DNA from: Raillietiella orientalis
Taxonomy: Eukaryota
Direction of reading: 5' to 3'
DNA length: 64,000 nucleotides
NCBI GenBank assembly: GCA_036172245.1
Contig: JAYWIR010000011.1
Location: 1,550,001 to 1,614,000 of the forward strand
Numbering within the stretch: position 1 is the stretch's first letter; every line of letters begins with the position of its first letter. The position numbers and the translations under genes were made by a program. Shown here piece after piece: positions 1 to 64,000 of the stretch. A model generated the notes under the pieces. It was not told the DNA's origin, did not search any database, and worked only from the letters and a program-made list of their open reading frames with translations.

Positions 1-1087
1 GAATAATCAGCTATGAGGAAAGAAAAAAACACGCTTGCAGCGACACCCCTTGCAGAAGCTTCCAATAAACAGAAATTGCTCGAATTCGAGAAAACGGCTG
101 AAAATCAAAGGCTAAAAATAAAAAAGTTGAACTGAACTTGGATTGTGCCCCAAGGTGTGCACAGGTTTGCATCTGGTGCAACTTGCATAGAAGAGGTGAG
201 AATATATCAAGATTCATGGTGAAAAATCATCAGGTCAGTTCTGTCACAACTGTGGCAGAACGCTTTCTCTGATGGACAACATAAGTTTCCATATCACATC
301 AGTGCATGCACAAATTTAAGTGGCCTGGTGTGGCCAGAAAAAATAGGAAAACGACACATTTGCTAGTGGACATGGAGTTGAGAATATTAAATTGACCTTG
401 GTCCAAAGCACAGGAGGAACACACTCAATTAACGCAAAAAGTGTTATCAGAACTTTATTGCTTTGATGTGTGCAATTACATAGCTTGTTGCAGGAGGCTC
501 TGCACTACTCTGGACTATCTTTCACAGTTATTATTTTGTTCCTTTGGGGCGCCCTTCGCCCCATCTTTATGGTGCTTCCTCCACTTGCTCGCTTTCTTCC
601 GGTGAGAGAAGATTATAGTTATCAGAACAATTTCCGTTATTACTTGCTAATGATGCAGCATTGGCAAATAAATTGTCTATCATGGCTGAAAAATGTTTAA
701 TATTGATGGGAAACTCGATGGATTTCTACACCAATGCATTCAATTGGACTGATCGGCCAAACTTACTGGAGCACTCATGCTTTAATTGTTATTAGCCATA
801 CACCTCCTATATTTGCTATTGTTCAATGTAATACTTCACTGTATTTCAAACAGTAGTCTTTTACTACATAATAATAAACTCCACGCTACATCGGCTTACA
901 AGTGCTTGGGTACTTAAAAATCACATTGGCAGAGGGAGTTTTGCCAGCAAATTGATATGCTCACCAAATAGTTAGACTCTACCATGACTAATCTGGCTCA
1001 AAGGAAGAGGTGTCATTACCAAATTTTCTTTAATGTATTCATGTTTGTTGTGGGAATTGAAAAACAAAAAACACCACAGCCATAGAA

Positions 1088-4000
1088 TCATAATGTCATT
1101 ATTGCTGTTTGAAGCAATTTTTCTTTCTTTTTCCTTTTCCGTTTCTTGTTCTGTAATTGTTGAGTTGCATCAGCAAATAGCATGACCTCTTGACCTTCTT
1201 CTATCTGCTGTTTAAGATGAGTCAGTCCTGCCAACACAAAGCCTGCTTTATCCTGAAAGCATACAGTGGAGGCAAAACCATGGTTCGCAAACAAACCTTC
1301 ATCTGAAGAACAGCATCATATGCCAATCTCTTAATGTCATCAATGATAGAAATAAGCATAGAATCATTACTAAACTGACGATGATGAATATGGAACACAA
1401 AAGTAATAACACGGCATATCCGTTCATCAGAAAGGCCATGTTTCAAAAGATCTGTTAGGGTGTACAGAAGCTGTTTCAAGTTGCTGTAGGGTAACACCAA
1501 CAGCACTTCCTCCAATTCACTACAACACAAATGGAAAGAATTTGTGAGCACTCAGATTACCTAGATTTGATAGAGTTAAGTACTTTGTGCACATAGTGGT
1601 GCACATCAGTTGTACCCATGGCTTGCATTAAAAGAGGCACAGGAGGTAAGGGCAGATCTTCATTATCACAGCCTTTCTGATGTTCTTGCAATTCAGCAAC
1701 ACGATTTGCATACACCTCCAAACATTCCATTAGCTTCTCCGCCTTGAACACACTAGAATACACAACCACCAGATTGGTATATGCTTACAGCTTTTTCAGT
1801 TGCTGAAGTACGTTTACTTGGTAAATCCACTTCCTGATTGGTCTCTTGCACCACTACATGCATTGCATCTCGTGCTAATCTTTCGTCCTCTTCTTGTTCC
1901 CTTTCCAGTTCTTGTTCCTCTTCCAAAATTAATAGTTCTCGAGTTTTCTTCCACAAACGTAGAGTTTTATCATGTGCTGCACTCACTACGAACTGGCCAG
2001 TTTTACTGACAGCTATGCTCCCTATGCCTCCATGGTGCCCCTGATTCAACAATCATGCATCTTTTCACTTCTTTAATACGACTCACCTTAAGCACAGTGA
2101 TTTTCTGGAAGTTATCAGCATCCCATTGTTTCAACATGCCATCTTTTCCTCCAGAAAAGAAAAGATGTGTTTTTGGCAAAAATCGCAAGGCCTGAATGCT
2201 AAGATCATGAGCTAACAAGGAACGATGGCAATCTCCAAAATCAAGACCCCAAATCTTGACATTTTTATCAGCTCCACCAGTGATCAGCAAGGATGAATCA
2301 CTACTAACATCCATGCATAAAACAGGTAGCTTGTGTCCATAGAGACATAAGAAAAACTGCAAAAAAGTTGGCAAATTCAGCACAAGACAATACTTGCCTT
2401 CAGTGAGTCAAAAAAAAAAACCTTGACTGTAGAATCTAGCAAAGCTACCATCAAGAGACGAGAATTTGGGGTAATGCACACACTGAGCACTTCTTCTTGC
2501 AATTGGAGACTGCGTTTATGCAGCACACTTAGAATGGGTGCTCCATTCTGAGGCACAAATTCGAACTCCCAGAATTTAACGGTTTTGTCTTCTGATCCAG
2601 ACACAAATCCAGACTATTTAGTTCAAAAATTAGGAATGAAAAACAAAAATAAAAAATTTACAAAAAAATAACAACATTAAAAGCAAAAATAAGTACCTCA
2701 TTGGGATACAAATAAAGGGACCATACAGAACCACCATGTGCAGCTACTTCCTCACAGAGATCACCAGCATCAGCATCAAAAATCTGCAACACACCTTCCT
2801 TGGAACCCATGACCAAATATCTGTCCCCAGGAACAAAAATTAAGCTCAAACCATAAGCTGATGATATGGTCTGAATGCATCTGCAGGTCATGCTGCAGGG
2901 AACAATACATCTTTGAGCTTAAACATTCCAAACAGCTGCAACAAACCTATTCCAGATCTTCACACTTTCAGCACTGGCTGAGGCAATCATGGTGTTGTTG
3001 AGAGAAAATGCAACTGCACGAACATCAGATCGATGCCCATGCATGGAAACATAACTGACTAGTTCGTGAGAATAGGTGCTAATGGAAATTGTGTACACTT
3101 CAATTTTGTTGTTGCTTAAAAGACAAAGAACCTAAGCACAGCCTAGAATGTCATTTGTTCAATTATAATGCTTACTGAGAGACTGTCCTTCCCATTTACA
3201 ACATCCACACCTTTCAGTTTGCCACCAACTTTGAATGAAGCAATTCGTTTGATGCAATCACTTGCATGTAGCTCAGGTACACATGTTGTCTCTATCCCTC
3301 TGGCAACCTATTTAATCATGCAACCTATCAGAGCCCTGTGTTTACTGTTTCCTCAGTTTCTTCTCTCTTTTCTTCTGCTTATTACCAATTTCTTCTTGGC
3401 TACTAATGCGGAAAAGCTCCAGTAAATCTTCTTTTCCATGACATAATAAGAACTGTTGGGTTGCATCCAAAGCAAAACTTATCAAACGACCCTTCCCTGA
3501 TCTCATTACCGAGCCAATTTTTTTCAACTGGAAATCACACTACAACCTGCATGCTTTGGGGCCATGAGTGCACATAGGAGAACTTACAATTCGTGCATTC
3601 CTTGCATCATGAGACTCTTCTGAGATATCTGATGTGACTTTCAACTTTTTCACTTCATTCATTATGTCAGTACCGTCCCAGTTCCCATTAAGAGTCCACA
3701 TCTGCAATTCAGAATCTTCTGTACCAGCAATGATCCATTGATTTTCAAGCAACACAAAATCCCAGACCTTATAATTAAAAAGATGACATATTACCACCCA
3801 TCAACATGATCTACACTGAGCAATGCTACCTCAGACTGATGTGCAACCAAAGTATGGAAACAATGCTGTATGTCTAAATCCCAAAACTTGATCAGAGAAT
3901 CTTGTGAACTAGATACCAGAATGTTTTTCTGTGACATGAAACAGCACTTTGTTACTGGTTTTTTATGGCCTTTCAAGCGAACCAAACCGGCTTCATTCAC

Positions 4001-4498
4001 AACATCCCATACAATAAGATTTGTGTCCTAATAAGAATGATATGTAGCATTAAAACTGTCCAAGTGAGCTGACAATACCTTAGCACCCGAAGCCAACCTC
4101 ATTCCATCATGATCGAACTGTAAACTTGTTACAGAAGATGTATGTCCATTAAAAGTAACAAGGCTTTCGCCATTACTCAATCGAAATAACTGTATGGATC
4201 CATTTTTCAGTCCTACAGCCAACACGTTCCAAGATGAGGACACTGCTAGTGCTGTAATTTCATTTTCCACTGGGAATACGAGTTTCTTAAAATTATAGAA
4301 TATTATTTTAAGTTCGAATGAATACAAATATACCTGCTCTCCCTTTTTTATATCCCACAAAATAACTTCATCACACGCTCCAACCACCGCAAATTGGTGG
4401 TATTTGTTATCGATTCTTACAAATTTACCAGTTCCACTTGATATAATCCCAAAAGTACGAGCATTTACATATTTGCAGTATTCCCTTGTAAGCCCCAT
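1088..4498 (-). CDS. WDR3: WD repeat-containing protein 3 (UTP12/DIP2 ortholog, SSU processome UtpB); multi-exon
   Basis: N-terminus MGLTREYCKY..FGIISS..VGACDEVILWDIKKGEQ resembles the WDR3 start. Internal exons LYGHKLPVLCMDVSSDSSLLITGGADKNVKIWGLDFGDCHRSLLAHD and GHRSDVRAVAFS-type WD repeats are present, followed by a Utp12-type C-terminal region and a basic tail KRKRKKKEKLLQTAIMTL*. Exons are separated by ~50-nt GT-AG introns; ATG at 4498, TGA at 1088-1090. Confidence 0.93.
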
Positions 4499-4565
4499 GC
4501 TAGCACACAATTTGATAACTAATCATGATGTTGATTGCACTGAAAACAAATTCGTCTCATGGTAG

Positions 4566-4575
4566 AAAACACGTG
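4566..4575. promoter_or_regulatory. E-box CACGTG (AAAACACGTG) ~72 bp upstream of the WDR3 ATG
   Basis: CACGTG at 4570-4575. The same 10-mer lies at the same relative position and orientation upstream of PWP2. Confidence 0.45.
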
Positions 4576-5839
4576 CTCTTTCACATTCATATCAACCACG
4601 ATAGAAATGATCGCGGGATACCAGCTATCACAATCCGTTTTTCGATGTTTTTTTGCTCACTTCTGTAGAACTAATTCGATTTTACATTGTAAAATCAATT
4701 AAATAAACAAATAATCTATATTTGCATCAGAACTAAGCAATTAAACTTGATAACTTTGTTCCATAACGAGCTATAATATTACAAAGTTGTGAGACTTTGT
4801 ATCATGGGCGTAGAATCATTATTATATCCCGATAAGTCTTTATAATTTATATGCAAAATACATGAGCTTAAAAATGATGAGAAATAATTGATGAAGAATA
4901 ATATACAAATAGACACAGAGTTTCTATTTATTAATTATGCAATTCACTGAATGTATGGGACAATTCAACTCTTATTTCAGATTCCGTAAAATAAAAATTT
5001 TTAAATATTGAACCTCATGTTTTATACTTTCAGATATATATCAGTATGCTTATTCAAATTCTGATGGAATAAGCCTTGCTTTTATCTTAACTAGAAAAAA
5101 AATGATTCAAAGTGACAAAAAAGTCTAATCAAATAAGCAATATTTAGACAAAAAATTGAAAATATCCTCCAAAAGAATGTAAAATCTCTGAATAATTTCG
5201 ATCATACTTATCAAACGTACATAAGAACAACATATAACCAAGAACAGGTCAGAAGCTCCTGTTATAATATGGTTTTATGCCAACATGAACTAATAATATG
5301 CAGGCACTAAACAGCATATTATCCTCATGTCGCTACGCTTTTTACCAAATGCACACATCAGATACACCCACAATCGTGTAAAGTAATGTAGAATAATAAA
5401 ATTGACTATTTAATTCAAGATATATTCATGAGCTTTGAGCATTATGTAACGTTACCTTGATGTAGTTTAGAATACATGATTGAGATAGATTTCCTTCTAA
5501 AAACTTCAACAAAAGCAAGCAATTACCATGATGACGGCATAAGTCTCATATAAATATTACTTTAATTTCCATGAGAGCAGTTCCATAAAGTTTATTTGAA
5601 ATACAACTCTCCAGATAAGTCATCTCATGAAAGTGAGAGAGAAAGACAGAATCTCAGTGTTTACATAGTAACAGTAATCATAAATCATAAATCATCATTA
5701 CTTAGTAATGACTGATTACTCGGAACTGAATCGATTATCGTAATATTGAATCAATCTTATGTCCGTGGGGTCGTGCAACAAAAAGATCACCGGTTGAAAT
5801 TTTAGGCTGAAATTTCAAGCGGACATCGTTGAAAAGACA

Positions 5840-6100
5840 ATCCATCGAAGCTGAGACTGGGGCAGTTGGATGTGATATTTGGGCAGGGCTTTTCATCAGA
5901 TGTTTCAAAACTATGAATAATTGTTATCGAAAGAATATCAACTTGGAATAGACAAAATTGCTTACTAACAACTGCGAGTAAGTGAACTCTTATTCACTAT
6001 AATTCATGAATTGCTGCAACTTTCACTACGGAATATACCAGAGGTCTGTTTTCGGAGACTAGAAGCCATCTGTATACCAAAACGTCTCATTACACATTAT
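5840..6100 (+). mobile_element. Highly decayed non-LTR reverse transcriptase relic
   Basis: Stop-interrupted frames give DVIFGQGFSSDVS (like D.iylDfskAFD.V) and, ~55 codons later, GIYQRSVFG (like GVPQGSVLG). Confidence 0.25.
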
Positions 6101-7499
6101 GAAAACTTTCGTAGTCATAAAAAATAGATATGACTGCTTTGGAATCACTTGCCAAATGAGAATTTAGCTCAGAGATCAAACTGAGAGGATTCTCCGCCGC
6201 ACAGATTTCGTTGCAGTTTCACCGTTCTCCTTCACGTCTACGATGCAGACACGCGGCTGTTCAAACCACCCTTCGCTGCATTTCGTATAATTCAGCAAAC
6301 TATCGTAGGGATGTTACAAAATGTCTGCAGTGCAAAAAGCACAGATTCACGCACAAATGAGTAGTTTCTTGCTAGGAAAAAAAATCATTCTAACAAGATT
6401 GGCCTTCCCACAAATTCTAAAGATCTACTAAGAAGTCTTCTAAGTACGCATTCCTCAGGTCTTTATAACTTCCTAATTGCAAGCGGAAATGTGTTAATTT
6501 TGTGTTAATTTAGTCTTAGAGGCAAAAAATCATTTAAACTGCAAGTCAATTGTACAAGGCCTTCATCTTAAATTAGTGAATTACAATAGTCTTCATAACT
6601 TGCTGGAAATATGTAGTATTCCAGATATCATTTATGATTTTTCCATGAGTCGAAAACTAGTGAAATTAGTAAAAGGTTATGAAAATTATTTAAATTAGTA
6701 AAGGTGTCTCTAGAAAGTGGCGAATGTCATCATCATGCTGATAAAAACTGAAGGTTAGTCATCAGTTTAAGACATACTTGGATTTCGCTCTTAGCTTTGT
6801 CAACAACCCGTCCCCAAAAGTGTTGGGTTTCGCTTCGGTCTCCAAGAAGAGAGGCTGTAGAATAGCAACATATTAATAATCTGAAGTAGGTCAAACATCA
6901 GCATATAAGAGAATGGACGACGGCGAGAAAAGGTGAAAAAGCACTACCAAGGCCGGCTTTTCTGTCGATTTGCAGTGCAGTGTATTGACGAATCTGAAGA
7001 ATTGAAATACTTCATCACCTTAGTGTCCATGCTTGCATGAGAAACTAATCCCCAACATTCCTTTCATTCACTCTATCTGATTGCTTCTTCCAAGAGCACT
7101 GATGCCTTGCTTGTGATGCGACGATATTCAAAATCAGGACCAATATGAAAGGACATCGGATGGGACATCGAATTTTGAAAAACTAGGAATTTCTGGAATT
7201 TTTGAATTCTCATCACAGTGGTGCTTCATGAAAATGAAACTCTTGCCATACTTTGAATCCATTTTTTAAAAATGTGTTTCTGAAAATTTTTATTTCTATA
7301 AATCGAAGGGAATGAAGTTGAAAACTGTAGCTTTCTAATTTATTCAGAAAATTGGAATGATGCACCCATCGTCAGCAGGGTGACATTGCTGTATTTGTTT
7401 GATAAAAAGTTCTTTTTTTAATAAGTGTGTTCCAAAATAAGGCAACCCGTGGATAGAAATGCGGAAGTGTTTTCCAACGGCATTAAATAAATTCTATTT

Positions 7500-8885
7500 A
7501 TCTTGACATTGGGTGATTTTTGCTGCTGTACTCTTCGCTTCTTCCTTCCGAACTGTGTAATAGTCGGTATATTGAGACATAAGGGGAATAAATGAATGCC
7601 ATGAATAATGCCAACTTGAGGACAGGTAGGTCAGTTGAGTGAGAAGACCCAGGAGTTCCAAGGACCTCCCAAGGTATTCCTGGTTCTCTCCCACGCACAT
7701 TCAGGGCCCACTTACACCTCCGAGGTCCCCTGGATTTGCTCCTGTTTGCGGGCCTCTCGTGGGCTCCTGCAGCCCTGAGGTACTCCAGCTGAATTATTCG
7801 CTGCTGCAGTAGAAGTCACCATTGCACAAGGAAAAGGTTGCCCTTCACCCTTCTTCCATACCGAGTAGCGTGAGTCCGCTCTTGTGTGCACCTCCAGGGG
7901 CAATTTTCGACACCAGCTGCACCCTGACCCGAAGCATGGCTCTGGGTCCGAGCACCGACGAAAACCCTGCAGTCAGGCCGTCCTCTCCTGGTGCTGCGCG
8001 TTTCTGGAGCCCTCTGGTGGCGGAGGCAAAAAGCTCATCGTAGCTTCGAAGATGTTTCTCACCAGCACATCAGAGCTCTTCTGCTACCTATCCTCATCCA
8101 CCCGGCCATAATCATCACCTGATCTGTTCTAGCGGCTTTGCCAGGAGGAGGGTACGTCCTCCTAGAGCAGTGCTTCCCGATACCTCCCGTTTGCCTCCTT
8201 AGGGACCGGAATCGAATAAATCAGAATTCAAGATGGGGCTACCCTGGGAGGGTTCCACCCGATGGATCCAGGATGGACTGGAGTCTATGAAGTCTATCTT
8301 ACTCCTGGGGAGGGACTAAGGGGACTAAGGGGACTTCCACTCTGACTGTCTCCGAAGGGAACCCCGAAGGGAATTTCCTTCATGTTTCTCTCCAGAGGGA
8401 TCCCCGGAAAGGATCCGCTCCTGAAATTTCTTCTCCAGAGGAAACTCCCGCAAGGGAACCGCTGCTTGTTTCCCTCTCTGAACACACATCCCCAAGGGAC
8501 ACTTCCCGTTTTCTCTGAAGGGCGCACTCCGAAGAGGGCAGCGCGCTTCTGATACTCTAGAGAGGCAGCCTCCGAAGACGGTATCAACCGGCCCCATGGC
8601 ACTTGATGGAAGGTCTCCCACCTCTCGCGGGAGGACGGCTTCATTTGCAAAACCGGAGGGGAACCCCGAAGGGCTCCTTGATTCCTGGGGAGACCCTGGA
8701 AGGTCAACTTCCGATCCCGGCCTGTCGACGGGGGCATTGGCTTCCACCGGTGCCGCATCGAAGCCTACAGGCCAACCAGCGCGCCATCCTACGGGCGGGG
8801 GAGGAGGTCACTCGAAACCCATGAAGTAGCTCCTATTTTGGGGCGTCGATCCCTTACGCAACGTTTGGTACCATGCGCGGGCAAA
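7500..8885 (-). mobile_element. L1/Tx1-like family copy: partial tRNA-like head + 5' body + RT-proximal ORF2 relic
   Basis: 8885->8170 aligns by eye with the family head/body (e.g. 14374->14090 and 49316-49900). The minus frame near 8050-7950 reads DELFASATRGLQKRAAPGEDGLTAGF (non-LTR 'KAPGPDG' region), followed by WKKGE. Confidence 0.6.
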
Positions 8886-9255
8886 AAACAGGGTAAGAAT
8901 CCATGGGTCTGGATGCCTGAAGCAGCCCACAGAGTCAACTGACCCTCAAAGGGTGGATAAAATCCACACTTCCAAGATGAAGCGGCGGTTCCCCTTGCCA
9001 CCTGGTTGCCAGATCGTCTTAGGGGGGGGACGAAACCGAATATTTACATCCCTGATGATGCAAGTAGAGCCAAGCAAAATTCGCATCATGGTGTAGCGTT
9101 CATGCCGGAAGACTGTGGTGGACCGTGGCGCGCTGACTCTTTCTTTGTTGACTCAAATGGTCGGCAGCCTTCGAGCGCCTGCGCCAACTGTAGGCATTTT
9201 CGGTTTCCACCCCATCCCAAGACACCCCAAGCGTGTGATGCACTCCTTGAGGCAC

Positions 9256-9400
9256 TTCTCGTAACCTAAAATGGGTTAGGAGACGTCCGGCTTGCTTGAA
9301 AGACGAAGCTCGGACTGTCGCATCAATCGAGCGCCCAGTGGGCATCCCAATTTTAGCAAGCGGAACTGGTTCTGCGGGATGAACCAAACGTTGGGTTACG
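9256..9400 (+). pseudogene. 28S (LSU) rRNA fragment, sense orientation, diverged
   Basis: AAATGGGTTAGGAGACGTCCGGCTTGCTTGAA...GAGCGCCCAGTGGGC...AGCGGAACTGGTTCTGCGGGATGAACCAAACGTTGGGTTA matches the conserved eukaryotic 28S core (..TAAGCAGAACTGGCGCTGCGGGATGAACCGAACGCCGGGTTA..). Confidence 0.8.
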
Positions 9401-9409
9401 CCCGAAACG

Positions 9410-9815
9410 CTCCGGAGCCAGAGCGGCCGGCCGCGAGCGCCGAGAAGAGAACGGGGAGCGGCCTCGGGAGATGGCCAGTCGGAGAGTCAACCGAGGCCGC
9501 TCCGCGGGTCGAAATCCCGCGCAAGGCCAGGATGGGATACGCCGTGCGCCCCGACCGAGCGAGGAAGCGCCAATCTCCCGTTAGTTCCCGACCACGGCCC
9601 ATTTACCGTTTCCCGACCAAGCCCGGTTCCGGCTCGGCTCTCAGAGCCAATCCTTCCCCGAGGTTACGAATCTGGGTCGCCGACTTCCCTTACCTACATT
9701 ATCCTACCGTCTAGAGGCTGTTCTCCTTGGAGACCAGCAGCGGGTTGGGCACGACCTGGCACGAAGTTCGTTCCACCACACTTGGATTTCCAAAGACTTC
9801 CTGAGGGCAGCGGCG
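9410..9815 (-). pseudogene. 28S (LSU) rRNA fragment, antisense on + strand, probably including expansion-segment sequence
   Basis: 9635-9750 CTCAGAGCCAATCCTTCCCCGAGGTTACGAATCTGGGTCGCCGACTTCCCTTACCTACATT...AGAGGCTGTTCTCCTTGGAGACC is the reverse complement of a conserved 28S block. The GC-rich 9410-9630 part is tentatively the adjacent expansion segment. Confidence 0.8.
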
Positions 9816-9967
9816 GAGGCTTGAAACGACAGGACCCGATTCGCATCCTGCGGCGGCAGCAGCACCAAATCACTGCACAAGGAAGCGCTCATTACTCAAA
9901 AAGAAAACACTACGTTGTATTTTTTAAGTCTCATTTGCCGCGGTCCACGTCAAAGAAGGAAAGGGGA

Positions 9968-11356
9968 TCATGCTCGTCGGCACAGCAGCTTCACATGCAA
10001 CCCTTCCCCTCGTCTGCATCCGAACAGGACGGAGTCCACTGCGTCCCGACCTCTGATGGATTGCCGTTCTGCCCACGCATATATGCTCACCATGTGCAGG
10101 ATACTCTGAAACCAGAACAAGGAACGTTTCAAATTTTTCGAGTTAACCTCGCCTCACCCCTCCCAGTATTTTGAAGAAGTAGGGTCTCTGGGCGATCATT
10201 CTGAGAGGTTCCGGGTTGAAAACCCTCGGCAATAAACCCGAAAGCGGACATACCGTGGCCTCGACGAATTTGACGTAGTCCACTGGAATGCAGTAAGGTT
10301 CCTCGTCATCGTAAGGATGTGGACGGTTGTACAAGAATTCCACGGTGCTTGCTGTATCAGGGAACGTATCGCAAAAGATAATGCCGTGCAAGAAGCAGTC
10401 GACCATCATTGTCACTCTGACCTCGGAGGAAGCCTTTGTCGCTGTCCTCTTTTTACCTGCACTCACCGGGTGTATTTCAGGAAGTACATCACGCTTATGA
10501 CGTCTTGGGTGGGGAAGAAACCGAAAATATGGAAGCACATGGGTATCCTTCTCGGAATCCTGGAAAATCTTCCTAGGCAGTTTCGGAATCTTTCACGATT
10601 TCTCCTCAAGAGGAACGACGCCTCGTCTTCGCGCAGCAAGTTGGTATGTTGAGAAAAGGTGAAGATATCTTCCCTCGGCATTAAGGGGAAGCGGATGATA
10701 TCCGACACCCTGCGAAAGCTTTGCTGGTGTTTCAGCATCCACCTGTGCACCGCGTAAGCGACGTCGACCTCCCGCGCCGCCAGCGAGTCTCTCCTCAGCG
10801 CCAAGAAGAGCGTACTCTCCGAAATTTCAGGGAACCCCTCGGACTCCAGCACGAACGGTGCAAGCATATCGATCACGCGAAGGGTGTCCCGTGTGAGTGA
10901 ACGGTGGTCCATATAGTAAGCTACTTCCAAGATCTCGCAGCAGTTGTCAGGGTGGCGCATCTTTTTCAGCATCTTCACGCAGTACTTTTCCAGCTTCCAG
11001 ACCATGAACTTCTTCGCGGCGTACAGCGTGCAGAGAGCTTCCCTAAATGTCATTTCCTTCTGTTCGTCAGAGTAAAGGTGGTAAACGAGATTCCTTATGG
11101 CGATCCACTCCACGTCCGGAGTTTCCACAATCACCTCCCCATATGAGTTTTCCACTTGACAGAACTGGGGCGAAGTTCTAACGAAGAACATTCTGTAAAA
11201 GAAGGAGCTACCCGCTGCAAGCAGCAGGCGGTGAGCGCGGAAGATGTGCCCAGCTCGTCCGCACACGAATCTCACGTCGCACAACGCATCATGCTTCAGC
11301 AGGTCTTCTAGTCTATCTGCGATCCCTGCTTTGAAAGTGATAGGAAGCACGGACAT
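9968..11356 (-). CDS. BTB/POZ-BACK domain protein with divergent PHR-like C-terminus (BTBD1/2/3/6-like), ~428 aa, 3 exons
   Basis: BTB motif LCDVRFVCG..IFRAHRLLLAAGSSFFYRMF and BACK motifs NCCEILEVA / LRRDSLAAREVDVAYAVHRW / IIRFPLM. Exons 11356-10467, 10416-10158 and 10105-9968 are joined by 50-nt and 52-nt GT-AG introns, giving an open 1287-nt frame. The last exon is less certain. Confidence 0.8.
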
Positions 11357-13409
11357 TGTGCTCAAAGGTGCTTTTTGCGACTGCTCGATAGAAGGTCTTC
11401 CGGAAACCCCTTCCGCCCTTCCAGAGCGTTCCCTGGAAAGGAAAAGGCAGGTGCAGTTTCGGCGGCCCCGCTCTCCGCACGTTGGTGTGTAATTCCGGGG
11501 AGGTCCACAAGTGGATCCGCCCCCTCTCGTCCCTTGAGAACACGCGGAAGCCACAAGCCGAACGGGCAGAAGAGCGGCACAGCTAGCAGGAATCAACCGC
11601 CACGCGGACAGAGCCTTTGGGGAAGCTGGATGACGTGTACTTTCTGTGGCCGCTCTGGACACGGACACCGCACAGATGCTTTCAGAATACTCCCAGGACG
11701 CATTGTCGGAGCCCATCGACGGACGATTTTAGCGTTCTTTGTCGATTCGACTGACGAGGTAAGGCCACGCTTTCAAAGGAGGGTACTTTTGCATCCAAAA
11801 ACAACAAGCCCAACGCTCTCGAGGAAGGTCGTCCGCCTGCGTGGAAGACAAGGCCCTCCTGGAGATCCATTTCATCTTCAGAAGTAGCCCCTCCCGCGTC
11901 CCGCGAGGGATTCCCCTTTTGTCCCTTTTGCATCCTACTCCTCCCTTGCTTCAGAAAGCGACCTCGTTCCAGCTTCGGCGGGAGACCCGGATGGCGCGAC
12001 GAAACGATCTTCTGCAACCACGCACGAAGTCGCTCGCGGAACAGGTCGCTAAGAAACTACCTCGGAAACCAAGCACTCATCTTCAACACACCCCTTTCCC
12101 ACCCCTATCCTCACTCTCCTACGCACGCCGGGGTCATCCGCAGTCCCAGTGGGCGTGGGTTCCTTCTCATCGGCGTCCACCAAAACGAGAGAGGCACGCA
12201 TTTCACAATCCTTACCAGCCTTCTACGGGGAAATCCGGGGTCTCTGCCCCCAACAGTCAGAGCTGCGCCGTTCTTCTAGGTCAAAAGGGAGGAGGAACGC
12301 CGGGTGAGGCTGCCTTTTAGCAACCGAAGACTCTTGGAATGTTGTGGAAACCCTGCTCATGCGACGCCGGTGGCGAACACCGCCGGGCGCGCTGGGCGAA
12401 ACGCTGCTGCTTCGGGGGAGAAGACATCGTGCAGCCCCTGAGGGTCGAGGTCGGGGGACTTCCAGCCTGCGTTTCCTCGACGGCTGCCCAATGCGACAGT
12501 CAAGGACGTCGCGAGTCGGCTGCGGATGCACAGGAAGCGCGTGGATGTGCTGGAGCTGCCGTCTTCCTGTCTCTCCCTCTCCCACTTGCCCTCCCCTCGT
12601 TATCGCCTCGTCCAGCGCAATTGACCTAGCGGTAGGTAGGCGACGCGGGCACCAACGACCGGCCTTATCCTCCTCTCACCCCTTCGTCCACATGTGCCCG
12701 GGAATCCGCAGCCTACTCGCGGCACCTCCGTCTTCGGATTCCCGTTATTTCTCATCCAGGAGTTACGAGCCACAGAACTGGGAAACTGCTTTCGCGCATG
12801 GAAGCTGCCACCCTTTATAGGATTTGGCCCAATTCCTTTGGCAGGATTTCTTTCCCTTTCGAGTGAGGGCAGCACGTGGCCATGTGAAAGCATCCTAGCA
12901 ACTTTGTTGCATTCAGCAGCAGAACTGAAGTCGGTTACAGCGAGCTCAGAAGGGGAGGCCTTCCACGGCCACACTGCCAACCGGAGTGGGTCCTCTCCCG
13001 GAAGTGCCGGAAGAGATTCCTTGAAGCGCGTGCGAGTCTCTTCGCCGTGCAGGCTGGAGGAACCCGTCGGCTTTTCTCCCGAAACCTGCCTGAAATCGTG
13101 TGTGCAGGAATGCTGTGGAAGGGGCATCGTGGAACGGACGGAGCGCCACATCCACCTTCGAGGATGCAGCAGCTTCAGCAGGAGCGCCGCCGAGCGGATG
13201 GACGAGGAAAGTGGGGGGAATCCTCTGTGCTCATGGAGAAGTTCCGTAAAGGGGTAGAGGGGGCACCCTTATGTCCGGTGCATTCTGGGGAGAGGAAAGA
13301 ACCCAAGAAAAGCCAAGGAGTGGCACTACTTGCCTCGCACGCACTGCCACCTCCGGGAGTAGGAAACGGGGGGAAGACCGCAGTCACGCGGTGTCCAGAG
13401 CGGCTCTCG

Positions 13410-13710
13410 CCCGCAATGAGGCTGCAGTCTCCGAGCGCGTGGTACCAAGCGTTGCGGGTTCGAATCCCCAAGAGGAGGATCGGCTCCAAGAAGTGGAGGT
13501 TGCGTCGTGGGTTCGAGTTCCTCCCGCAGGATGACGCTGGTTGGCGTGTCAGCTTCGGGAGGGGCGCTGGTGCAAGCCGGATGCTCCCTGCTGACTAGCA
13601 GGGGCTGGAAGTCGACCCTCCGGGGTCCTTCCAGGAAAAGAGGACTCATTTGGGATTCCCCTCCGGTTGTGAAGGTGCAGCCCCTTCGGAAGAAACCCGA
13701 TTAGATCTTG
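13410..13710 (+). mobile_element. tRNA-headed element, 5' head and partial body
   Basis: Starts CCCGCAATG, with GTGGTACCAAGCGTTGCGGGTTCGAATCCC (B-box), a second GGGTTCGAGTTCC ~53 nt later, then family body sequence. Confidence 0.65.
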
Positions 13711-13714
13711 AGAC

Positions 13715-14374
13715 GCTTCCCACTTTCTCTGGAGGGCTCTCCTCGAAGGGAGCAGCGCGCTTCTTCACACCTTGAAGAGGCAACCACCAGAGGGGGACAT
13801 CACCCACCTCCATCTTCGGAACTGGATGGAAATTCCGAGGCTCCTTGATTCCCGAAATGACTCTGGGGGGTCCACTTCCTATCCCGGTCAGTCAGCCAGA
13901 GGGACATCCAGTTTTCGGCTTTCAGCAGTGTCGCTCCCGAAGCCTACAGGTCAATCAGGGTCGTCCTTCGGGGGAGGACTCGAAACCCACAACGCCCCTC
14001 CTCCCATCGTCGATGCTCCGGACGGAATTCTGACACTCTGCAGAGGCGACCTCCCGAGGGACGTACCTACTAGATCCATGGCCACAGATCCACTTTTCAC
14101 AACAGGAGGGGAATCCCGAATGGATTTGCTGGTTCCTGGAAGGATTCCGAAGGGTCTCCTTCCTGTCCCGGACGATCAATAGGGGCGTCCGGCTTCCACC
14201 GGGGCCACACCCGAAGCCTACAGGACAAGCAGCATCATCCTGCGGGGGGATCCGAATCCACGAAGCATCCCCCCCATTTCTGGGCGTCGATCCTCCACGT
14301 GGGGATTCGAACCCGCAACGCTTGGTGCCACGCGCGCGCACGGAGACTGCAGCCGCTACGGTCGTCTACGCGGG
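13715..14374 (-). mobile_element. Two tandem partial copies of the tRNA-headed element (14374->14090 and ~14030->13715)
   Basis: The reverse complement starts CCCGCGTAG...GTGGCACCAAGCGTTGCGGGTTCGAATCCCCACGTGG. The body matches 8530-8800 and 13410-13710. Confidence 0.65.
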
Positions 14375-14389
14375 CGATTTGCGAAGTAG

Positions 14390-15950
14390 ACAATCGCTTC
14401 TCCACCCGGAGAATTCAACGCAGGCCTTCGTGGGCATCCCCCATCGATTTGGGATCAAGAAAATGTCGCTGCAAAACCTGGACAACATCCGACTTGGGCC
14501 AACTTTCCCTACAGTGGAGAAGGCCTCTTCTTCGCAGACCGCAGATTCATCCATAAGGCTCGACTTGACCTCCTGCCAGTGGGGCATCGTTCACCGCGGA
14601 CGGCATTGGTGAAGATGGAAAGAAACGGCAGGTCGCAGCCTCAACGGAACCAGAACATGATTCGCGGAAAGACGTAGAAAGCTGGTGACGGTGGTAGTTC
14701 AAATTCGAAAGGAACACAAAGTGGGAGCTGCTGACCTCCAACCAGCCCACTTCGGAAAAGAACTCAAAGCTAAGGCAGAATGTGGTGCTCCAGGGCGAAG
14801 GCAAAGTGCTCACCCTCAATAGCAGTATTAAACGGAGCAATACAGAAAAATGTGGGCGCATACCGACAACTGGCTCGGCTCGCGAAAGTGCCCGCCACAG
14901 TAAGAGGATCGATAGCAGTAGCTCTGGAACTTTGGCCCCTGCCACTGAGGAACTAACAAGGGAATCGAAAACCTCCCCAAAGAGTACGTGAAACATATCG
15001 TGTAAGAAGTGGTACCCGAGAACACCACTTCTTACACGTGCCGAACACACAGTACTTCCATGCCTTCTACTGGGAGCGTTGGCTGAATCATCGTCTGTAA
15101 TGGGAACCCCTGTTAAGGAACAAAGGGAAGGGGGGGAGAGCAGCAAGCTGAGGAGGAATGGTCGAAACGCTCCCCTAAACATCTTTGTATTCTCCGCAAA
15201 CAGAGAGTTTGCATAACCTTGCCAAGAGTGAAAACGTTCCTTTTGGACTTCGATGAAGGGAGAAGTCCTTTCTGGATATGCGCGCATGCACCACCATATT
15301 CGAGAATTGGCAGGCGACTTCTCTGAGTCGCGGGAGGGTGGTCTGGCTGCCCCTCCAGAAAACGGAAGAGTTAGTCCTGTTCCCAGGTGGCGGATCTGTG
15401 AAACCCAGACACGCCGCCCCGTATGGATCTTCTTTTTGTTCCAGTCCTCTGGGTCCTTGCCTTTGGCTTGCTCGCCTCCTGTTCTACGAGGCGAAAAACG
15501 GGCGGATGACCTCGTGAGCAACTTCCATTGGGGCGCGATTCGATCCCGAGGCCTACTCAAAGACTTGGCCCCATGTCGATATGCCATATTTGGCATCTCG
15601 ACTTTATTAATGATGGGAAGTTAGGTCCACCTCCACAGGCTACGGATGCTCGTGACCCGACGGTGGAGAACACTGGTGAGTTCCCATGAGAGCTTGGTCG
15701 GTCGGAGGGACCTTGCATCTCTTCTTCCCCGGAATCACAACAGGACGAAGTTCTTCGAATTCCCCCTAAAGGACTCGCCCTCTTTGCAGGAGAAGAAAGC
15801 AAGATATATTGTGCTGCATCTGCGACATCGAGGCAACTCGTGCATAAGGCGGAACCATGCCAATAGGAGCGAGGCGCCATTCTCCTCTAGTCCATCTCCA
15901 TGCTACAGAGGTGACCTCACGTGACCACAACTGGCGAGCACATCATTCGC
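14390..15950. mobile_element. Degenerate hAT transposase relic, apparently split across both strands
   Basis: The plus strand near 14410-14590 reads QAFVGIPHRF...LTSCQWGI (like the hAT 'giT.Hf...wgi' catalytic region). The minus strand near 15370-15180 reads FWRGSQTTLPRLREVACQF../AYPERTS../NSLFAENTKM (like the hAT C-terminal dimerisation domain). Confidence 0.45.
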
Positions 15951-16875
15951 ATCGTGAAACTACTGAAGACTAGAAGGATCGGAGCTTGCTGACCCCTTCG
16001 CATTATTTATTTATTTGTAGCATGCTGTCCCTTCCCCACCGTTTCTCCGAACCTCTCCGCTCCACATCATGTGCACATCGGGCAACAACCTCCCCTCTGC
16101 AGATCTCTATTCAAAACTCACTTCCTAATACGTACGTCTATTTTTTTTTTCATAAATACACACAGAGACCTGACCTTTCCGACCTGGCGAAAATCAATAA
16201 ATGAAAATTTAGCCGGTTGGAGACCGACACGTGCCAACACGAGACGAAAGACTACCCCCTCGCTGGGAACGCAACTCTGGAAGAGTGGAGGAAACCGAGG
16301 GAAGGTCCGTAAATAAACAGGGGTTTGAATGGATTGGCCTCACGGTACTGAGCACGATTCCCGAGGGCTTGCGTCAGGCAGGAAAAGCTTACGTGTGAAA
16401 ACCAACCTAATACGTGATCAGTAATAGCACAAACGCGCAAGCAGCAATAATTCACAACGTACGCAATTGTGCTGCTGCGTGATGCTAAAAGCGGCAGAAC
16501 TTGGAAAAAAAAAAAAATGCTAAAAGGCACCACTAATCAGGATAATTAAAGTCATAAGCGCATTTTCGTGTCATAGTCAATAACAAATTATGTGGAAGAA
16601 AGTTTCAAAGAATAGAAAAGCTGAGACGACCGCTGGATGACAAGGCTGTACAAAAAATATTACTTTTACAAGCACATTGAACCGTACAAATTTATATAAT
16701 AAAAAATATATGACAACCTTTCATCTTACAAAAACAAACGCTGGGTCACTTAGTCATACATTTCTGACTAGCGCATTTTCGGTTTCGAGATGTATGCTCT
16801 TGCAACCACAGCAAATAAACTATTTGCAAGCAATTTCCCTTTCCAAATTTGGTCAATCCGATGCTAATCCCTTAT

Positions 16876-19800
16876 CTAACTAGGCTTCTCTTCAATTTGA
16901 ACATCTCCTTCTGCACAGTCCGTGGCTTTAGACCGTGAAACAGTCAGTAAGTATCGGAGAGTGTACTTGTTACGTTCACATCTGAAAGCTTACGAATAGA
17001 TGTCGATTAACAAACCAACTCACATCTGCATCAAAGGTTCGTATGTTCGTATTAATGCCTTCTTTAATGCATGAATGGCTGGCTGATGCTTAATATTTCC
17101 AGATTTGAGCTTGTCTGCATGGCAAAGCAGGAGTTCTTGAGCCCAAAGCAGATAAAATTCCAAATGAGGTGTGTTAACAAGCAATACATGGAGATGGTCC
17201 AACAGTTTAAAAATATGCACTTCCGATAAAGATGAAATCAGCAATGAAACTAAAGAAAAAGAACCAGGACTGCCTCACAACTACGCAATATCGTACACCA
17301 CACCATTAGTAACAGGAATTTGTTCCATTATTTCTTTCACAAGATCTGTCTCATTCAGATGTAAGGCCTGCATCAGAGCTGAAGACAAAATCCAATGCTT
17401 CGACTCAAAAAGATATTTTACCTTCAGTATACTGTTCTTTCCTTAGATATGAACGTGCAGATGCTGGGGTGATACTCTTACTCAATAAATAGGGGTCAAA
17501 AAGCATATGATTCGCCAGCGAAAAAACCAATAAGCCTTCAGTGCAAGCAGCAGCCCAGCTATCTCCTGGAGGATTACGATAGGGGTGAGGGGGTGGGGGG
17601 CAATTAACTGACCTGCTGGGGAAAAAACAACTTGTGTAACCCTCACTTCAGGACGTAACTGGCGTGCTGCTAAATCACCTTTATGCACTCCAGGCAATCC
17701 TGGAATTTCTGACTCTTCTCTTTTTTTCAAGAGAGCCAAATAACCAAATTCACAAAGTTTCCTATGATTAATAATATCCTAAAAGAAATTGCCAAACTGC
17801 TAATCAGCTGACTTACATCTACTGCATCTAAAGAACGATTCTGAGTTATTTCCACCTTGCGTAGCAGAAGATTTTCAGCTACCAGATATATGCATACGTA
17901 TTTAGATGATCCTCCGGCCACACATAATTGTCCATCAGGGGAATAGCACAGCGTAGTAAAAAACCTACAAACATTTGCAGCAATGAATCAATCTATACTT
18001 ACTTGGCTTTGAGGGAAGACTTAGCCTTTATGAGATCTGTATCTTTACGGCCACTTCCTAAATCATTTTGACCTTCAATTTCCCCCACTTGCAAAGCAGT
18101 TATAGGATTGAAAAAAATAATACTTCCATTCATGGTGGCTACTGCCAACTCTTGTCCATCTGGACGGAAAGTCACACATATGCCTAAGTGACAAACACAT
18201 ATACTATCTAGCAACAAGAATACAAACCATCAGATGGTAAACTGATTACATCTTTTGCACTTTGAGATGTAAGCACTTCCCACAGGCGCACTGACTTGTC
18301 CCAGCTGCAAGATGCTAACAGTGTTTGTGATGACACTGGGCAAAAGCATAAACTAGAAACTGGTCCTTCATGACCTCCTAAGATCTTTGAGACAGCTTCC
18401 AAGAATTAACAAATAATGGCTCTCACCTCCAACAATTGTCCAGTTCGAAGAGACCACAAGAATATTTCAAAAGTATCATGTGTCCCAGCAGCCACAAACT
18501 CTGCACTGGAATCCAGGGCTAAACATGAAAACTGAACTGGCTGGGGTGAAGTCAGGGTGCGAAAATTACGATACCTAGAGCAGAAAAATTAAAGGATATA
18601 AGTAACTGATTACCTAATACGGTCAACTGCTCGGACTGTGCCATCCAATGAACTGGACAGAATAAATTTTCCATTTGGACTGAAAAGCACACTAGTTATC
18701 GCTCCTGTATGGTCTGTAAAGGTTACAAAACAGAATCCAGTTTCTACACTCCATATTTTCACCTGAACTGACATTCAGTATTCTCAGAATAAATTTCAAA
18801 TTCCTCACTTTTGCATCCAGACTACCAGTGGCAAAGTAAAGGGCATCTGGGCTGTAAGCAGCACATGTCAGATTGTTGTAATGACTTTGCTGTTTCAAAA
18901 TATAGGTCTCACTCTGCCATTCCCAAACAATCAGCTGCCCATGGGCACAAGATCCAAGAGCAATCCAATCCCCAGTATGATTAAAGCATGCTGCTTCTAT
19001 TGGACTGTGTTCTAAACTACATGAGAAACCCATTACTAACCAGCATTCAATTACTGACTAAGATATTACAAATACCAACAAACACAAATAGTAACAAAAC
19101 CTTAATGAATGAATCCCATTTCCTTCAGGGAGCTCATGAAGAAAGAAAGAACCATTTGAATATCCAGTAAATAAAATGTGGGTTACTGCATGATAGGCAG
19201 CTGCTGTCAGATAAACATTCTCTTTGCTGCCAGTGAATGCATCACAAAGAAAATGGCGAAATAAACGTTTGTAGTAGAACTTTTCTTCTTTCTGACTTTC
19301 AAGTGCTAACGTATAATTAAGTAACACTAACAAATTTAATAATCTACCTTTAATTTTGGAGGAGTCTTCTTCAAAGCATTCCATGTTATCTAACAGAATC
19401 TCCTTCTGTTCTTCATGGGTAGAGGTCTGAAGTTCATCTAGGCCCATGCTGCACTTCCAAACACACACCACTCCTCCACGGCAAATTGTAATCAAATCTA
19501 GACCTTCCGATTCATAAAAACATGCGATTATTTCATTATGATGGCTTCCAAGATAATAAACTGATGGGCAATTGCGATATGCCTTCATTGGGTAGATTCG
19601 AGTATTCATATCCCTAGATCCTACTGCTAGCATACTATCGCATAATATAAAAATGGAATGAACAAACAAAATATTACCAAGAATCTGTATTCCAACATAA
19701 AGATGTGATTTCATTGAAAGCACCAGATAAAATCTTCTTTAAAGCAAATGGGGTGTAATCTCGTTTTGAAAAACATGGTGAATGATAAACAAATACTGAA

Positions 19801-20523
19801 AAGATTCAAAAATTAACAAGAAAATCGACATGCTAAAAATGTAATTTGAAATGCTAATAAAAAAAAGTCCATTGCAATGACAAAACTTCATCAAATTCAA
19901 AAGTGAAAATAAAGTTGGACTCATTTTCCTTGACTATGAAAGACTCCATGGCCAAATTTAATCACATCGATAGATGGGCTTCAAAATTTACCTGCATTCC
20001 CTTTTGATATGGCTATGAATTTTTCATCTGGGCTGAATTTAATACTTTTGGGAGGTGGATTGAACTTTTGCCGATTCAAAGTAAGCTTTGATATCATGTT
20101 TACAATATATACTTGGCCCTCTAAAAATAGAAAAAAATTGGAACTTAAAATGTGCATTTGTTCAAGTACCAATCAAAAGTTTACTGACAAAAAATTACCT
20201 TCATTGCAAATTACCAAAATTCTACCAGATGGAGACAATGCAGTGATTACTATATTATAGTAACTTTCTAATGGAAGAACCTCAGTTTTATTACTGAAAT
20301 AAGTTTCAAAATTTCTGTTATTACTTAGAGACAATTAGATTACCTTTTTAAATCGAAAATTGTGATCCGATTTCCAACAGGGCTTAGCAATGTAGAGCTG
20401 TCGTTCAAAAATAAGAGATTTCCTTTGTGATAAATCGAACCGATTAAGTTCGTAAACTACCAACATGAGTACCATTTAGAACGCGCTAATTTATCAACCT
20501 CCTACCTTATAATTGAATTTCAT
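16876..20523 (-). CDS. PWP2: Periodic tryptophan protein 2 (UTP1 ortholog, SSU processome UtpB); multi-exon
   Basis: Start MKFNYK|FTNLIGSIYHKGNLLF (49-nt intron 20457-20505). Hallmark exons include GDWIALGS..GQLIVWEWQSETYILKQQSH, YRNFRTLTSP.PVQFSCLALD, GHEGPVSSLCF..SCSWDKSVRLW, LPGVHKGDLAARQLRPEVRV and PHLEFYLLW. Stop TAG at 16876-16878. Confidence 0.94.
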
Positions 20524-20580
20524 CTTCCAAGTTTAGCGTGAAAGCATGTACCATTTAAGCAGCACCCTCGATTCACCTTT

Positions 20581-20590
20581 AAAACACGTG
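20581..20590. promoter_or_regulatory. E-box CACGTG (AAAACACGTG) ~62 bp upstream of the PWP2 ATG
   Basis: CACGTG at 20585-20590; identical 10-mer to the WDR3 upstream motif. Confidence 0.45.
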
Positions 20591-23500
20591 ACCCACTTCA
20601 GGATAACAAACTTTACTGAAGAGTGTGCAAATTAGTATCAACAGCATCGGATTGGGTTTATATTTTATCTTACATATAGTTAAAATTAGGCTCAGTTTCT
20701 AATGAATTTCTGTAAACTAAAACAAATTCCATTTGTTTTTTCTCCACAATTTGATGATTATTCCGATGCTCTTTCATTCTAACATGAGATTTCGAGCGCT
20801 ACTTTTTCTACAAATTCATTTTTGCTCGTCTAGAGTGAACAATCTTTTGTTGATTTTATCAAACTGATTTCTGGGATTAAAGTTTATTTCCGTTGAAAGA
20901 GTAGAACACAAATAAATTAATTACTTCTTTTTAATGAAAAAATACGCAACGCATATGCGATAATGCAATAATTTACTTTTTCACTACTGAATGCTTTTCA
21001 TGGGAAACATACATAAGTATAGAACACATCTCCTATCATTCTCGTGTGCTTTCACTCAAATATTCTTTGTATTTGATATATCTTCTTGCAGGGATTGCAT
21101 AACAGTTGTAACCAGCACTAGAACTTATTTGGACTTGACAACATCCTAAAGATGCGAATGAGACAATTAAAACAAGAATAACGTTAATTTTAACGACGCA
21201 AGTTCTTCTCTATATTAATAAACAAAAATTGGAACTTTCAGAGCTAACAGTTTGTAGCTGTATTAGATTTTTAGACTGTTTTAAAATTATTTATAACACT
21301 TCCTCATATTATTGTTTGTATTTCCAGCAGTTTCTTCCGAAATATAAACAGTCGTTTTTAAAGTTTTGCGGAAGATTGAAGTATATTTTCGTACCTTATT
21401 TTTCTAAAAGACTTTGAAGCAGCATTCATATATTTCTGCAGTTGTGTTGTCAATATCATACTTATCACATACTTTATAATATGTTGGAGACAGAACTTTC
21501 TAGTTAGAGCTTTATATTAAAAAACAGGTTAAATTTCTGTTTTAAAAGAAAAGACAACAGTTTATTTCATTCTGATGATTGCTTTCATTATTCTTTAAAT
21601 GCGCTTATTTGTTGCTTATTAGTGAAAAGTCCATTTGATGATAATTTATCAAATATGGTTTCCGTTTGTTTATAGATTATCCGAAGAAGCAGTTCGATTA
21701 CAGAAACGCTCCGAGGTACTCTAAAGATTTTCGCATAAATCAACCATTCCAATTTTCGTACATGTACAGCTGAAGTGTGTGCAATCAACCATTCCATGGA
21801 ACTGTGTTGATGAGTATTTAGACGACATAATTTCAATGAATCGTCTGATAGTTCACGATGAATAGAAAAGAAATATGAGCTAAATAATCGTACCACTGAT
21901 TGTGTAAACCGGACAAAGTCAGTTCACCATTAATATACTGCACTATTGTTTCTTGTTTTTCAAATCACCTTTAAAATGCAATCCTACAGTGTGTTCTTGG
22001 GTTTTTGCTCAGTCGTTAAAATTGGACCTTTGCATGTTTCTTTTAGAATGCTGTGATCGGAGTGATGATTTTGCTTGAAGACATTGCATGTCGACAATAT
22101 TTTTTCTAAGAACAGAAAATTCATTTACATTTAAATTTTCAAAGCTTGCATTCTTCGTTCTTTCATTCAAAAGTTTTGCTTCATCTCAAGTAAAGGATCA
22201 TGATATTTAATCATCTCACTGTTTTGAAGCTAGACAATCTTTTATCATAATTTGGATAAAAGTTTATCAAACCGAGATGGGCCAGATACTGAGTGCATCA
22301 ATAAAATAATGAATAAGATGATACTGTGTTACTCTTTTCCATAGGTTGCTAAACAAAAACTGATTGAATATGGATTTCAAATGCTCATTGTACAAATAAA
22401 CAGTGTGAATTGGAAGTATTTTTTATTGTATTTACTTTTTTATTTTATGATCTTTTTTTTAAGGTAGCGGACATGCTTAGTTTACATGATTGTACACAAT
22501 AGGTAATAATGCTTTTGCCTAGTTTTCAAAACATTAAGTCTTGAGTCTTATTATGCTTTGTTTTCTTATTCTATAGAATTATCGTCATCTCAAAAATGTT
22601 TCAACTAAGAAGTTCACTGTTATCCTTTTTTCTGATGAGATCCTCACTTCTAACATTGGAAATTGCTAAACTTCACAACTAAAACTGCACCCAGGAGCTC
22701 ATTCTGAAGCTATCGAATCTACCAAGTAGTCTAGAATGCAGAAGAAGCTTCACCTAATGGTTATAATCAATACTGACTTGTACAAACTACGTTGTCTTTA
22801 AACTTTGAGATTGAGGAATAAATAGCTTATAAGAGCAAGAACTCTGAAGGTCTTTGCTTATAAGAATTAGGAAAGGTGACATAATCAACTTGTTTGCTTG
22901 TGTTGGTTATCGGATGGCACAAAAAGAAATTGGATAGAATAGAAAAAAGACAAAGAAGCATCCAGCTCTCCTAAGGTAAATAGCATAAAGCTGTGCTTGC
23001 TAGAATACTATTTGTAACATAAAGCACGAATAGAAGCGATATTGATTCTCGCTATTTTCTGTGCTCTTCTAATTTCCAAAACACAGAATTTATTAATTTG
23101 ATGGAAAACTTTTGCTTCTTTCCTTCTAAAATATTTATCCTATACATACTTTGTATGTTATTTCATCAGCAATTAGAACGTGAGTTCTCATCTTTTAAAA
23201 ATCCAACAGATAGCTATAATTCTTTAGCCTAACTGTGCTTTCATTACAGGCTTTTGTACAGGCTCTGCTATTGGGATATTCCATAGCTGTCTCTATTATT
23301 TCGTTTATGGTTACGATTCTCTCCGATAAACTGTCTTCCCCCTCCACCTCCTCCCATACCGTTTGAAGTTATTGTGGGAGTTTTCATTTCGCTTTCACGA
23401 TATTTAAATTTTTAAATCCTGTTTCTGTTTTCGATCTTCTAAATGATTCCAAGTCCACATTTGTATCCCTATCTGTGTGCCTTCCTAAGTCTATGGTTGG

Positions 23501-24399
23501 TGCATGTGCTTACTCTCACACTTTATTCCCTTAGTGTACATGCTTTCGCGTGTCCCATCCAACTTGTATCTGTATTCCTTACGAATGTGCAACTTTTTGC
23601 ATTTGTACCCATTTTTGCCATGCTTTCCATTATGTAAGTTCGTTGTTCTTCATTTACCTCTCATCTTGTTAATTCTTTTTTTTTTTTAATTTTTGTTGGT
23701 TCACAAACTCATTTTCTTTCTTTCCCAAGGTACTTATGTTTTTCGAACTAAAATTCTGTTGTTTCAGAGTTTATTTCATAAGAATTATTGAAATTGGACG
23801 CTCACACACTGGTTAGAAATCTGTTTGGTACCGAGGACATCAGCCATTCTTCTTTGAAAGCATCAAAGATGACAAAGTTGCAGCAGTCTCCAAGAGAAAT
23901 TCAGTTTCATTCCTGGAGATCGCAAAGACTTCCAGTTCACTCTGTCAGAAGCGGATGTACTGTTAAGCAATCTGATGAATTTGTGACTATCATATAAGTT
24001 TTTTTTATTGTGATTTCAATTTGTAATTAAATTGTTGCAACGTGTACGTATTTGTAAATGATAAAGCAAAGTAAACAACAAGACAGCAAGTTTTTTTTTT
24101 TTTTTTTTTCTATTGTAAGACTGAGCAAATTAAAGAGCAGTTTAAATTCCTATCAAAAAGATTGCTTGCAGGGTTAACATAGCAGTATGCAATGTAATAG
24201 TGTATTAACAAACTAGTGTATCATTTAAAAACACAAATCTTAAATAATCCTGAGGAAAGAAGAAATTTGCAATGACCCCAAATGTTTGTCCTCTGTAGGT
24301 AGCAAGTTTTTTAAATACTAAAGTCATATCTTTATCGAAAATCAAAGTTCATTTCTATTCTGATCAAACTTCTATCTATTCTCTTTTTGTGTTCCCTTT

Positions 24400-25500
24400 C
24401 TATTTCCGTTTGAGTTGTATGGAATCGACATGCTGCTTATACACCTGGCTCTCTTGAGCGGTCGGATGGGAATTTCTTGAAAAGCGCTCTCCAGGATTGC
24501 CCCCTCCCCCGTAGCTTGTCTGAAACCTCGAGGATTTTCGGAAGCAGGAACTGAACGAAAAGAATAGCAAGATTTCGGAATTTCCTTTTGTGGTAAAAAA
24601 AAAAAAAAAAAAAAAAAAGCTTGAGGGAAAGAAGTTCCGAATGTTCCAAGATTGCGGGGGCCTCGCAAAAGATCCAAACGAAGTTGTTGGAGTAGGTCGC
24701 ATTGTACAAATGCGAAGATGTCCACACGTTGTGAATACAACGTATACGTAGTGTTCCGAATCAAGTTCCTTTCACTGCTACAGACGGAATATGTCGTTGA
24801 TAATTTGAACTGCATCGATCTCGACAATAATGAGCAAGGATAATCATCCTTGTTTATTATTGTCGAAAAAAAAAAACAAAAAAACAAATGTGTACGAAAT
24901 GGATGCTATATATTCGCTCGCTCGCGTGTTTATGGTAGAATGCATGAAACCGTAATCATTCTTCTTTGGGTTTACATAAGTACCTCAATGAAGGCGGTTA
25001 TAAAATGTGTTTCAGATCCGACATTGGCAGGGATAAATTCTCATTTGTGCTTTGCAATCAGTTCTAAACTGAACGTAAATCTTTGAGCAAAGTTATGATT
25101 AGTGCATGAAACCTCTCTCCTTGTCTACAATATCCATAAGCGTAATCTTCAGTGTTGTCTGTTGCTGATTCATCGATGTACCCACGAGATCATCAGGATT
25201 TTTTTTAATGTTTGCAACTCCACATGCATATGGTTTAGTCCAGTTGCCGAGGCAAAATTCAGTGGTACATCTCGTTTTCTAGTTGACCGTGTAACTTTAA
25301 GCTGTGACAATGATTTCATAGATTTGGATGTAAATTCCACAATCACTCCATAAGTGAAGAGCGCACTCTTCTGGATGAGCAGTCGAAATCTGTTTTCCTC
25401 TGTTTCTAATGGTACTTGCAATCCCCGTTGTAGTCTTGTCGATTCCAGCAGTGCAGTTGCAGGAATACCAGGGATGGTTTGCGATGCATTCGATCTGATT
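24400..25500 (-). mobile_element. Degenerate hAT transposase relic
   Basis: Colinear broken motifs: VPLETEENRFRLLIQ (like lP..ve...Fr.l), DDLVGTSMNQQ..LKITLMDIVDKE (like D.WTs...l.iT.hfiD) and RDRCSSN...IRCIHN (like D.asN...C.aH). Confidence 0.35.
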
Positions 25501-26212
25501 TCACCAGATTTTCGTTGTCATCAGAGATGGGAAAATGTCAGCTGAAGTCTTCTTTTTCCCCGCTTCAGCGTGAGCGAGTGTGAGAGCAGGCAGCGTGTAA
25601 AGGTTTCTGGAAGCTACGCTTGACCGATTTCCACTTTGTAAGTTCTGATAAATAACGGTGGAACAGCACGGATTTTCATTTCACTTTCCCTTTGTTTTTT
25701 TTTTCAAAACAAAAGATGATTTCCTTGCAGCATCACGATACTGCCCAAGCCAATCAATCAAGCCTAAGATTTTTGTTGTTGCAGGAAAAAAAAAAAAACG
25801 GTTTTCTTGACTGATAATTTTAAAGGAAGCTCACATTCGTGATTAGAGATAGAATTATGCCAAGAAATGCAAAGGCTGAGGTTGTGAATTTGAGAAATAA
25901 ACACATCGACCGCTTTGTATAAAACATCTGATTAGTTTGGTTTGTTTACTGCTGGCAGTTTTGATGACACTGAATTGTGTCTCACCAAAACAGAGAATTT
26001 TGTTGTTTTTTAGGAAATTGGTTTATAGTTCATTCTCAGTTTCTTTTCTCTTGAGTCAAATGGCCTATAATGAATTAGACAACAGCTTTGCTTTTATGTA
26101 AAAATGTAATTTAATATTTTATTATGCAGTTTTGATTTGAATCGATTTGATATTTTACTTCCAACACAATAACCTTCAGTGTGTTTTCACCAATAATGCT
26201 GAACAGATGGCT

Positions 26213-27133
26213 TTATGCTAATGAACAATGATTGCTTAGTAATTCTTTAACAACTCTTTTTTTATATAATGAATGTATGCTTATCTTGGATTGATGTTCC
26301 TTGCAAGGAACTTGATCTTGAAGGGAACCTGAAATCAGAAGCAACTTTACAATTAATCTGAAAGTATATGAAGTACTTGTTAGCCTTACTTATTGTCAGT
26401 GTTGGTTCATGTATCACTTCAACCTGCTCCAACTGTTTTAAATATTGGTCAGCCAAAAAAAAGAATAACTGGTCCACATTAATGTCTTGCTTCACTGATG
26501 TACGAATTAAGGGTAACCCTAATTCTCGAGAGAGCAATTCTGTTTCCGAACTATTGATTACATTTGATTTACCTCTTGCAAATGTAAAATAATGATCATA
26601 CCTGTGGACAACAGCCTGATCAACCAGATCCACTTTATTCTGAACAAGTATAATTGGTATGCTCCCACATTCATCTTCCACCTGTTAAAAGTTCTCATCA
26701 ACTGAATACGACAATTTTATCCTGACTTTTTTTTTCCATTTTTTTACTGATAGAAATGAGTCCTTATCAGTAACAGAGAAGACCAACACACAGGCTTGGG
26801 CTCCTCTGTAGTATGCTGTGGTAATTGCATCAAATTCTTCTTGCCCAGCAGTGTCCCACAGCATTAATCTAACCTCTTGGCCATAAACTCTAGGGCAAAC
26901 CATTAATATTTAATAATCGTGTACTCACTGGATGAGTTTTTCGAGAAAGTCAACACCAATTGTCTTTTTGTAATTGTTAGTGAATATTCCTTTGCAATAT
27001 CGTTGGATAAGGCTAGATTTACCAACAGCACCATTTCCTACAATAATCACCTACAAAAGCAAAAGCGATTAGACATGGATAAATTTTGCTCCAGAATCAC
27101 CTTGATTGCAATTTCAAAATCTTCTTCCTTCAT
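26213..27133 (-). CDS. RAB23: Ras-related protein Rab-23; multi-exon
   Basis: MKEEDFEIAIK|VIIVGNGAVGKSSLIQRYCKGIFTNNYKKTIGVDFLEK, VRLMLWDTAGQEEFDAITTAYYRGAQACVLVFS, LVQNKVDL and RTSVKQDINV match Rab23. The spliced last exon ends ...SNHCSLA* (CaaX), TAA at 26213-26215. An alternative ATG lies at 27139. Confidence 0.93.
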
Positions 27134-28029
27134 ATTCATAAATTTCAGGATCCACTGGACGAATGCATTTTTCTCATATATTGCATTTAGTCACGAACTC
27201 GTGTGCCATGCAGTTATGATCTCGTCCATTTATGATCTCGTCACATTGAACATTACAACCATCATTAATTGAATGTAATTACTACGCAGCACACTTCATT
27301 TGTGGAACTGACCGATGACCACCAATATCGCGATTTCCATAGCTGCCGGCTATTTCGAATGGCGATGTTTTCACCAAAAATTCACGTGGTTTCGAATGCC
27401 ATTGGATCAAACTGAGCCGAGTCAGCAGATTAATGGTTTGGAACTGTCGAAGCGTGGAGGTATGCAAATCAAAGTTTCTTACAGATACACTTTTTCTCCT
27501 TCAGAAAGAAAACCGATGGAATTCAGTGCTTTGCATACACCTTCTACATTCTGAAACAAGTGTACAGGGTAATTTGAAAAGTAGGCAGCATGCATCATCG
27601 ATGTATGATGGTGAGATTCATTGCCAAATGAAAGCAACATCGAGTGAATCGAAAATGTGGAAAACGATACATTAAATATGCCACGTTTCCAGTGGAATAT
27701 AGAGTGGTTTCCACTTCCCATAATTGCGTGAATTAAGTATTTATTCACAAACGTTGCTTGAATCTATGATTCGAATGCGGTGGATACAAATATGTAACCG
27801 AATCTGTTGAGCAGTTGGGGGTGGGCTGTGAGGTGGAGGAAAAATTTCAGTTTAGAGAGTTTCTGAAGAACCAAAACGGTTTGGAACAGCTTCCTTTGGG
27901 TGGGAAGCATTTTACGAAACGGGGGAATTTTTGTAGGAATTTTTTTTTTTTTTTTAATAACTCTTGGGTTCATGTAGGGGAAAATCCAGTTTCATGTAAA
28001 AGTACATAACCATATAAATCCCGAAATAT

Positions 28030-28260
28030 GTGTAGAATATTTACATTGCAGCCCATTTCGTTGATGTGGTTTCCACAAATTCCAATCCCCTCGGCAAAGA
28101 GCTCGATGATATCCACATGCAGTTCTCAGCTCGGCTCCTGGAAAATGAAAGAACATTTACTGAGAAATCAGAATTGGCACGAAATCCTCGTTCGGCAGCA
28201 GAGAACTCACGGTGGAACGTTATTCTGACAACCGCATCCACGCACGAGCAACACCTACAT
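28030..28260 (+). mobile_element. Possible hAT transposase fragment
   Basis: YIAAHFVDVV (like C.aH.lnLvv) followed ~45 aa later by ENSRWNV (like TRWNS). Confidence 0.3.
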
Positions 28261-29299
28261 TAACAGAGTGTGCAAGTGTTTTCAAATCTCACTAATTTTT
28301 CTGGCAATTTCGTGAAACTGGCAAGCTCTGCTGTTGCTCCCAAGCGGCAGGACTCCAGGATGCTTTTCATCCGAAGACTCGCCCAATCTCGCCGATGTCC
28401 GATGGGAAGGGCGGGCACATTTGCTTCTGCTGAGATACCCAGAAGAAAATCTGGGGATGGAAATTTGATAGGGAGGTCGGGGACGATCGAATATTGCGTA
28501 AATATAAATTGCTTTTTCCTTCCGTGCCCAATCTCGGCCACGTTAGAACCGAGGCTGACGAAACCTGATCGAGGCTGTAGAGTTTCCGTGTGCATCGGCC
28601 TCCATTTTCATCTCAGTGCCTACGGAATTTACTGTAGATTTACGGTAGAACTCATCACTGGTAGAGCACACCAGCGTGACTTGTCTCAGTGGCTCAGCAA
28701 CAGGAATTTTTTCTACAAGCATGCTCGTCAGTATTCAATCAGTTAAATCGAGGGGATCCCCCAAAAAGGAAACTACTGCATTTTCAATGGATTACCAAGC
28801 TTAAAATTTATTCATAGGTATATATGTAAGATGAAGACAACGAATGAGCGTCCGTCGTAGTTTTAAGAAACGGCGTTTCGATTCGAAATATATCTTTACT
28901 GCTCTTCAACCCGTACTTTTCAAGTGAAACAGTTTATGCTTTGCAAGTGTCGTTAATGAGGAATTTAGCACGAGAACGTTAAGTATTCAAGTATAAGAAT
29001 CATACTAAAGTTTTCAAATTTCACCTATGTCAAAATTAGTGACCAAATTATTTGAAAAATCACCTATATTGCTCACAAGCAGGGAGTCCGATGCTGGACC
29101 AACGCGAGAAAAATAGGGGAAAACTACTTCGTATGTCCAGTATATGAAGCTTCGTATATTTTCGTACATCAACTTCGTATCCTCTCCCCAAAGTGATGAC
29201 TAACGAGATTTGCCAGCAGCTAAGGTCAAGCATGAGAATCAGGGTGATGTTGGCATTTCCTAATTGATTTACATGCAGGTATTTTGAAAAATTGGGATC

Positions 29300-30720
29300 A
29301 CTGTTTATAAAGTAGAAGTAGGCACTATGGATAATGAAGAAGAAAAGTAGGCAATGGAAGTGGAGGGGGACCTACGTGATGTGGCTGTGGTAAGGACTGT
29401 TCCGTGCTGGGCAATCCACGAGGAACTCGAACTTTCTGGGCTGAACTTTCGTCTGCATATCGTTTCGATCATTTCAGAATGAGTGATTTCCTCAGTGAAG
29501 AGTAATTGGAAGTCTCGATCAGGATTTTTTGTCCGATGCTGAGGCATGAAGAGCAACAGAGTGAAGTGTGCGGCACGCTAAGTTTGGGGTGTGTGGATGT
29601 AACTTTGTATTGAAACAGCATTTAATCGCATCTATTTGAGGACGAAAGTGGACAGTGTAATCACAAAGAGTACAAAGAGTCACTCCGGTGTGAGATTAGG
29701 TAAGCCGTAGCATAGTGGGTGTACCGGAAGGTGTATCCAGATGAGGTGGTGCTGAGGCAAGATATTGACAGTTGTGGTTTTGTCGTTTCAAGACGTGAGA
29801 TTATCAGTAGTGGACTGATTAGTGCTGGGGAATCACACTGGAAAAGAGGTGGCGGGTAGGGTTTGAATGGTTACGAGGTGTGAGCATCGGAGTACCTGAG
29901 TGGAATGAGGTGGAAATTGAAATTTCTTAATCGGATGCCAGTGAGTTAGATAAGGTTAGTACTGTGGACAGCATGATACAGTTGAGTGCCATTTAGTGAA
30001 GACATGCCGGAAAATTGGTATTTCTAGCCATTAATCAATGAGGAAATGGGGATGTGCTCTCTTTGTTTTGAAAATGCGGGTCGATAAAAGGGAACATAAG
30101 CTTAAGGTAGCCATCGCAGGGTTTTGATAATTAGGTTGGAGTTGATCCCAAGGTTATTCTGTGTACTGAATATAAAAAATGAGGTACTGCGTGAAGCAGT
30201 GAAGTTGTAATGGGGGAACGCAATAACTCCACATCCCCGTTGTAATCGGGAATGTGGCAACATTCGCTTAACATGCACCTTTACAAGACGTTTGCTTATG
30301 GAGGTGAGGTCTGCTCGGTGTTGGTAGTAAGCGGCTGAGGTATTCGGACTGTCCGGAGGGAGCCAAATAATTGGCTGTTCAATTGGTAGCATGAAAGGAA
30401 AACTGAAAGGCTACTTGGTCTCAAGGTGTTGAATTGAATGCTCTCGTGAAATCAATGGCGATGATTTCTGGGAACGAGAAGACTCTGGAACTCCCCTTTG
30501 AGAGTTGAGGGAGTGAGAAAATTTGTCGAGGCTGTTTGCTGTCCGGAAGGAGCAGTAAAGGATGCATCTTCATGGTTGCCTAATTCGATGGGAAGCATCA
30601 ACGACCTTGAGTTACCAAAGAAATGATAGTTTAATGGAGAGCTCGAATCAATATGGAAGTTTGCGAGTGTCCTCGGTGTTGAATGAGGTGTCCGTAGAGA
30701 GCGGAGCTGCAGTAGTGGTC
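29300..30720 (-). mobile_element. Old L1/Tx1-like ORF2 (RT and post-RT) relic, not GC-rich
   Basis: Frameshifted motifs in order: FNTEDTRKL (like LNTDYKL), IIAIDFTRAFNS (like DfsKAFD), LRYSDAH (like kYLG) and KTTTVNILPQHHLIW (like K.t.vNsl...lw). Many stops. Confidence 0.45.
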
Positions 30721-31099
30721 TCTCCTAGGTGATTTGACTTTAGATCGGAGTAAGCCAGTTGGGTATGGAATAAGGAAAATAGCTTCCTTTTATAAACAGT
30801 GTTTATTAAAAAAAAATCATGAAGCATCTGTCCGGCTTTACAGAACTTGTTTATTTTTTAGAATTCTGTGGAGAAAAGGGAAGCGAACTCTTTTTTTGAA
30901 AATTTATTTTCTTGAATTTGTTAGGCGGCTTACGCAAAATATATTAGATGGCAGCTTCTTCTTGGAAGATTTTCTATCACTCTAAGGATTTCTTTCATCA
31001 TTTCCCGTGAACAGTCTAGCTTGGCGAGAGGCGAGATTTTCCATAATTCCAGTTTGTCTGTTGGTGGTAACTTTTTATACAAAGGCCAGAATCCAACTT

Positions 31100-31380
31100 G
31101 TTCTACGCTGAGCACTGCATAATCTTAAACACTTTCACGCCCGGAATTTCAGCTCCAGTTGTCACATCCTTTCTTCATTCCAGTTTCCGAATTACAAAGA
31201 TCCTTTCCTCGGATGCATCTGATATAAGCAGCACTCTCTGCAGCAAAATTCTCTTATTTTCATGTTGTAGTCTCAGATTCCAATAAACGGCGATGATCTT
31301 AACTGAAGCTAAACGATTTTTTACATGAAGTTCTGTAAGTCATGCTGCGTCTTCTTTCAAAGGATCTCTTAACATCAAGG
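31100..31380 (-). mobile_element. Possible APE-endonuclease relic of a LINE
   Basis: ELHVKNRLASVKIIAVYWN...ILLQRVLL..ERIFVI resembles the APE 'iiaVY.P' segment and lies upstream of and co-oriented with the RT relic. Confidence 0.22.
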
Positions 31381-32599
31381 CAAATTTATCTTTAGCTTTA
31401 CAATGAGGGTTTAAGAGACTTTCCCTCGCCTCCCAAATACTACATCTAAAAGCGAGTGCTCAGAACAAATCAGGAAATTCCGTAGTACGAAGGAACAAAG
31501 GATTGTTTTCAGAAGAACAAGTTTAGTCAGGAGAGGACTTTCCATAACTGTTTGGTATTGGAAACCCTGCATCCGTCATCTTAGTATTATAAATTCAACG
31601 GGAAAAATGATGATAAATTTGGAGTAAGATTCGGGCTTATTTCAGCTTCTGGAAAAAAAATGCGGACAACCAAAAGGCCGTCCAAGTGGTTCCAAGGAAG
31701 GAGAACCTTCTCGAAACCAGGAAAAGTTCGACAGACTGCTGAAGATTCTTTTGGAGAAAAGTCCAAAAAAAGAAAACGAAATGAACAGTACTCGCTTTCG
31801 TACTCCTTTAAGATGCCCTTTTTGAAATTCATGAAACTGCAATGAATTGTAAATACGGGGGGCTCATGGCATCGAAGGGTTGGAAAAGGATTAGCGTTTC
31901 GTTGAACTTGTTATTGGGTTACCCCAGGCGCCTCAGCTGCGTGTTTGCAGAGTGAACGACAAACTTGCTTGCTGCTGCACTTTGCTTTTCTAAAGATGGC
32001 CTATCACGAATGTAAACAGAGTCGAGGATGTTTATGCATTCCATGCCTTGCAGTCTTTCTCACGTGAATCATTATTCACTTTCTGGGTATTCGTCGTACT
32101 CTTTTCGATGCACTGTACTCGCTTTTTGGGGAAAGGACTGAAGGGTGTGTCCACTATCAGACCAAAGGAGGAATTCCCAAGCCATATGATGAGAAAAGAG
32201 AGTTCACGCCGAACCCAGGAAAACAACATGTGATCTGCTTTCGGTTGTAGTCTACTGGTCCGACTGAAGTCGGGAATCCAGGTGAGGAGAACACTCTTGG
32301 AAGCAGTACATTGAGAACTGTAAGCTGGTTGCTGATCATAAGTATTCTCTGAGTATTCGCCAACGTCCAGCAGTGCTCCTTGCCCAGTGAACAGTCAAAT
32401 TGAAAAACGGCCGAGTGCTTCCTTCTTCTTTTCTCTTTCAGTATTTGAAGAACACGACGATGCTTTCTCGTCGAAATGTTCTTGCATTTCTGTCTCTTGG
32501 GGACCACCATTCTCACCCGCATTCTGCATGGAACTGTACCAGATCGTTTGGCAGCAAAGGATCGAAAGCATCTGGAGGCACACTAGGGATTCTAAGAAG

Positions 32600-34265
32600 G
32601 CAGAGAGAGGCTTCCAGAGTGCGCGCAACATCCGGAAAACGCGAACTGCCTGGGGTCCCTCTTCCAGCTGTTCCCTGGCCGGACTGGATCTGGCTCGGGC
32701 ATCCCCACGGGCAGGTGCTTGAAGTACTTTGGCTTTTCGTTGCGGGACTTCCACCTTGCATGAGCCTTGTCTTCAGAAGGCAGGGCAGGCGCCCGGCCCA
32801 TTCCAAGGAGGCAGGTTCCACTTGCCGGAACGGGCCGCGGTATGGAACATTTTCGTGGTCCCCCGCCTTCGTCCCCTGCTTTTTGTTTGCCCGCCACCAA
32901 GTAACATAAAAAAGAGGACTAAGCGCCTCCTCGGGATAGCCCTTTGAAGCATGGGGAGTTCCCGAGTCTGCCTGAAGGACTTGTGTGCTCCTAGTCGGAC
33001 GGCGGCTCCGGCCTCCTGATGCTAGAGCGAATGGAAGTGCAGCTCCAGTTCCGAACACTTGCCCTTAAGGCAAACCACCCACCTGGAGCACGTCTTCTAG
33101 TCCAGCAAGCCGCCGGCAGCGCGGGGCCTGCGTTCTTCCTTGCACGCCTTCGACGCAGCCTCTCTTACCGCGCACTGCAGATCCGGCGGGTGGCAGCGTT
33201 GACCAGGTACGAATAGCTGGATCTCCTGCTGCCCCACGAACGGTAGTGCCTGGTTGCAGGAAACCGTTCACACGTGGTTGAAGAACACCGAGCAAGGCCC
33301 GGAAAAGGCGCAGGGAATGCTGTACTGTTTCTATAACAACTGCTTCCAGTTGCGTGGGCAGGAAGAACTTTCCCTGTCGCAGCGCTATCCTCCCTGAGAG
33401 AACGCATGGATCCAAGTCAAGATGGGAGGTCTCTATGCAAATATCCGACCGGGTTGGAGGATGCGTGAGTGCGTGAGTACAGTTCCGTCAGCAAGCTGGC
33501 GGACCAGCTTGCTGACGCTGCGACTCGAGTGCCCTACTTCGATGACTTCTGCTCAGGGACGAGCTGCTGGGTATCCCAGAGGAAGACGTGCAGTGGTCCC
33601 CCCAGTGCTTCTGGACGGACACACACTCCCATTGAAGTGACAGGAGTCAATGTCGATGTTTCTGCAATGGGGTCTCCCGTGCAAAGTCCGCTGTCATCAT
33701 TGGACCCGGGTTGTGTGAGTCCAAACTGTGGCAGTTGCGGGGAACCCGAATCCCTCCTGCACCTGCTTGTGGGTTCTGTTGTCCTCCGGCCCCTCTGGGA
33801 ACGCTTTGCCACGACTCTAGGAACCCCCAGCAGCAACTCCAGGGACGCGATACCTTTCTGCCAGCAGTTTCGCTAGCAGCTTTCTGCTGCTTTCGCGGGA
33901 TTGTAGTGGCCTGCAAGAGGGGGACAGAGCGACAGGGATGGATGCCATCTACTTTGTCGTCCGCTTCATGAGGATGGCAACAAGGTGGCCCCGCCTGGAT
34001 AATACGCAGCACGAACTTGCCAGCATCCTCGAAAGGAACCCCTAGAATAACGTGAACTGCATTCCGCATCCTCCCAAGTTTGTTAATTTTCGCTTTCCTT
34101 TTGTTCGCCCCCTCCCCTCTGCTGCCGGGACGAACCCCCCACCGCTCTGCTTACCGGCAAACTGGAGGGTTCCATTTGAAATGAACGTGGGTGGACCACT
34201 TGCCCTACCACAAAAATTCTAGAGGTGTATTTTATCAAGTAAACGCCCCGGGGCACCCGGGTGAC
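32600..34265 (+). mobile_element. L1/Tx1-like element, ORF2 3' half + 3' UTR (degenerate)
   Basis: LKYFG, LPERAAVWNIFVVPRL..VCPPP..KRLL, GGSGLLMLERMEVQLQFR and zf-RVT-like PNCGSCGEPESLLHLLVGSVVLRPLWERFATTLG, then the ELASIL C-terminus. Terminal AAACGCCCCGG-GGCAC-CCGGG hairpin at 34241-34261. Confidence 0.7.
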
Positions 34266-36224
34266 AACCCCAACCGTTCCCTGCACAGGATGCGCTATTC
34301 AAATAAAAGCCTACGACTCTTTTTGTGACCTGATGTGACCATGTGCGGAAAGAAAACAAACGAAACAGTCCATTTTCAAAGGGAAAAGCCGGCGGAATTT
34401 AAATTTTATCAGATCCACGACTACGCAAAAACGGTATTTTGAAGCGACTGTTTGCAACCCCGGGGGTGTCTTCTCATCAACACGAAAGGTTCTGCAACTT
34501 CCTGAACTGCAGACTCCGAAACTACTTTTCACGCTATCACTGTGGACAATAAAAACCGTCATTCTCTAAGAATTCGTGCAATCGTATTTTTTCCGCTTCG
34601 CCTTCTGACTTGCACATCATTTCATTACCGATAAGTTCGTTTACCTGTGATGCTAATCCTCACGTCCAATCATATTCGTTCCTTCGGCTTGCGTCACCTC
34701 CCTTTCCGGAGCTCCGAATGGACGCGCGCTTTCCGCGGAACGAGCGAGGACATCTTTTTCCGAGATGTGCCAAAGGACCTACTGCCTGACAAATTTCAGA
34801 TTTCCGGTTCCGGCCAGGCGTGCTGGCCTTGACGTATTTCCCCTCCAACTGAGTGTGAATTCATGCATCCTCCCCCCTCCCCCACCTCCTCCCTTGCGAA
34901 TAGAATTCGGGAACCCCATATCCTCGGAAGTTTGCGAAGCCTGCGAAATTCAGTTCGGAAGTGCCCTCCAGGGGAAGCCATCAACAGTTCGGAAAGGGGA
35001 GAAAAGAGGGAGGGGAAGCGGGGAGCGAAACAAGATAATTAAACATGCTTTTAGTGGGACGAGCAAAAAACGCTGGAGCGGGACGCGCGCGCGATCTGCA
35101 GCACGCGACGGAGTTGACGGCGTCGCACCGGGGGGGGGGGGGGGTGGCGCGGAGTCGCTGCTGCTGGCGCCGCTCTTTCCTCCTTTCCTCCTGCAGCTTT
35201 GTCGCAGTCCGGACCCCGTGTTTACGGAGGGGCGGTTGAAGCTGAATGTCGATACGTGCGACGGCGGAAAACAACGGCAAATTAAAAAAAGCAACCATTT
35301 CGAAAATCGAGGGGTTTCGGTTTTCCTGTTTCGTATCCCTCCTCCCCCCCCTCCCCCCAAAAAAGCCGTTCGGAATTCCTCCTCGAGGTCCTTCAATTCA
35401 TCCCCACCTTCTGGAAGGAGTGATCTGAACCGCTCTTCGTTTACTCCTTCGAAGGGCATTCCTGAGTTGATTGCGCAGCTGTTCCGGAGGCGTTCTCCGG
35501 GAAGCTGCCTCTTGCTAACCGGGATTGGGGGAAAAAAAAATAAATAAAAATAAATGAATAGATGTGGCACGCGCGCGTCGGTGAAGGGCACGCGCCATGA
35601 AGCTCTGCTTCCGAAGGGGGCGAGTATTCCAATAAGCTCCGAAGAAAGAAGGAAGCTGCTCGAGGATTCATTTCTGCTCCTCCCGGCTGCTCGCGGGGGC
35701 TGCCATCGTCTGCGTCTGAGGGCAGCTGCTTGGCTGCAGCGGCATCCACTCGTCGTCGGCAAAAAAAAAAAGATCGGGAACCAGACTCGCTCCAGGACGG
35801 GGACTCCCTTCGAAGACCAGTAGGTGCGGAAGGAATGGGGGTCATACTGTGCTTCTTCTTAAGAGGGGAACGGGAGAGGTCCCAGCGACCACCCGGGTGA
35901 TCTCACCAATGTTCCAAAAAGATGAGAAAGGGGCTCATGAGCTCCAGAGTTCAGCGCCGACTCGGCTTCGATTTTGCACGGAGCGCACCTTCGAATGGAG
36001 ACTCACCGGACGACGCCCGATCCCTGCACCAGCCCTTGGGCTGCGTTCCTTCGTCTCCTCACTCGGGCGCGTGAGAAAACGACCGCGCTGGTGCGCCGCT
36101 CTGCGTCCAGCCACCCACCGGCGCCTTTGCTTCCACGAGCTCACACCAGAGGCGCTTCCCGAACGTGCTGCTCAAGGTGGGAACGCGAGGCGGCCAGCGG
36201 GAGTTCGCCGTCCCTTGCTTTCCA

Positions 36225-36535
36225 TCCGGCTGCGCCGGGGCGTTTATTCTTCCAATAAACATCTAAAAGATCTGTGGCTGAACCCGTGGTACAGCCACGT
36301 GCTAGATGTTGAAAGCCTGCGGGGTCACCGGTGTGCAGACCGGTGCGGTCCACCTCGGCAGCAGAGAGAAGGGGGTAAAACAAAAACAAAAAAATAAATA
36401 AAAAAGCTGGGGAGGGTGCGGGAAGGGATTTCAGTCTGCTGGTTTGGGGTCCGCCACATCCTTTGGAGGATGCGGGCAAGCTGTTGCTGGATATTGGATT
36501 CCAGATGGGGCCATCGCATCGCCATCCTCAAGAAG
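36225..36535 (-). mobile_element. L1/Tx1-like 3' end (ORF2 C-terminus + 3' UTR)
   Basis: QLARILQRMWRTP C-terminus, T-rich UTR, and AATAAACGCCCCGG-CGCAG-CCGG terminus. Confidence 0.6.
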
Positions 36536-36538
36536 CGG

Positions 36539-37100
36539 CCCGCGTCGGAGGCCTTGTGGTTAAGGCTTCCGCGTGTGGCACCATGCGTCGCGGGTTCGAA
36601 TACTTCGGCAGAAACTCTGATGCCACTGCGTTGTCGAGTTCCGAGTTTCTCCTGCAATGGCGCTGGTTGGCCTAATCATTCGGGTGTGACACTGGCCGTG
36701 GATTAAGCCGGAGGCCCCCAATGAAGGCTAGAACAATGGGAAATTGATCGTCGGGTCTTCCCAGGAATAAAGGAGTGGAGAGTTCCCCCTCCGGTCGTGC
36801 AACGGAGAGCGGACCCTCCTCACCGAGAACCCCTCCGATTTCAAGATGGAGCAGGGGCCCTCACGGGCACCTCTCCAGTTGTTCAAAGGAGCGGACCCCC
36901 CCCCCCTGTTGCGAGGGGACCCTCCGAGTCGTCGCCTCTTCACAGAGTGCAAGGAAGCAAGCGAGAGCGATTCCCTGCGGGAAGCTGCAGCTCCCCTTCT
37001 AAGTTTCGGAAGCTTCCCTTCGGGGTTCTCTTCAGAAGAGTGAACAGGAGCGGTTCCCTTGCGGGTTCCCTCAAAAGAAGCAATTCCTCAAGAAGCGGAC
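36539..37100 (+). mobile_element. tRNA-headed element, head + body
   Basis: CCCGCGTCGGAGGCCTTGTGGTTAAGGCTTCCGCGTGTGGCACCATGCGTCGCGGGTTCGAA (tRNA-His-like, GTG at the anticodon position). The body shares CCCTTCGGGGTTCTCTTCAGAAGAG..AGCGGTTCCC with other copies. Confidence 0.65.
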
Positions 37101-39260
37101 GGCGTATTCGCTGGCATCCCTATCACTGGGTCCTCCCGTCTCGTTGCTTCATGCAGCGATGATCCCGCGTAGGCAGCACAGGGCTGCTAGCGAGGCCGCT
37201 GGCGGCAGAGCGTCTCGAACGAAGAGGGGTCGAATAGCATCTCTGGGGTTGCCTCCGGGGGTTTCCAGGGCCGCGGTAAAGCGTTCCTACAGGGGCCAGA
37301 GGGCAGCACAATTCATTAATAAGTGGGGAAGGGATTTCCTCTCCACGCACCTAACACAGTTGGGGTCGACACCCCTCCGCGTCCAGTGGTGACGGCGGTG
37401 CTGCATGGGAGACCCCAATGCAGACCCAGCAGTGCCGACTGCTGCCACTTCATGGGGAGGGTGCGCGAATCCATGAGCACCGGGAGCCACTTGAGATGTT
37501 CCTCCGCAACATCCAGTAGCTCGCCCCAGCGCAAGAGTCCGTGTGTGGTAGTACTCGGGGTCGCAGCGTTGGCCAGCTGGCCCGTTCTCCATTTCTCGAT
37601 CTTTTTTTCCCTCCATGAGATCTTGATGCTAACCTCCCATTCTGTCGCGATGTCTCTGCCTAGATGCTCTCGGAGGGTAGGCAGTACCGCAGCAAGGGAG
37701 GTTCTTCCTGCCCACGCTCTTCTTCGGGGATCTTCGACGATCTCTCGGAGCGTGCGGTGGGCGTGCGGCCCGAACAGAGCTATTGTGTTGCGGACGTTGC
37801 TCCTGAGTCATCACCCACATGCGAACGGTTTCCTGCAGCCAGGCACTATCATTCGCGGGGCGTATGAAGATCGATCCCGTGATGGTCTTCACGAGTTTGG
37901 CCGCCCTCCGAAGCTGAAGTCCGCAGTGGCAGATGGGGCTCCGGAGTGCAATTTAGGACGAAAGTCCCGCGTTGTCAGTGGCCTGCTCGACAAGGAGGCG
38001 TGCAGGGCCGCACCAGGTGGTGTTCCAGTACTTCGCCATAAAGGCAACTATCCGGAACTGGAGCTGAAGCTCCACCCGCTCCAGCGTCAGGAGGCCGAGG
38101 TCGTCGTCCCTTGCGGACTGGAGGAAAACAGGAGTGGAGGAGCCCCCTTGCAAGAAGCCCACCGGTTCGTTTCCAAGCAACCTCGGTAGCCGCCCTCGTG
38201 GAGAGCCGCCACGGGGACGTCTGATCCCGCGGGGCGGGGGCAGAAGAGGAGGAGGGGACGGATGAGCTACGGCACTGCGGAGGATTCGGGGTCCCGACGG
38301 TGGACTGCTTGTCCTAGGTGCACAGCTTGCGCCATGGCCAGCAGCTCCCTCAGCGACCCTGCTCCCCTCTCACTCACCGCTGACCACTTTTTCGAGTGTA
38401 CGGAGACTCCCCCAGCACCTCCGGAAACCGTGAGAGATGGTGCAGCTTCTGGATCTCCGGGACAGTTTCCCTGGGAGGTCAATGCTGCCGCCGCGTGCTG
38501 TGGATTTCCAGGAGAGCCGCATCCAAGAGGAGGGAATTCTTCGAGGTCCCTGAAGGATTGCAGGTGGTCGACGCCGCTTCCAAATAGCAGCAGAGAAGCG
38601 CCAAAGAGGTCCCCCTCCCCTTTCCCCTCACCAGGGCCAAGTCCTCGCAGGGAGGAGTGCGACTTCCTCTCATCGGACGTTGTCCAAGACATGTCTACTC
38701 CAGCTGCTTCCACGGTCCTGCCTGCCTGGGTACTCTCAAGCCAGAGGGAACGGCGCCTTCCTGGAAGCGAGGTGAGGGAGCTTTCGGCTCTGCCGTTCCC
38801 TTTTTTTTGGTTCTCAAGGAGTGCTGAAGAGCCGTTCGCCTCCTTACGGTGTGTTCACGAAGCTCTCTAAGCACCGTGCACTCCACCAGAGGGTGAGTGA
38901 CTCTTCGAGTCATAGAGGGTGACCCAGGAGGGGACCACCCTGTGAATCCAGGAAGGGCTCCTGAGGAAGGAGCGAGTTCCTCTCACTCTTGGTAGGGGAA
39001 CACCGAAGAGAACCATCTCTTATTCTCTTATTCTCTCAGGATGGATCCACCCAGAGACGGAGGGCACCTGCAAGGGAGCAGCGCGCTTCTCTCCCTCTGC
39101 AGAGGCAACCCCCTGAGGGGGATATCAGCCAGCTCCATGGTTCGGCATCTGGGGAACCCGCACCGGAGATACGAACAGTTCGCATTCAACCCTCCCTCCT
39201 TCCTCCTCCAGCCCTATACCACCCGTGTTCTTTGAATGACCAGCGGACTTGCCGCCTGCG
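37100..39260 (-). mobile_element. Internally deleted L1/Tx1-like copy: 5' body + low-complexity ORF piece + post-RT + zf-RVT
   Basis: 39260->38780 matches the family body. Then DDDLGLLTLERVELQLQFRIVA..KYW and LPMKWQQSALLGLHWGLPC..HHWTRRGVDPNCVRC.ERKSLPHLLMNCAALWPL. Confidence 0.65.
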
Positions 39261-39579
39261 AGGTTGGACCGCGGTAGTCGGAGGGACCGCCCTCGAAACC
39301 CGAGTCGGACATCCCTGGGAAGGCCAACAGTGAGAGGACGAGATCGATGATAATGCGTGCCGCTTTTTCCGGAGAAGAATGCGGCCGACCTATTTGATCT
39401 CCCGGGAAAAGTTGGGCCACGTAAGCGCCTCGACGTGCTCCCTCCTCCCCAGTCTTGCTTTCCCGAAGAAAACTGGCCTCATTACCAGGACCTCGCCCCT
39501 TTTCTTGAAAAAAAAAAAAAAAATTTCCTTTCTACTGTTGCTCCCTCTACGGCCACAGCTCCGGACGGTGCTCGCATTT

Positions 39580-39990
39580 GTTCACCATTGTCAACCTGTG
39601 CGTGGAACTGCGGAAATGATCTGCAAGGGAGGCTTCCTTTCACCTTTCTGTTCGATGGAAGGGAAAAAAGGAGGCCAGCCGACTCGATCTCTTCTTCCTT
39701 TCGCCGTCTAACTGAGGGAGACCGTGGATTTTTCCTCTCCGCAGACCTTCCTGGGCTCCGATCTTGGCCCGACCTTCAGGTCAGGCATCAGATCAGCTCT
39801 CAGGCGGTTTCCTGGATCCAGGGCGCCATTCGTCTTCGATGCTTCATCCGGCCTTTCGGTGTCCAGCTGGAAGGAAGACCTCTCGAGGAAGAAAATTTCC
39901 CACGGATTCCCCTCCCCTCCTTGAAGTCCACTCTCGGGATTCCTGACGGTGTCCCGGCGGACCACGTCGTCAACTCCCGTGCTTGCCATT
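39580..39990 (+). mobile_element. APE endonuclease C-terminal/linker relic of the L1/Tx1-like family
   Basis: PFTFLFDGREKRRPADSI (like fTf....sRlD.i) and GVQLEGRPLEEENF (like W.lN..lL.d..F). Confidence 0.35.
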
Positions 39991-40016
39991 TGGTGTTCTC
40001 CAGGCATGCCTCGTTA

Positions 40017-40175
40017 CCCGCGTTGGCGGCCGTGTGGTTGCAGCGGCCTCCGCGCGCGCAGCACCGAGAGTCGCGAGTTCGAATCCCGTCCGGGAGAAGG
40101 GTTGACGCCGAGAACAGGGTGTGCATCGTCTCGAGTTTCGAGTTCCTCCAGCAGGATGGCGCCGGTTGGCCTTAG
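40017..40175 (+). mobile_element. Isolated tRNA-like head of the element
   Basis: CCCGCGTTGGCGGCCGTGTGG (A-box-like)...GAGTTCGAATCCCG (B-box), then a second TTCGAGTTCCTCC. Confidence 0.65.
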
Positions 40176-40199
40176 CTGAATTCGGGATCGGCACTAGTT

Positions 40200-41330
40200 G
40201 ACACCCGGTCACACCGGTGCGTTTATTTATAAAAAATAAACATAGATGTCTGTGGCAGGACGTTTGGTACTGCCACGTTACTTATAACCACGAGAAGGAA
40301 CCTTCCGGGATCTGGCACGCAAGCCAGCGGGGTTCGCCTCAGCAGCACAGGGGAAAGGGAGACAAACAAAAAGGAAAAAACAAAAAACAAAAAACATACA
40401 GTCAAAAAAATAGGGGGGGGGGGTTCGAGAAGGGATCACCGGGTGTTGGAGGGTGTCCTCTGTATCCGTGTAAGGATGCCGGCAAGTTCCTGTTTCAAGA
40501 CTCCCAGATGAGGCCATCTTGACGCTATCCTCATGAAGAGGACAGCAAAATAGATGGCGCCCCTGTCGTCCTGGCCTCTGGCGTTGCTTCATGCAACTAT
40601 GGTCCCACCGCGTGGGCAGCAAAGTGGGCGTGAGGGCGTCGCACAGTAAGAGGACCTTCAAAACGTCTCTGGCGTTGCCTCCAGGGGTTCCCAGGGTCGC
40701 GGCAAAGTGTTCCCAGAGGGGCTGGAGGGCAACGCAGTCCACTAGGAAGTGCGAGAGGGATTCCCGCTCTCTGCACCTTGCATAGTTCGTGTACACCCCT
40801 CCCCCTTGTGTCCAGTGATGCCGGGAGGCGTTGTACTGGAGGCCCCAGTACAGCAGCATCAGCGCCGACTCCTGCCACTTTAAAGGAAGGGTGCGGGTGT
40901 TCCTGAGCACCGGTGGTCACTGTGGGTCTTCCTCCGGAATACCCAGTAGCCCGCTCCAGTGAAAAAGTCCTCGCGGCGGACCACTGGGGATCGCGGCACC
41001 CGTAAGCTGGTCCGTCGTCCACTAGCCCAGTCTCTTCTCCTTCCGGAGATTTCCACAGTAACCTCCCATGTTGCCGCGAGGTTGCTGTCCATGTGCTCCC
41101 TAAGGGAGGGCAGCGCGGCGGCGAGGGAGGTTCTGCTTGCCCGTGCACTCTCTTTACGGGATCTTCCAGGATCTCTCGGAGCATGCAGTTGTTGCGCGCG
41201 TACAGGAATCGTGGCACCCGTTCCGCTCTTGGCTCCTGGATTCTCGTCCACGTGCGGACGGTTCCCTGCAACCAGGCCTTGGTGGGATCCGGAAACCGGA
41301 TGCTCCCATTGACTGGTCGGGATTGGAAGT
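40200..41330 (-). mobile_element. L1/Tx1-like ORF2 3' part + 3' UTR
   Basis: LPLKWQESALMLLYWGLQYNASRHHWTQGGGVYTNYARCRERESLSHFLVDCVALQPLWEHFAATLG (zf-RVT-like). Terminus AATAAACGCACCGG-TGTGA-CCGGGTG at 40227->40202. Confidence 0.7.
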
Positions 41331-41334
41331 GGAC

Positions 41335-41600
41335 TCTGCGGGGTTCTTTTAGGAATTGAAGAGACCTTCGGTGTTCCCCTCCGATTGTGAAAATGGAGCT
41401 GTACCATGGAGCTGGTGGATCGATACTTCTCCAGGGTGTGAAGAAGCGCGCTGTTCCCTTCGGGGAAAGACCCTTCAGAGAAATTTGAGAGTGTCCCTTC
41501 GGTGTTCTCTTCAGAGGAGTGAAAACAAGGAGCGGTTCCCTCGCAGGTTCCCTCCGGAGAAGAAATAATGCAGGGTCCTCCGGAGGCAACCAGGGAGAGC
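41335..41600 (+). mobile_element. Family 5' body fragment
   Basis: Matches 49540-49760 and 36990-37080 (CCCTTCGGTGTTCTCTTCAGAGGAGTGAAAACAAGGAGCGGTTCCCTC). Confidence 0.55.
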
Positions 41601-41724
41601 GTCCTCTCCCAAGCGTAAGAGGAGCAGATTCCCTCCTCCGCAGCGCTTCCATGATTCATAGGGTGGTTCCCTCGCGGGGGGCATCCCCTAACTTAAAGAG
41701 TCAACTGACGATCTTTACGAACGA

Positions 41725-41945
41725 AATGTGTGTGGTGCGGGTCAAGGCACATTCCAGAGTGACCTCCTCGTCCCGGAGCTTCCAGGTCCCTTCTTCCTCG
41801 GGTGGGCGGATGGGGACTTTTCGCGGTCAGGCAGAGCGTGAGCGTGCCGGTTCGGAGGGAAAGCTACTGCTCTCGCCGGGAATGGAACTGGGTCGGGAGC
41901 AGAGGAGAAGGACTGTGGGCTAGTCAATAAAGAGTGGCATGGGAC
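41725..41945 (+). repeat. ~220-bp repeat (second copy 44940-45160), possibly an RTE-type LINE 3' end
   Basis: The two copies share CCAGAGTGACCTC..GTCCCGGAGCTT..GGATGGGGACTTTTCGCGGTC and end in AATAAA. The 44940 copy translates RWTD...ELSREQWRRTVG, resembling RTE ORF C-termini. Confidence 0.45.
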
Positions 41946-43019
41946 AGAGTGAAAGCGTTCCGTGAGCTCCCGGGCGAACGGTTCTTGAGTGTCTAGCGAA
42001 CCAAAAAAAAGAAAACCCCGAAAAAAAAAAAAAAAAAAAAAAGAAACCTTAAAGGAAAACGGCGGAACAGAAGAACTCAAAAGGATTTCCGCTACTTCGG
42101 GCCGAGTGCCGCGACCGGAGCAAGAGGTCGCGCATCTTGCTCTCGGCTCCCGTCCAAACAACCTCCCTTCTCCCTTCCCTTCTGTGATTCGGCGAGAGAG
42201 TTCATGAAACCCGAGCAGGGCGGGGAATTCGCTGCAGCCCTCTGCTGATTCAGCGATGCGCTCTCTTTCGGGTTCCTGCAGATGCGCTCGCCTTTTGGCG
42301 GGTGCTGCGTCCCACGCACCGCAATCTTCGCGGAAGAAGATCCGGCAGCTGCCAGGTCACGAGGGGGAGGTGCTTTTGGCCACTTGGCAGCTCCGCGCAC
42401 CCCACCCTGGGGGTGAACGAGGGAGTTTCCCTCTGTGAGAATACGGGACACCTCATTTCTCGTTCCATGGTAATCGGCGTCGTGGTTTGCTGTGGGCAAC
42501 TCGGCAAACCACACCGTGGCTCGACGCGTCGGGCCGCGAACCGTTGCGCACCATTCTCGATCGCAGACCACAGTGCCGGTTAATTACTTGATTCTCTTTG
42601 AGATAGCGCTCTTCTACGCATGCTCATCACCGACATACACGGGGGAGGGTGTGCTGGATCCTCGGAAAGGTTCTGGGTGGCTCCACAGGGAGTCTGTCCT
42701 CCCTGCGGGAGGCGAATGGTGGTTGCCCCTTGGCGGGAGGAAGGCTACCTGCACGGTAGCGGGAGGGACCGTGCTCCTGGACGGTTCGAGGACGCGAAGA
42801 CTCCTCTCCGAAGGCGAAAACGCGGCTCGGTACTTCCTGGCATCTCCCCGGAAGATGTGGTGCTGCCCTTCGCGTGCTCGGGCGGCGAGGTGCGTCCTCT
42901 GTGTCCGGTGAGGGAAAGGTCGAATCCAGCCCGCTCCCGCTACTGGAGCGAGTAATGAGCGGGTGTTGGTGGCCTCCTTAAAGCAGCTGCTCTAAGAATG
43001 GGTGCCGACTTCAGGTCGA

Positions 43020-44000
43020 CTGCCTTCCTAGAGCTCTCACCGGAATGGACTCCGTGAATCAAGTGGATGAGCGGATCTCCTGCCGCTCCAAGAGCTCCAG
43101 TGCATGGCGGCAGCAGGAGGCACAGAGATACAGCTGACTCTCGCTTGTACTCCCTCCCCGAGGCCCGGGCGCTTCTGCGTTCCCGCTCTCCTGGAAGCAG
43201 CAGGCTGTGCTGCTCCTTCTGCAGTGGGGATTCCAATGCAACGAGCGCCAGCACCTTGGTTTCTGCAGGGGTTACATCCCAGAACTGTTGCTCCAGGTGC
43301 AGGTCGGTGGAGGGTCACCCCACTGCACCTGCTTTCGGACTGCGGTGCCCTCCAGAAGGCGTGGCGGAGGCTGGTGTCCGCGACCTGCTGCGATGGTTCT
43401 GCGCTATCGACGGCCGTCGCGATAGCAGCGATGGGTTGCGTCCGCGCCGTCGTCACGGCCCGCCGCATTCTCGAGACGACCACGCAGCGAATGCAGGTCA
43501 CCGGGATGGCAGTCGCCTGCATGAGGATGGCTGCCAGGAGACCTCACCTGCAAGAGGCCCACCTTCCACCCCTCAAGTGGAAAGAGCTGGCGTTGCTATT
43601 GTTGCATTGGGAAATTCCATGCAAAGCACGCCTCAATCATTGGACACGGGGGAGTGTGGATGCCAGTTGTGAAAGTCGAGGAGAGAAGGAGACCTTCCTG
43701 CACATACTGGTGGACTATGCTGCTCTCCGACCCCTTTGGGATCGACTCTCGACGATCCTAAAAATACTGGTAGACGACCCAAGAACATTTTCCGGCGCCT
43801 CTTCAAGCTTGCCTCCCTGCCACCGGCCGCATTTTGGTGTGTTGTCCCGTTTCCCCTCCTTTCGTTCCGAACTTTCGGATATTCCGACCTGCGTGTCAGT
43901 GGACCCTCCCCCGGAACTTCCTTTGCCCTCGGTCGAAAACCAGCGCGTTCCCGGCTGGTCCCTTTCTATAAAATAAACGCTCCCGGGCGTGACCAGGTGG
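43020..44000 (+). mobile_element. Deleted L1/Tx1-like copy: ORF1 zinc-knuckle relic fused to zf-RVT and 3' end
   Basis: CCSRCRSVEGH (degenerate CCHC, ~43280-43320), then LKWKELALLLLHWEIPCKARLNHWTRG.VDASC..GEKETFLHILVDYAALRPLWDRL. Terminus AAATAAACGCTCCCGG-GCGTGA-CCAGG. Confidence 0.6.
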
Positions 44001-44384
44001 AAAACTTTCACAGGAAGGAAGGTTAAAAATGGGAGCTGCGCCAAGATCCACCTCGCATCCTTTGCGTCTCGTTGGGGATGCCGTCCAGCTCCTTCCTGGT
44101 TCCGTTGTTAGGGCAGCGCCGTGCAGCTCTCTGCATCGCTGTGGGGAAGGAGGAGGCGACTTCCTATGCAGCGTGTCCCCGTGCTCCACGTGGATGCGCG
44201 GGCTACTCCGACGGCTGCAGCTGACCGCGGGCAAATAGCAGGCGTATCGAATTCTCCGAGTGGCCGGAGGGCGTTGCAAGGGGCACCCGCCAGCCGGAGA
44301 GGGCGCACTAACACTCGCTCTTGTGGACTCAAACTGCTGCACGTGAGGGGAACCGGAATCCCAACTCCCGCACCTGCTCGTTGA

Positions 44385-44915
44385 CCTCTACTGCGTGGCC
44401 CTCCGGCCCTTGTGGTTGCGTTTCACAGTGGCCCTAGGTGCACAAACGGACCACCCCAGAGACGTTTTCAAGCGCCTCTTTCGTGAGCGATGCCCTTTCG
44501 CCTGCCGCAGCCCTAGCAGCACTGTGCTGCCTACGCGGGATTGTGGAGACTTGGAGCTACGCCAGAGATGGACGGCACGATAGGGACGCCATCTGCTTCG
44601 CCCTGAGCTTCCTGAGGGCGGCAGCAAGATGGTCCCATCTGGGGCATACTCGAGTGGGACTTGCCGGCATTCTGGAAAGAATGCAGAGGACACCCCCCAG
44701 AGAACAGTGATCCCTTCCCGTGACCCCCAGAATTTTCTTTTTTTATTTATTTTTATTTTCGTTCGCCCCCTCCCTCCTTCGCTGCCGAGGCGAATCTCGC
44801 CGGCCTGAGTGCCGGTTACTCTGCAGGTTTCGAGCATTTTCGGACAATGTAGGGCCGATGACCCTACATATATTTGTTTATTTTTAAAATAAACGCCCTG
44901 CGGCACACCCGGGTG
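44385..44915 (+). mobile_element. L1/Tx1-like 3' end
   Basis: LAGILERMQRTP C-terminus. The 3' UTR is closely similar to the reverse complement of 57660-57910. Confidence 0.65.
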
Positions 44916-45759
44916 TTAAACACTCGCTCTTTATGAACGAACGTACGTGCGGTACGGGTCAAGACGTCCCAGAGTGACCTCGTCCCGGAGCTTCTGGGTC
45001 CCGTCTTCATCAGATGGACGGATGGGGACTTTTCGCGGTCGGGCAGGGCGTGCGCGTGCTGGCCCGGAGGGAAGACGACCACTCTCCTTGGAACGGAATT
45101 GAGCAGGGAGCAGTGGAGGAGGACCGTGGGCCAACCAATAAATAAATAAGTGACGGGAGGAATGGACCGGCATCATGGTAACGAAGGCGATTCTCCAGGG
45201 CCTTCGTTTTTCACCGGTCATGCCGGGGCGTCGATTTATAAGTGGAAGACATGCATATTCTATAAGATAAATATTTATAATATTGGAACAGGAGGAGGAA
45301 CACAGTGTCCGCCATGATCCTTGTCTCGGGAAAGAGTCACGTAGAGTCGGGGGAGGGGAGGGGTAATGCATTAATAAAAAAAAAAAAATCCAATGGGGAA
45401 GAGGGGGAGGGGGAGACTAGGGTTACCTGTTTCCCCTCAGATTCTTGCATGATGCGGACATCGTTCGATTCGGTGGGGGCCTCCCTCTCCGTGGCGCGGA
45501 GATGACCTCGTCCTTCCGTTGGAGGATTTCCGTCACTGGGAAGGCCACCTCGGCGGGAGGGCGTATGGAGGAAACGCAGCAGTAGCGATCGGTGAGAGTT
45601 TCTATTTCGGGTCAAGGGAGGCAGCCCACAGCAAGGTCCTCCCATGGCTGAGGAAGGCCCCTGTCCTTCCCGCTCGCCCGCCCCCTGCCTTCGGACGAAA
45701 GGCTCCGCAGTCCGCGGGGGGAGCTGGGGTGACGGTATAATGGAGGGGGGGAACTTCCT

Positions 45760-46200
45760 TACCCGCGCCGAACCCCTCGCACGGATCGGGAAGATGCGAA
45801 CAGGTGCGCGTCGAGCACAAGAAGTCCCCGTGCCCGCCTCGCTCCGAAGCGACCTCATCGGCCAGCCGGGCTGTCGTTCCGGTCGTCGAGGGTTGGGTCA
45901 CATCCGCGGCGGTGCGCGTGGGCTCGCCTGAAGGACCCCGCCTTCGTTCCTTTCCTTTGTGGACGGCCAACGTTGCGGCCAAGGGCGTGGTAGATCTGTT
46001 TCTTCGGACCATCTACCACCTCTCGAGAGACACATTCCCCTGAGAATGTGGAGGCAACGGAGCGCCCCCTGGCCATGCTTCCGTGAATTTCGCTGAGGGG
46101 TCCACTGTCTCCCGGCCCCAAGCGCTCGAGTTCTTCGGGCAGCAGTAGATCCACTCGTGTCCACTTCCTTTGGGGTCGCCACCTGCACCTCAAAGGAAAG
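45760..46200 (-). mobile_element. Possible APE N-terminal relic
   Basis: VDLLLPEE..ARGRSVASTFS (like vD.l.lQE..rGVail) and downstream HGDFLC (like GDFNc). A similar GGDFLC occurs at ~44150 (+). Confidence 0.3.
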
Positions 46201-47749
46201 CCTCAGAAGACTTCAGCCTGCGGCAGCTCCGAGCAAGCAGACACGGCGGTCTTGCGCATCCGACGGCGCGCCTGAAGATCTGGCGTGCTGCGGTTCCACC
46301 GTCGGGTGACCAAGGACAGCCTTCTGAGCTGCGGTTTCGTTCGCCCCGATGCCTCGACGTGGGGCCGCCAGGTGTTTAAGGAGAGTCCTGTAGGGATTTT
46401 CTGAGGAGGGCTTCTGCCTGGGCCATTGTCTCGCCAGGAGGGATGAACAAATGGTGGAGTAGGAGGAAGGGGGCCACGACGTTCTTTCACGCTGCGGTCC
46501 CGCTCTGGAAAGAGGAATTCGCTGCCGACGCGCCGCGTCGGCACGGGAAACCCTTCGGTGGCTGAATTGCGCTCGGCCCGCCCATGACCCTTCCAAAAGA
46601 GCACCTCCGCCAGGTCGAGTTCTTCGGGATGCCATCACGAGTTCTGGAGGCGGCCCGGTGCTCACGGGCAGTTCTCTCCTTCCCTCCCTGAAAGATGCAA
46701 CAGGCGCTGCACTGGGGACTCCCGTGCAATGCGCACCGCCCCCATTTGCACTCAGATACTCCGGGGCGTTTCTGTTCCCAAAGAAGCAAAGATAAAGAGA
46801 CCACGTGGACTGGTGAATCCACTGGAACATTCGAGAATATTAAGGAGAGGGGGGAAGGGAGGAAAGAAAGAAACCCGCCGACTCACAGGCAGGCTGCACA
46901 CGAGGGCAGGAGAGTGTAGAGGAGTGACAATAGGTGAATAAGAGGGTAAAGGGACGCTGGTCACTGGTCACACCCGTCGCGTCTTCCGAATCCGGCGTCC
47001 TCCGTGGCTGACTCTGTCAATGGGCAGAGGTCACAATCCTCGTCGCTGCCGAGCCGAGGTGTGCGGTCTTCCTTCCTCCTGGAGCACCTCCTGCGTGTTC
47101 TGGACGCGTCGCGGTCCTCCTAGCGCAACGCGGGACTGGGCAATCAAGGTGGCAGGCGAGAGCCTGGCACGCGTGGAGCAGCACTGCGGAAGTCCTTCCG
47201 GAGTATCCTCGGGTTTGAGCGAGTGGAGCGGCCGTTCCCAAAGGCGCAGCGTTCCCCGAACGCGGCTGGCGCGGTTCAGAGAAGCACCGCCGGTCTCACG
47301 GACGACCAGAACTGCTCATGCTGCCATCTGAGGGAGAGGAGCGCGCAGCGCAGCCCAGATAGTGGGGTCATGAACTCTCCGACGAAGGGTATTCCAGGTA
47401 TTCCGCCCGACGGAGCGGTCCTTTAAGGAGGTCACAGGATAGCGCTGCGAATTCAACCACCCTGAGGACCGGCAACCGTCCGTAGGGAGGGTGGCTCTGC
47501 GGCTGAGTGGGTGGTGAGAGCTCGGGCTCACTTCTCCCGGTTCAGTTCCACCTCCTCTCTGGGGGGACTGCTGGTAGGTTGGGGATGGGAAGTGCTGGGG
47601 TTGCGTCTGCGAGTGTGGTGCGGGAAGGTGCTTGGCAGCGGGAGACCAAGGCTGTGACGTGCCGGTGGGCGGTGGAGGCCCGTTGACGTTCTCCCCTCGG
47701 GGCAGCGATCTGTCTCCTCCGCAGGGATCCGAGCGCCTCCGTGAGGCCT

Positions 47750-47960
47750 CCGTTGCCCCTTGCAACCGATCTTAGGGTTTCCTGCGCGCAATGCAGACCG
47801 GCACCAACGCCCCTTCCCGTTCTCGATCGTCAAGGCCATCGTCCAGAACGGGAGCTGCAGCTCCATCTTCTTCGACACCCGCAGGACGCCGCTGACCCCT
47901 TCGTAGCCAACCCAGTGGGCGACATTGCTCGAGTTCCTCTTCACCCAGAGAAGAACTCCA
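47750..47960 (-). mobile_element. Post-RT ORF2 fragment of the same family
   Basis: KKMELQLPFWTMAL..GRWCRSA is homologous to ERVELQLQFRIVA..TWCGPA at 38100->38000. Confidence 0.5.
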
Positions 47961-49315
47961 GGAGACCGCCGCTCACTTCTGCTTCTGTGGGCCCGCTGGT
48001 GGCCCGAAACCGGACCGAGAAGGGGCAGAACAGCAAGAGCGCCGTTTCGATTTCCATTTCTTGCATGGAAGAATGGCGACGAGGCGGCTGCGACTTGACG
48101 GTCAACGAGGAGGAGCTCCCCAGCATCCTGAAGAGACCTCGGTAGGTTTACTGTGATCCCTACCTTTAACCCCTATAGTTTGCGGAACGATTTTTTTATT
48201 CTCTGGGGAGGAAAAAATTTTTATTTTTAGTTTCATTCTACTCGCCTTCCTTGCTCGCAAGCAGAGACATCTCCCGGACACGGAACGATGCAGTGGGAGT
48301 CGCAGTCCCACAACGAATGGATGATTTGATTTTCTTTTTCTTTTGGAAAGACTATCTTTTTTTTTTTTGTAAATCAGATTGTACCCTGAGCGCCCTGGGG
48401 CGACTGGATATAAACAAGTAGGTCCTGATGCGCGGGAGTACCGGAGACGCGACTGCCGGATGGCGACGATCGACAAGCGGTAAGCCGCCGAAGAGCTGAT
48501 CCTGCCGTCTGCTCAGCCAGTCTCCGGGTGGTAGCCTCCAGACGCTCTGTGGAGGACTCACTTCTGGAGGGAGCACTTTGAGCTGCATCACCAGTCACAT
48601 CACCGTTCGGCTCGCTGCGGCGAGGAGTTCCCGAGGGAAAACGGAAAGTTCAAGGATGGCGACCACTGACTCTCAGGTCAGTCACTCCGGAAGTCCGGAA
48701 AGGGTGGGAGGGGATGATAAAGAAACGAACGAAAAAAAAAAGAACGGAAGAACGGAGGGCAGAGGCAGGGTGGGAGTCTTTGGCTTTCCCCGTTCCTTCT
48801 CAAAAACAGGGAAACGTCCGCAACGGAAGGGAGGGGGTAGCAAACAAAGAAATAAATGAAGGGTGAGGGTGAGGACAGGGGTCTTTGGCTTCGACCACTC
48901 CCTCCTTCTAGAACCGGAGCTCGACGCCGGGCATCTTCGTTCTGACTTCTTCCAGGTGGGACCACCGAGCAGGCCGTCCTCATGTAGGCGACCTGCACCA
49001 CGCGCGCGACCTTCCTTCGCTGGAGCCTGAGTCTGCAACACGTGAGGGGCCGCGATCACGGGGCTGGTGCAACATCTCGTCGCGATCGCTGTTCCTTCCC
49101 AGAGTCCTCCGCCCGCTAAAAATAGCCGTAGCGGGTCACGGGCAGCGTCCTCCTGGTGCAGGAGCTCTGGAGCGACCCGGACTTGCCAATCTGCTGATCC
49201 CACCGTCATCGAGGGATTTCCTCGATAAGGGTGGAGGATGGAGATTCTCGGGGCCGACTTTCAGGGGTGTTTCCTCAAAGTGCTGCCACTCAGCGCGTGC
49301 TCCGACACCTTCCCG

Positions 49316-50870
49316 CCTGCGTCGGAAGCTACGTGGCTGCAGCCACCGCGCGCAGCACCGAAGGTCGCGGGTTCGAATCCCACCAGGGGAAGGATCAACG
49401 CCAGAGAAATGCGTGCGTCGTGGGTCCGAGTTCCTTCCGAAAGATGAGGCTGGCCGACCCATAATTGGGTGAGTCACTGGTAGAAGCTGGTCAAAGCCGG
49501 ATGTCCCCGATGAGTGGCCGGGAACGGGAGTCGACCCTCCGGGATCCCTCCAGGAATCAAGGGGTCGGTTCCCTTGGGCGTTCCCCTCCGGTTGTTCAAA
49601 AGAGCCGCGTATCCATCTCGTTACCATGGAGACGGTGGATTGATGACACCTCTTCAGAGTGCAAGAAGAACAGAGAGTCCAGAGAAAACTTGAAAGCGTC
49701 CCTTCGGGGTTCTCTTCAGAATGGGAAACAGGGAGCGGGTTCCCTCCGGGAGAAGAAACTCCTGGAGAAGAAAATCCTGGAGCGCGGATCCTTACCGGGT
49801 TCCTTCCGGAGAACAAAATGAGGAGTGACCCCGCTCGCCTCCAGGGTTCCCTCTGGAGAGAATAAGGAAGAGGTTCCACTTACGGATTCCCCTACCAAGC
49901 GCGAGAGAAACGGACTCCATCCCCCGTTAGCCCCGTCCTGGACTCATAGGGTGTTCTTCTCCCGGGGTTACCCCCTATAACTCGAAGAGTCAGCACGCAC
50001 CCTCGGGCGGCGTGGACAGCGTGAAAGAACTTCGTGAGCCGCCAAGAGAACGGCGGTTCTTGAGGCGCTCGGTGGACCAAAAAAGAAGGCTACCCGAAAA
50101 AAAAAAAAGAAAAAAGGAGAAGCTGGAATGAAAGCAGAGAAGATAGAAAGGAAAGGGTCCCAAAGGATTTCCACCATCCCAGGCCCATACTAACGATCTC
50201 TTCGTGGGATCGCTACTGGTCTGTTTGCAGACCTAGACTGACGCCTTCGCCAAGGAGCACGCTGGAAGCTCTGACTCCCTTTCCATCCTCCAAAGGGTCC
50301 CTTCGACCTTACCCCAAGCAGGTGAGGGAAACGAGAATCTCCCCCTCCCACACCTCCCCGTGGACTGTGCCGCCCTCCGGCTCCTATGGGAACGTTTCGG
50401 AACGACCCTTTATATCCCGGCTGGCACCCCCGGGGACGTTTCACGGCCCCTCTTTGTGCGCGACCCCAGCAGCTTCTTTCTGCATCCGCAGGATTGCAAC
50501 AGTCTGGAGCGAAGCCAACGGAGGAAGAAACGAGAGGGACGTCGTCCAGTTCTCAGTTCTCTTTCTGCAGCGTCCAGCGTCCAGATGGTCCCACCTGGGA
50601 CTTATTCGGACGGATCTAGCCGAATCCTGGAAAGGATGCAGAGGACTCCCTTTAGTAAACCCTCTCGAATATTTTTATTTATTTTTCATTTCATCTTCCT
50701 TTTGTTTCCCCCTCCTCCCCTTTCGCTGTCAAGGTGACCCCCACCGGTCTGCGTACCGGCGACCCGGAAGGTCCGCGGACAAACGAATTGTGGTCGGACC
50801 ACGCGTCCTACTACAATCTGTAAGTTTCTTTTACACTTTAGGAAACACCCCAGCGTTGACGGTGGAAATA
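49316..50870 (+). mobile_element. Complete-looking non-autonomous composite element (tRNA-like head + ~800-nt body + ORF2 tail + 3' UTR)
   Basis: Head CCTGCGTCGG...GGGTTCGAATCCC; body to ~50180; then DCAALRLLWERFGTTL..ILERMQRTP and a T-rich UTR. Confidence 0.65.
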
Positions 50871-52429
50871 GACCTTTACCCCGGTTTGGTGCCTGAATTC
50901 AACCTTCCCTCCTCACCGTCGCTGACCTCCTGACGCCCGTCAGGAAAGTGGAGAGGGGGGGGGAATCGTGTGGGATGGGTTTCGCAGGCTCGGAGTGTTT
51001 CAGGAGTAGCTGCCTGCTCGAGGTGCCACCTCCGGAGCCGCGCTGGAAGACCCTCGAGGCGTCTGCCGAGGTCGCGCGTCAGGAAGTCACGTCTGAGAGG
51101 AAAAGGAAGAAAAAAAATTCTGCCACCTCGATCTTCCGGGGTGCGCTCTCAGAGACCCGTCTGCGGTGGTCCTCTCCCCTCCCTCCCCCCTCTCCCTTCT
51201 TTCCAAGGGACCGCGTCTGCTGGCAGAACTCCGGGCTCCTGATCGGAGGCAACCGGAAGGGGGTCCACCTGCTTTCCCAGCGGGGCAGCGGAGGCTGATC
51301 CACCCCCGCGGGAGCGAGGGGAAGCGCGTATTCTCCTTCGCCCTCCTTCCTCCTCCCGCCTTTTCCCCCGCCGCTCTCTTCCCCCTTCTCGGAGTCGTCG
51401 TCGTCGTCCCCTTTCCGCGGAGCGGCGGGCGGGCGGGATGTCTCGTCCCTCGTGCGTGTGTGCACATGCACACGTCCCGTCCGTTTCATTACGCATGGAT
51501 TTTCGTGACGACACCTCCCGCGCTGCGCGGGGAGGAGGTCGGGCTGGAGGAGTCGCCCCGCGCGCGCGGCTCGTCCGCCCGCCGGCGAGCGCGGCTCCCC
51601 GCTGCTCACGGCCGGGCGGCGGGAGCGCCGTCTCAGATCCCTTCCTCCTCCCCTCCCCGCTTCCGGTGCTGTGCTGTTCGGGGCAGCGAAGGGGAGGCTG
51701 AGGCGGGATGCGCGACAGCATCCTCCGGGTATCCCAGTAACGAAGGCGTGCCGCTTCCAGGTGGACGCGTTCCACTCGCCGGAAGTGATCAGTGCGAGCG
51801 GGCGATGGGCCGCCGCGGACGGTGGAGGTTTCGGCTCGCCGCGGACTCTCCCGTTTCCCTTGGCGACCTGAGTGGTGGCGGTGCAGCGACGGCCCTCCTA
51901 GAATGAGAACGGCAGTGTCCAGTGATTCCGCCGCTCCCAAGTCGGAAGGAGAAATGGACGCGCTTCTTCTGGGCAGGACTAAGGTGAGAGAAGAGAGAAG
52001 GCCCGCTGAGCGCTCGGCTGACCCGAGGTCGGCGAAACTGGAGGGAGAGTCACAGCTCCCGCCAGACGGCGCGCCGGGGCGGGGAAAACTTCGGGACCCT
52101 CTTCCGGGACCTCTCGCGGAACACTCCTGAGCCCTTCTCCCCCCTCCCCCCCCGCGACGCGAAAGGGGGGTGGCGGACGAAAACGGCACCCCTTCGACTG
52201 GGTTCGGAATCCTTTCCGGAGCTTCCTGGAGCGGAGAGAGCTCCGTTCCTCTCCCGGCGTGAAGGAGTGGAGGCAGCTGGCGAGAAAGAGCTCCATTCCT
52301 CTCCTCACCCCATCCCTCCCTTATTTTTTTCCCTACTCCTCCTCCTCCTCACAAAGAGCCGGAGCTTGCAGAGGGAGGGGCTAGCGGACACGAGACCGAT
52401 GGACACGTAACCACCGGGAGCGCCGCGGT

Positions 52430-52700
52430 GTGTTCGCGAGAGTCGTTCTCGAACACTCTGGGGGTCACTGGCGCGAGAGCAGGAGGAGGTCACCCTGCAG
52501 GACGCGTGGGAACGGAGGGAAAAAGGGACGTACGGATGCCACCCTCGCCTCCGCCGCTCCTCCCGCCCGCGGCGATCTCCTGCGCTCTCCCCTCGCGGAA
52601 GCGATCGATGACGGCGGCGGGAAGGAGAGACTGACCGACGACCCCCCGCGCGCCGCAGGCAGTGAAACCTCGCGCGACAGGAAGAGGGCAAGGGTCTCGG
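52430..52700 (+). repeat. ~270-bp diverged direct repeat (second copy 55727-56000)
   Basis: Both copies share GGAGGAGGTC.CCCTGCA, GCGGCGATCTCCTGC..CCCCTCGCGGAAGCGATCGATGACGGC.GC.GGAAG and CAGGAAGAGGGCAAGGG. Confidence 0.7.
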
Positions 52701-53639
52701 GATGTCATTCGGACTCCGATCCTCCAGTCAGCCCGGTCAACCGGGCGAGCGCCACAGCTACAACGTCCCGATCTGCGGACGTCGTCCAGCGCGCAGAGCG
52801 GGTGGGGTGAGGAGGACACCAGAGTGCATGTGTGTGCCTTCCATTCCCCTTGCCGGGATCTCCGAATCCTCGTCTCTCCCCCCCTCCTCGGACAGAGGTC
52901 CTGGAGCGAGGCGGGTGTGGGAGCGCTCGAACGCCCGCGCTTTCCTGACCCTTAAGGCTTTGCAGGCTGCGGACTCCTCGGCCTTTCGCTGGGCACTCGG
53001 CCAGGAGGGAGGTTCATACAAACTCCACGCGGCGTAACCATGGTCCCCACGGTGAAGATGTATGCCGAGGGAGTGCCGCGGGAGTTTCCGGTGCGGCGTG
53101 CCAGAATAGGCGGCCGCCCTCAGGCCGTCCGCATGGGTGATGCCTCCTCTGTCTTTCCGGAGGAAGATCTCCGGACATCTGGGGTGCTTGAGGCTGCCAA
53201 CCCATCGTGCCAAGGTCTCCGAAGACGTGTGCGCGCGATCCCCAGTAAGCGAGACGGTTCGGAAGGTCTCCCTCGTGCTGAATAGCGGGTGCCGCGTGAC
53301 TCCACGCCGCGGCCGGAAAGTCGCAGGTGGACGACGGCGGCGGGGGACGAAGTTTGGTTCAGCGCCTGGAATGACGGACACATCCCTTCCCCTCGAGGAA
53401 GGAGCGAAGAGGGCAGGTTACAAGGAGCACATGTGGCTGTCGGCCGCTGAGCGGACGCAGGAAGCGCGGATCCACCCGTGGTCAAGAAGGCTTTGAAGAT
53501 GGAAAGGATGGATCGATCCCCATCTCCGGAGGAAATTTCCTCCTGTCCCAGTCACATTCTCCCACCCTCACCGTCGTGTACAGTCGCCGTTGTACATTTG
53601 TACTCATCCCTGTGCAGTTACCGTTATCGGGAGCGGTTC

Positions 53640-54900
53640 GAGAGCGTTGCCAGGTGGTGATGCATCTCGTGTGCGTGCGGAGCGCGTCCCGCCTCGCGCG
53701 TGTCCCGCGCGCAAAAGCGCGGAGAGGGGGCGATGACGGTTCTTCCTCCATTCCTGAAGCTGGCTCGTAGGAAGAAAGTCGAAGAGGGTGCCTCGAGAGA
53801 CATCTTTGGTTTCTTGTCGCCCTCCACGTCAAAAGTGTCGGTGGGGACCAGAAACGAGAGCCGCGTGCGACCCCGGTCGCCCAGCGCCGAGAGAGCACAG
53901 ACGCCGCGGTGAGCCTGCCGCCTTCTCCGAAGGCACGGAAGCGTTGACCGAGCAACCACACCCGCAAATCGGTGTTGCCCAGCAGCCACCCCTCTCCGCC
54001 GGACGAACGTCGTGCTGACGTGTTCTCGAAGGGGGGCGAGGTCGGTTGGAAGTGTGGTCTGAGTGCATGATGCAGCGAACAGTCGGGCAGAAGAAGCGTT
54101 CCCTTTCGTTTCGAAGCGCTCAGAGGTCATCCTTGTTTGCGGCCGTTGTCGAGCGCTGGGTCAGATCCCTGCGGGCGCAGGGAAGTCCATCCTGGCGATG
54201 CGCCCAGATGTTGCCTCGAGGGCGTCCGGAATCCCGAATGGAACCTCGGGAAGATCTCAGGGCGCGAATCGGCCTGAGCCGCCAAGGGAAGGCAGAAGCC
54301 GATGCGTGGCTTCTGCTCCTGGAGACCGTCCAATCTGAGTTCGTTGCCGCGGGAGATGGAAGAAGCCGGAAGGTGATGCTAACGCGAAAGCGAAGGCTGC
54401 CGTCATTTGAGGACGTTTCGCTGCCGCCGCGTGCACCAGCTGGCGGGCGCTCCATCGCCCGCGGGCTGGTTCCAAAGCGGAGGGTGGGGGGGAATGAGGC
54501 CCAAGAACCGCTTCCTGTTGGCTTGCGTGTCCTGCTGAAGTGCCCGGGGATTGACAGGCGCCTCCGACGGGAGCTTACGAAGCTCCTGTTCGCCGAGCGC
54601 GAGAAACTACGAGGGGGCGGCCGGAGATGTCGAGGGCCATCCGCGGAATGAGGCGCCTCCGAAAAAGAGGGGATTGGGTCGGGAGAGGGAGCACCGCATC
54701 GCTCGGGGTGCTATCCACTCCCACGTTTGCCCCTCAAAGTTGCACGGTGGCCTCCCCCCCGCGCGCCACTGCGACGTTTCCTCGAGAGTGACCTCAGCAC
54801 ACCTGCGCGAGTCATTTCTTATTCAGGGGAACGCGGGAATATGATTGAAGGCCTTCAGGTACCCCCGCGTTTGGCTCGAAGTGTTCGGCCCGTAACCACG
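53640..54900 (+). mobile_element. Degenerate Buster/SPIN-type hAT transposase
   Basis: Colinear relics: ASRDIFGFL (like TTg.DIF), STDAA (like TDGA), ECMMQR (like HCiiH), VVERWVRSLRAQG (like VVk.VNfIR) and GLSRQGK (like WLSRGK). Confidence 0.4.
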
Positions 54901-56109
54901 GCAATTCATTACGGATGCAGAAAACTACGTCAAGACTCCCCTGAATAAATCATGGGGAGGGGGGCAAGGGAAACGCGGCCGTTTCTGAGCGACGGGTCGG
55001 TCGGCGCAATCCGAACGGAAAGTAGTGGTTCGCTTCTTCTTGCGCGTTCTCCGGCCGTGGATCGCTCGCCCACCCCCTTCCCCGCTCTGCCGAATCCCAG
55101 TGGCTAAAGAGGCGGTGGGGGTGGTGGAGGCGGTGACGTCCTTAGCGATCGATTCACGGAAAGCTCCAGATGACACCGCATGTGTTCCGGGTGCCGAGGA
55201 GGACGTTCGAGGCGAGCTCTTTACCTACATCTCGATGGGTCCCCCCCATCTGCGTCGAGAGCACTAGAAAGAATGGAGGACGGCTTGTAAGTGCGAGGGG
55301 AAAGGAGGAACCTCAGCTTGTAGACCGCGCTTTGCAAAGGCGCTCACTTCTTGCGGCTGGTGCCGGCGCACACGGCTTATAATCCCCCCTCCCCCCTCCC
55401 CGTTTTTTTTTGTTTACCAGGTCCGTCAGCTCTTCTTGGCAGCGTGAGCGGAGGGGCGGTCCTTGGTGGCGGGCGCTCGAGATCGGCTGGGCGAACCGAG
55501 GGCGTGCGTTGCAGCAGCCTACTGAAGAACTGCATGCGCGCGCGTCTTCGCGATCCCGTTCTCCGGTCTGCCACGAAAACTCCTGGTTCTTCGGAGCGGC
55601 CACTCTGGCTCTCGGCTCTGGGCGGACGGGCGGGCGTCCTCGGTCATCCGGTCGCCCGCTCCATCCGCGGAGGGAAGGTAGAGAAGGAGGTGGCAGGTGG
55701 TCCCGTCGGGAGCGCAGCAGCAGCGGGTTTGCGAAAATCGTTCTCAACCCTGCTGGGGGTCGCGGACGCGAGAGCGGGAGGAGGTCGCCCTGCATGAAAG
55801 TGCGGGAACGGAGAGGGGAGAAAGGGGCGGGTGGACGCCTACGCCCAGCCGTCCCCCGCCCGCCTGCGGCGATCTCCTGCCCTCCCCTCGCGGAAGCGAT
55901 CGATGACGGCAGCAGGAAGCGAGACGAATGGTCCGGTGACCTCCCCCCCGCGCGTCCGCTCGGGAAGCGGGACCTCGCGCTGCAGGAAGAGGGCAAGGGC
56001 CTTGAGCTCCGTCCCGCAGGCCAGAGCTGGTGGTGCACGGAACCTCCGGCTTTTTGGGGGGAAACAGTTTGCGCCCCTCTCCGAGTCATGGCGCCCGGTC
56101 TCGCGTCAG

Positions 56110-56400
56110 GTAAGACGCGGTCATTTTCACAAACCGATGGGAACTCCGGAAGGCTCCTTGATTCCTGGAAGGATCGCCCAGAAGGTCAACTTCCAAATCC
56201 CTGCCACTCGACGGGGTTTCCACCAGGGTCGCGCCCGAAGCCAACCGAGGTCCATCACGCCATCCTCGGGGGGAGGGGAGGAGGGAACTGGACATCCACG
56301 ATGCGCCTCCCATCTCTCGGAGTCGATGCTTCCCCCGGGGGGGATTCTAACCCGCGACGCTTGGCACCGAAACTCGGGGAGGAGCCGGTGGCGGTGGCGG
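56110..56400 (-). mobile_element. tRNA-headed element, degenerate head + partial body
   Basis: The reverse complement reads GGTGCCAAGCGTCGCGGGTTAGAATCCCC...GGAAGTTGACCTTCTGG..CCAGGAATCAAGGAGCC, as in 8880->8670. Confidence 0.55.
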
Positions 56401-57219
56401 CTCCTCGCTCTCTCCGCGGGCCACTCGGAACGAGTGCGAGTGAGCGAGCAGCCCTGCGTCTCGGGTGACGCGGCGGTCTCGGCAATCTTCCCCAGGAACG
56501 GAAAGCGGCGTCCGAGAGGCTGCAATCAAATTTAATGGAAGCTGCGCGCCCTCCCTCGGTCCTCCGCCGCTTCTTCGGAGCGGCGTCCAATCCATCAAGT
56601 CCACTCGCGTCCACGGCCGGAGCATCCGAGGTTCCTCCGACTTCATGGAAGGGAAAGGGAGACGACTCCCCCCTCCCTCCGTTGCAAAGTGTCAGGGACA
56701 GTCGAATTCTTTTTTTTGATTTAGAGGACTGGGACGCTTCCCTGGAATTCCTGAGATGCGTGCTAATCAGATTGCTTTCGGATCTTCTCCGTAGACGTTC
56801 GTCTTCGGAAGCAGTTGCTAACGTGCCGTTTTGTTTCCTCCGGAAAGCCGGGTGCGGGTCCTCGTTCCCTCTCCAACCTCCCCCCCTCAAACCTCCATCT
56901 TCCCTCCCCTTCCGTTGACTCCGGGTCACTCGTAGTTTCCCGGGGTGGTTCCCAGGGGGCAGGGGTTCTCTTCCGCGGGCGCTCTGCTTTCGCCCCCCAC
57001 GCACCCCCCATCTCTTTCACGGAAACCACCGCCGCGCGGAAGCCTTCCTGGTAGCGCCGGTAAGCGGAGGGAAACGACGTCCGAGGTTGGCGCTTCTCTC
57101 GGAAGGGGTCGCCTCCCTTTCCGCTGTTGAGAGAGTCCGGGCCGGACTCTTAGCCACTTTCGGAGGAAAGTGAGGAGCAGGGAAAATTCCATTTCTTCCC
57201 CGACTTGTCAATTATTCAG

Positions 57220-57400
57220 GGCTTCGCTTCGCTCGCGCGTGACTCGGCAGGGACGAGGATACGCCCCTGGGCATTCTACGATTGTCGGCCCTCATTTCGT
57301 ATGCACGTGGCTCCAGATTCGAGGAGCACGCCATTCGTATTAAAGAGTTCCTCTCTTCTCTTCTCCTCCCCAATCAGACGTTTCCCAGCAATCAAGGGAG
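57220..57400 (+). mobile_element. Buster-type hAT fragment (first catalytic Asp region)
   Basis: RDEDTPLGILRLSALISYARG...IKEFLSSLLLPNQT resembles DESTD...qLl.yvRy...ikEefL...L...T. Confidence 0.35.
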
Positions 57401-57644
57401 GAGCGGGGTTCTGCGGACTCTAACCCTCAACGCGGATGCGCCCGTTCGGCCGTCTTCGCGGGCGGGCGCCTCCGGGCGAACCCGCGACAGCTGCCGCCCT
57501 GGGACGCCACCCGTCCGCAGGCGAGGAGGAAAACCCACGAATTTGGGCCGCACTCCGCCTGCTTCCTTCCTTCAGCTCCTTCCGAACGAGTAGCAAGGGA
57601 GCGCGGGCGCACTTCCGCGGCGGCCCCAGCGAGAGCGGACACAC

Positions 57645-58620
57645 GTGACCTGGGTTTATCACTCTGGGATGTTTATAAAAATAATAAACATACATGTGTA
57701 GGGCCATCGGCCCTAGTTGTCCGAAAATGCTCGGAACCTGCCGAGTAACCGGAACTCAGGTCGGAGGGATTCGCTTCGGCAGCGAAGGGGGGAGGGGACA
57801 AACAGAAATAAAAATAAATAAAAAAAGAAAACTGTGGGGGTCACGGCAAGGGATCATTGTCCGCTGAAGGGCGTCCTCTGCATCCTTTCCAAAATGCCGG
57901 CAAGTTCCATCCGAGTGTGCACCAGTGGGGTCATCCTGCTGCCGTCCGCAGGAAGCGCAGGACGAAGCAGATGGCGTTCCTGTCTCGCTGTCCTCTTCCT
58001 CTCGCGTAGCTCCAGGCCTGCTGGGGATGCAGCAGGTGAAAGGGCATCGCGCACGAAGAGGCATCCCTGGAATTGTCCGTCGGTGCACCAAGGGCAGTTG
58101 AGTAACGCAACCTCAGGGACCGGAGGGCAACACGGTCAACGAGCAGATGCGGAAGGGATTCCGGTTCCCCGTACCTGCAGCCCCCCAGGTCCAGTGAGAG
58201 AGGCGGGAGTTGCACGGGAAGCCCCAGTGCAGCAGCAGAAGTGCCGAATCCTGCCATTTCAGGGAGAGGGCCCGGTTGTTCTTCAGCACTATGAGTCACT
58301 TGAGGTCTTCCTGTAGAATTTCCAGAAGCTCACCCTAGCATAATAGTCCTTTGGTTGGGGTACTTCAGGTCGCAACGTCCGTGAGCTCCCTCGGGTCCAG
58401 CCACCTAGTTCCTTCGTCTTGTGACTGATTTCGCAAGTGACCTACCATTTGACAAGCTGGTTACTGCCCAGGTACTCCCTGAGGGAAGGCAGTGCCGCGG
58501 TCAGGGAGGTTCTTTACGCCCACGCGCACGTGGTGGGCTGCACAATGACGTCCTCCAGCGAGCGGTTGCTGTAGAGCGAGGGCAGAGGTCGCTGCCGCAT
58601 CCCCAGGCTCGCTCCGTTCT
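57645..58620 (-). mobile_element. L1/Tx1-like ORF2 3' part + 3' UTR
   Basis: GCRYGEPESLPHLLVDRVALRSL and LVHTRMELAGILERMQRTPFSGQ*. The UTR is homologous to 44705-44900. Confidence 0.65.
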
Positions 58621-58748
58621 GTTCACGTGACCTGGGAGTTCCTTCCTACCCCGCCGGCTGTTTCTCCGTTTGACGCAACAACAGAAAGCAGAAAAAGTTA
58701 GTCTCCAGGCACTCCCATTAGAACATTGGTCTTTAGGATGATGATTAT

Positions 58749-60430
58749 CACCCGGTTGTGCCGGAGCATTTATTACATAAAATAAGAAAAATACATTGGT
58801 GTGGTAGAACACTTGGTTCTATCACGTGCGATGAACCTGCCGAAGAGTGGCGCGCAGGCCGGCGTGGTCCGCTTCGGCAGCGCGGGGGAGGGAAAAACAA
58901 AAACAAGAAAAACAACCACACAAAACAGGGGAGGGGAAATTTTACACAGGGAGGCGGTTGGGGGACCGAGGAAGGGATCACATTACGCTGCCAGGCATCC
59001 TTTGCATTCCGTCGAGGATGCCGGCAAATTCCGTCCGTACATATCACCTAGGTGAGGCCATCTAGAGGCGGTCTTCGGGAAGATCTGCACCCAGTGGATG
59101 GCGTCCCTGCCATTTAGGCTCTCTTCTCCTGGCGTTCAGCCTGCCGTTGTGGTCCCTCGGAGACAGCAGAAGCCTGTGAGGGACGCGGTTGGCGGCAGTG
59201 CGGCACCACGCACGAAGAAGCGTCTGAAAATGTGGGACTGCCCATTGGGATACCTAGGATCATCCCGAGGTGATCCCAAACGGGTCGAAGGGCAGCACAG
59301 TCTAGAAGCATTTGCGGGAGGGTCTCCTTCCTCCGCACTTGTCATACTGAACGTCCACGCTCCCCCACCCCCTTGTCCAGTGGTGAAGACGCGCTTCGCG
59401 TGGGATTCCCCCTATGCACCATCAGGAACGCCAATTCGTTCCACTTGAGGGGGAGGTGCCTCTGTTCCAGAGATCTGGGGGCCGCTTCACTTCTTCCGGA
59501 GGGATTTCGAGCAGCTCTCCCCAGCATAGAAGTCCTTAGGGTGGGACATTCGAGATTGCAGCTCCTTTAGGGTGCTGAAAATCCTTTCGGGTTCTTCTGC
59601 TTCCCTGTTTTCCTTCCAGCTTTTTTTATTTTTTTGGCCGCCAAGCGCCTCAAGAACCGCCGTTCTCTTGGCGGCTCACGAAGTTCTTTCACGCTGTCCA
59701 CGCCGCCCGAGGGTGCGTGCTGACTCTTCGAGTTATAGGGGGTAACCCCGGGAGAAGAACACCCTATGAGTCCAGGACGGGGCTAACGGGGGATGGAGTC
59801 CGTTTCTCTCGCGCTTGGTAGGGGAATCCGTAAGTGGAACCTCTTCCTTATTCTCTCCAGAGGGAACCCTGGAGGCGAGCGGGGTCACTCCTCATTTTGT
59901 TCTCCGGAAGGAACCCGGTAAGGATCCGCGCTCCAGGATGTTCTTCTCCAGGAGTTTCTTCTCCCGGAGGGAACCCGCTTCCTGTTTCGCATTCTGAAGA
60001 GAATCCGAAGGGACGCTTTCAAGTTTTCTCTGAAGGGCGCTCCCCGAAGAAAGCAGCGCGCTTCTTAAAACTCTGGAGAGGCAACCCCCGAGGGAGGTAT
60101 CAACCAGCTCCACGGTACACGATAGAGGGTCCCTTCCCGTGAGGGGAGACAGCTCCATTTTCATAATCCGAGGGGAACCCCAAAGGGCTCATTCATTCTT
60201 GGAAGTACGCTGAAGGGTCAACTTCCAATCTCGACCAGTCAACGGGGCATCCGGGGTTTTCGGCTTCCACCAGAGGCGTACTCGCATAGGACAACCAGCG
60301 TCATCTTGCGGGGGAACACGGAACTAGGACGCACCCCCCGTTCTCGGCGTCGACCAGGTGGGATTCGAACCCGAGACGCTCTGTGCCACGCGCGAGGAGG
60401 CCGTCGCAACCGCACGGCCGCCAACGCGGG
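58749..60430 (-). mobile_element. Second complete-looking composite element (head + body + zf-RVT tail + 3' hairpin), inverted relative to 49316-50870
   Basis: Head CCCGCGTTGG..GGGTTCGAATCCC at 60430->60359; body to ~59560; LPLKWNELAFL..KETLPQMLLDCAALRPVWDHLG; terminus AATAAATGCTCCGG-CACAA-CCGGGTG. Confidence 0.65.
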
Positions 60431-61639
60431 CCATGTCCTGAAAGCCCCCCCTTCCCCCCCCCCCTTCATGGCAGACATTCTTTGCATTGATGGTCCATAC
60501 TGCCGAATCTGCACGATCAGCGCGTGCAATCTCTATGATCTGAAGGGGAAAGTCTGCCGATCAACCTACCAAGGTATTTCTTCACCTGATTCACAATCCG
60601 GGACGCTCTGGGAGTCCATTCCGGGAGCCTAGGGAGACGGTCAATCTTGGGAGACGACAGGTAAAAATCCCGCGGACCCGCTGAGGCTTTTGGGGGTCCC
60701 GCTGGACCCCCGGCAAGCGGGCCGGAAAGCGCTCTACAAGCAGAGCGCCTCGGGCCGACTGCAGCGCTCGCACATGTCGCGGCCACCCGTGGCTGCCGCA
60801 CCCGTGACCCGAATCGGGTTTACACCTCGTCTGGTGGCGCGAGGCTGCCCCGTTCGTTTCGTCCTTCCGGTCTCCTCCTGTGAGGTGGCGGCTGCCGCCC
60901 GACCGCTAGTTCCTTCTCAGCCTCGGAGTTCCTCGCGACGTCTCGCGTCCTTCGTCACGGAACTTCCGCGTCTCCGCGTGCTCCACTGCTACTTTTCTTC
61001 CAGGAAGATGGGCTTCGCAGCCCGTCTTCCTGGAAGCCGCAACAGTGTGAAAAGAAGTGAAAGGAAGAGTTTCCGTCAGCTTCTTCCACCCTCCTCTTCG
61101 GCTCCTCCTTTGCCTTTCGAATGCACGAACAGTCCGGTCTTTTTCAGCTCGCACCCAGGGAACGTGGCGCCGGAGCTCGCGTGCGCCACCGCCCCTTCCC
61201 CTCCTTTTGCTTGCTTTCTGGCAGCTTCCAAGTCCCTCCACACTTTGTCATTCCTCGCATCTCAGGGCTCCCCGGGACTCTGCTGCGAGCGCCCTCTCTT
61301 GCAAGGTAGCGGCACTCCTTCCGAAGAGAGGCGGAGATTTGGTGTGCGGCGCTCATCCCCCTCCCACCCTGCCTCTTCCAGCGCGCTATCCATGAACCGC
61401 TTGCGTGGGCGGACGGGGGAAGTGGGGTGCGGCAACCCTCACCCTGCCTTGGAGCGCGGGATTTTCAGTTTCGCGTCTGGTCCTCGGGGCAGGCCGCCGA
61501 GGCCGCACTGCTCCAGCAGGGCAGCTTGCAGCACCTGGAACAGTTTTGAAGGGCGAGACGGAAGCAGTTCCCTGTGTGGCTCGGAAGGTCGCCACCGTTA
61601 AGAATGGATTCCCTCATTCCCAGTGAGCTACGACTAAAA

Positions 61640-62830
61640 ACGGTAGGATGCTGGAAAAAACTGTTATCTCCGCTCTCGTCGCCCCTCTTGGGGATGTGGA
61701 AAAGGGTCGCATCCTGAATTTATCGTAATCGGTCCTTGCGGTGAATCCCAAATTCCGCCACGCTCGGAGCCTTTTGTTCAAGAGAAATTGGCTTCTTTGC
61801 CTTTTCGGAGGTCCGACAGTAACAGAAGGGGACACCCGCAAAAGGCATTCTTTGTTTCTTCGACGCCAGGATCTCCCCGTCATCTGGACTTGATTCGTAA
61901 AGGAGGGATTCTTCAAGGAAGGAACCGCTCCGAATGCAGTTTCGAAGGAACCGGAAAAAGTCCGTTACCCGGGTTACGGCACGGGAAAGAACCAGCGGGC
62001 CGGGAGGAGGAGGAGGAATGGAGCATCTGCTCCCGGAATCCGGGCTTACAAGAATCTGGCAGTCATCTTATCGGTGCGGAGGCGGGGAGTCGAGAGTTCA
62101 TCTTGTCCACTCCAGAAGATTCAAGACAAATCCAGGCAGGGGGACGGGAGGGGGGGGGGGGAAGGGTCACTCCTTCTATCGGAAAGGACGCTGAGCGCGA
62201 TTCGTGGTGCTGAACTGAGGAGTTTTCGTGGTAAACCTGCTGAGGGTTTCCTCTGGCACGACAGTGGCAACGAAAGAGAACCCTCTGTCCTGGGAAAAGG
62301 CTGCAAGGTTCCATGGGAACAGTGGGAGCACTGGGAATCGGCGGGAATCGACGCAGAGAGCGAGCATCTGTCTCTTGAGTGGTCATTCGGGATGGGAACT
62401 GCCGCCCTTCGTTTCCAAAAGCAGGCATCCTGCAGCGATTAGTGGAAACTTTTTCGAACGCCGCCGATGGCGCTCAACCTTCGGCCAGGTGTCGTGCGTT
62501 CGTCGAAGTCATGAAGTGGAATTCGGTTGACCTGACCGCGGGACCGAACGAGGTGTGCAAGGAGCTCATCTCCTGCCGCGACCGGCAGAAGAGGACAGGA
62601 ACGTGACGTCAACTCGTCAACGGTGACGAGCAATGTAAGTGGTCCCCTCTCTTCCCTGGAGAGCAAATAGGAAAAGGCGACGGATGGAGAGGGCAGGTGC
62701 CGAAGACACTTACTCCCACCTGGCAGGCTCGCGCCCCTCTCATCTCCTCCATGCCGAGATGACTTCGCCTCCTCGTCGGCCTGGGGCTTTTCAAGTGATC
62801 GCTCAGACAGTGGTGGTGACCGTGAAGGCG
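61640..62830 (+). mobile_element. Degenerate hAT (Ac/hobo-type) transposase
   Basis: Colinear relics: APLGDVEKG..VNPKFRHARS (like Pf..Ve...nP.y..psr), EEWSI..GSHLIG..EFIL (like D.WT...Hfi...vL), HDSGNE (like tDnasN), EHLSL (like H.lnL) and EVMKWNS (like dV.TRWNS). Confidence 0.5.
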
Positions 62831-62949
62831 GTCCCTCGGCGAGAGTCACTCACCTCCCCCATTTGCTAAGGAGGTTTACGAAAAGAAAGGGCAAGCGAGC
62901 AGCGACCCTCACCCCAATTTCCCGACCCACCCAGCTCAGTCGCTTCTGG

Positions 62950-63420
62950 ACCGCGCGCGCGGCGGGGAGTTCAAGACCGCGGACGTTCCTGGCCTAGGTG
63001 CGCACTTCTCCTGGCTCGTTCCACTGACTCCTTCCTCGCTGTTCGGATCCTTCCCATTCTCCCTGCAGGCAGGCCGTGGTTTCACCACCGGGAACCAGCG
63101 TGGCCCGGAGTTTCGTCGTCGCGGCGAGGGTCCGGAGACTGGCAGACGGGACCCTCCTCTCCCGGCAAAACTCGACCGTGAGCGTCTGTTCCCGGACGTT
63201 TCGAGGTCTCTTCGACTTCCCTTCTCCCTCGGATCTCTGAACTCCTGCTCGTCGCTCACAGTCACTTCGGCGGGTCAACCGGAGACCGACCAGTCCCTTG
63301 TTCAGCGCGCCAGGGTCTTCAGAATTCCGCTGTTTCAGCATCCAGCCGCCACAGAGCCTCCCGCCTTTTCTTGCCGCAAGCACCCGTTCTTGTAAGGTCT
63401 AGGAAGGGTCCGCGTATCTT
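62950..63420 (-). mobile_element. Possible post-APE linker relic of L1/Tx1 ORF2
   Basis: GGWMLKQRNSEDP resembles the G.WklN...L.dp motif that follows the APE domain. Confidence 0.3.
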
Positions 63421-64000
63421 AGGTCGTCCCGTGACCGGGGCTGGCGCTGGCGCTGGTCCCCACTAGAGACCAATTGGTGCATTGGGCGTTGTGGGGTCCG
63501 CGGAAAATGGCTACACTGGAATGGCCGCTACGCGTTCCGGAACGACTTCCGGCCGCTGCTCCGTCAGCACCGGTCACGTGGCAGGGAATAAATAAAGGCG
63601 AAGAGGGACGTGTCTCCATGTAAGGGAGGGGTTTTAAGTCGTCTCCCGGGATTGGCCGGTTTGAGGCCACGAGCTCCCATTCTCTCTCGATCGATCCTCC
63701 CTTCCGTAGTGTTCCCTCATTTTTATTTATTCCAAATGATTTATGTATTTATTTTAAACGAATGGCCCGGTGTGCCGGGATAAGGGCTCCCAAGGAAGTG
63801 CTGCGAAGGTTCTGATCTGATCCCCCTGCCTGCCTCCTGGATGCAATCCTGCTTCCGGGACCGCGTTGTCTCGCCCCTGATCGCTGGGTTCCGAACGCAG
63901 GCAAATCCCGGGCAGTGCACCCGATTGCTGTTCTTTGCAGATCGGGGATGCGAAGGAGCGCCGCTGTCTTCAGACAGGAAAATTCGTCCTTCGTGTCTTC

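Follow-up and report, generated by a model that had tools for sequence, protein, structure and literature searches.

Lineage-specific insertion sites of L1-group LINEs inside a tRNA-headed SINE-like repeat of Raillietiella orientalis

In crocodilians, Tx1-Mar families prefer fixed places in Mariner-N4_AMi, which has two hot spots, one used in the opposite and one in the same direction, for different Tx1-Mar families; their independence is shown by 5′-truncated copies (PMC4494074). LTR elements, Harbinger or microsatellites are favoured by other Tx1 families of crocodilians, and a LINE is regarded as target-specific when >20% of its flanks lie in one repeat (PMC4494074). Further examples are Tx1L in Tx1D (Xenopus), Keno in U2 genes and Kibi/Koshi in microsatellites; in these elements the endonuclease is held responsible for the choice of site (PMC4494074). 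The non-LTR elements described here likewise prefer fixed sites in another repeat. The Tx1-Mar target is a DNA transposon, whereas here it is a tRNA-headed retroposon, with sister lineages in LINE coding motifs; Tx1L, Keno and Kibi/Koshi are target-specific like the present LINEs but have other targets. We liken our elements to Tx1-Mar by their targeting habit; by sequence they are L1-group LINEs and at most candidate members of the Tx1 clade. No SINE-targeting LINE was found by title or abstract in a literature search largely outside subscription papers, and the supplementary target tables of PMC4494074 may list SINE targets. Repeat-targeting by LINEs is a known habit; the landing pad appears to be new.

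A tRNA-derived SINE (SINE2) consists of a tRNA-like head with a B-box and a non-coding body. The window, that is, the whole 64,000-nt stretch of DNA that was analysed, contains copies of an ~860-nt repeat of this general type, and alignment and profile matches confirmed that the eight places listed in the preliminary description are copies of one head-and-body family. Genome-wide, a first look gave 2013 candidates of this family, far beyond chance, with a sharp, fixed 5′ boundary in 50 heads. The boundary common to the window copies, (G)CCCGCGT, the B-box GGTTCGAATCCC and the second motif GTTCGAGTTCC ~50 nt downstream were all as originally reported, except that the copy at 8885 has no B-box. 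The head is followed by an internally repetitive body and an A-rich 3′ part, which ends in GGATTT in the 49316 copy. The sense consensus is devoid of TTTT (24 T4 vs 71 A4 runs across 34 copies), and copies are ~17% diverged, with 82.5% identity to the consensus. Among 20 head-selected genomic copies, 19 are free-standing, with no LINE 3′ match within 1.8 kb, and the remaining one has a LINE scrap of ~100 nt. The family thus behaves as a non-coding, dispersed, independent mobile unit with a fixed 5′ end, separate from the LINEs, and judging from its sequence it is likely a Pol III SINE.

The resemblance to SINE2 extends to the head with B-box, the non-coding body, the A-rich 3′ part, the absence of sense TTTT, thousands of diverged copies and one clear target duplication. 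Unlike SINE2, the element is unusually long at ~860 nt and has a repetitive body, a second B-box-like motif, no covariance match and no partner LINE tail found, the SINE profile giving no match where the intact LINEs examined terminate at their 3′ side. The duplication search around SINE copies gave one clear case in 49 heads (14/14, at 36539) and one poly-A artefact; the candidate duplication of the 49316 copy is weak (8/10). A solo-LTR reading was also considered, but TG...CA termini are lacking and the 3′ ends vary between copies and are A-rich, and it was therefore abandoned.

The tRNA-likeness of the head is confined to the B-box half, the A-box being degenerate. This half matches a genomic tRNA-Arg with E 2e-4 (over 51 tRNAs), and the best tRNA matches of the head have shuffle z values of 7-10. 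When 51 distinct genomic tRNAs were compared, a set with one His gene and with Leu absent from the sample, Arg was the top fit and Arg, Glu and Asp ranked best, with His only 34th, so the proposed tRNA-His origin was rejected. ARAGORN reported no tRNA gene in the heads, and the expected covariance match was likewise missing from an Rfam search of the window and 19 further head copies.

Two SINE copies in the window are complete, at 49316..50170 on the plus strand (profile match 49316-50131) and at 59579..60430 on the minus strand (profile match 60430-59575). A third is interrupted: its 5′ part at 40017..40197 (+; profile match 40017-40201) ends at the lineage-A site GGCACTAG, and the rest follows at 41278..42022 (+; profile 160-713, then 721-816 after a gap). 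The copy at 36539..37084 (+; profile match 36539-37099) is 3′-shortened and belongs to a younger subfamily. Incomplete copies are a partial body at 38794..39148 (-; profile match), the copy at 8135..8885 that has lost its B-box (-; alignment and profile match 8881-8135), and 5′ parts at 13411..13693 (+; profile match), 13684..14374 (-; two profile matches, one being 14374-14028) and 56115..56400 (-; alignment and profile match 56370-56115).

Pfam searches of 17 window frames returned no RT, endonuclease or zf-RVT match in the decayed LINE pieces, and their identity was established by tblastn to intact genomic copies. The ORF2 fragments reported earlier were all confirmed: the APGEDGL piece at 8063-7962 (-) is an isolated 39-aa scrap of ORF2 residues 419-457 (E 1e-5), and the stretches 38111-37152, 50345-50464 and 59565-59157 encode zinc-finger and post-RT pieces. 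The head of the 36539 copy (+) and the ORF at 38200->37200 (-) are on opposite strands. This SINE sits inside the 3′ portion of a lineage-B-like LINE (36214..38111, -), which comprises post-RT, zinc-finger and 3′-UTR sequence and is split by the SINE, with a 14/14 direct repeat (36525-36538 and 37085-37098) on the two sides of the insertion. The 40017 copy is split by a lineage-A LINE tail (40198..41277, -) in antisense at SINE position ~165, with no clean duplication at the 5′ junction of this tail.

The two apparent bipartite elements of ~1.6 kb separate in the same way. In the first, a 5′-truncated lineage-S tail (ORF2 zinc finger and 3′ UTR; 50316..50868, +), identified by profile, tail tree and tblastn, is a separate insertion ~145 nt past the end of the 49316 SINE, between its own target duplications TCGACCTTACCCC (50303..50315, +; 7/8 ungapped, extended by direct reading) and TAGACCTTTACCCC (50869..50882, +). 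The 5′ copy is preceded by GGGTCCCT, and the site resembles the lineage-S target. In the second, a 5′-truncated tail of a lineage other than S (58745..59564, -; tail tree and duplication) adjoins the 3′ end of the 60430 SINE and has its own 12/14 duplication (59578-59565 and 58744-58731). Between the two tails identity is 64%, and the tail tree places them in separate parts, which is at odds with one family of derivatives, and no duplication brackets head and tail together. A further tail, of lineage D, lies outside any SINE at 57659..58619 (-).

The original proposal was an autonomous LINE whose 5′ end is a Pol III head acquired by capture, and which gives rise to head-and-tail derivatives of ~1.6 kb. 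Head, body and tail do run in the same direction in two window copies, and the U1/U2 heads on some Tx1-Mar families are RNA-gene heads on Tx1 elements (PMC4494074). Against it stand the different lineages and separate duplications of the two tails, the 19/20 heads without a tail, and genomic copies in which the SINE resumes past the tail. In addition, a tRNA-like head lies upstream of the ORF1 start in 0/43 rows, one of which has only a SINE 3′ piece (the rows are redundant, two to three queries matching the same starts). These headless intact LINEs represent lineages B and C and more distant families, and no full-length S or A element was seen, which counts to some extent for the proposal; longer S-like copies occur in the genome. 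The top RVT_1 loci proved to be other LINE families without a head. T5 runs in a sense LINE 3′ UTR would be expected to terminate Pol III short of where the LINE finishes, and such runs lie at 50672 and 50682 in the 50316 tail. Separate duplications, heads without tails and a missing tRNA covariance match are outcomes that the preliminary description itself had named as refuting. We regard this explanation as extremely improbable; the proposed composite tRNA-headed retroelement almost certainly does not exist, and two separate mobile elements account for its parts. In the tRNA/LINE-1 chimeras of mammals, tRNA-like sequence likewise precedes a truncated L1, but each chimera is a single event within one duplication, and the tRNA halves are mostly antisense (bioRxiv 10.1101/2025.02.02.635956). 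They differ from the SINE and LINE parts here with their separate duplications.

The alternative in the preliminary description, a LINE inserting specifically behind a tRNA-derived SINE, was right as to specific targeting, but the sites lie inside the SINE. Lineage S lies in sense orientation, and TCGGAGACAACCAG (SINE profile ~570) directly adjoins its 3′ end. The SINE lies directly 3′ in 16/20 regions around tail-selected lineage-S matches, 10 of these copies being at the main site and 6 at a repeat unit that is either degenerate or next to it; the other 4/20, and the window's own S copy, have no SINE after the 3′ end. The controls gave 1/35 for unclassified ends and 0/5 for lineage-D ends. 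Genome-wide, TYGRRG directly follows 17/30 exact S ends (chance ~0.2%; reversed-pattern control 0), decay and off-target insertion being indistinguishable for the 13/30 that failed this 6-mer test. Lineage A lies in antisense, and what adjoins its 3′ end is TCGGGTGCGGCACTGG in reverse (SINE profile ~165). CYAGYG directly follows 108/248 exact A ends genome-wide (chance ~0.1%), with the same ambiguity between decay and off-target insertion for the other 140/248, and 34 A ends match a 16-nt degenerate SINE flank. Both lineages exceed the criterion of >20% of flanks used for target-specific LINEs (16/20 and 17/30; 108/248 by the 6-mer test).

The 5′ truncation points of the LINE tails range from profile 8 to 704. 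Clear junction duplications were seen in only 7/34 S-type cases (12/14, 11/14, 12/14, 10/12, 10/11, 13/14 and 8/10); a genomic lineage-A copy gave 13/13 and the window A copy none. Duplications at LINE junctions are thus ~10-14 nt long, visible where age permits, and together with the varied truncation they mark the LINE insertions as independent. Lineage-S tails look slightly younger than the SINE (86% identity to their own consensus vs 82.5%). It could be argued that retroposition or duplication multiplied one or a few SINE and LINE composites as whole units, and that the result only mimics targeting. The S copies L188 and L202 have a junction in common, as L200 and L201 have a 3′ flank, and therefore not all S copies are independent events; L042/L043 is an inverted duplicate, and few duplications are legible. 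Such hitchhiking is nevertheless very unlikely given the widely varying truncation points, the star-like S part of the tail tree, the S copies at other SINE repeat units and the T runs of the sense tail, which are expected to stop Pol III. Moreover, the 3′ ends of A-type tails could not prime a SINE-sense transcript because these tails are antisense.

A preference for a short motif only (e.g. CCCT/TCGG or C/CAGTG), combined with survival in repeats and no homing to the SINE, would account for the window S copy, whose site lies outside the SINE but resembles the target. It would also account for one lineage-C copy in the SINE B-box, which has TTCGA in common with the usual RT-motif target of that lineage. 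However, the SINE contains 12 near-copies of CCCTTCGG, yet 10 of the 16 SINE-flanked S copies are at one of them, and such a motif is expected to be far commoner outside a repeat covering ~1% of the sampled DNA (the SINE occupies 0.9% of the DNA sampled around tRNA genes vs 8.2% of the window). We consider this explanation highly unlikely.

The reading that we favour, and think very probably correct, is that the ~860-nt tRNA-headed repeat is a separate element, likely a Pol III SINE, in which two L1-group LINE lineages insert at their own fixed sites, likely through the endonuclease of each lineage. As to how the endonuclease may fix the sites, an AP-like enzyme would make a nick opposite the 3′ junction of the LINE, on the other strand; this nick would prime reverse transcription, and the second would fall at a distance of 13-14 nt. 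Early abort of most LINE copies would leave tails of 0.4-1.5 kb, and the 'bipartite' elements of the window would be off-site or end-of-SINE LINE insertions, with no composite family behind them. The SINE itself may be mobilised by the same LINE group, as the single 14/14 duplication at 36539 suggests. On the favoured reading, a SINE joins the known landing pads of target-specific LINEs, with site and orientation depending on the lineage, and so do coding motifs of other LINEs. When the Raillietiella orientalis genome is annotated, adjacent heads and tails should be entered separately, as SINE and as LINE.

The intact LINEs are ~5.5 kb long, with ORF1 and an ORF2 containing Exo_endo_phos, RVT_1 and zf-RVT; intact lineage B has an AP endonuclease, an RT and a C-terminal zinc finger, with zf-RVT under its cut-off. 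ORF2 is nearer to L1 than to R2-type elements (human L1 ORF2p E 8e-49 vs R2 E 1e-14). The RT relatives are ~30% identical and mostly unnamed, with no named Tx1 reference among the matches listed. As for the host, its WDR3 groups with animals, again with no close relative among the matches listed. Lineages S and A are tied to these L1-group LINEs by tail homology. The sister lineages B and C insert in antisense at fixed ORF2 codons of other LINEs, namely the linker LRGVTLRNL and the RT motif DLRKAFD, and a lineage-C junction gave a 14/14 duplication. Target choice tracks the tail tree (support S 0.99, A 1.0, B 1.0 and C 1.0). The ORF2s of intact B and C elements are 77% identical and their targets differ, which permits a direct test of the endonuclease residues that set the target.

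It is tempting, though we hold it somewhat less probable than its opposite, to see one small L1-group clade that has given rise to a guild. For every lineage the endonuclease would specify a separate address in some other retroelement: two of the addresses would be in the tRNA-headed SINE and others, antisense and inactivating, in conserved ORF2 codons of rival LINEs, with one lineage reading the TTCGA of both the RT motif and the tRNA B-box. If true, nature would have supplied a set of AP endonucleases that are close relatives yet differ in their long targets, and LINEs would be parasites of their own SINE. Zepp and ZeppL are L1 LINEs of green algae that form nested clusters. The L1-group LINEs of the B/C arrays are piled up in a similar manner; unlike Zepp/ZeppL, each lineage here has its own site, mostly in antisense.

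The eight tRNA-like heads listed in the preliminary description belong to copies of one family, and the 5′ boundary, B-box and second B-box-like motif that they share are real. A first look at the genome gave 2013 candidates, and the 40 that were scored are 72-83% identical to the window copy. The profile built from 34 copies (858 positions) shows a tRNA-like head, then a body and an A-rich stretch, and terminates in GGATTT; the body contains 12 near-copies of CCCTTCGG, and the mean identity of copies to the consensus is 82.5%. The resemblance to tRNA is confined to the 3′ half of the head, and the proposed tRNA(His) identity did not hold up: against 51 distinct tRNAs of the same genome (from 58 of the 62 Rfam matches, which were fetched; Leu was not sampled), the top scores go to Arg, Glu and Asp, and His comes 34th. 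ARAGORN and Rfam identify no tRNA within the window, nor does Rfam in 19 further copies. TTTT is absent from the sense consensus, and 24 T4 runs compared with 71 A4 runs occur across the 34 copies, a sequence pattern that fits Pol III transcription but does not show Pol III use. We name this ~860-nt head-and-body family SINE-like.

Two inverted window copies 10 kb apart, with heads at 49316 and 60430, have bodies that are 98% identical over 403 nt (49680-50084 on the plus strand, 60032-59630 on the minus strand), whereas their heads are only 72% identical to each other, which suggests recent gene conversion between them. A younger subfamily (window 36539-37084, L119, L157, L026, L023 and L151) shows 85-90% mutual identity. 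Its window copy, on the plus strand, is 3′-shortened yet lies between perfect 14-nt repeats (14/14), inside a minus-strand LINE that is continuous across the insertion. Other window repeats (52415-52697/55707-56002 and 41709-41931/44925-45142; 77-79% identical) fall outside the SINE and LINE-tail assignments.

Head and tail had been read as a single tRNA-headed LINE that spawns ~1.6-kb derivatives. Among 20 of the 40 scored matches, chosen by head alone, a selection that under-represents SINE copies split at position 165, a LINE 3′ match within 1.8 kb is absent from 19 and amounts to a ~100-nt scrap in the other. The tails have intact relatives, ~5.5-kb elements with ORF1 and ORF2 (Exo_endo_phos, RVT_1 and a weak zf-RVT); ORF2 comparison places these LINEs in the L1 group, and the closest solved structure is human L1 ORF2p. 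No head lies upstream of the ORF1 start in 43 redundant rows representing lineages B, C and more distant families, with no full-length S or A element seen among them; one row has a SINE 3′ piece. No head-tail junction common to the window copies was found. The 49316 copy ends at 50170 and the tail beside it (50316-50868) is flanked by TCGACCTTACCCC and TAGACCTTTACCCC, while the tail at the 60430 copy adjoins the SINE end and has its own 12/14 duplication; the identity between these two tails is 64%, and the tail tree places them apart. The 40017 copy is split at ~165 by an antisense tail, and a 39-aa remnant of ORF2 is found 70-170 nt beyond the 8885 copy. T5 runs occur in the S 3′ UTR at 50672 and 50682, so that a Pol III transcript would be expected to stop before the LINE end, and head-plus-tail RNAs are therefore disfavoured as the mobile unit. 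Since heads are mostly tail-free and tails belong to different lineages with their own duplications, the composite LINE is rejected, and the earlier observation is confirmed in part.

We consider it well supported, and very probable, that at least two L1-group lineages target the SINE. The tails have in common a 3′ junction and orientation fixed per lineage, varied 5′ truncation and 10-14-nt duplications. For lineage S, inserted in sense at SINE position ~570, flanks were fetched for 20 of the 41 matches of a tail-only search. The SINE follows the LINE end directly and in the same direction in 16 of these, 10 at TCGGAGACAACC and 6 at a degenerate or neighbouring repeat unit; of the other four (L115, L119, L126 and L130), L130 has a SINE 5′ part upstream. 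As controls, the SINE is found 3′ of 1/35 unclassified LINE ends (40 rows, 5 of them reassigned to S by eye) and 0/5 lineage-D ends, and its coverage near tRNA genes is 856 of 92,187 bases and in the window 8.2%. Genome-wide, TYGRRG directly follows 17 of 30 exact S ends, and a 24-mer junction search gave 19 matches (reversed control, 0). The 5′ ends are scattered between profile positions 8 and 704. A crude search found a 10-14-nt junction duplication in 7/34 cases and none for the rest. Three pairs of S loci are non-independent (L188/L202, L042/L043 and L200/L201); L042/L043 is an inverted duplicate of a SINE-plus-S-tail locus (contig positions 1643979 and 1659180), ~30-45 kb beyond the window. 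A further LINE lineage is inserted at roughly the same place of the S-tail 3′ UTR at two loci (L112 ~5600-6050, L192 ~1560-2175), a possible further target site.

Lineage A is followed directly by CYAGYG at 108 of 248 exact ends genome-wide (controls for the A-end tests: 3, 0 and 0), and by a 16-nt degenerate SINE flank at 34. All four examined A copies with this flank are antisense at SINE ~165; a 13/13 duplication accompanies one of them, and the copy in the window lacks any. The A clade has two more copies at other places, in one case at SINE ~94 and in the other in non-SINE sequence.

The arrangement is like that of Tx1-Mar in Mariner-N4_AMi, where different families also use two hot spots, one in the opposite and one in the same direction, according to an excerpt of PMC4494074 that also ascribes non-LTR site choice mainly to the endonuclease. 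By analogy with TPRT biology and that account, the endonuclease would make a site-specific first nick, followed by priming, and a second nick would fall 13-14 nt from the first. The SINE may use the same LINE machinery, as one duplication hints. Target-specific LINEs are known, with "other TEs" included among the targets in an excerpt of PMC8869645, and a SINE as target is a variation on this known kind of system; a literature search of limited reach, without Repbase and Dfam, found no SINE-targeting LINE.

Sister lineages insert into other LINEs. Lineage B is young (97% identity to its own consensus), makes tandem arrays, and in 17/20 tips lies antisense within the LRGVTLRNL codons of the ORF2 linker; lineage C is antisense at DLRKAFD in 5/6 tips, and the SINE B-box holds one C copy, which has a 14/14 duplication. 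Target agrees with the tail tree (supports 0.99-1.0), which speaks to coherence rather than frequency as the S clade was partly junction-selected. Dense arrays of intact LINEs occur on small contigs and contig ends (L146-L157, L061-L080), with B in the ORF2 linker, tandem at one site, and C in the RT motif DLRKAFD. A second L1-like family (L061, L063-L065, L067, L069, L070, L076, L077 and L079) has a conserved terminal hairpin, ACCCCACCCC...TGGGAC.TGGGGAAAA, and no poly(A); its hairpin ends resemble those of the lineages under study. RT elements of another type, which we take to be R2/NeSL-like by their motifs, lie in tandem near a contig end (L071-L073), and the one scanned element gave no AP-endonuclease match.

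The genome comprises 210 Mb in 491 contigs, and its host genes and WDR3 homologues point to an animal, with no close relative among the matches listed. Host gene pieces in the window are WDR3-, PWP2- and Rab-like, plus a BTB-BACK frame at 10463-11728 on the minus strand, which is apparently intronless, lies amid repeats and is possibly a retrocopy.
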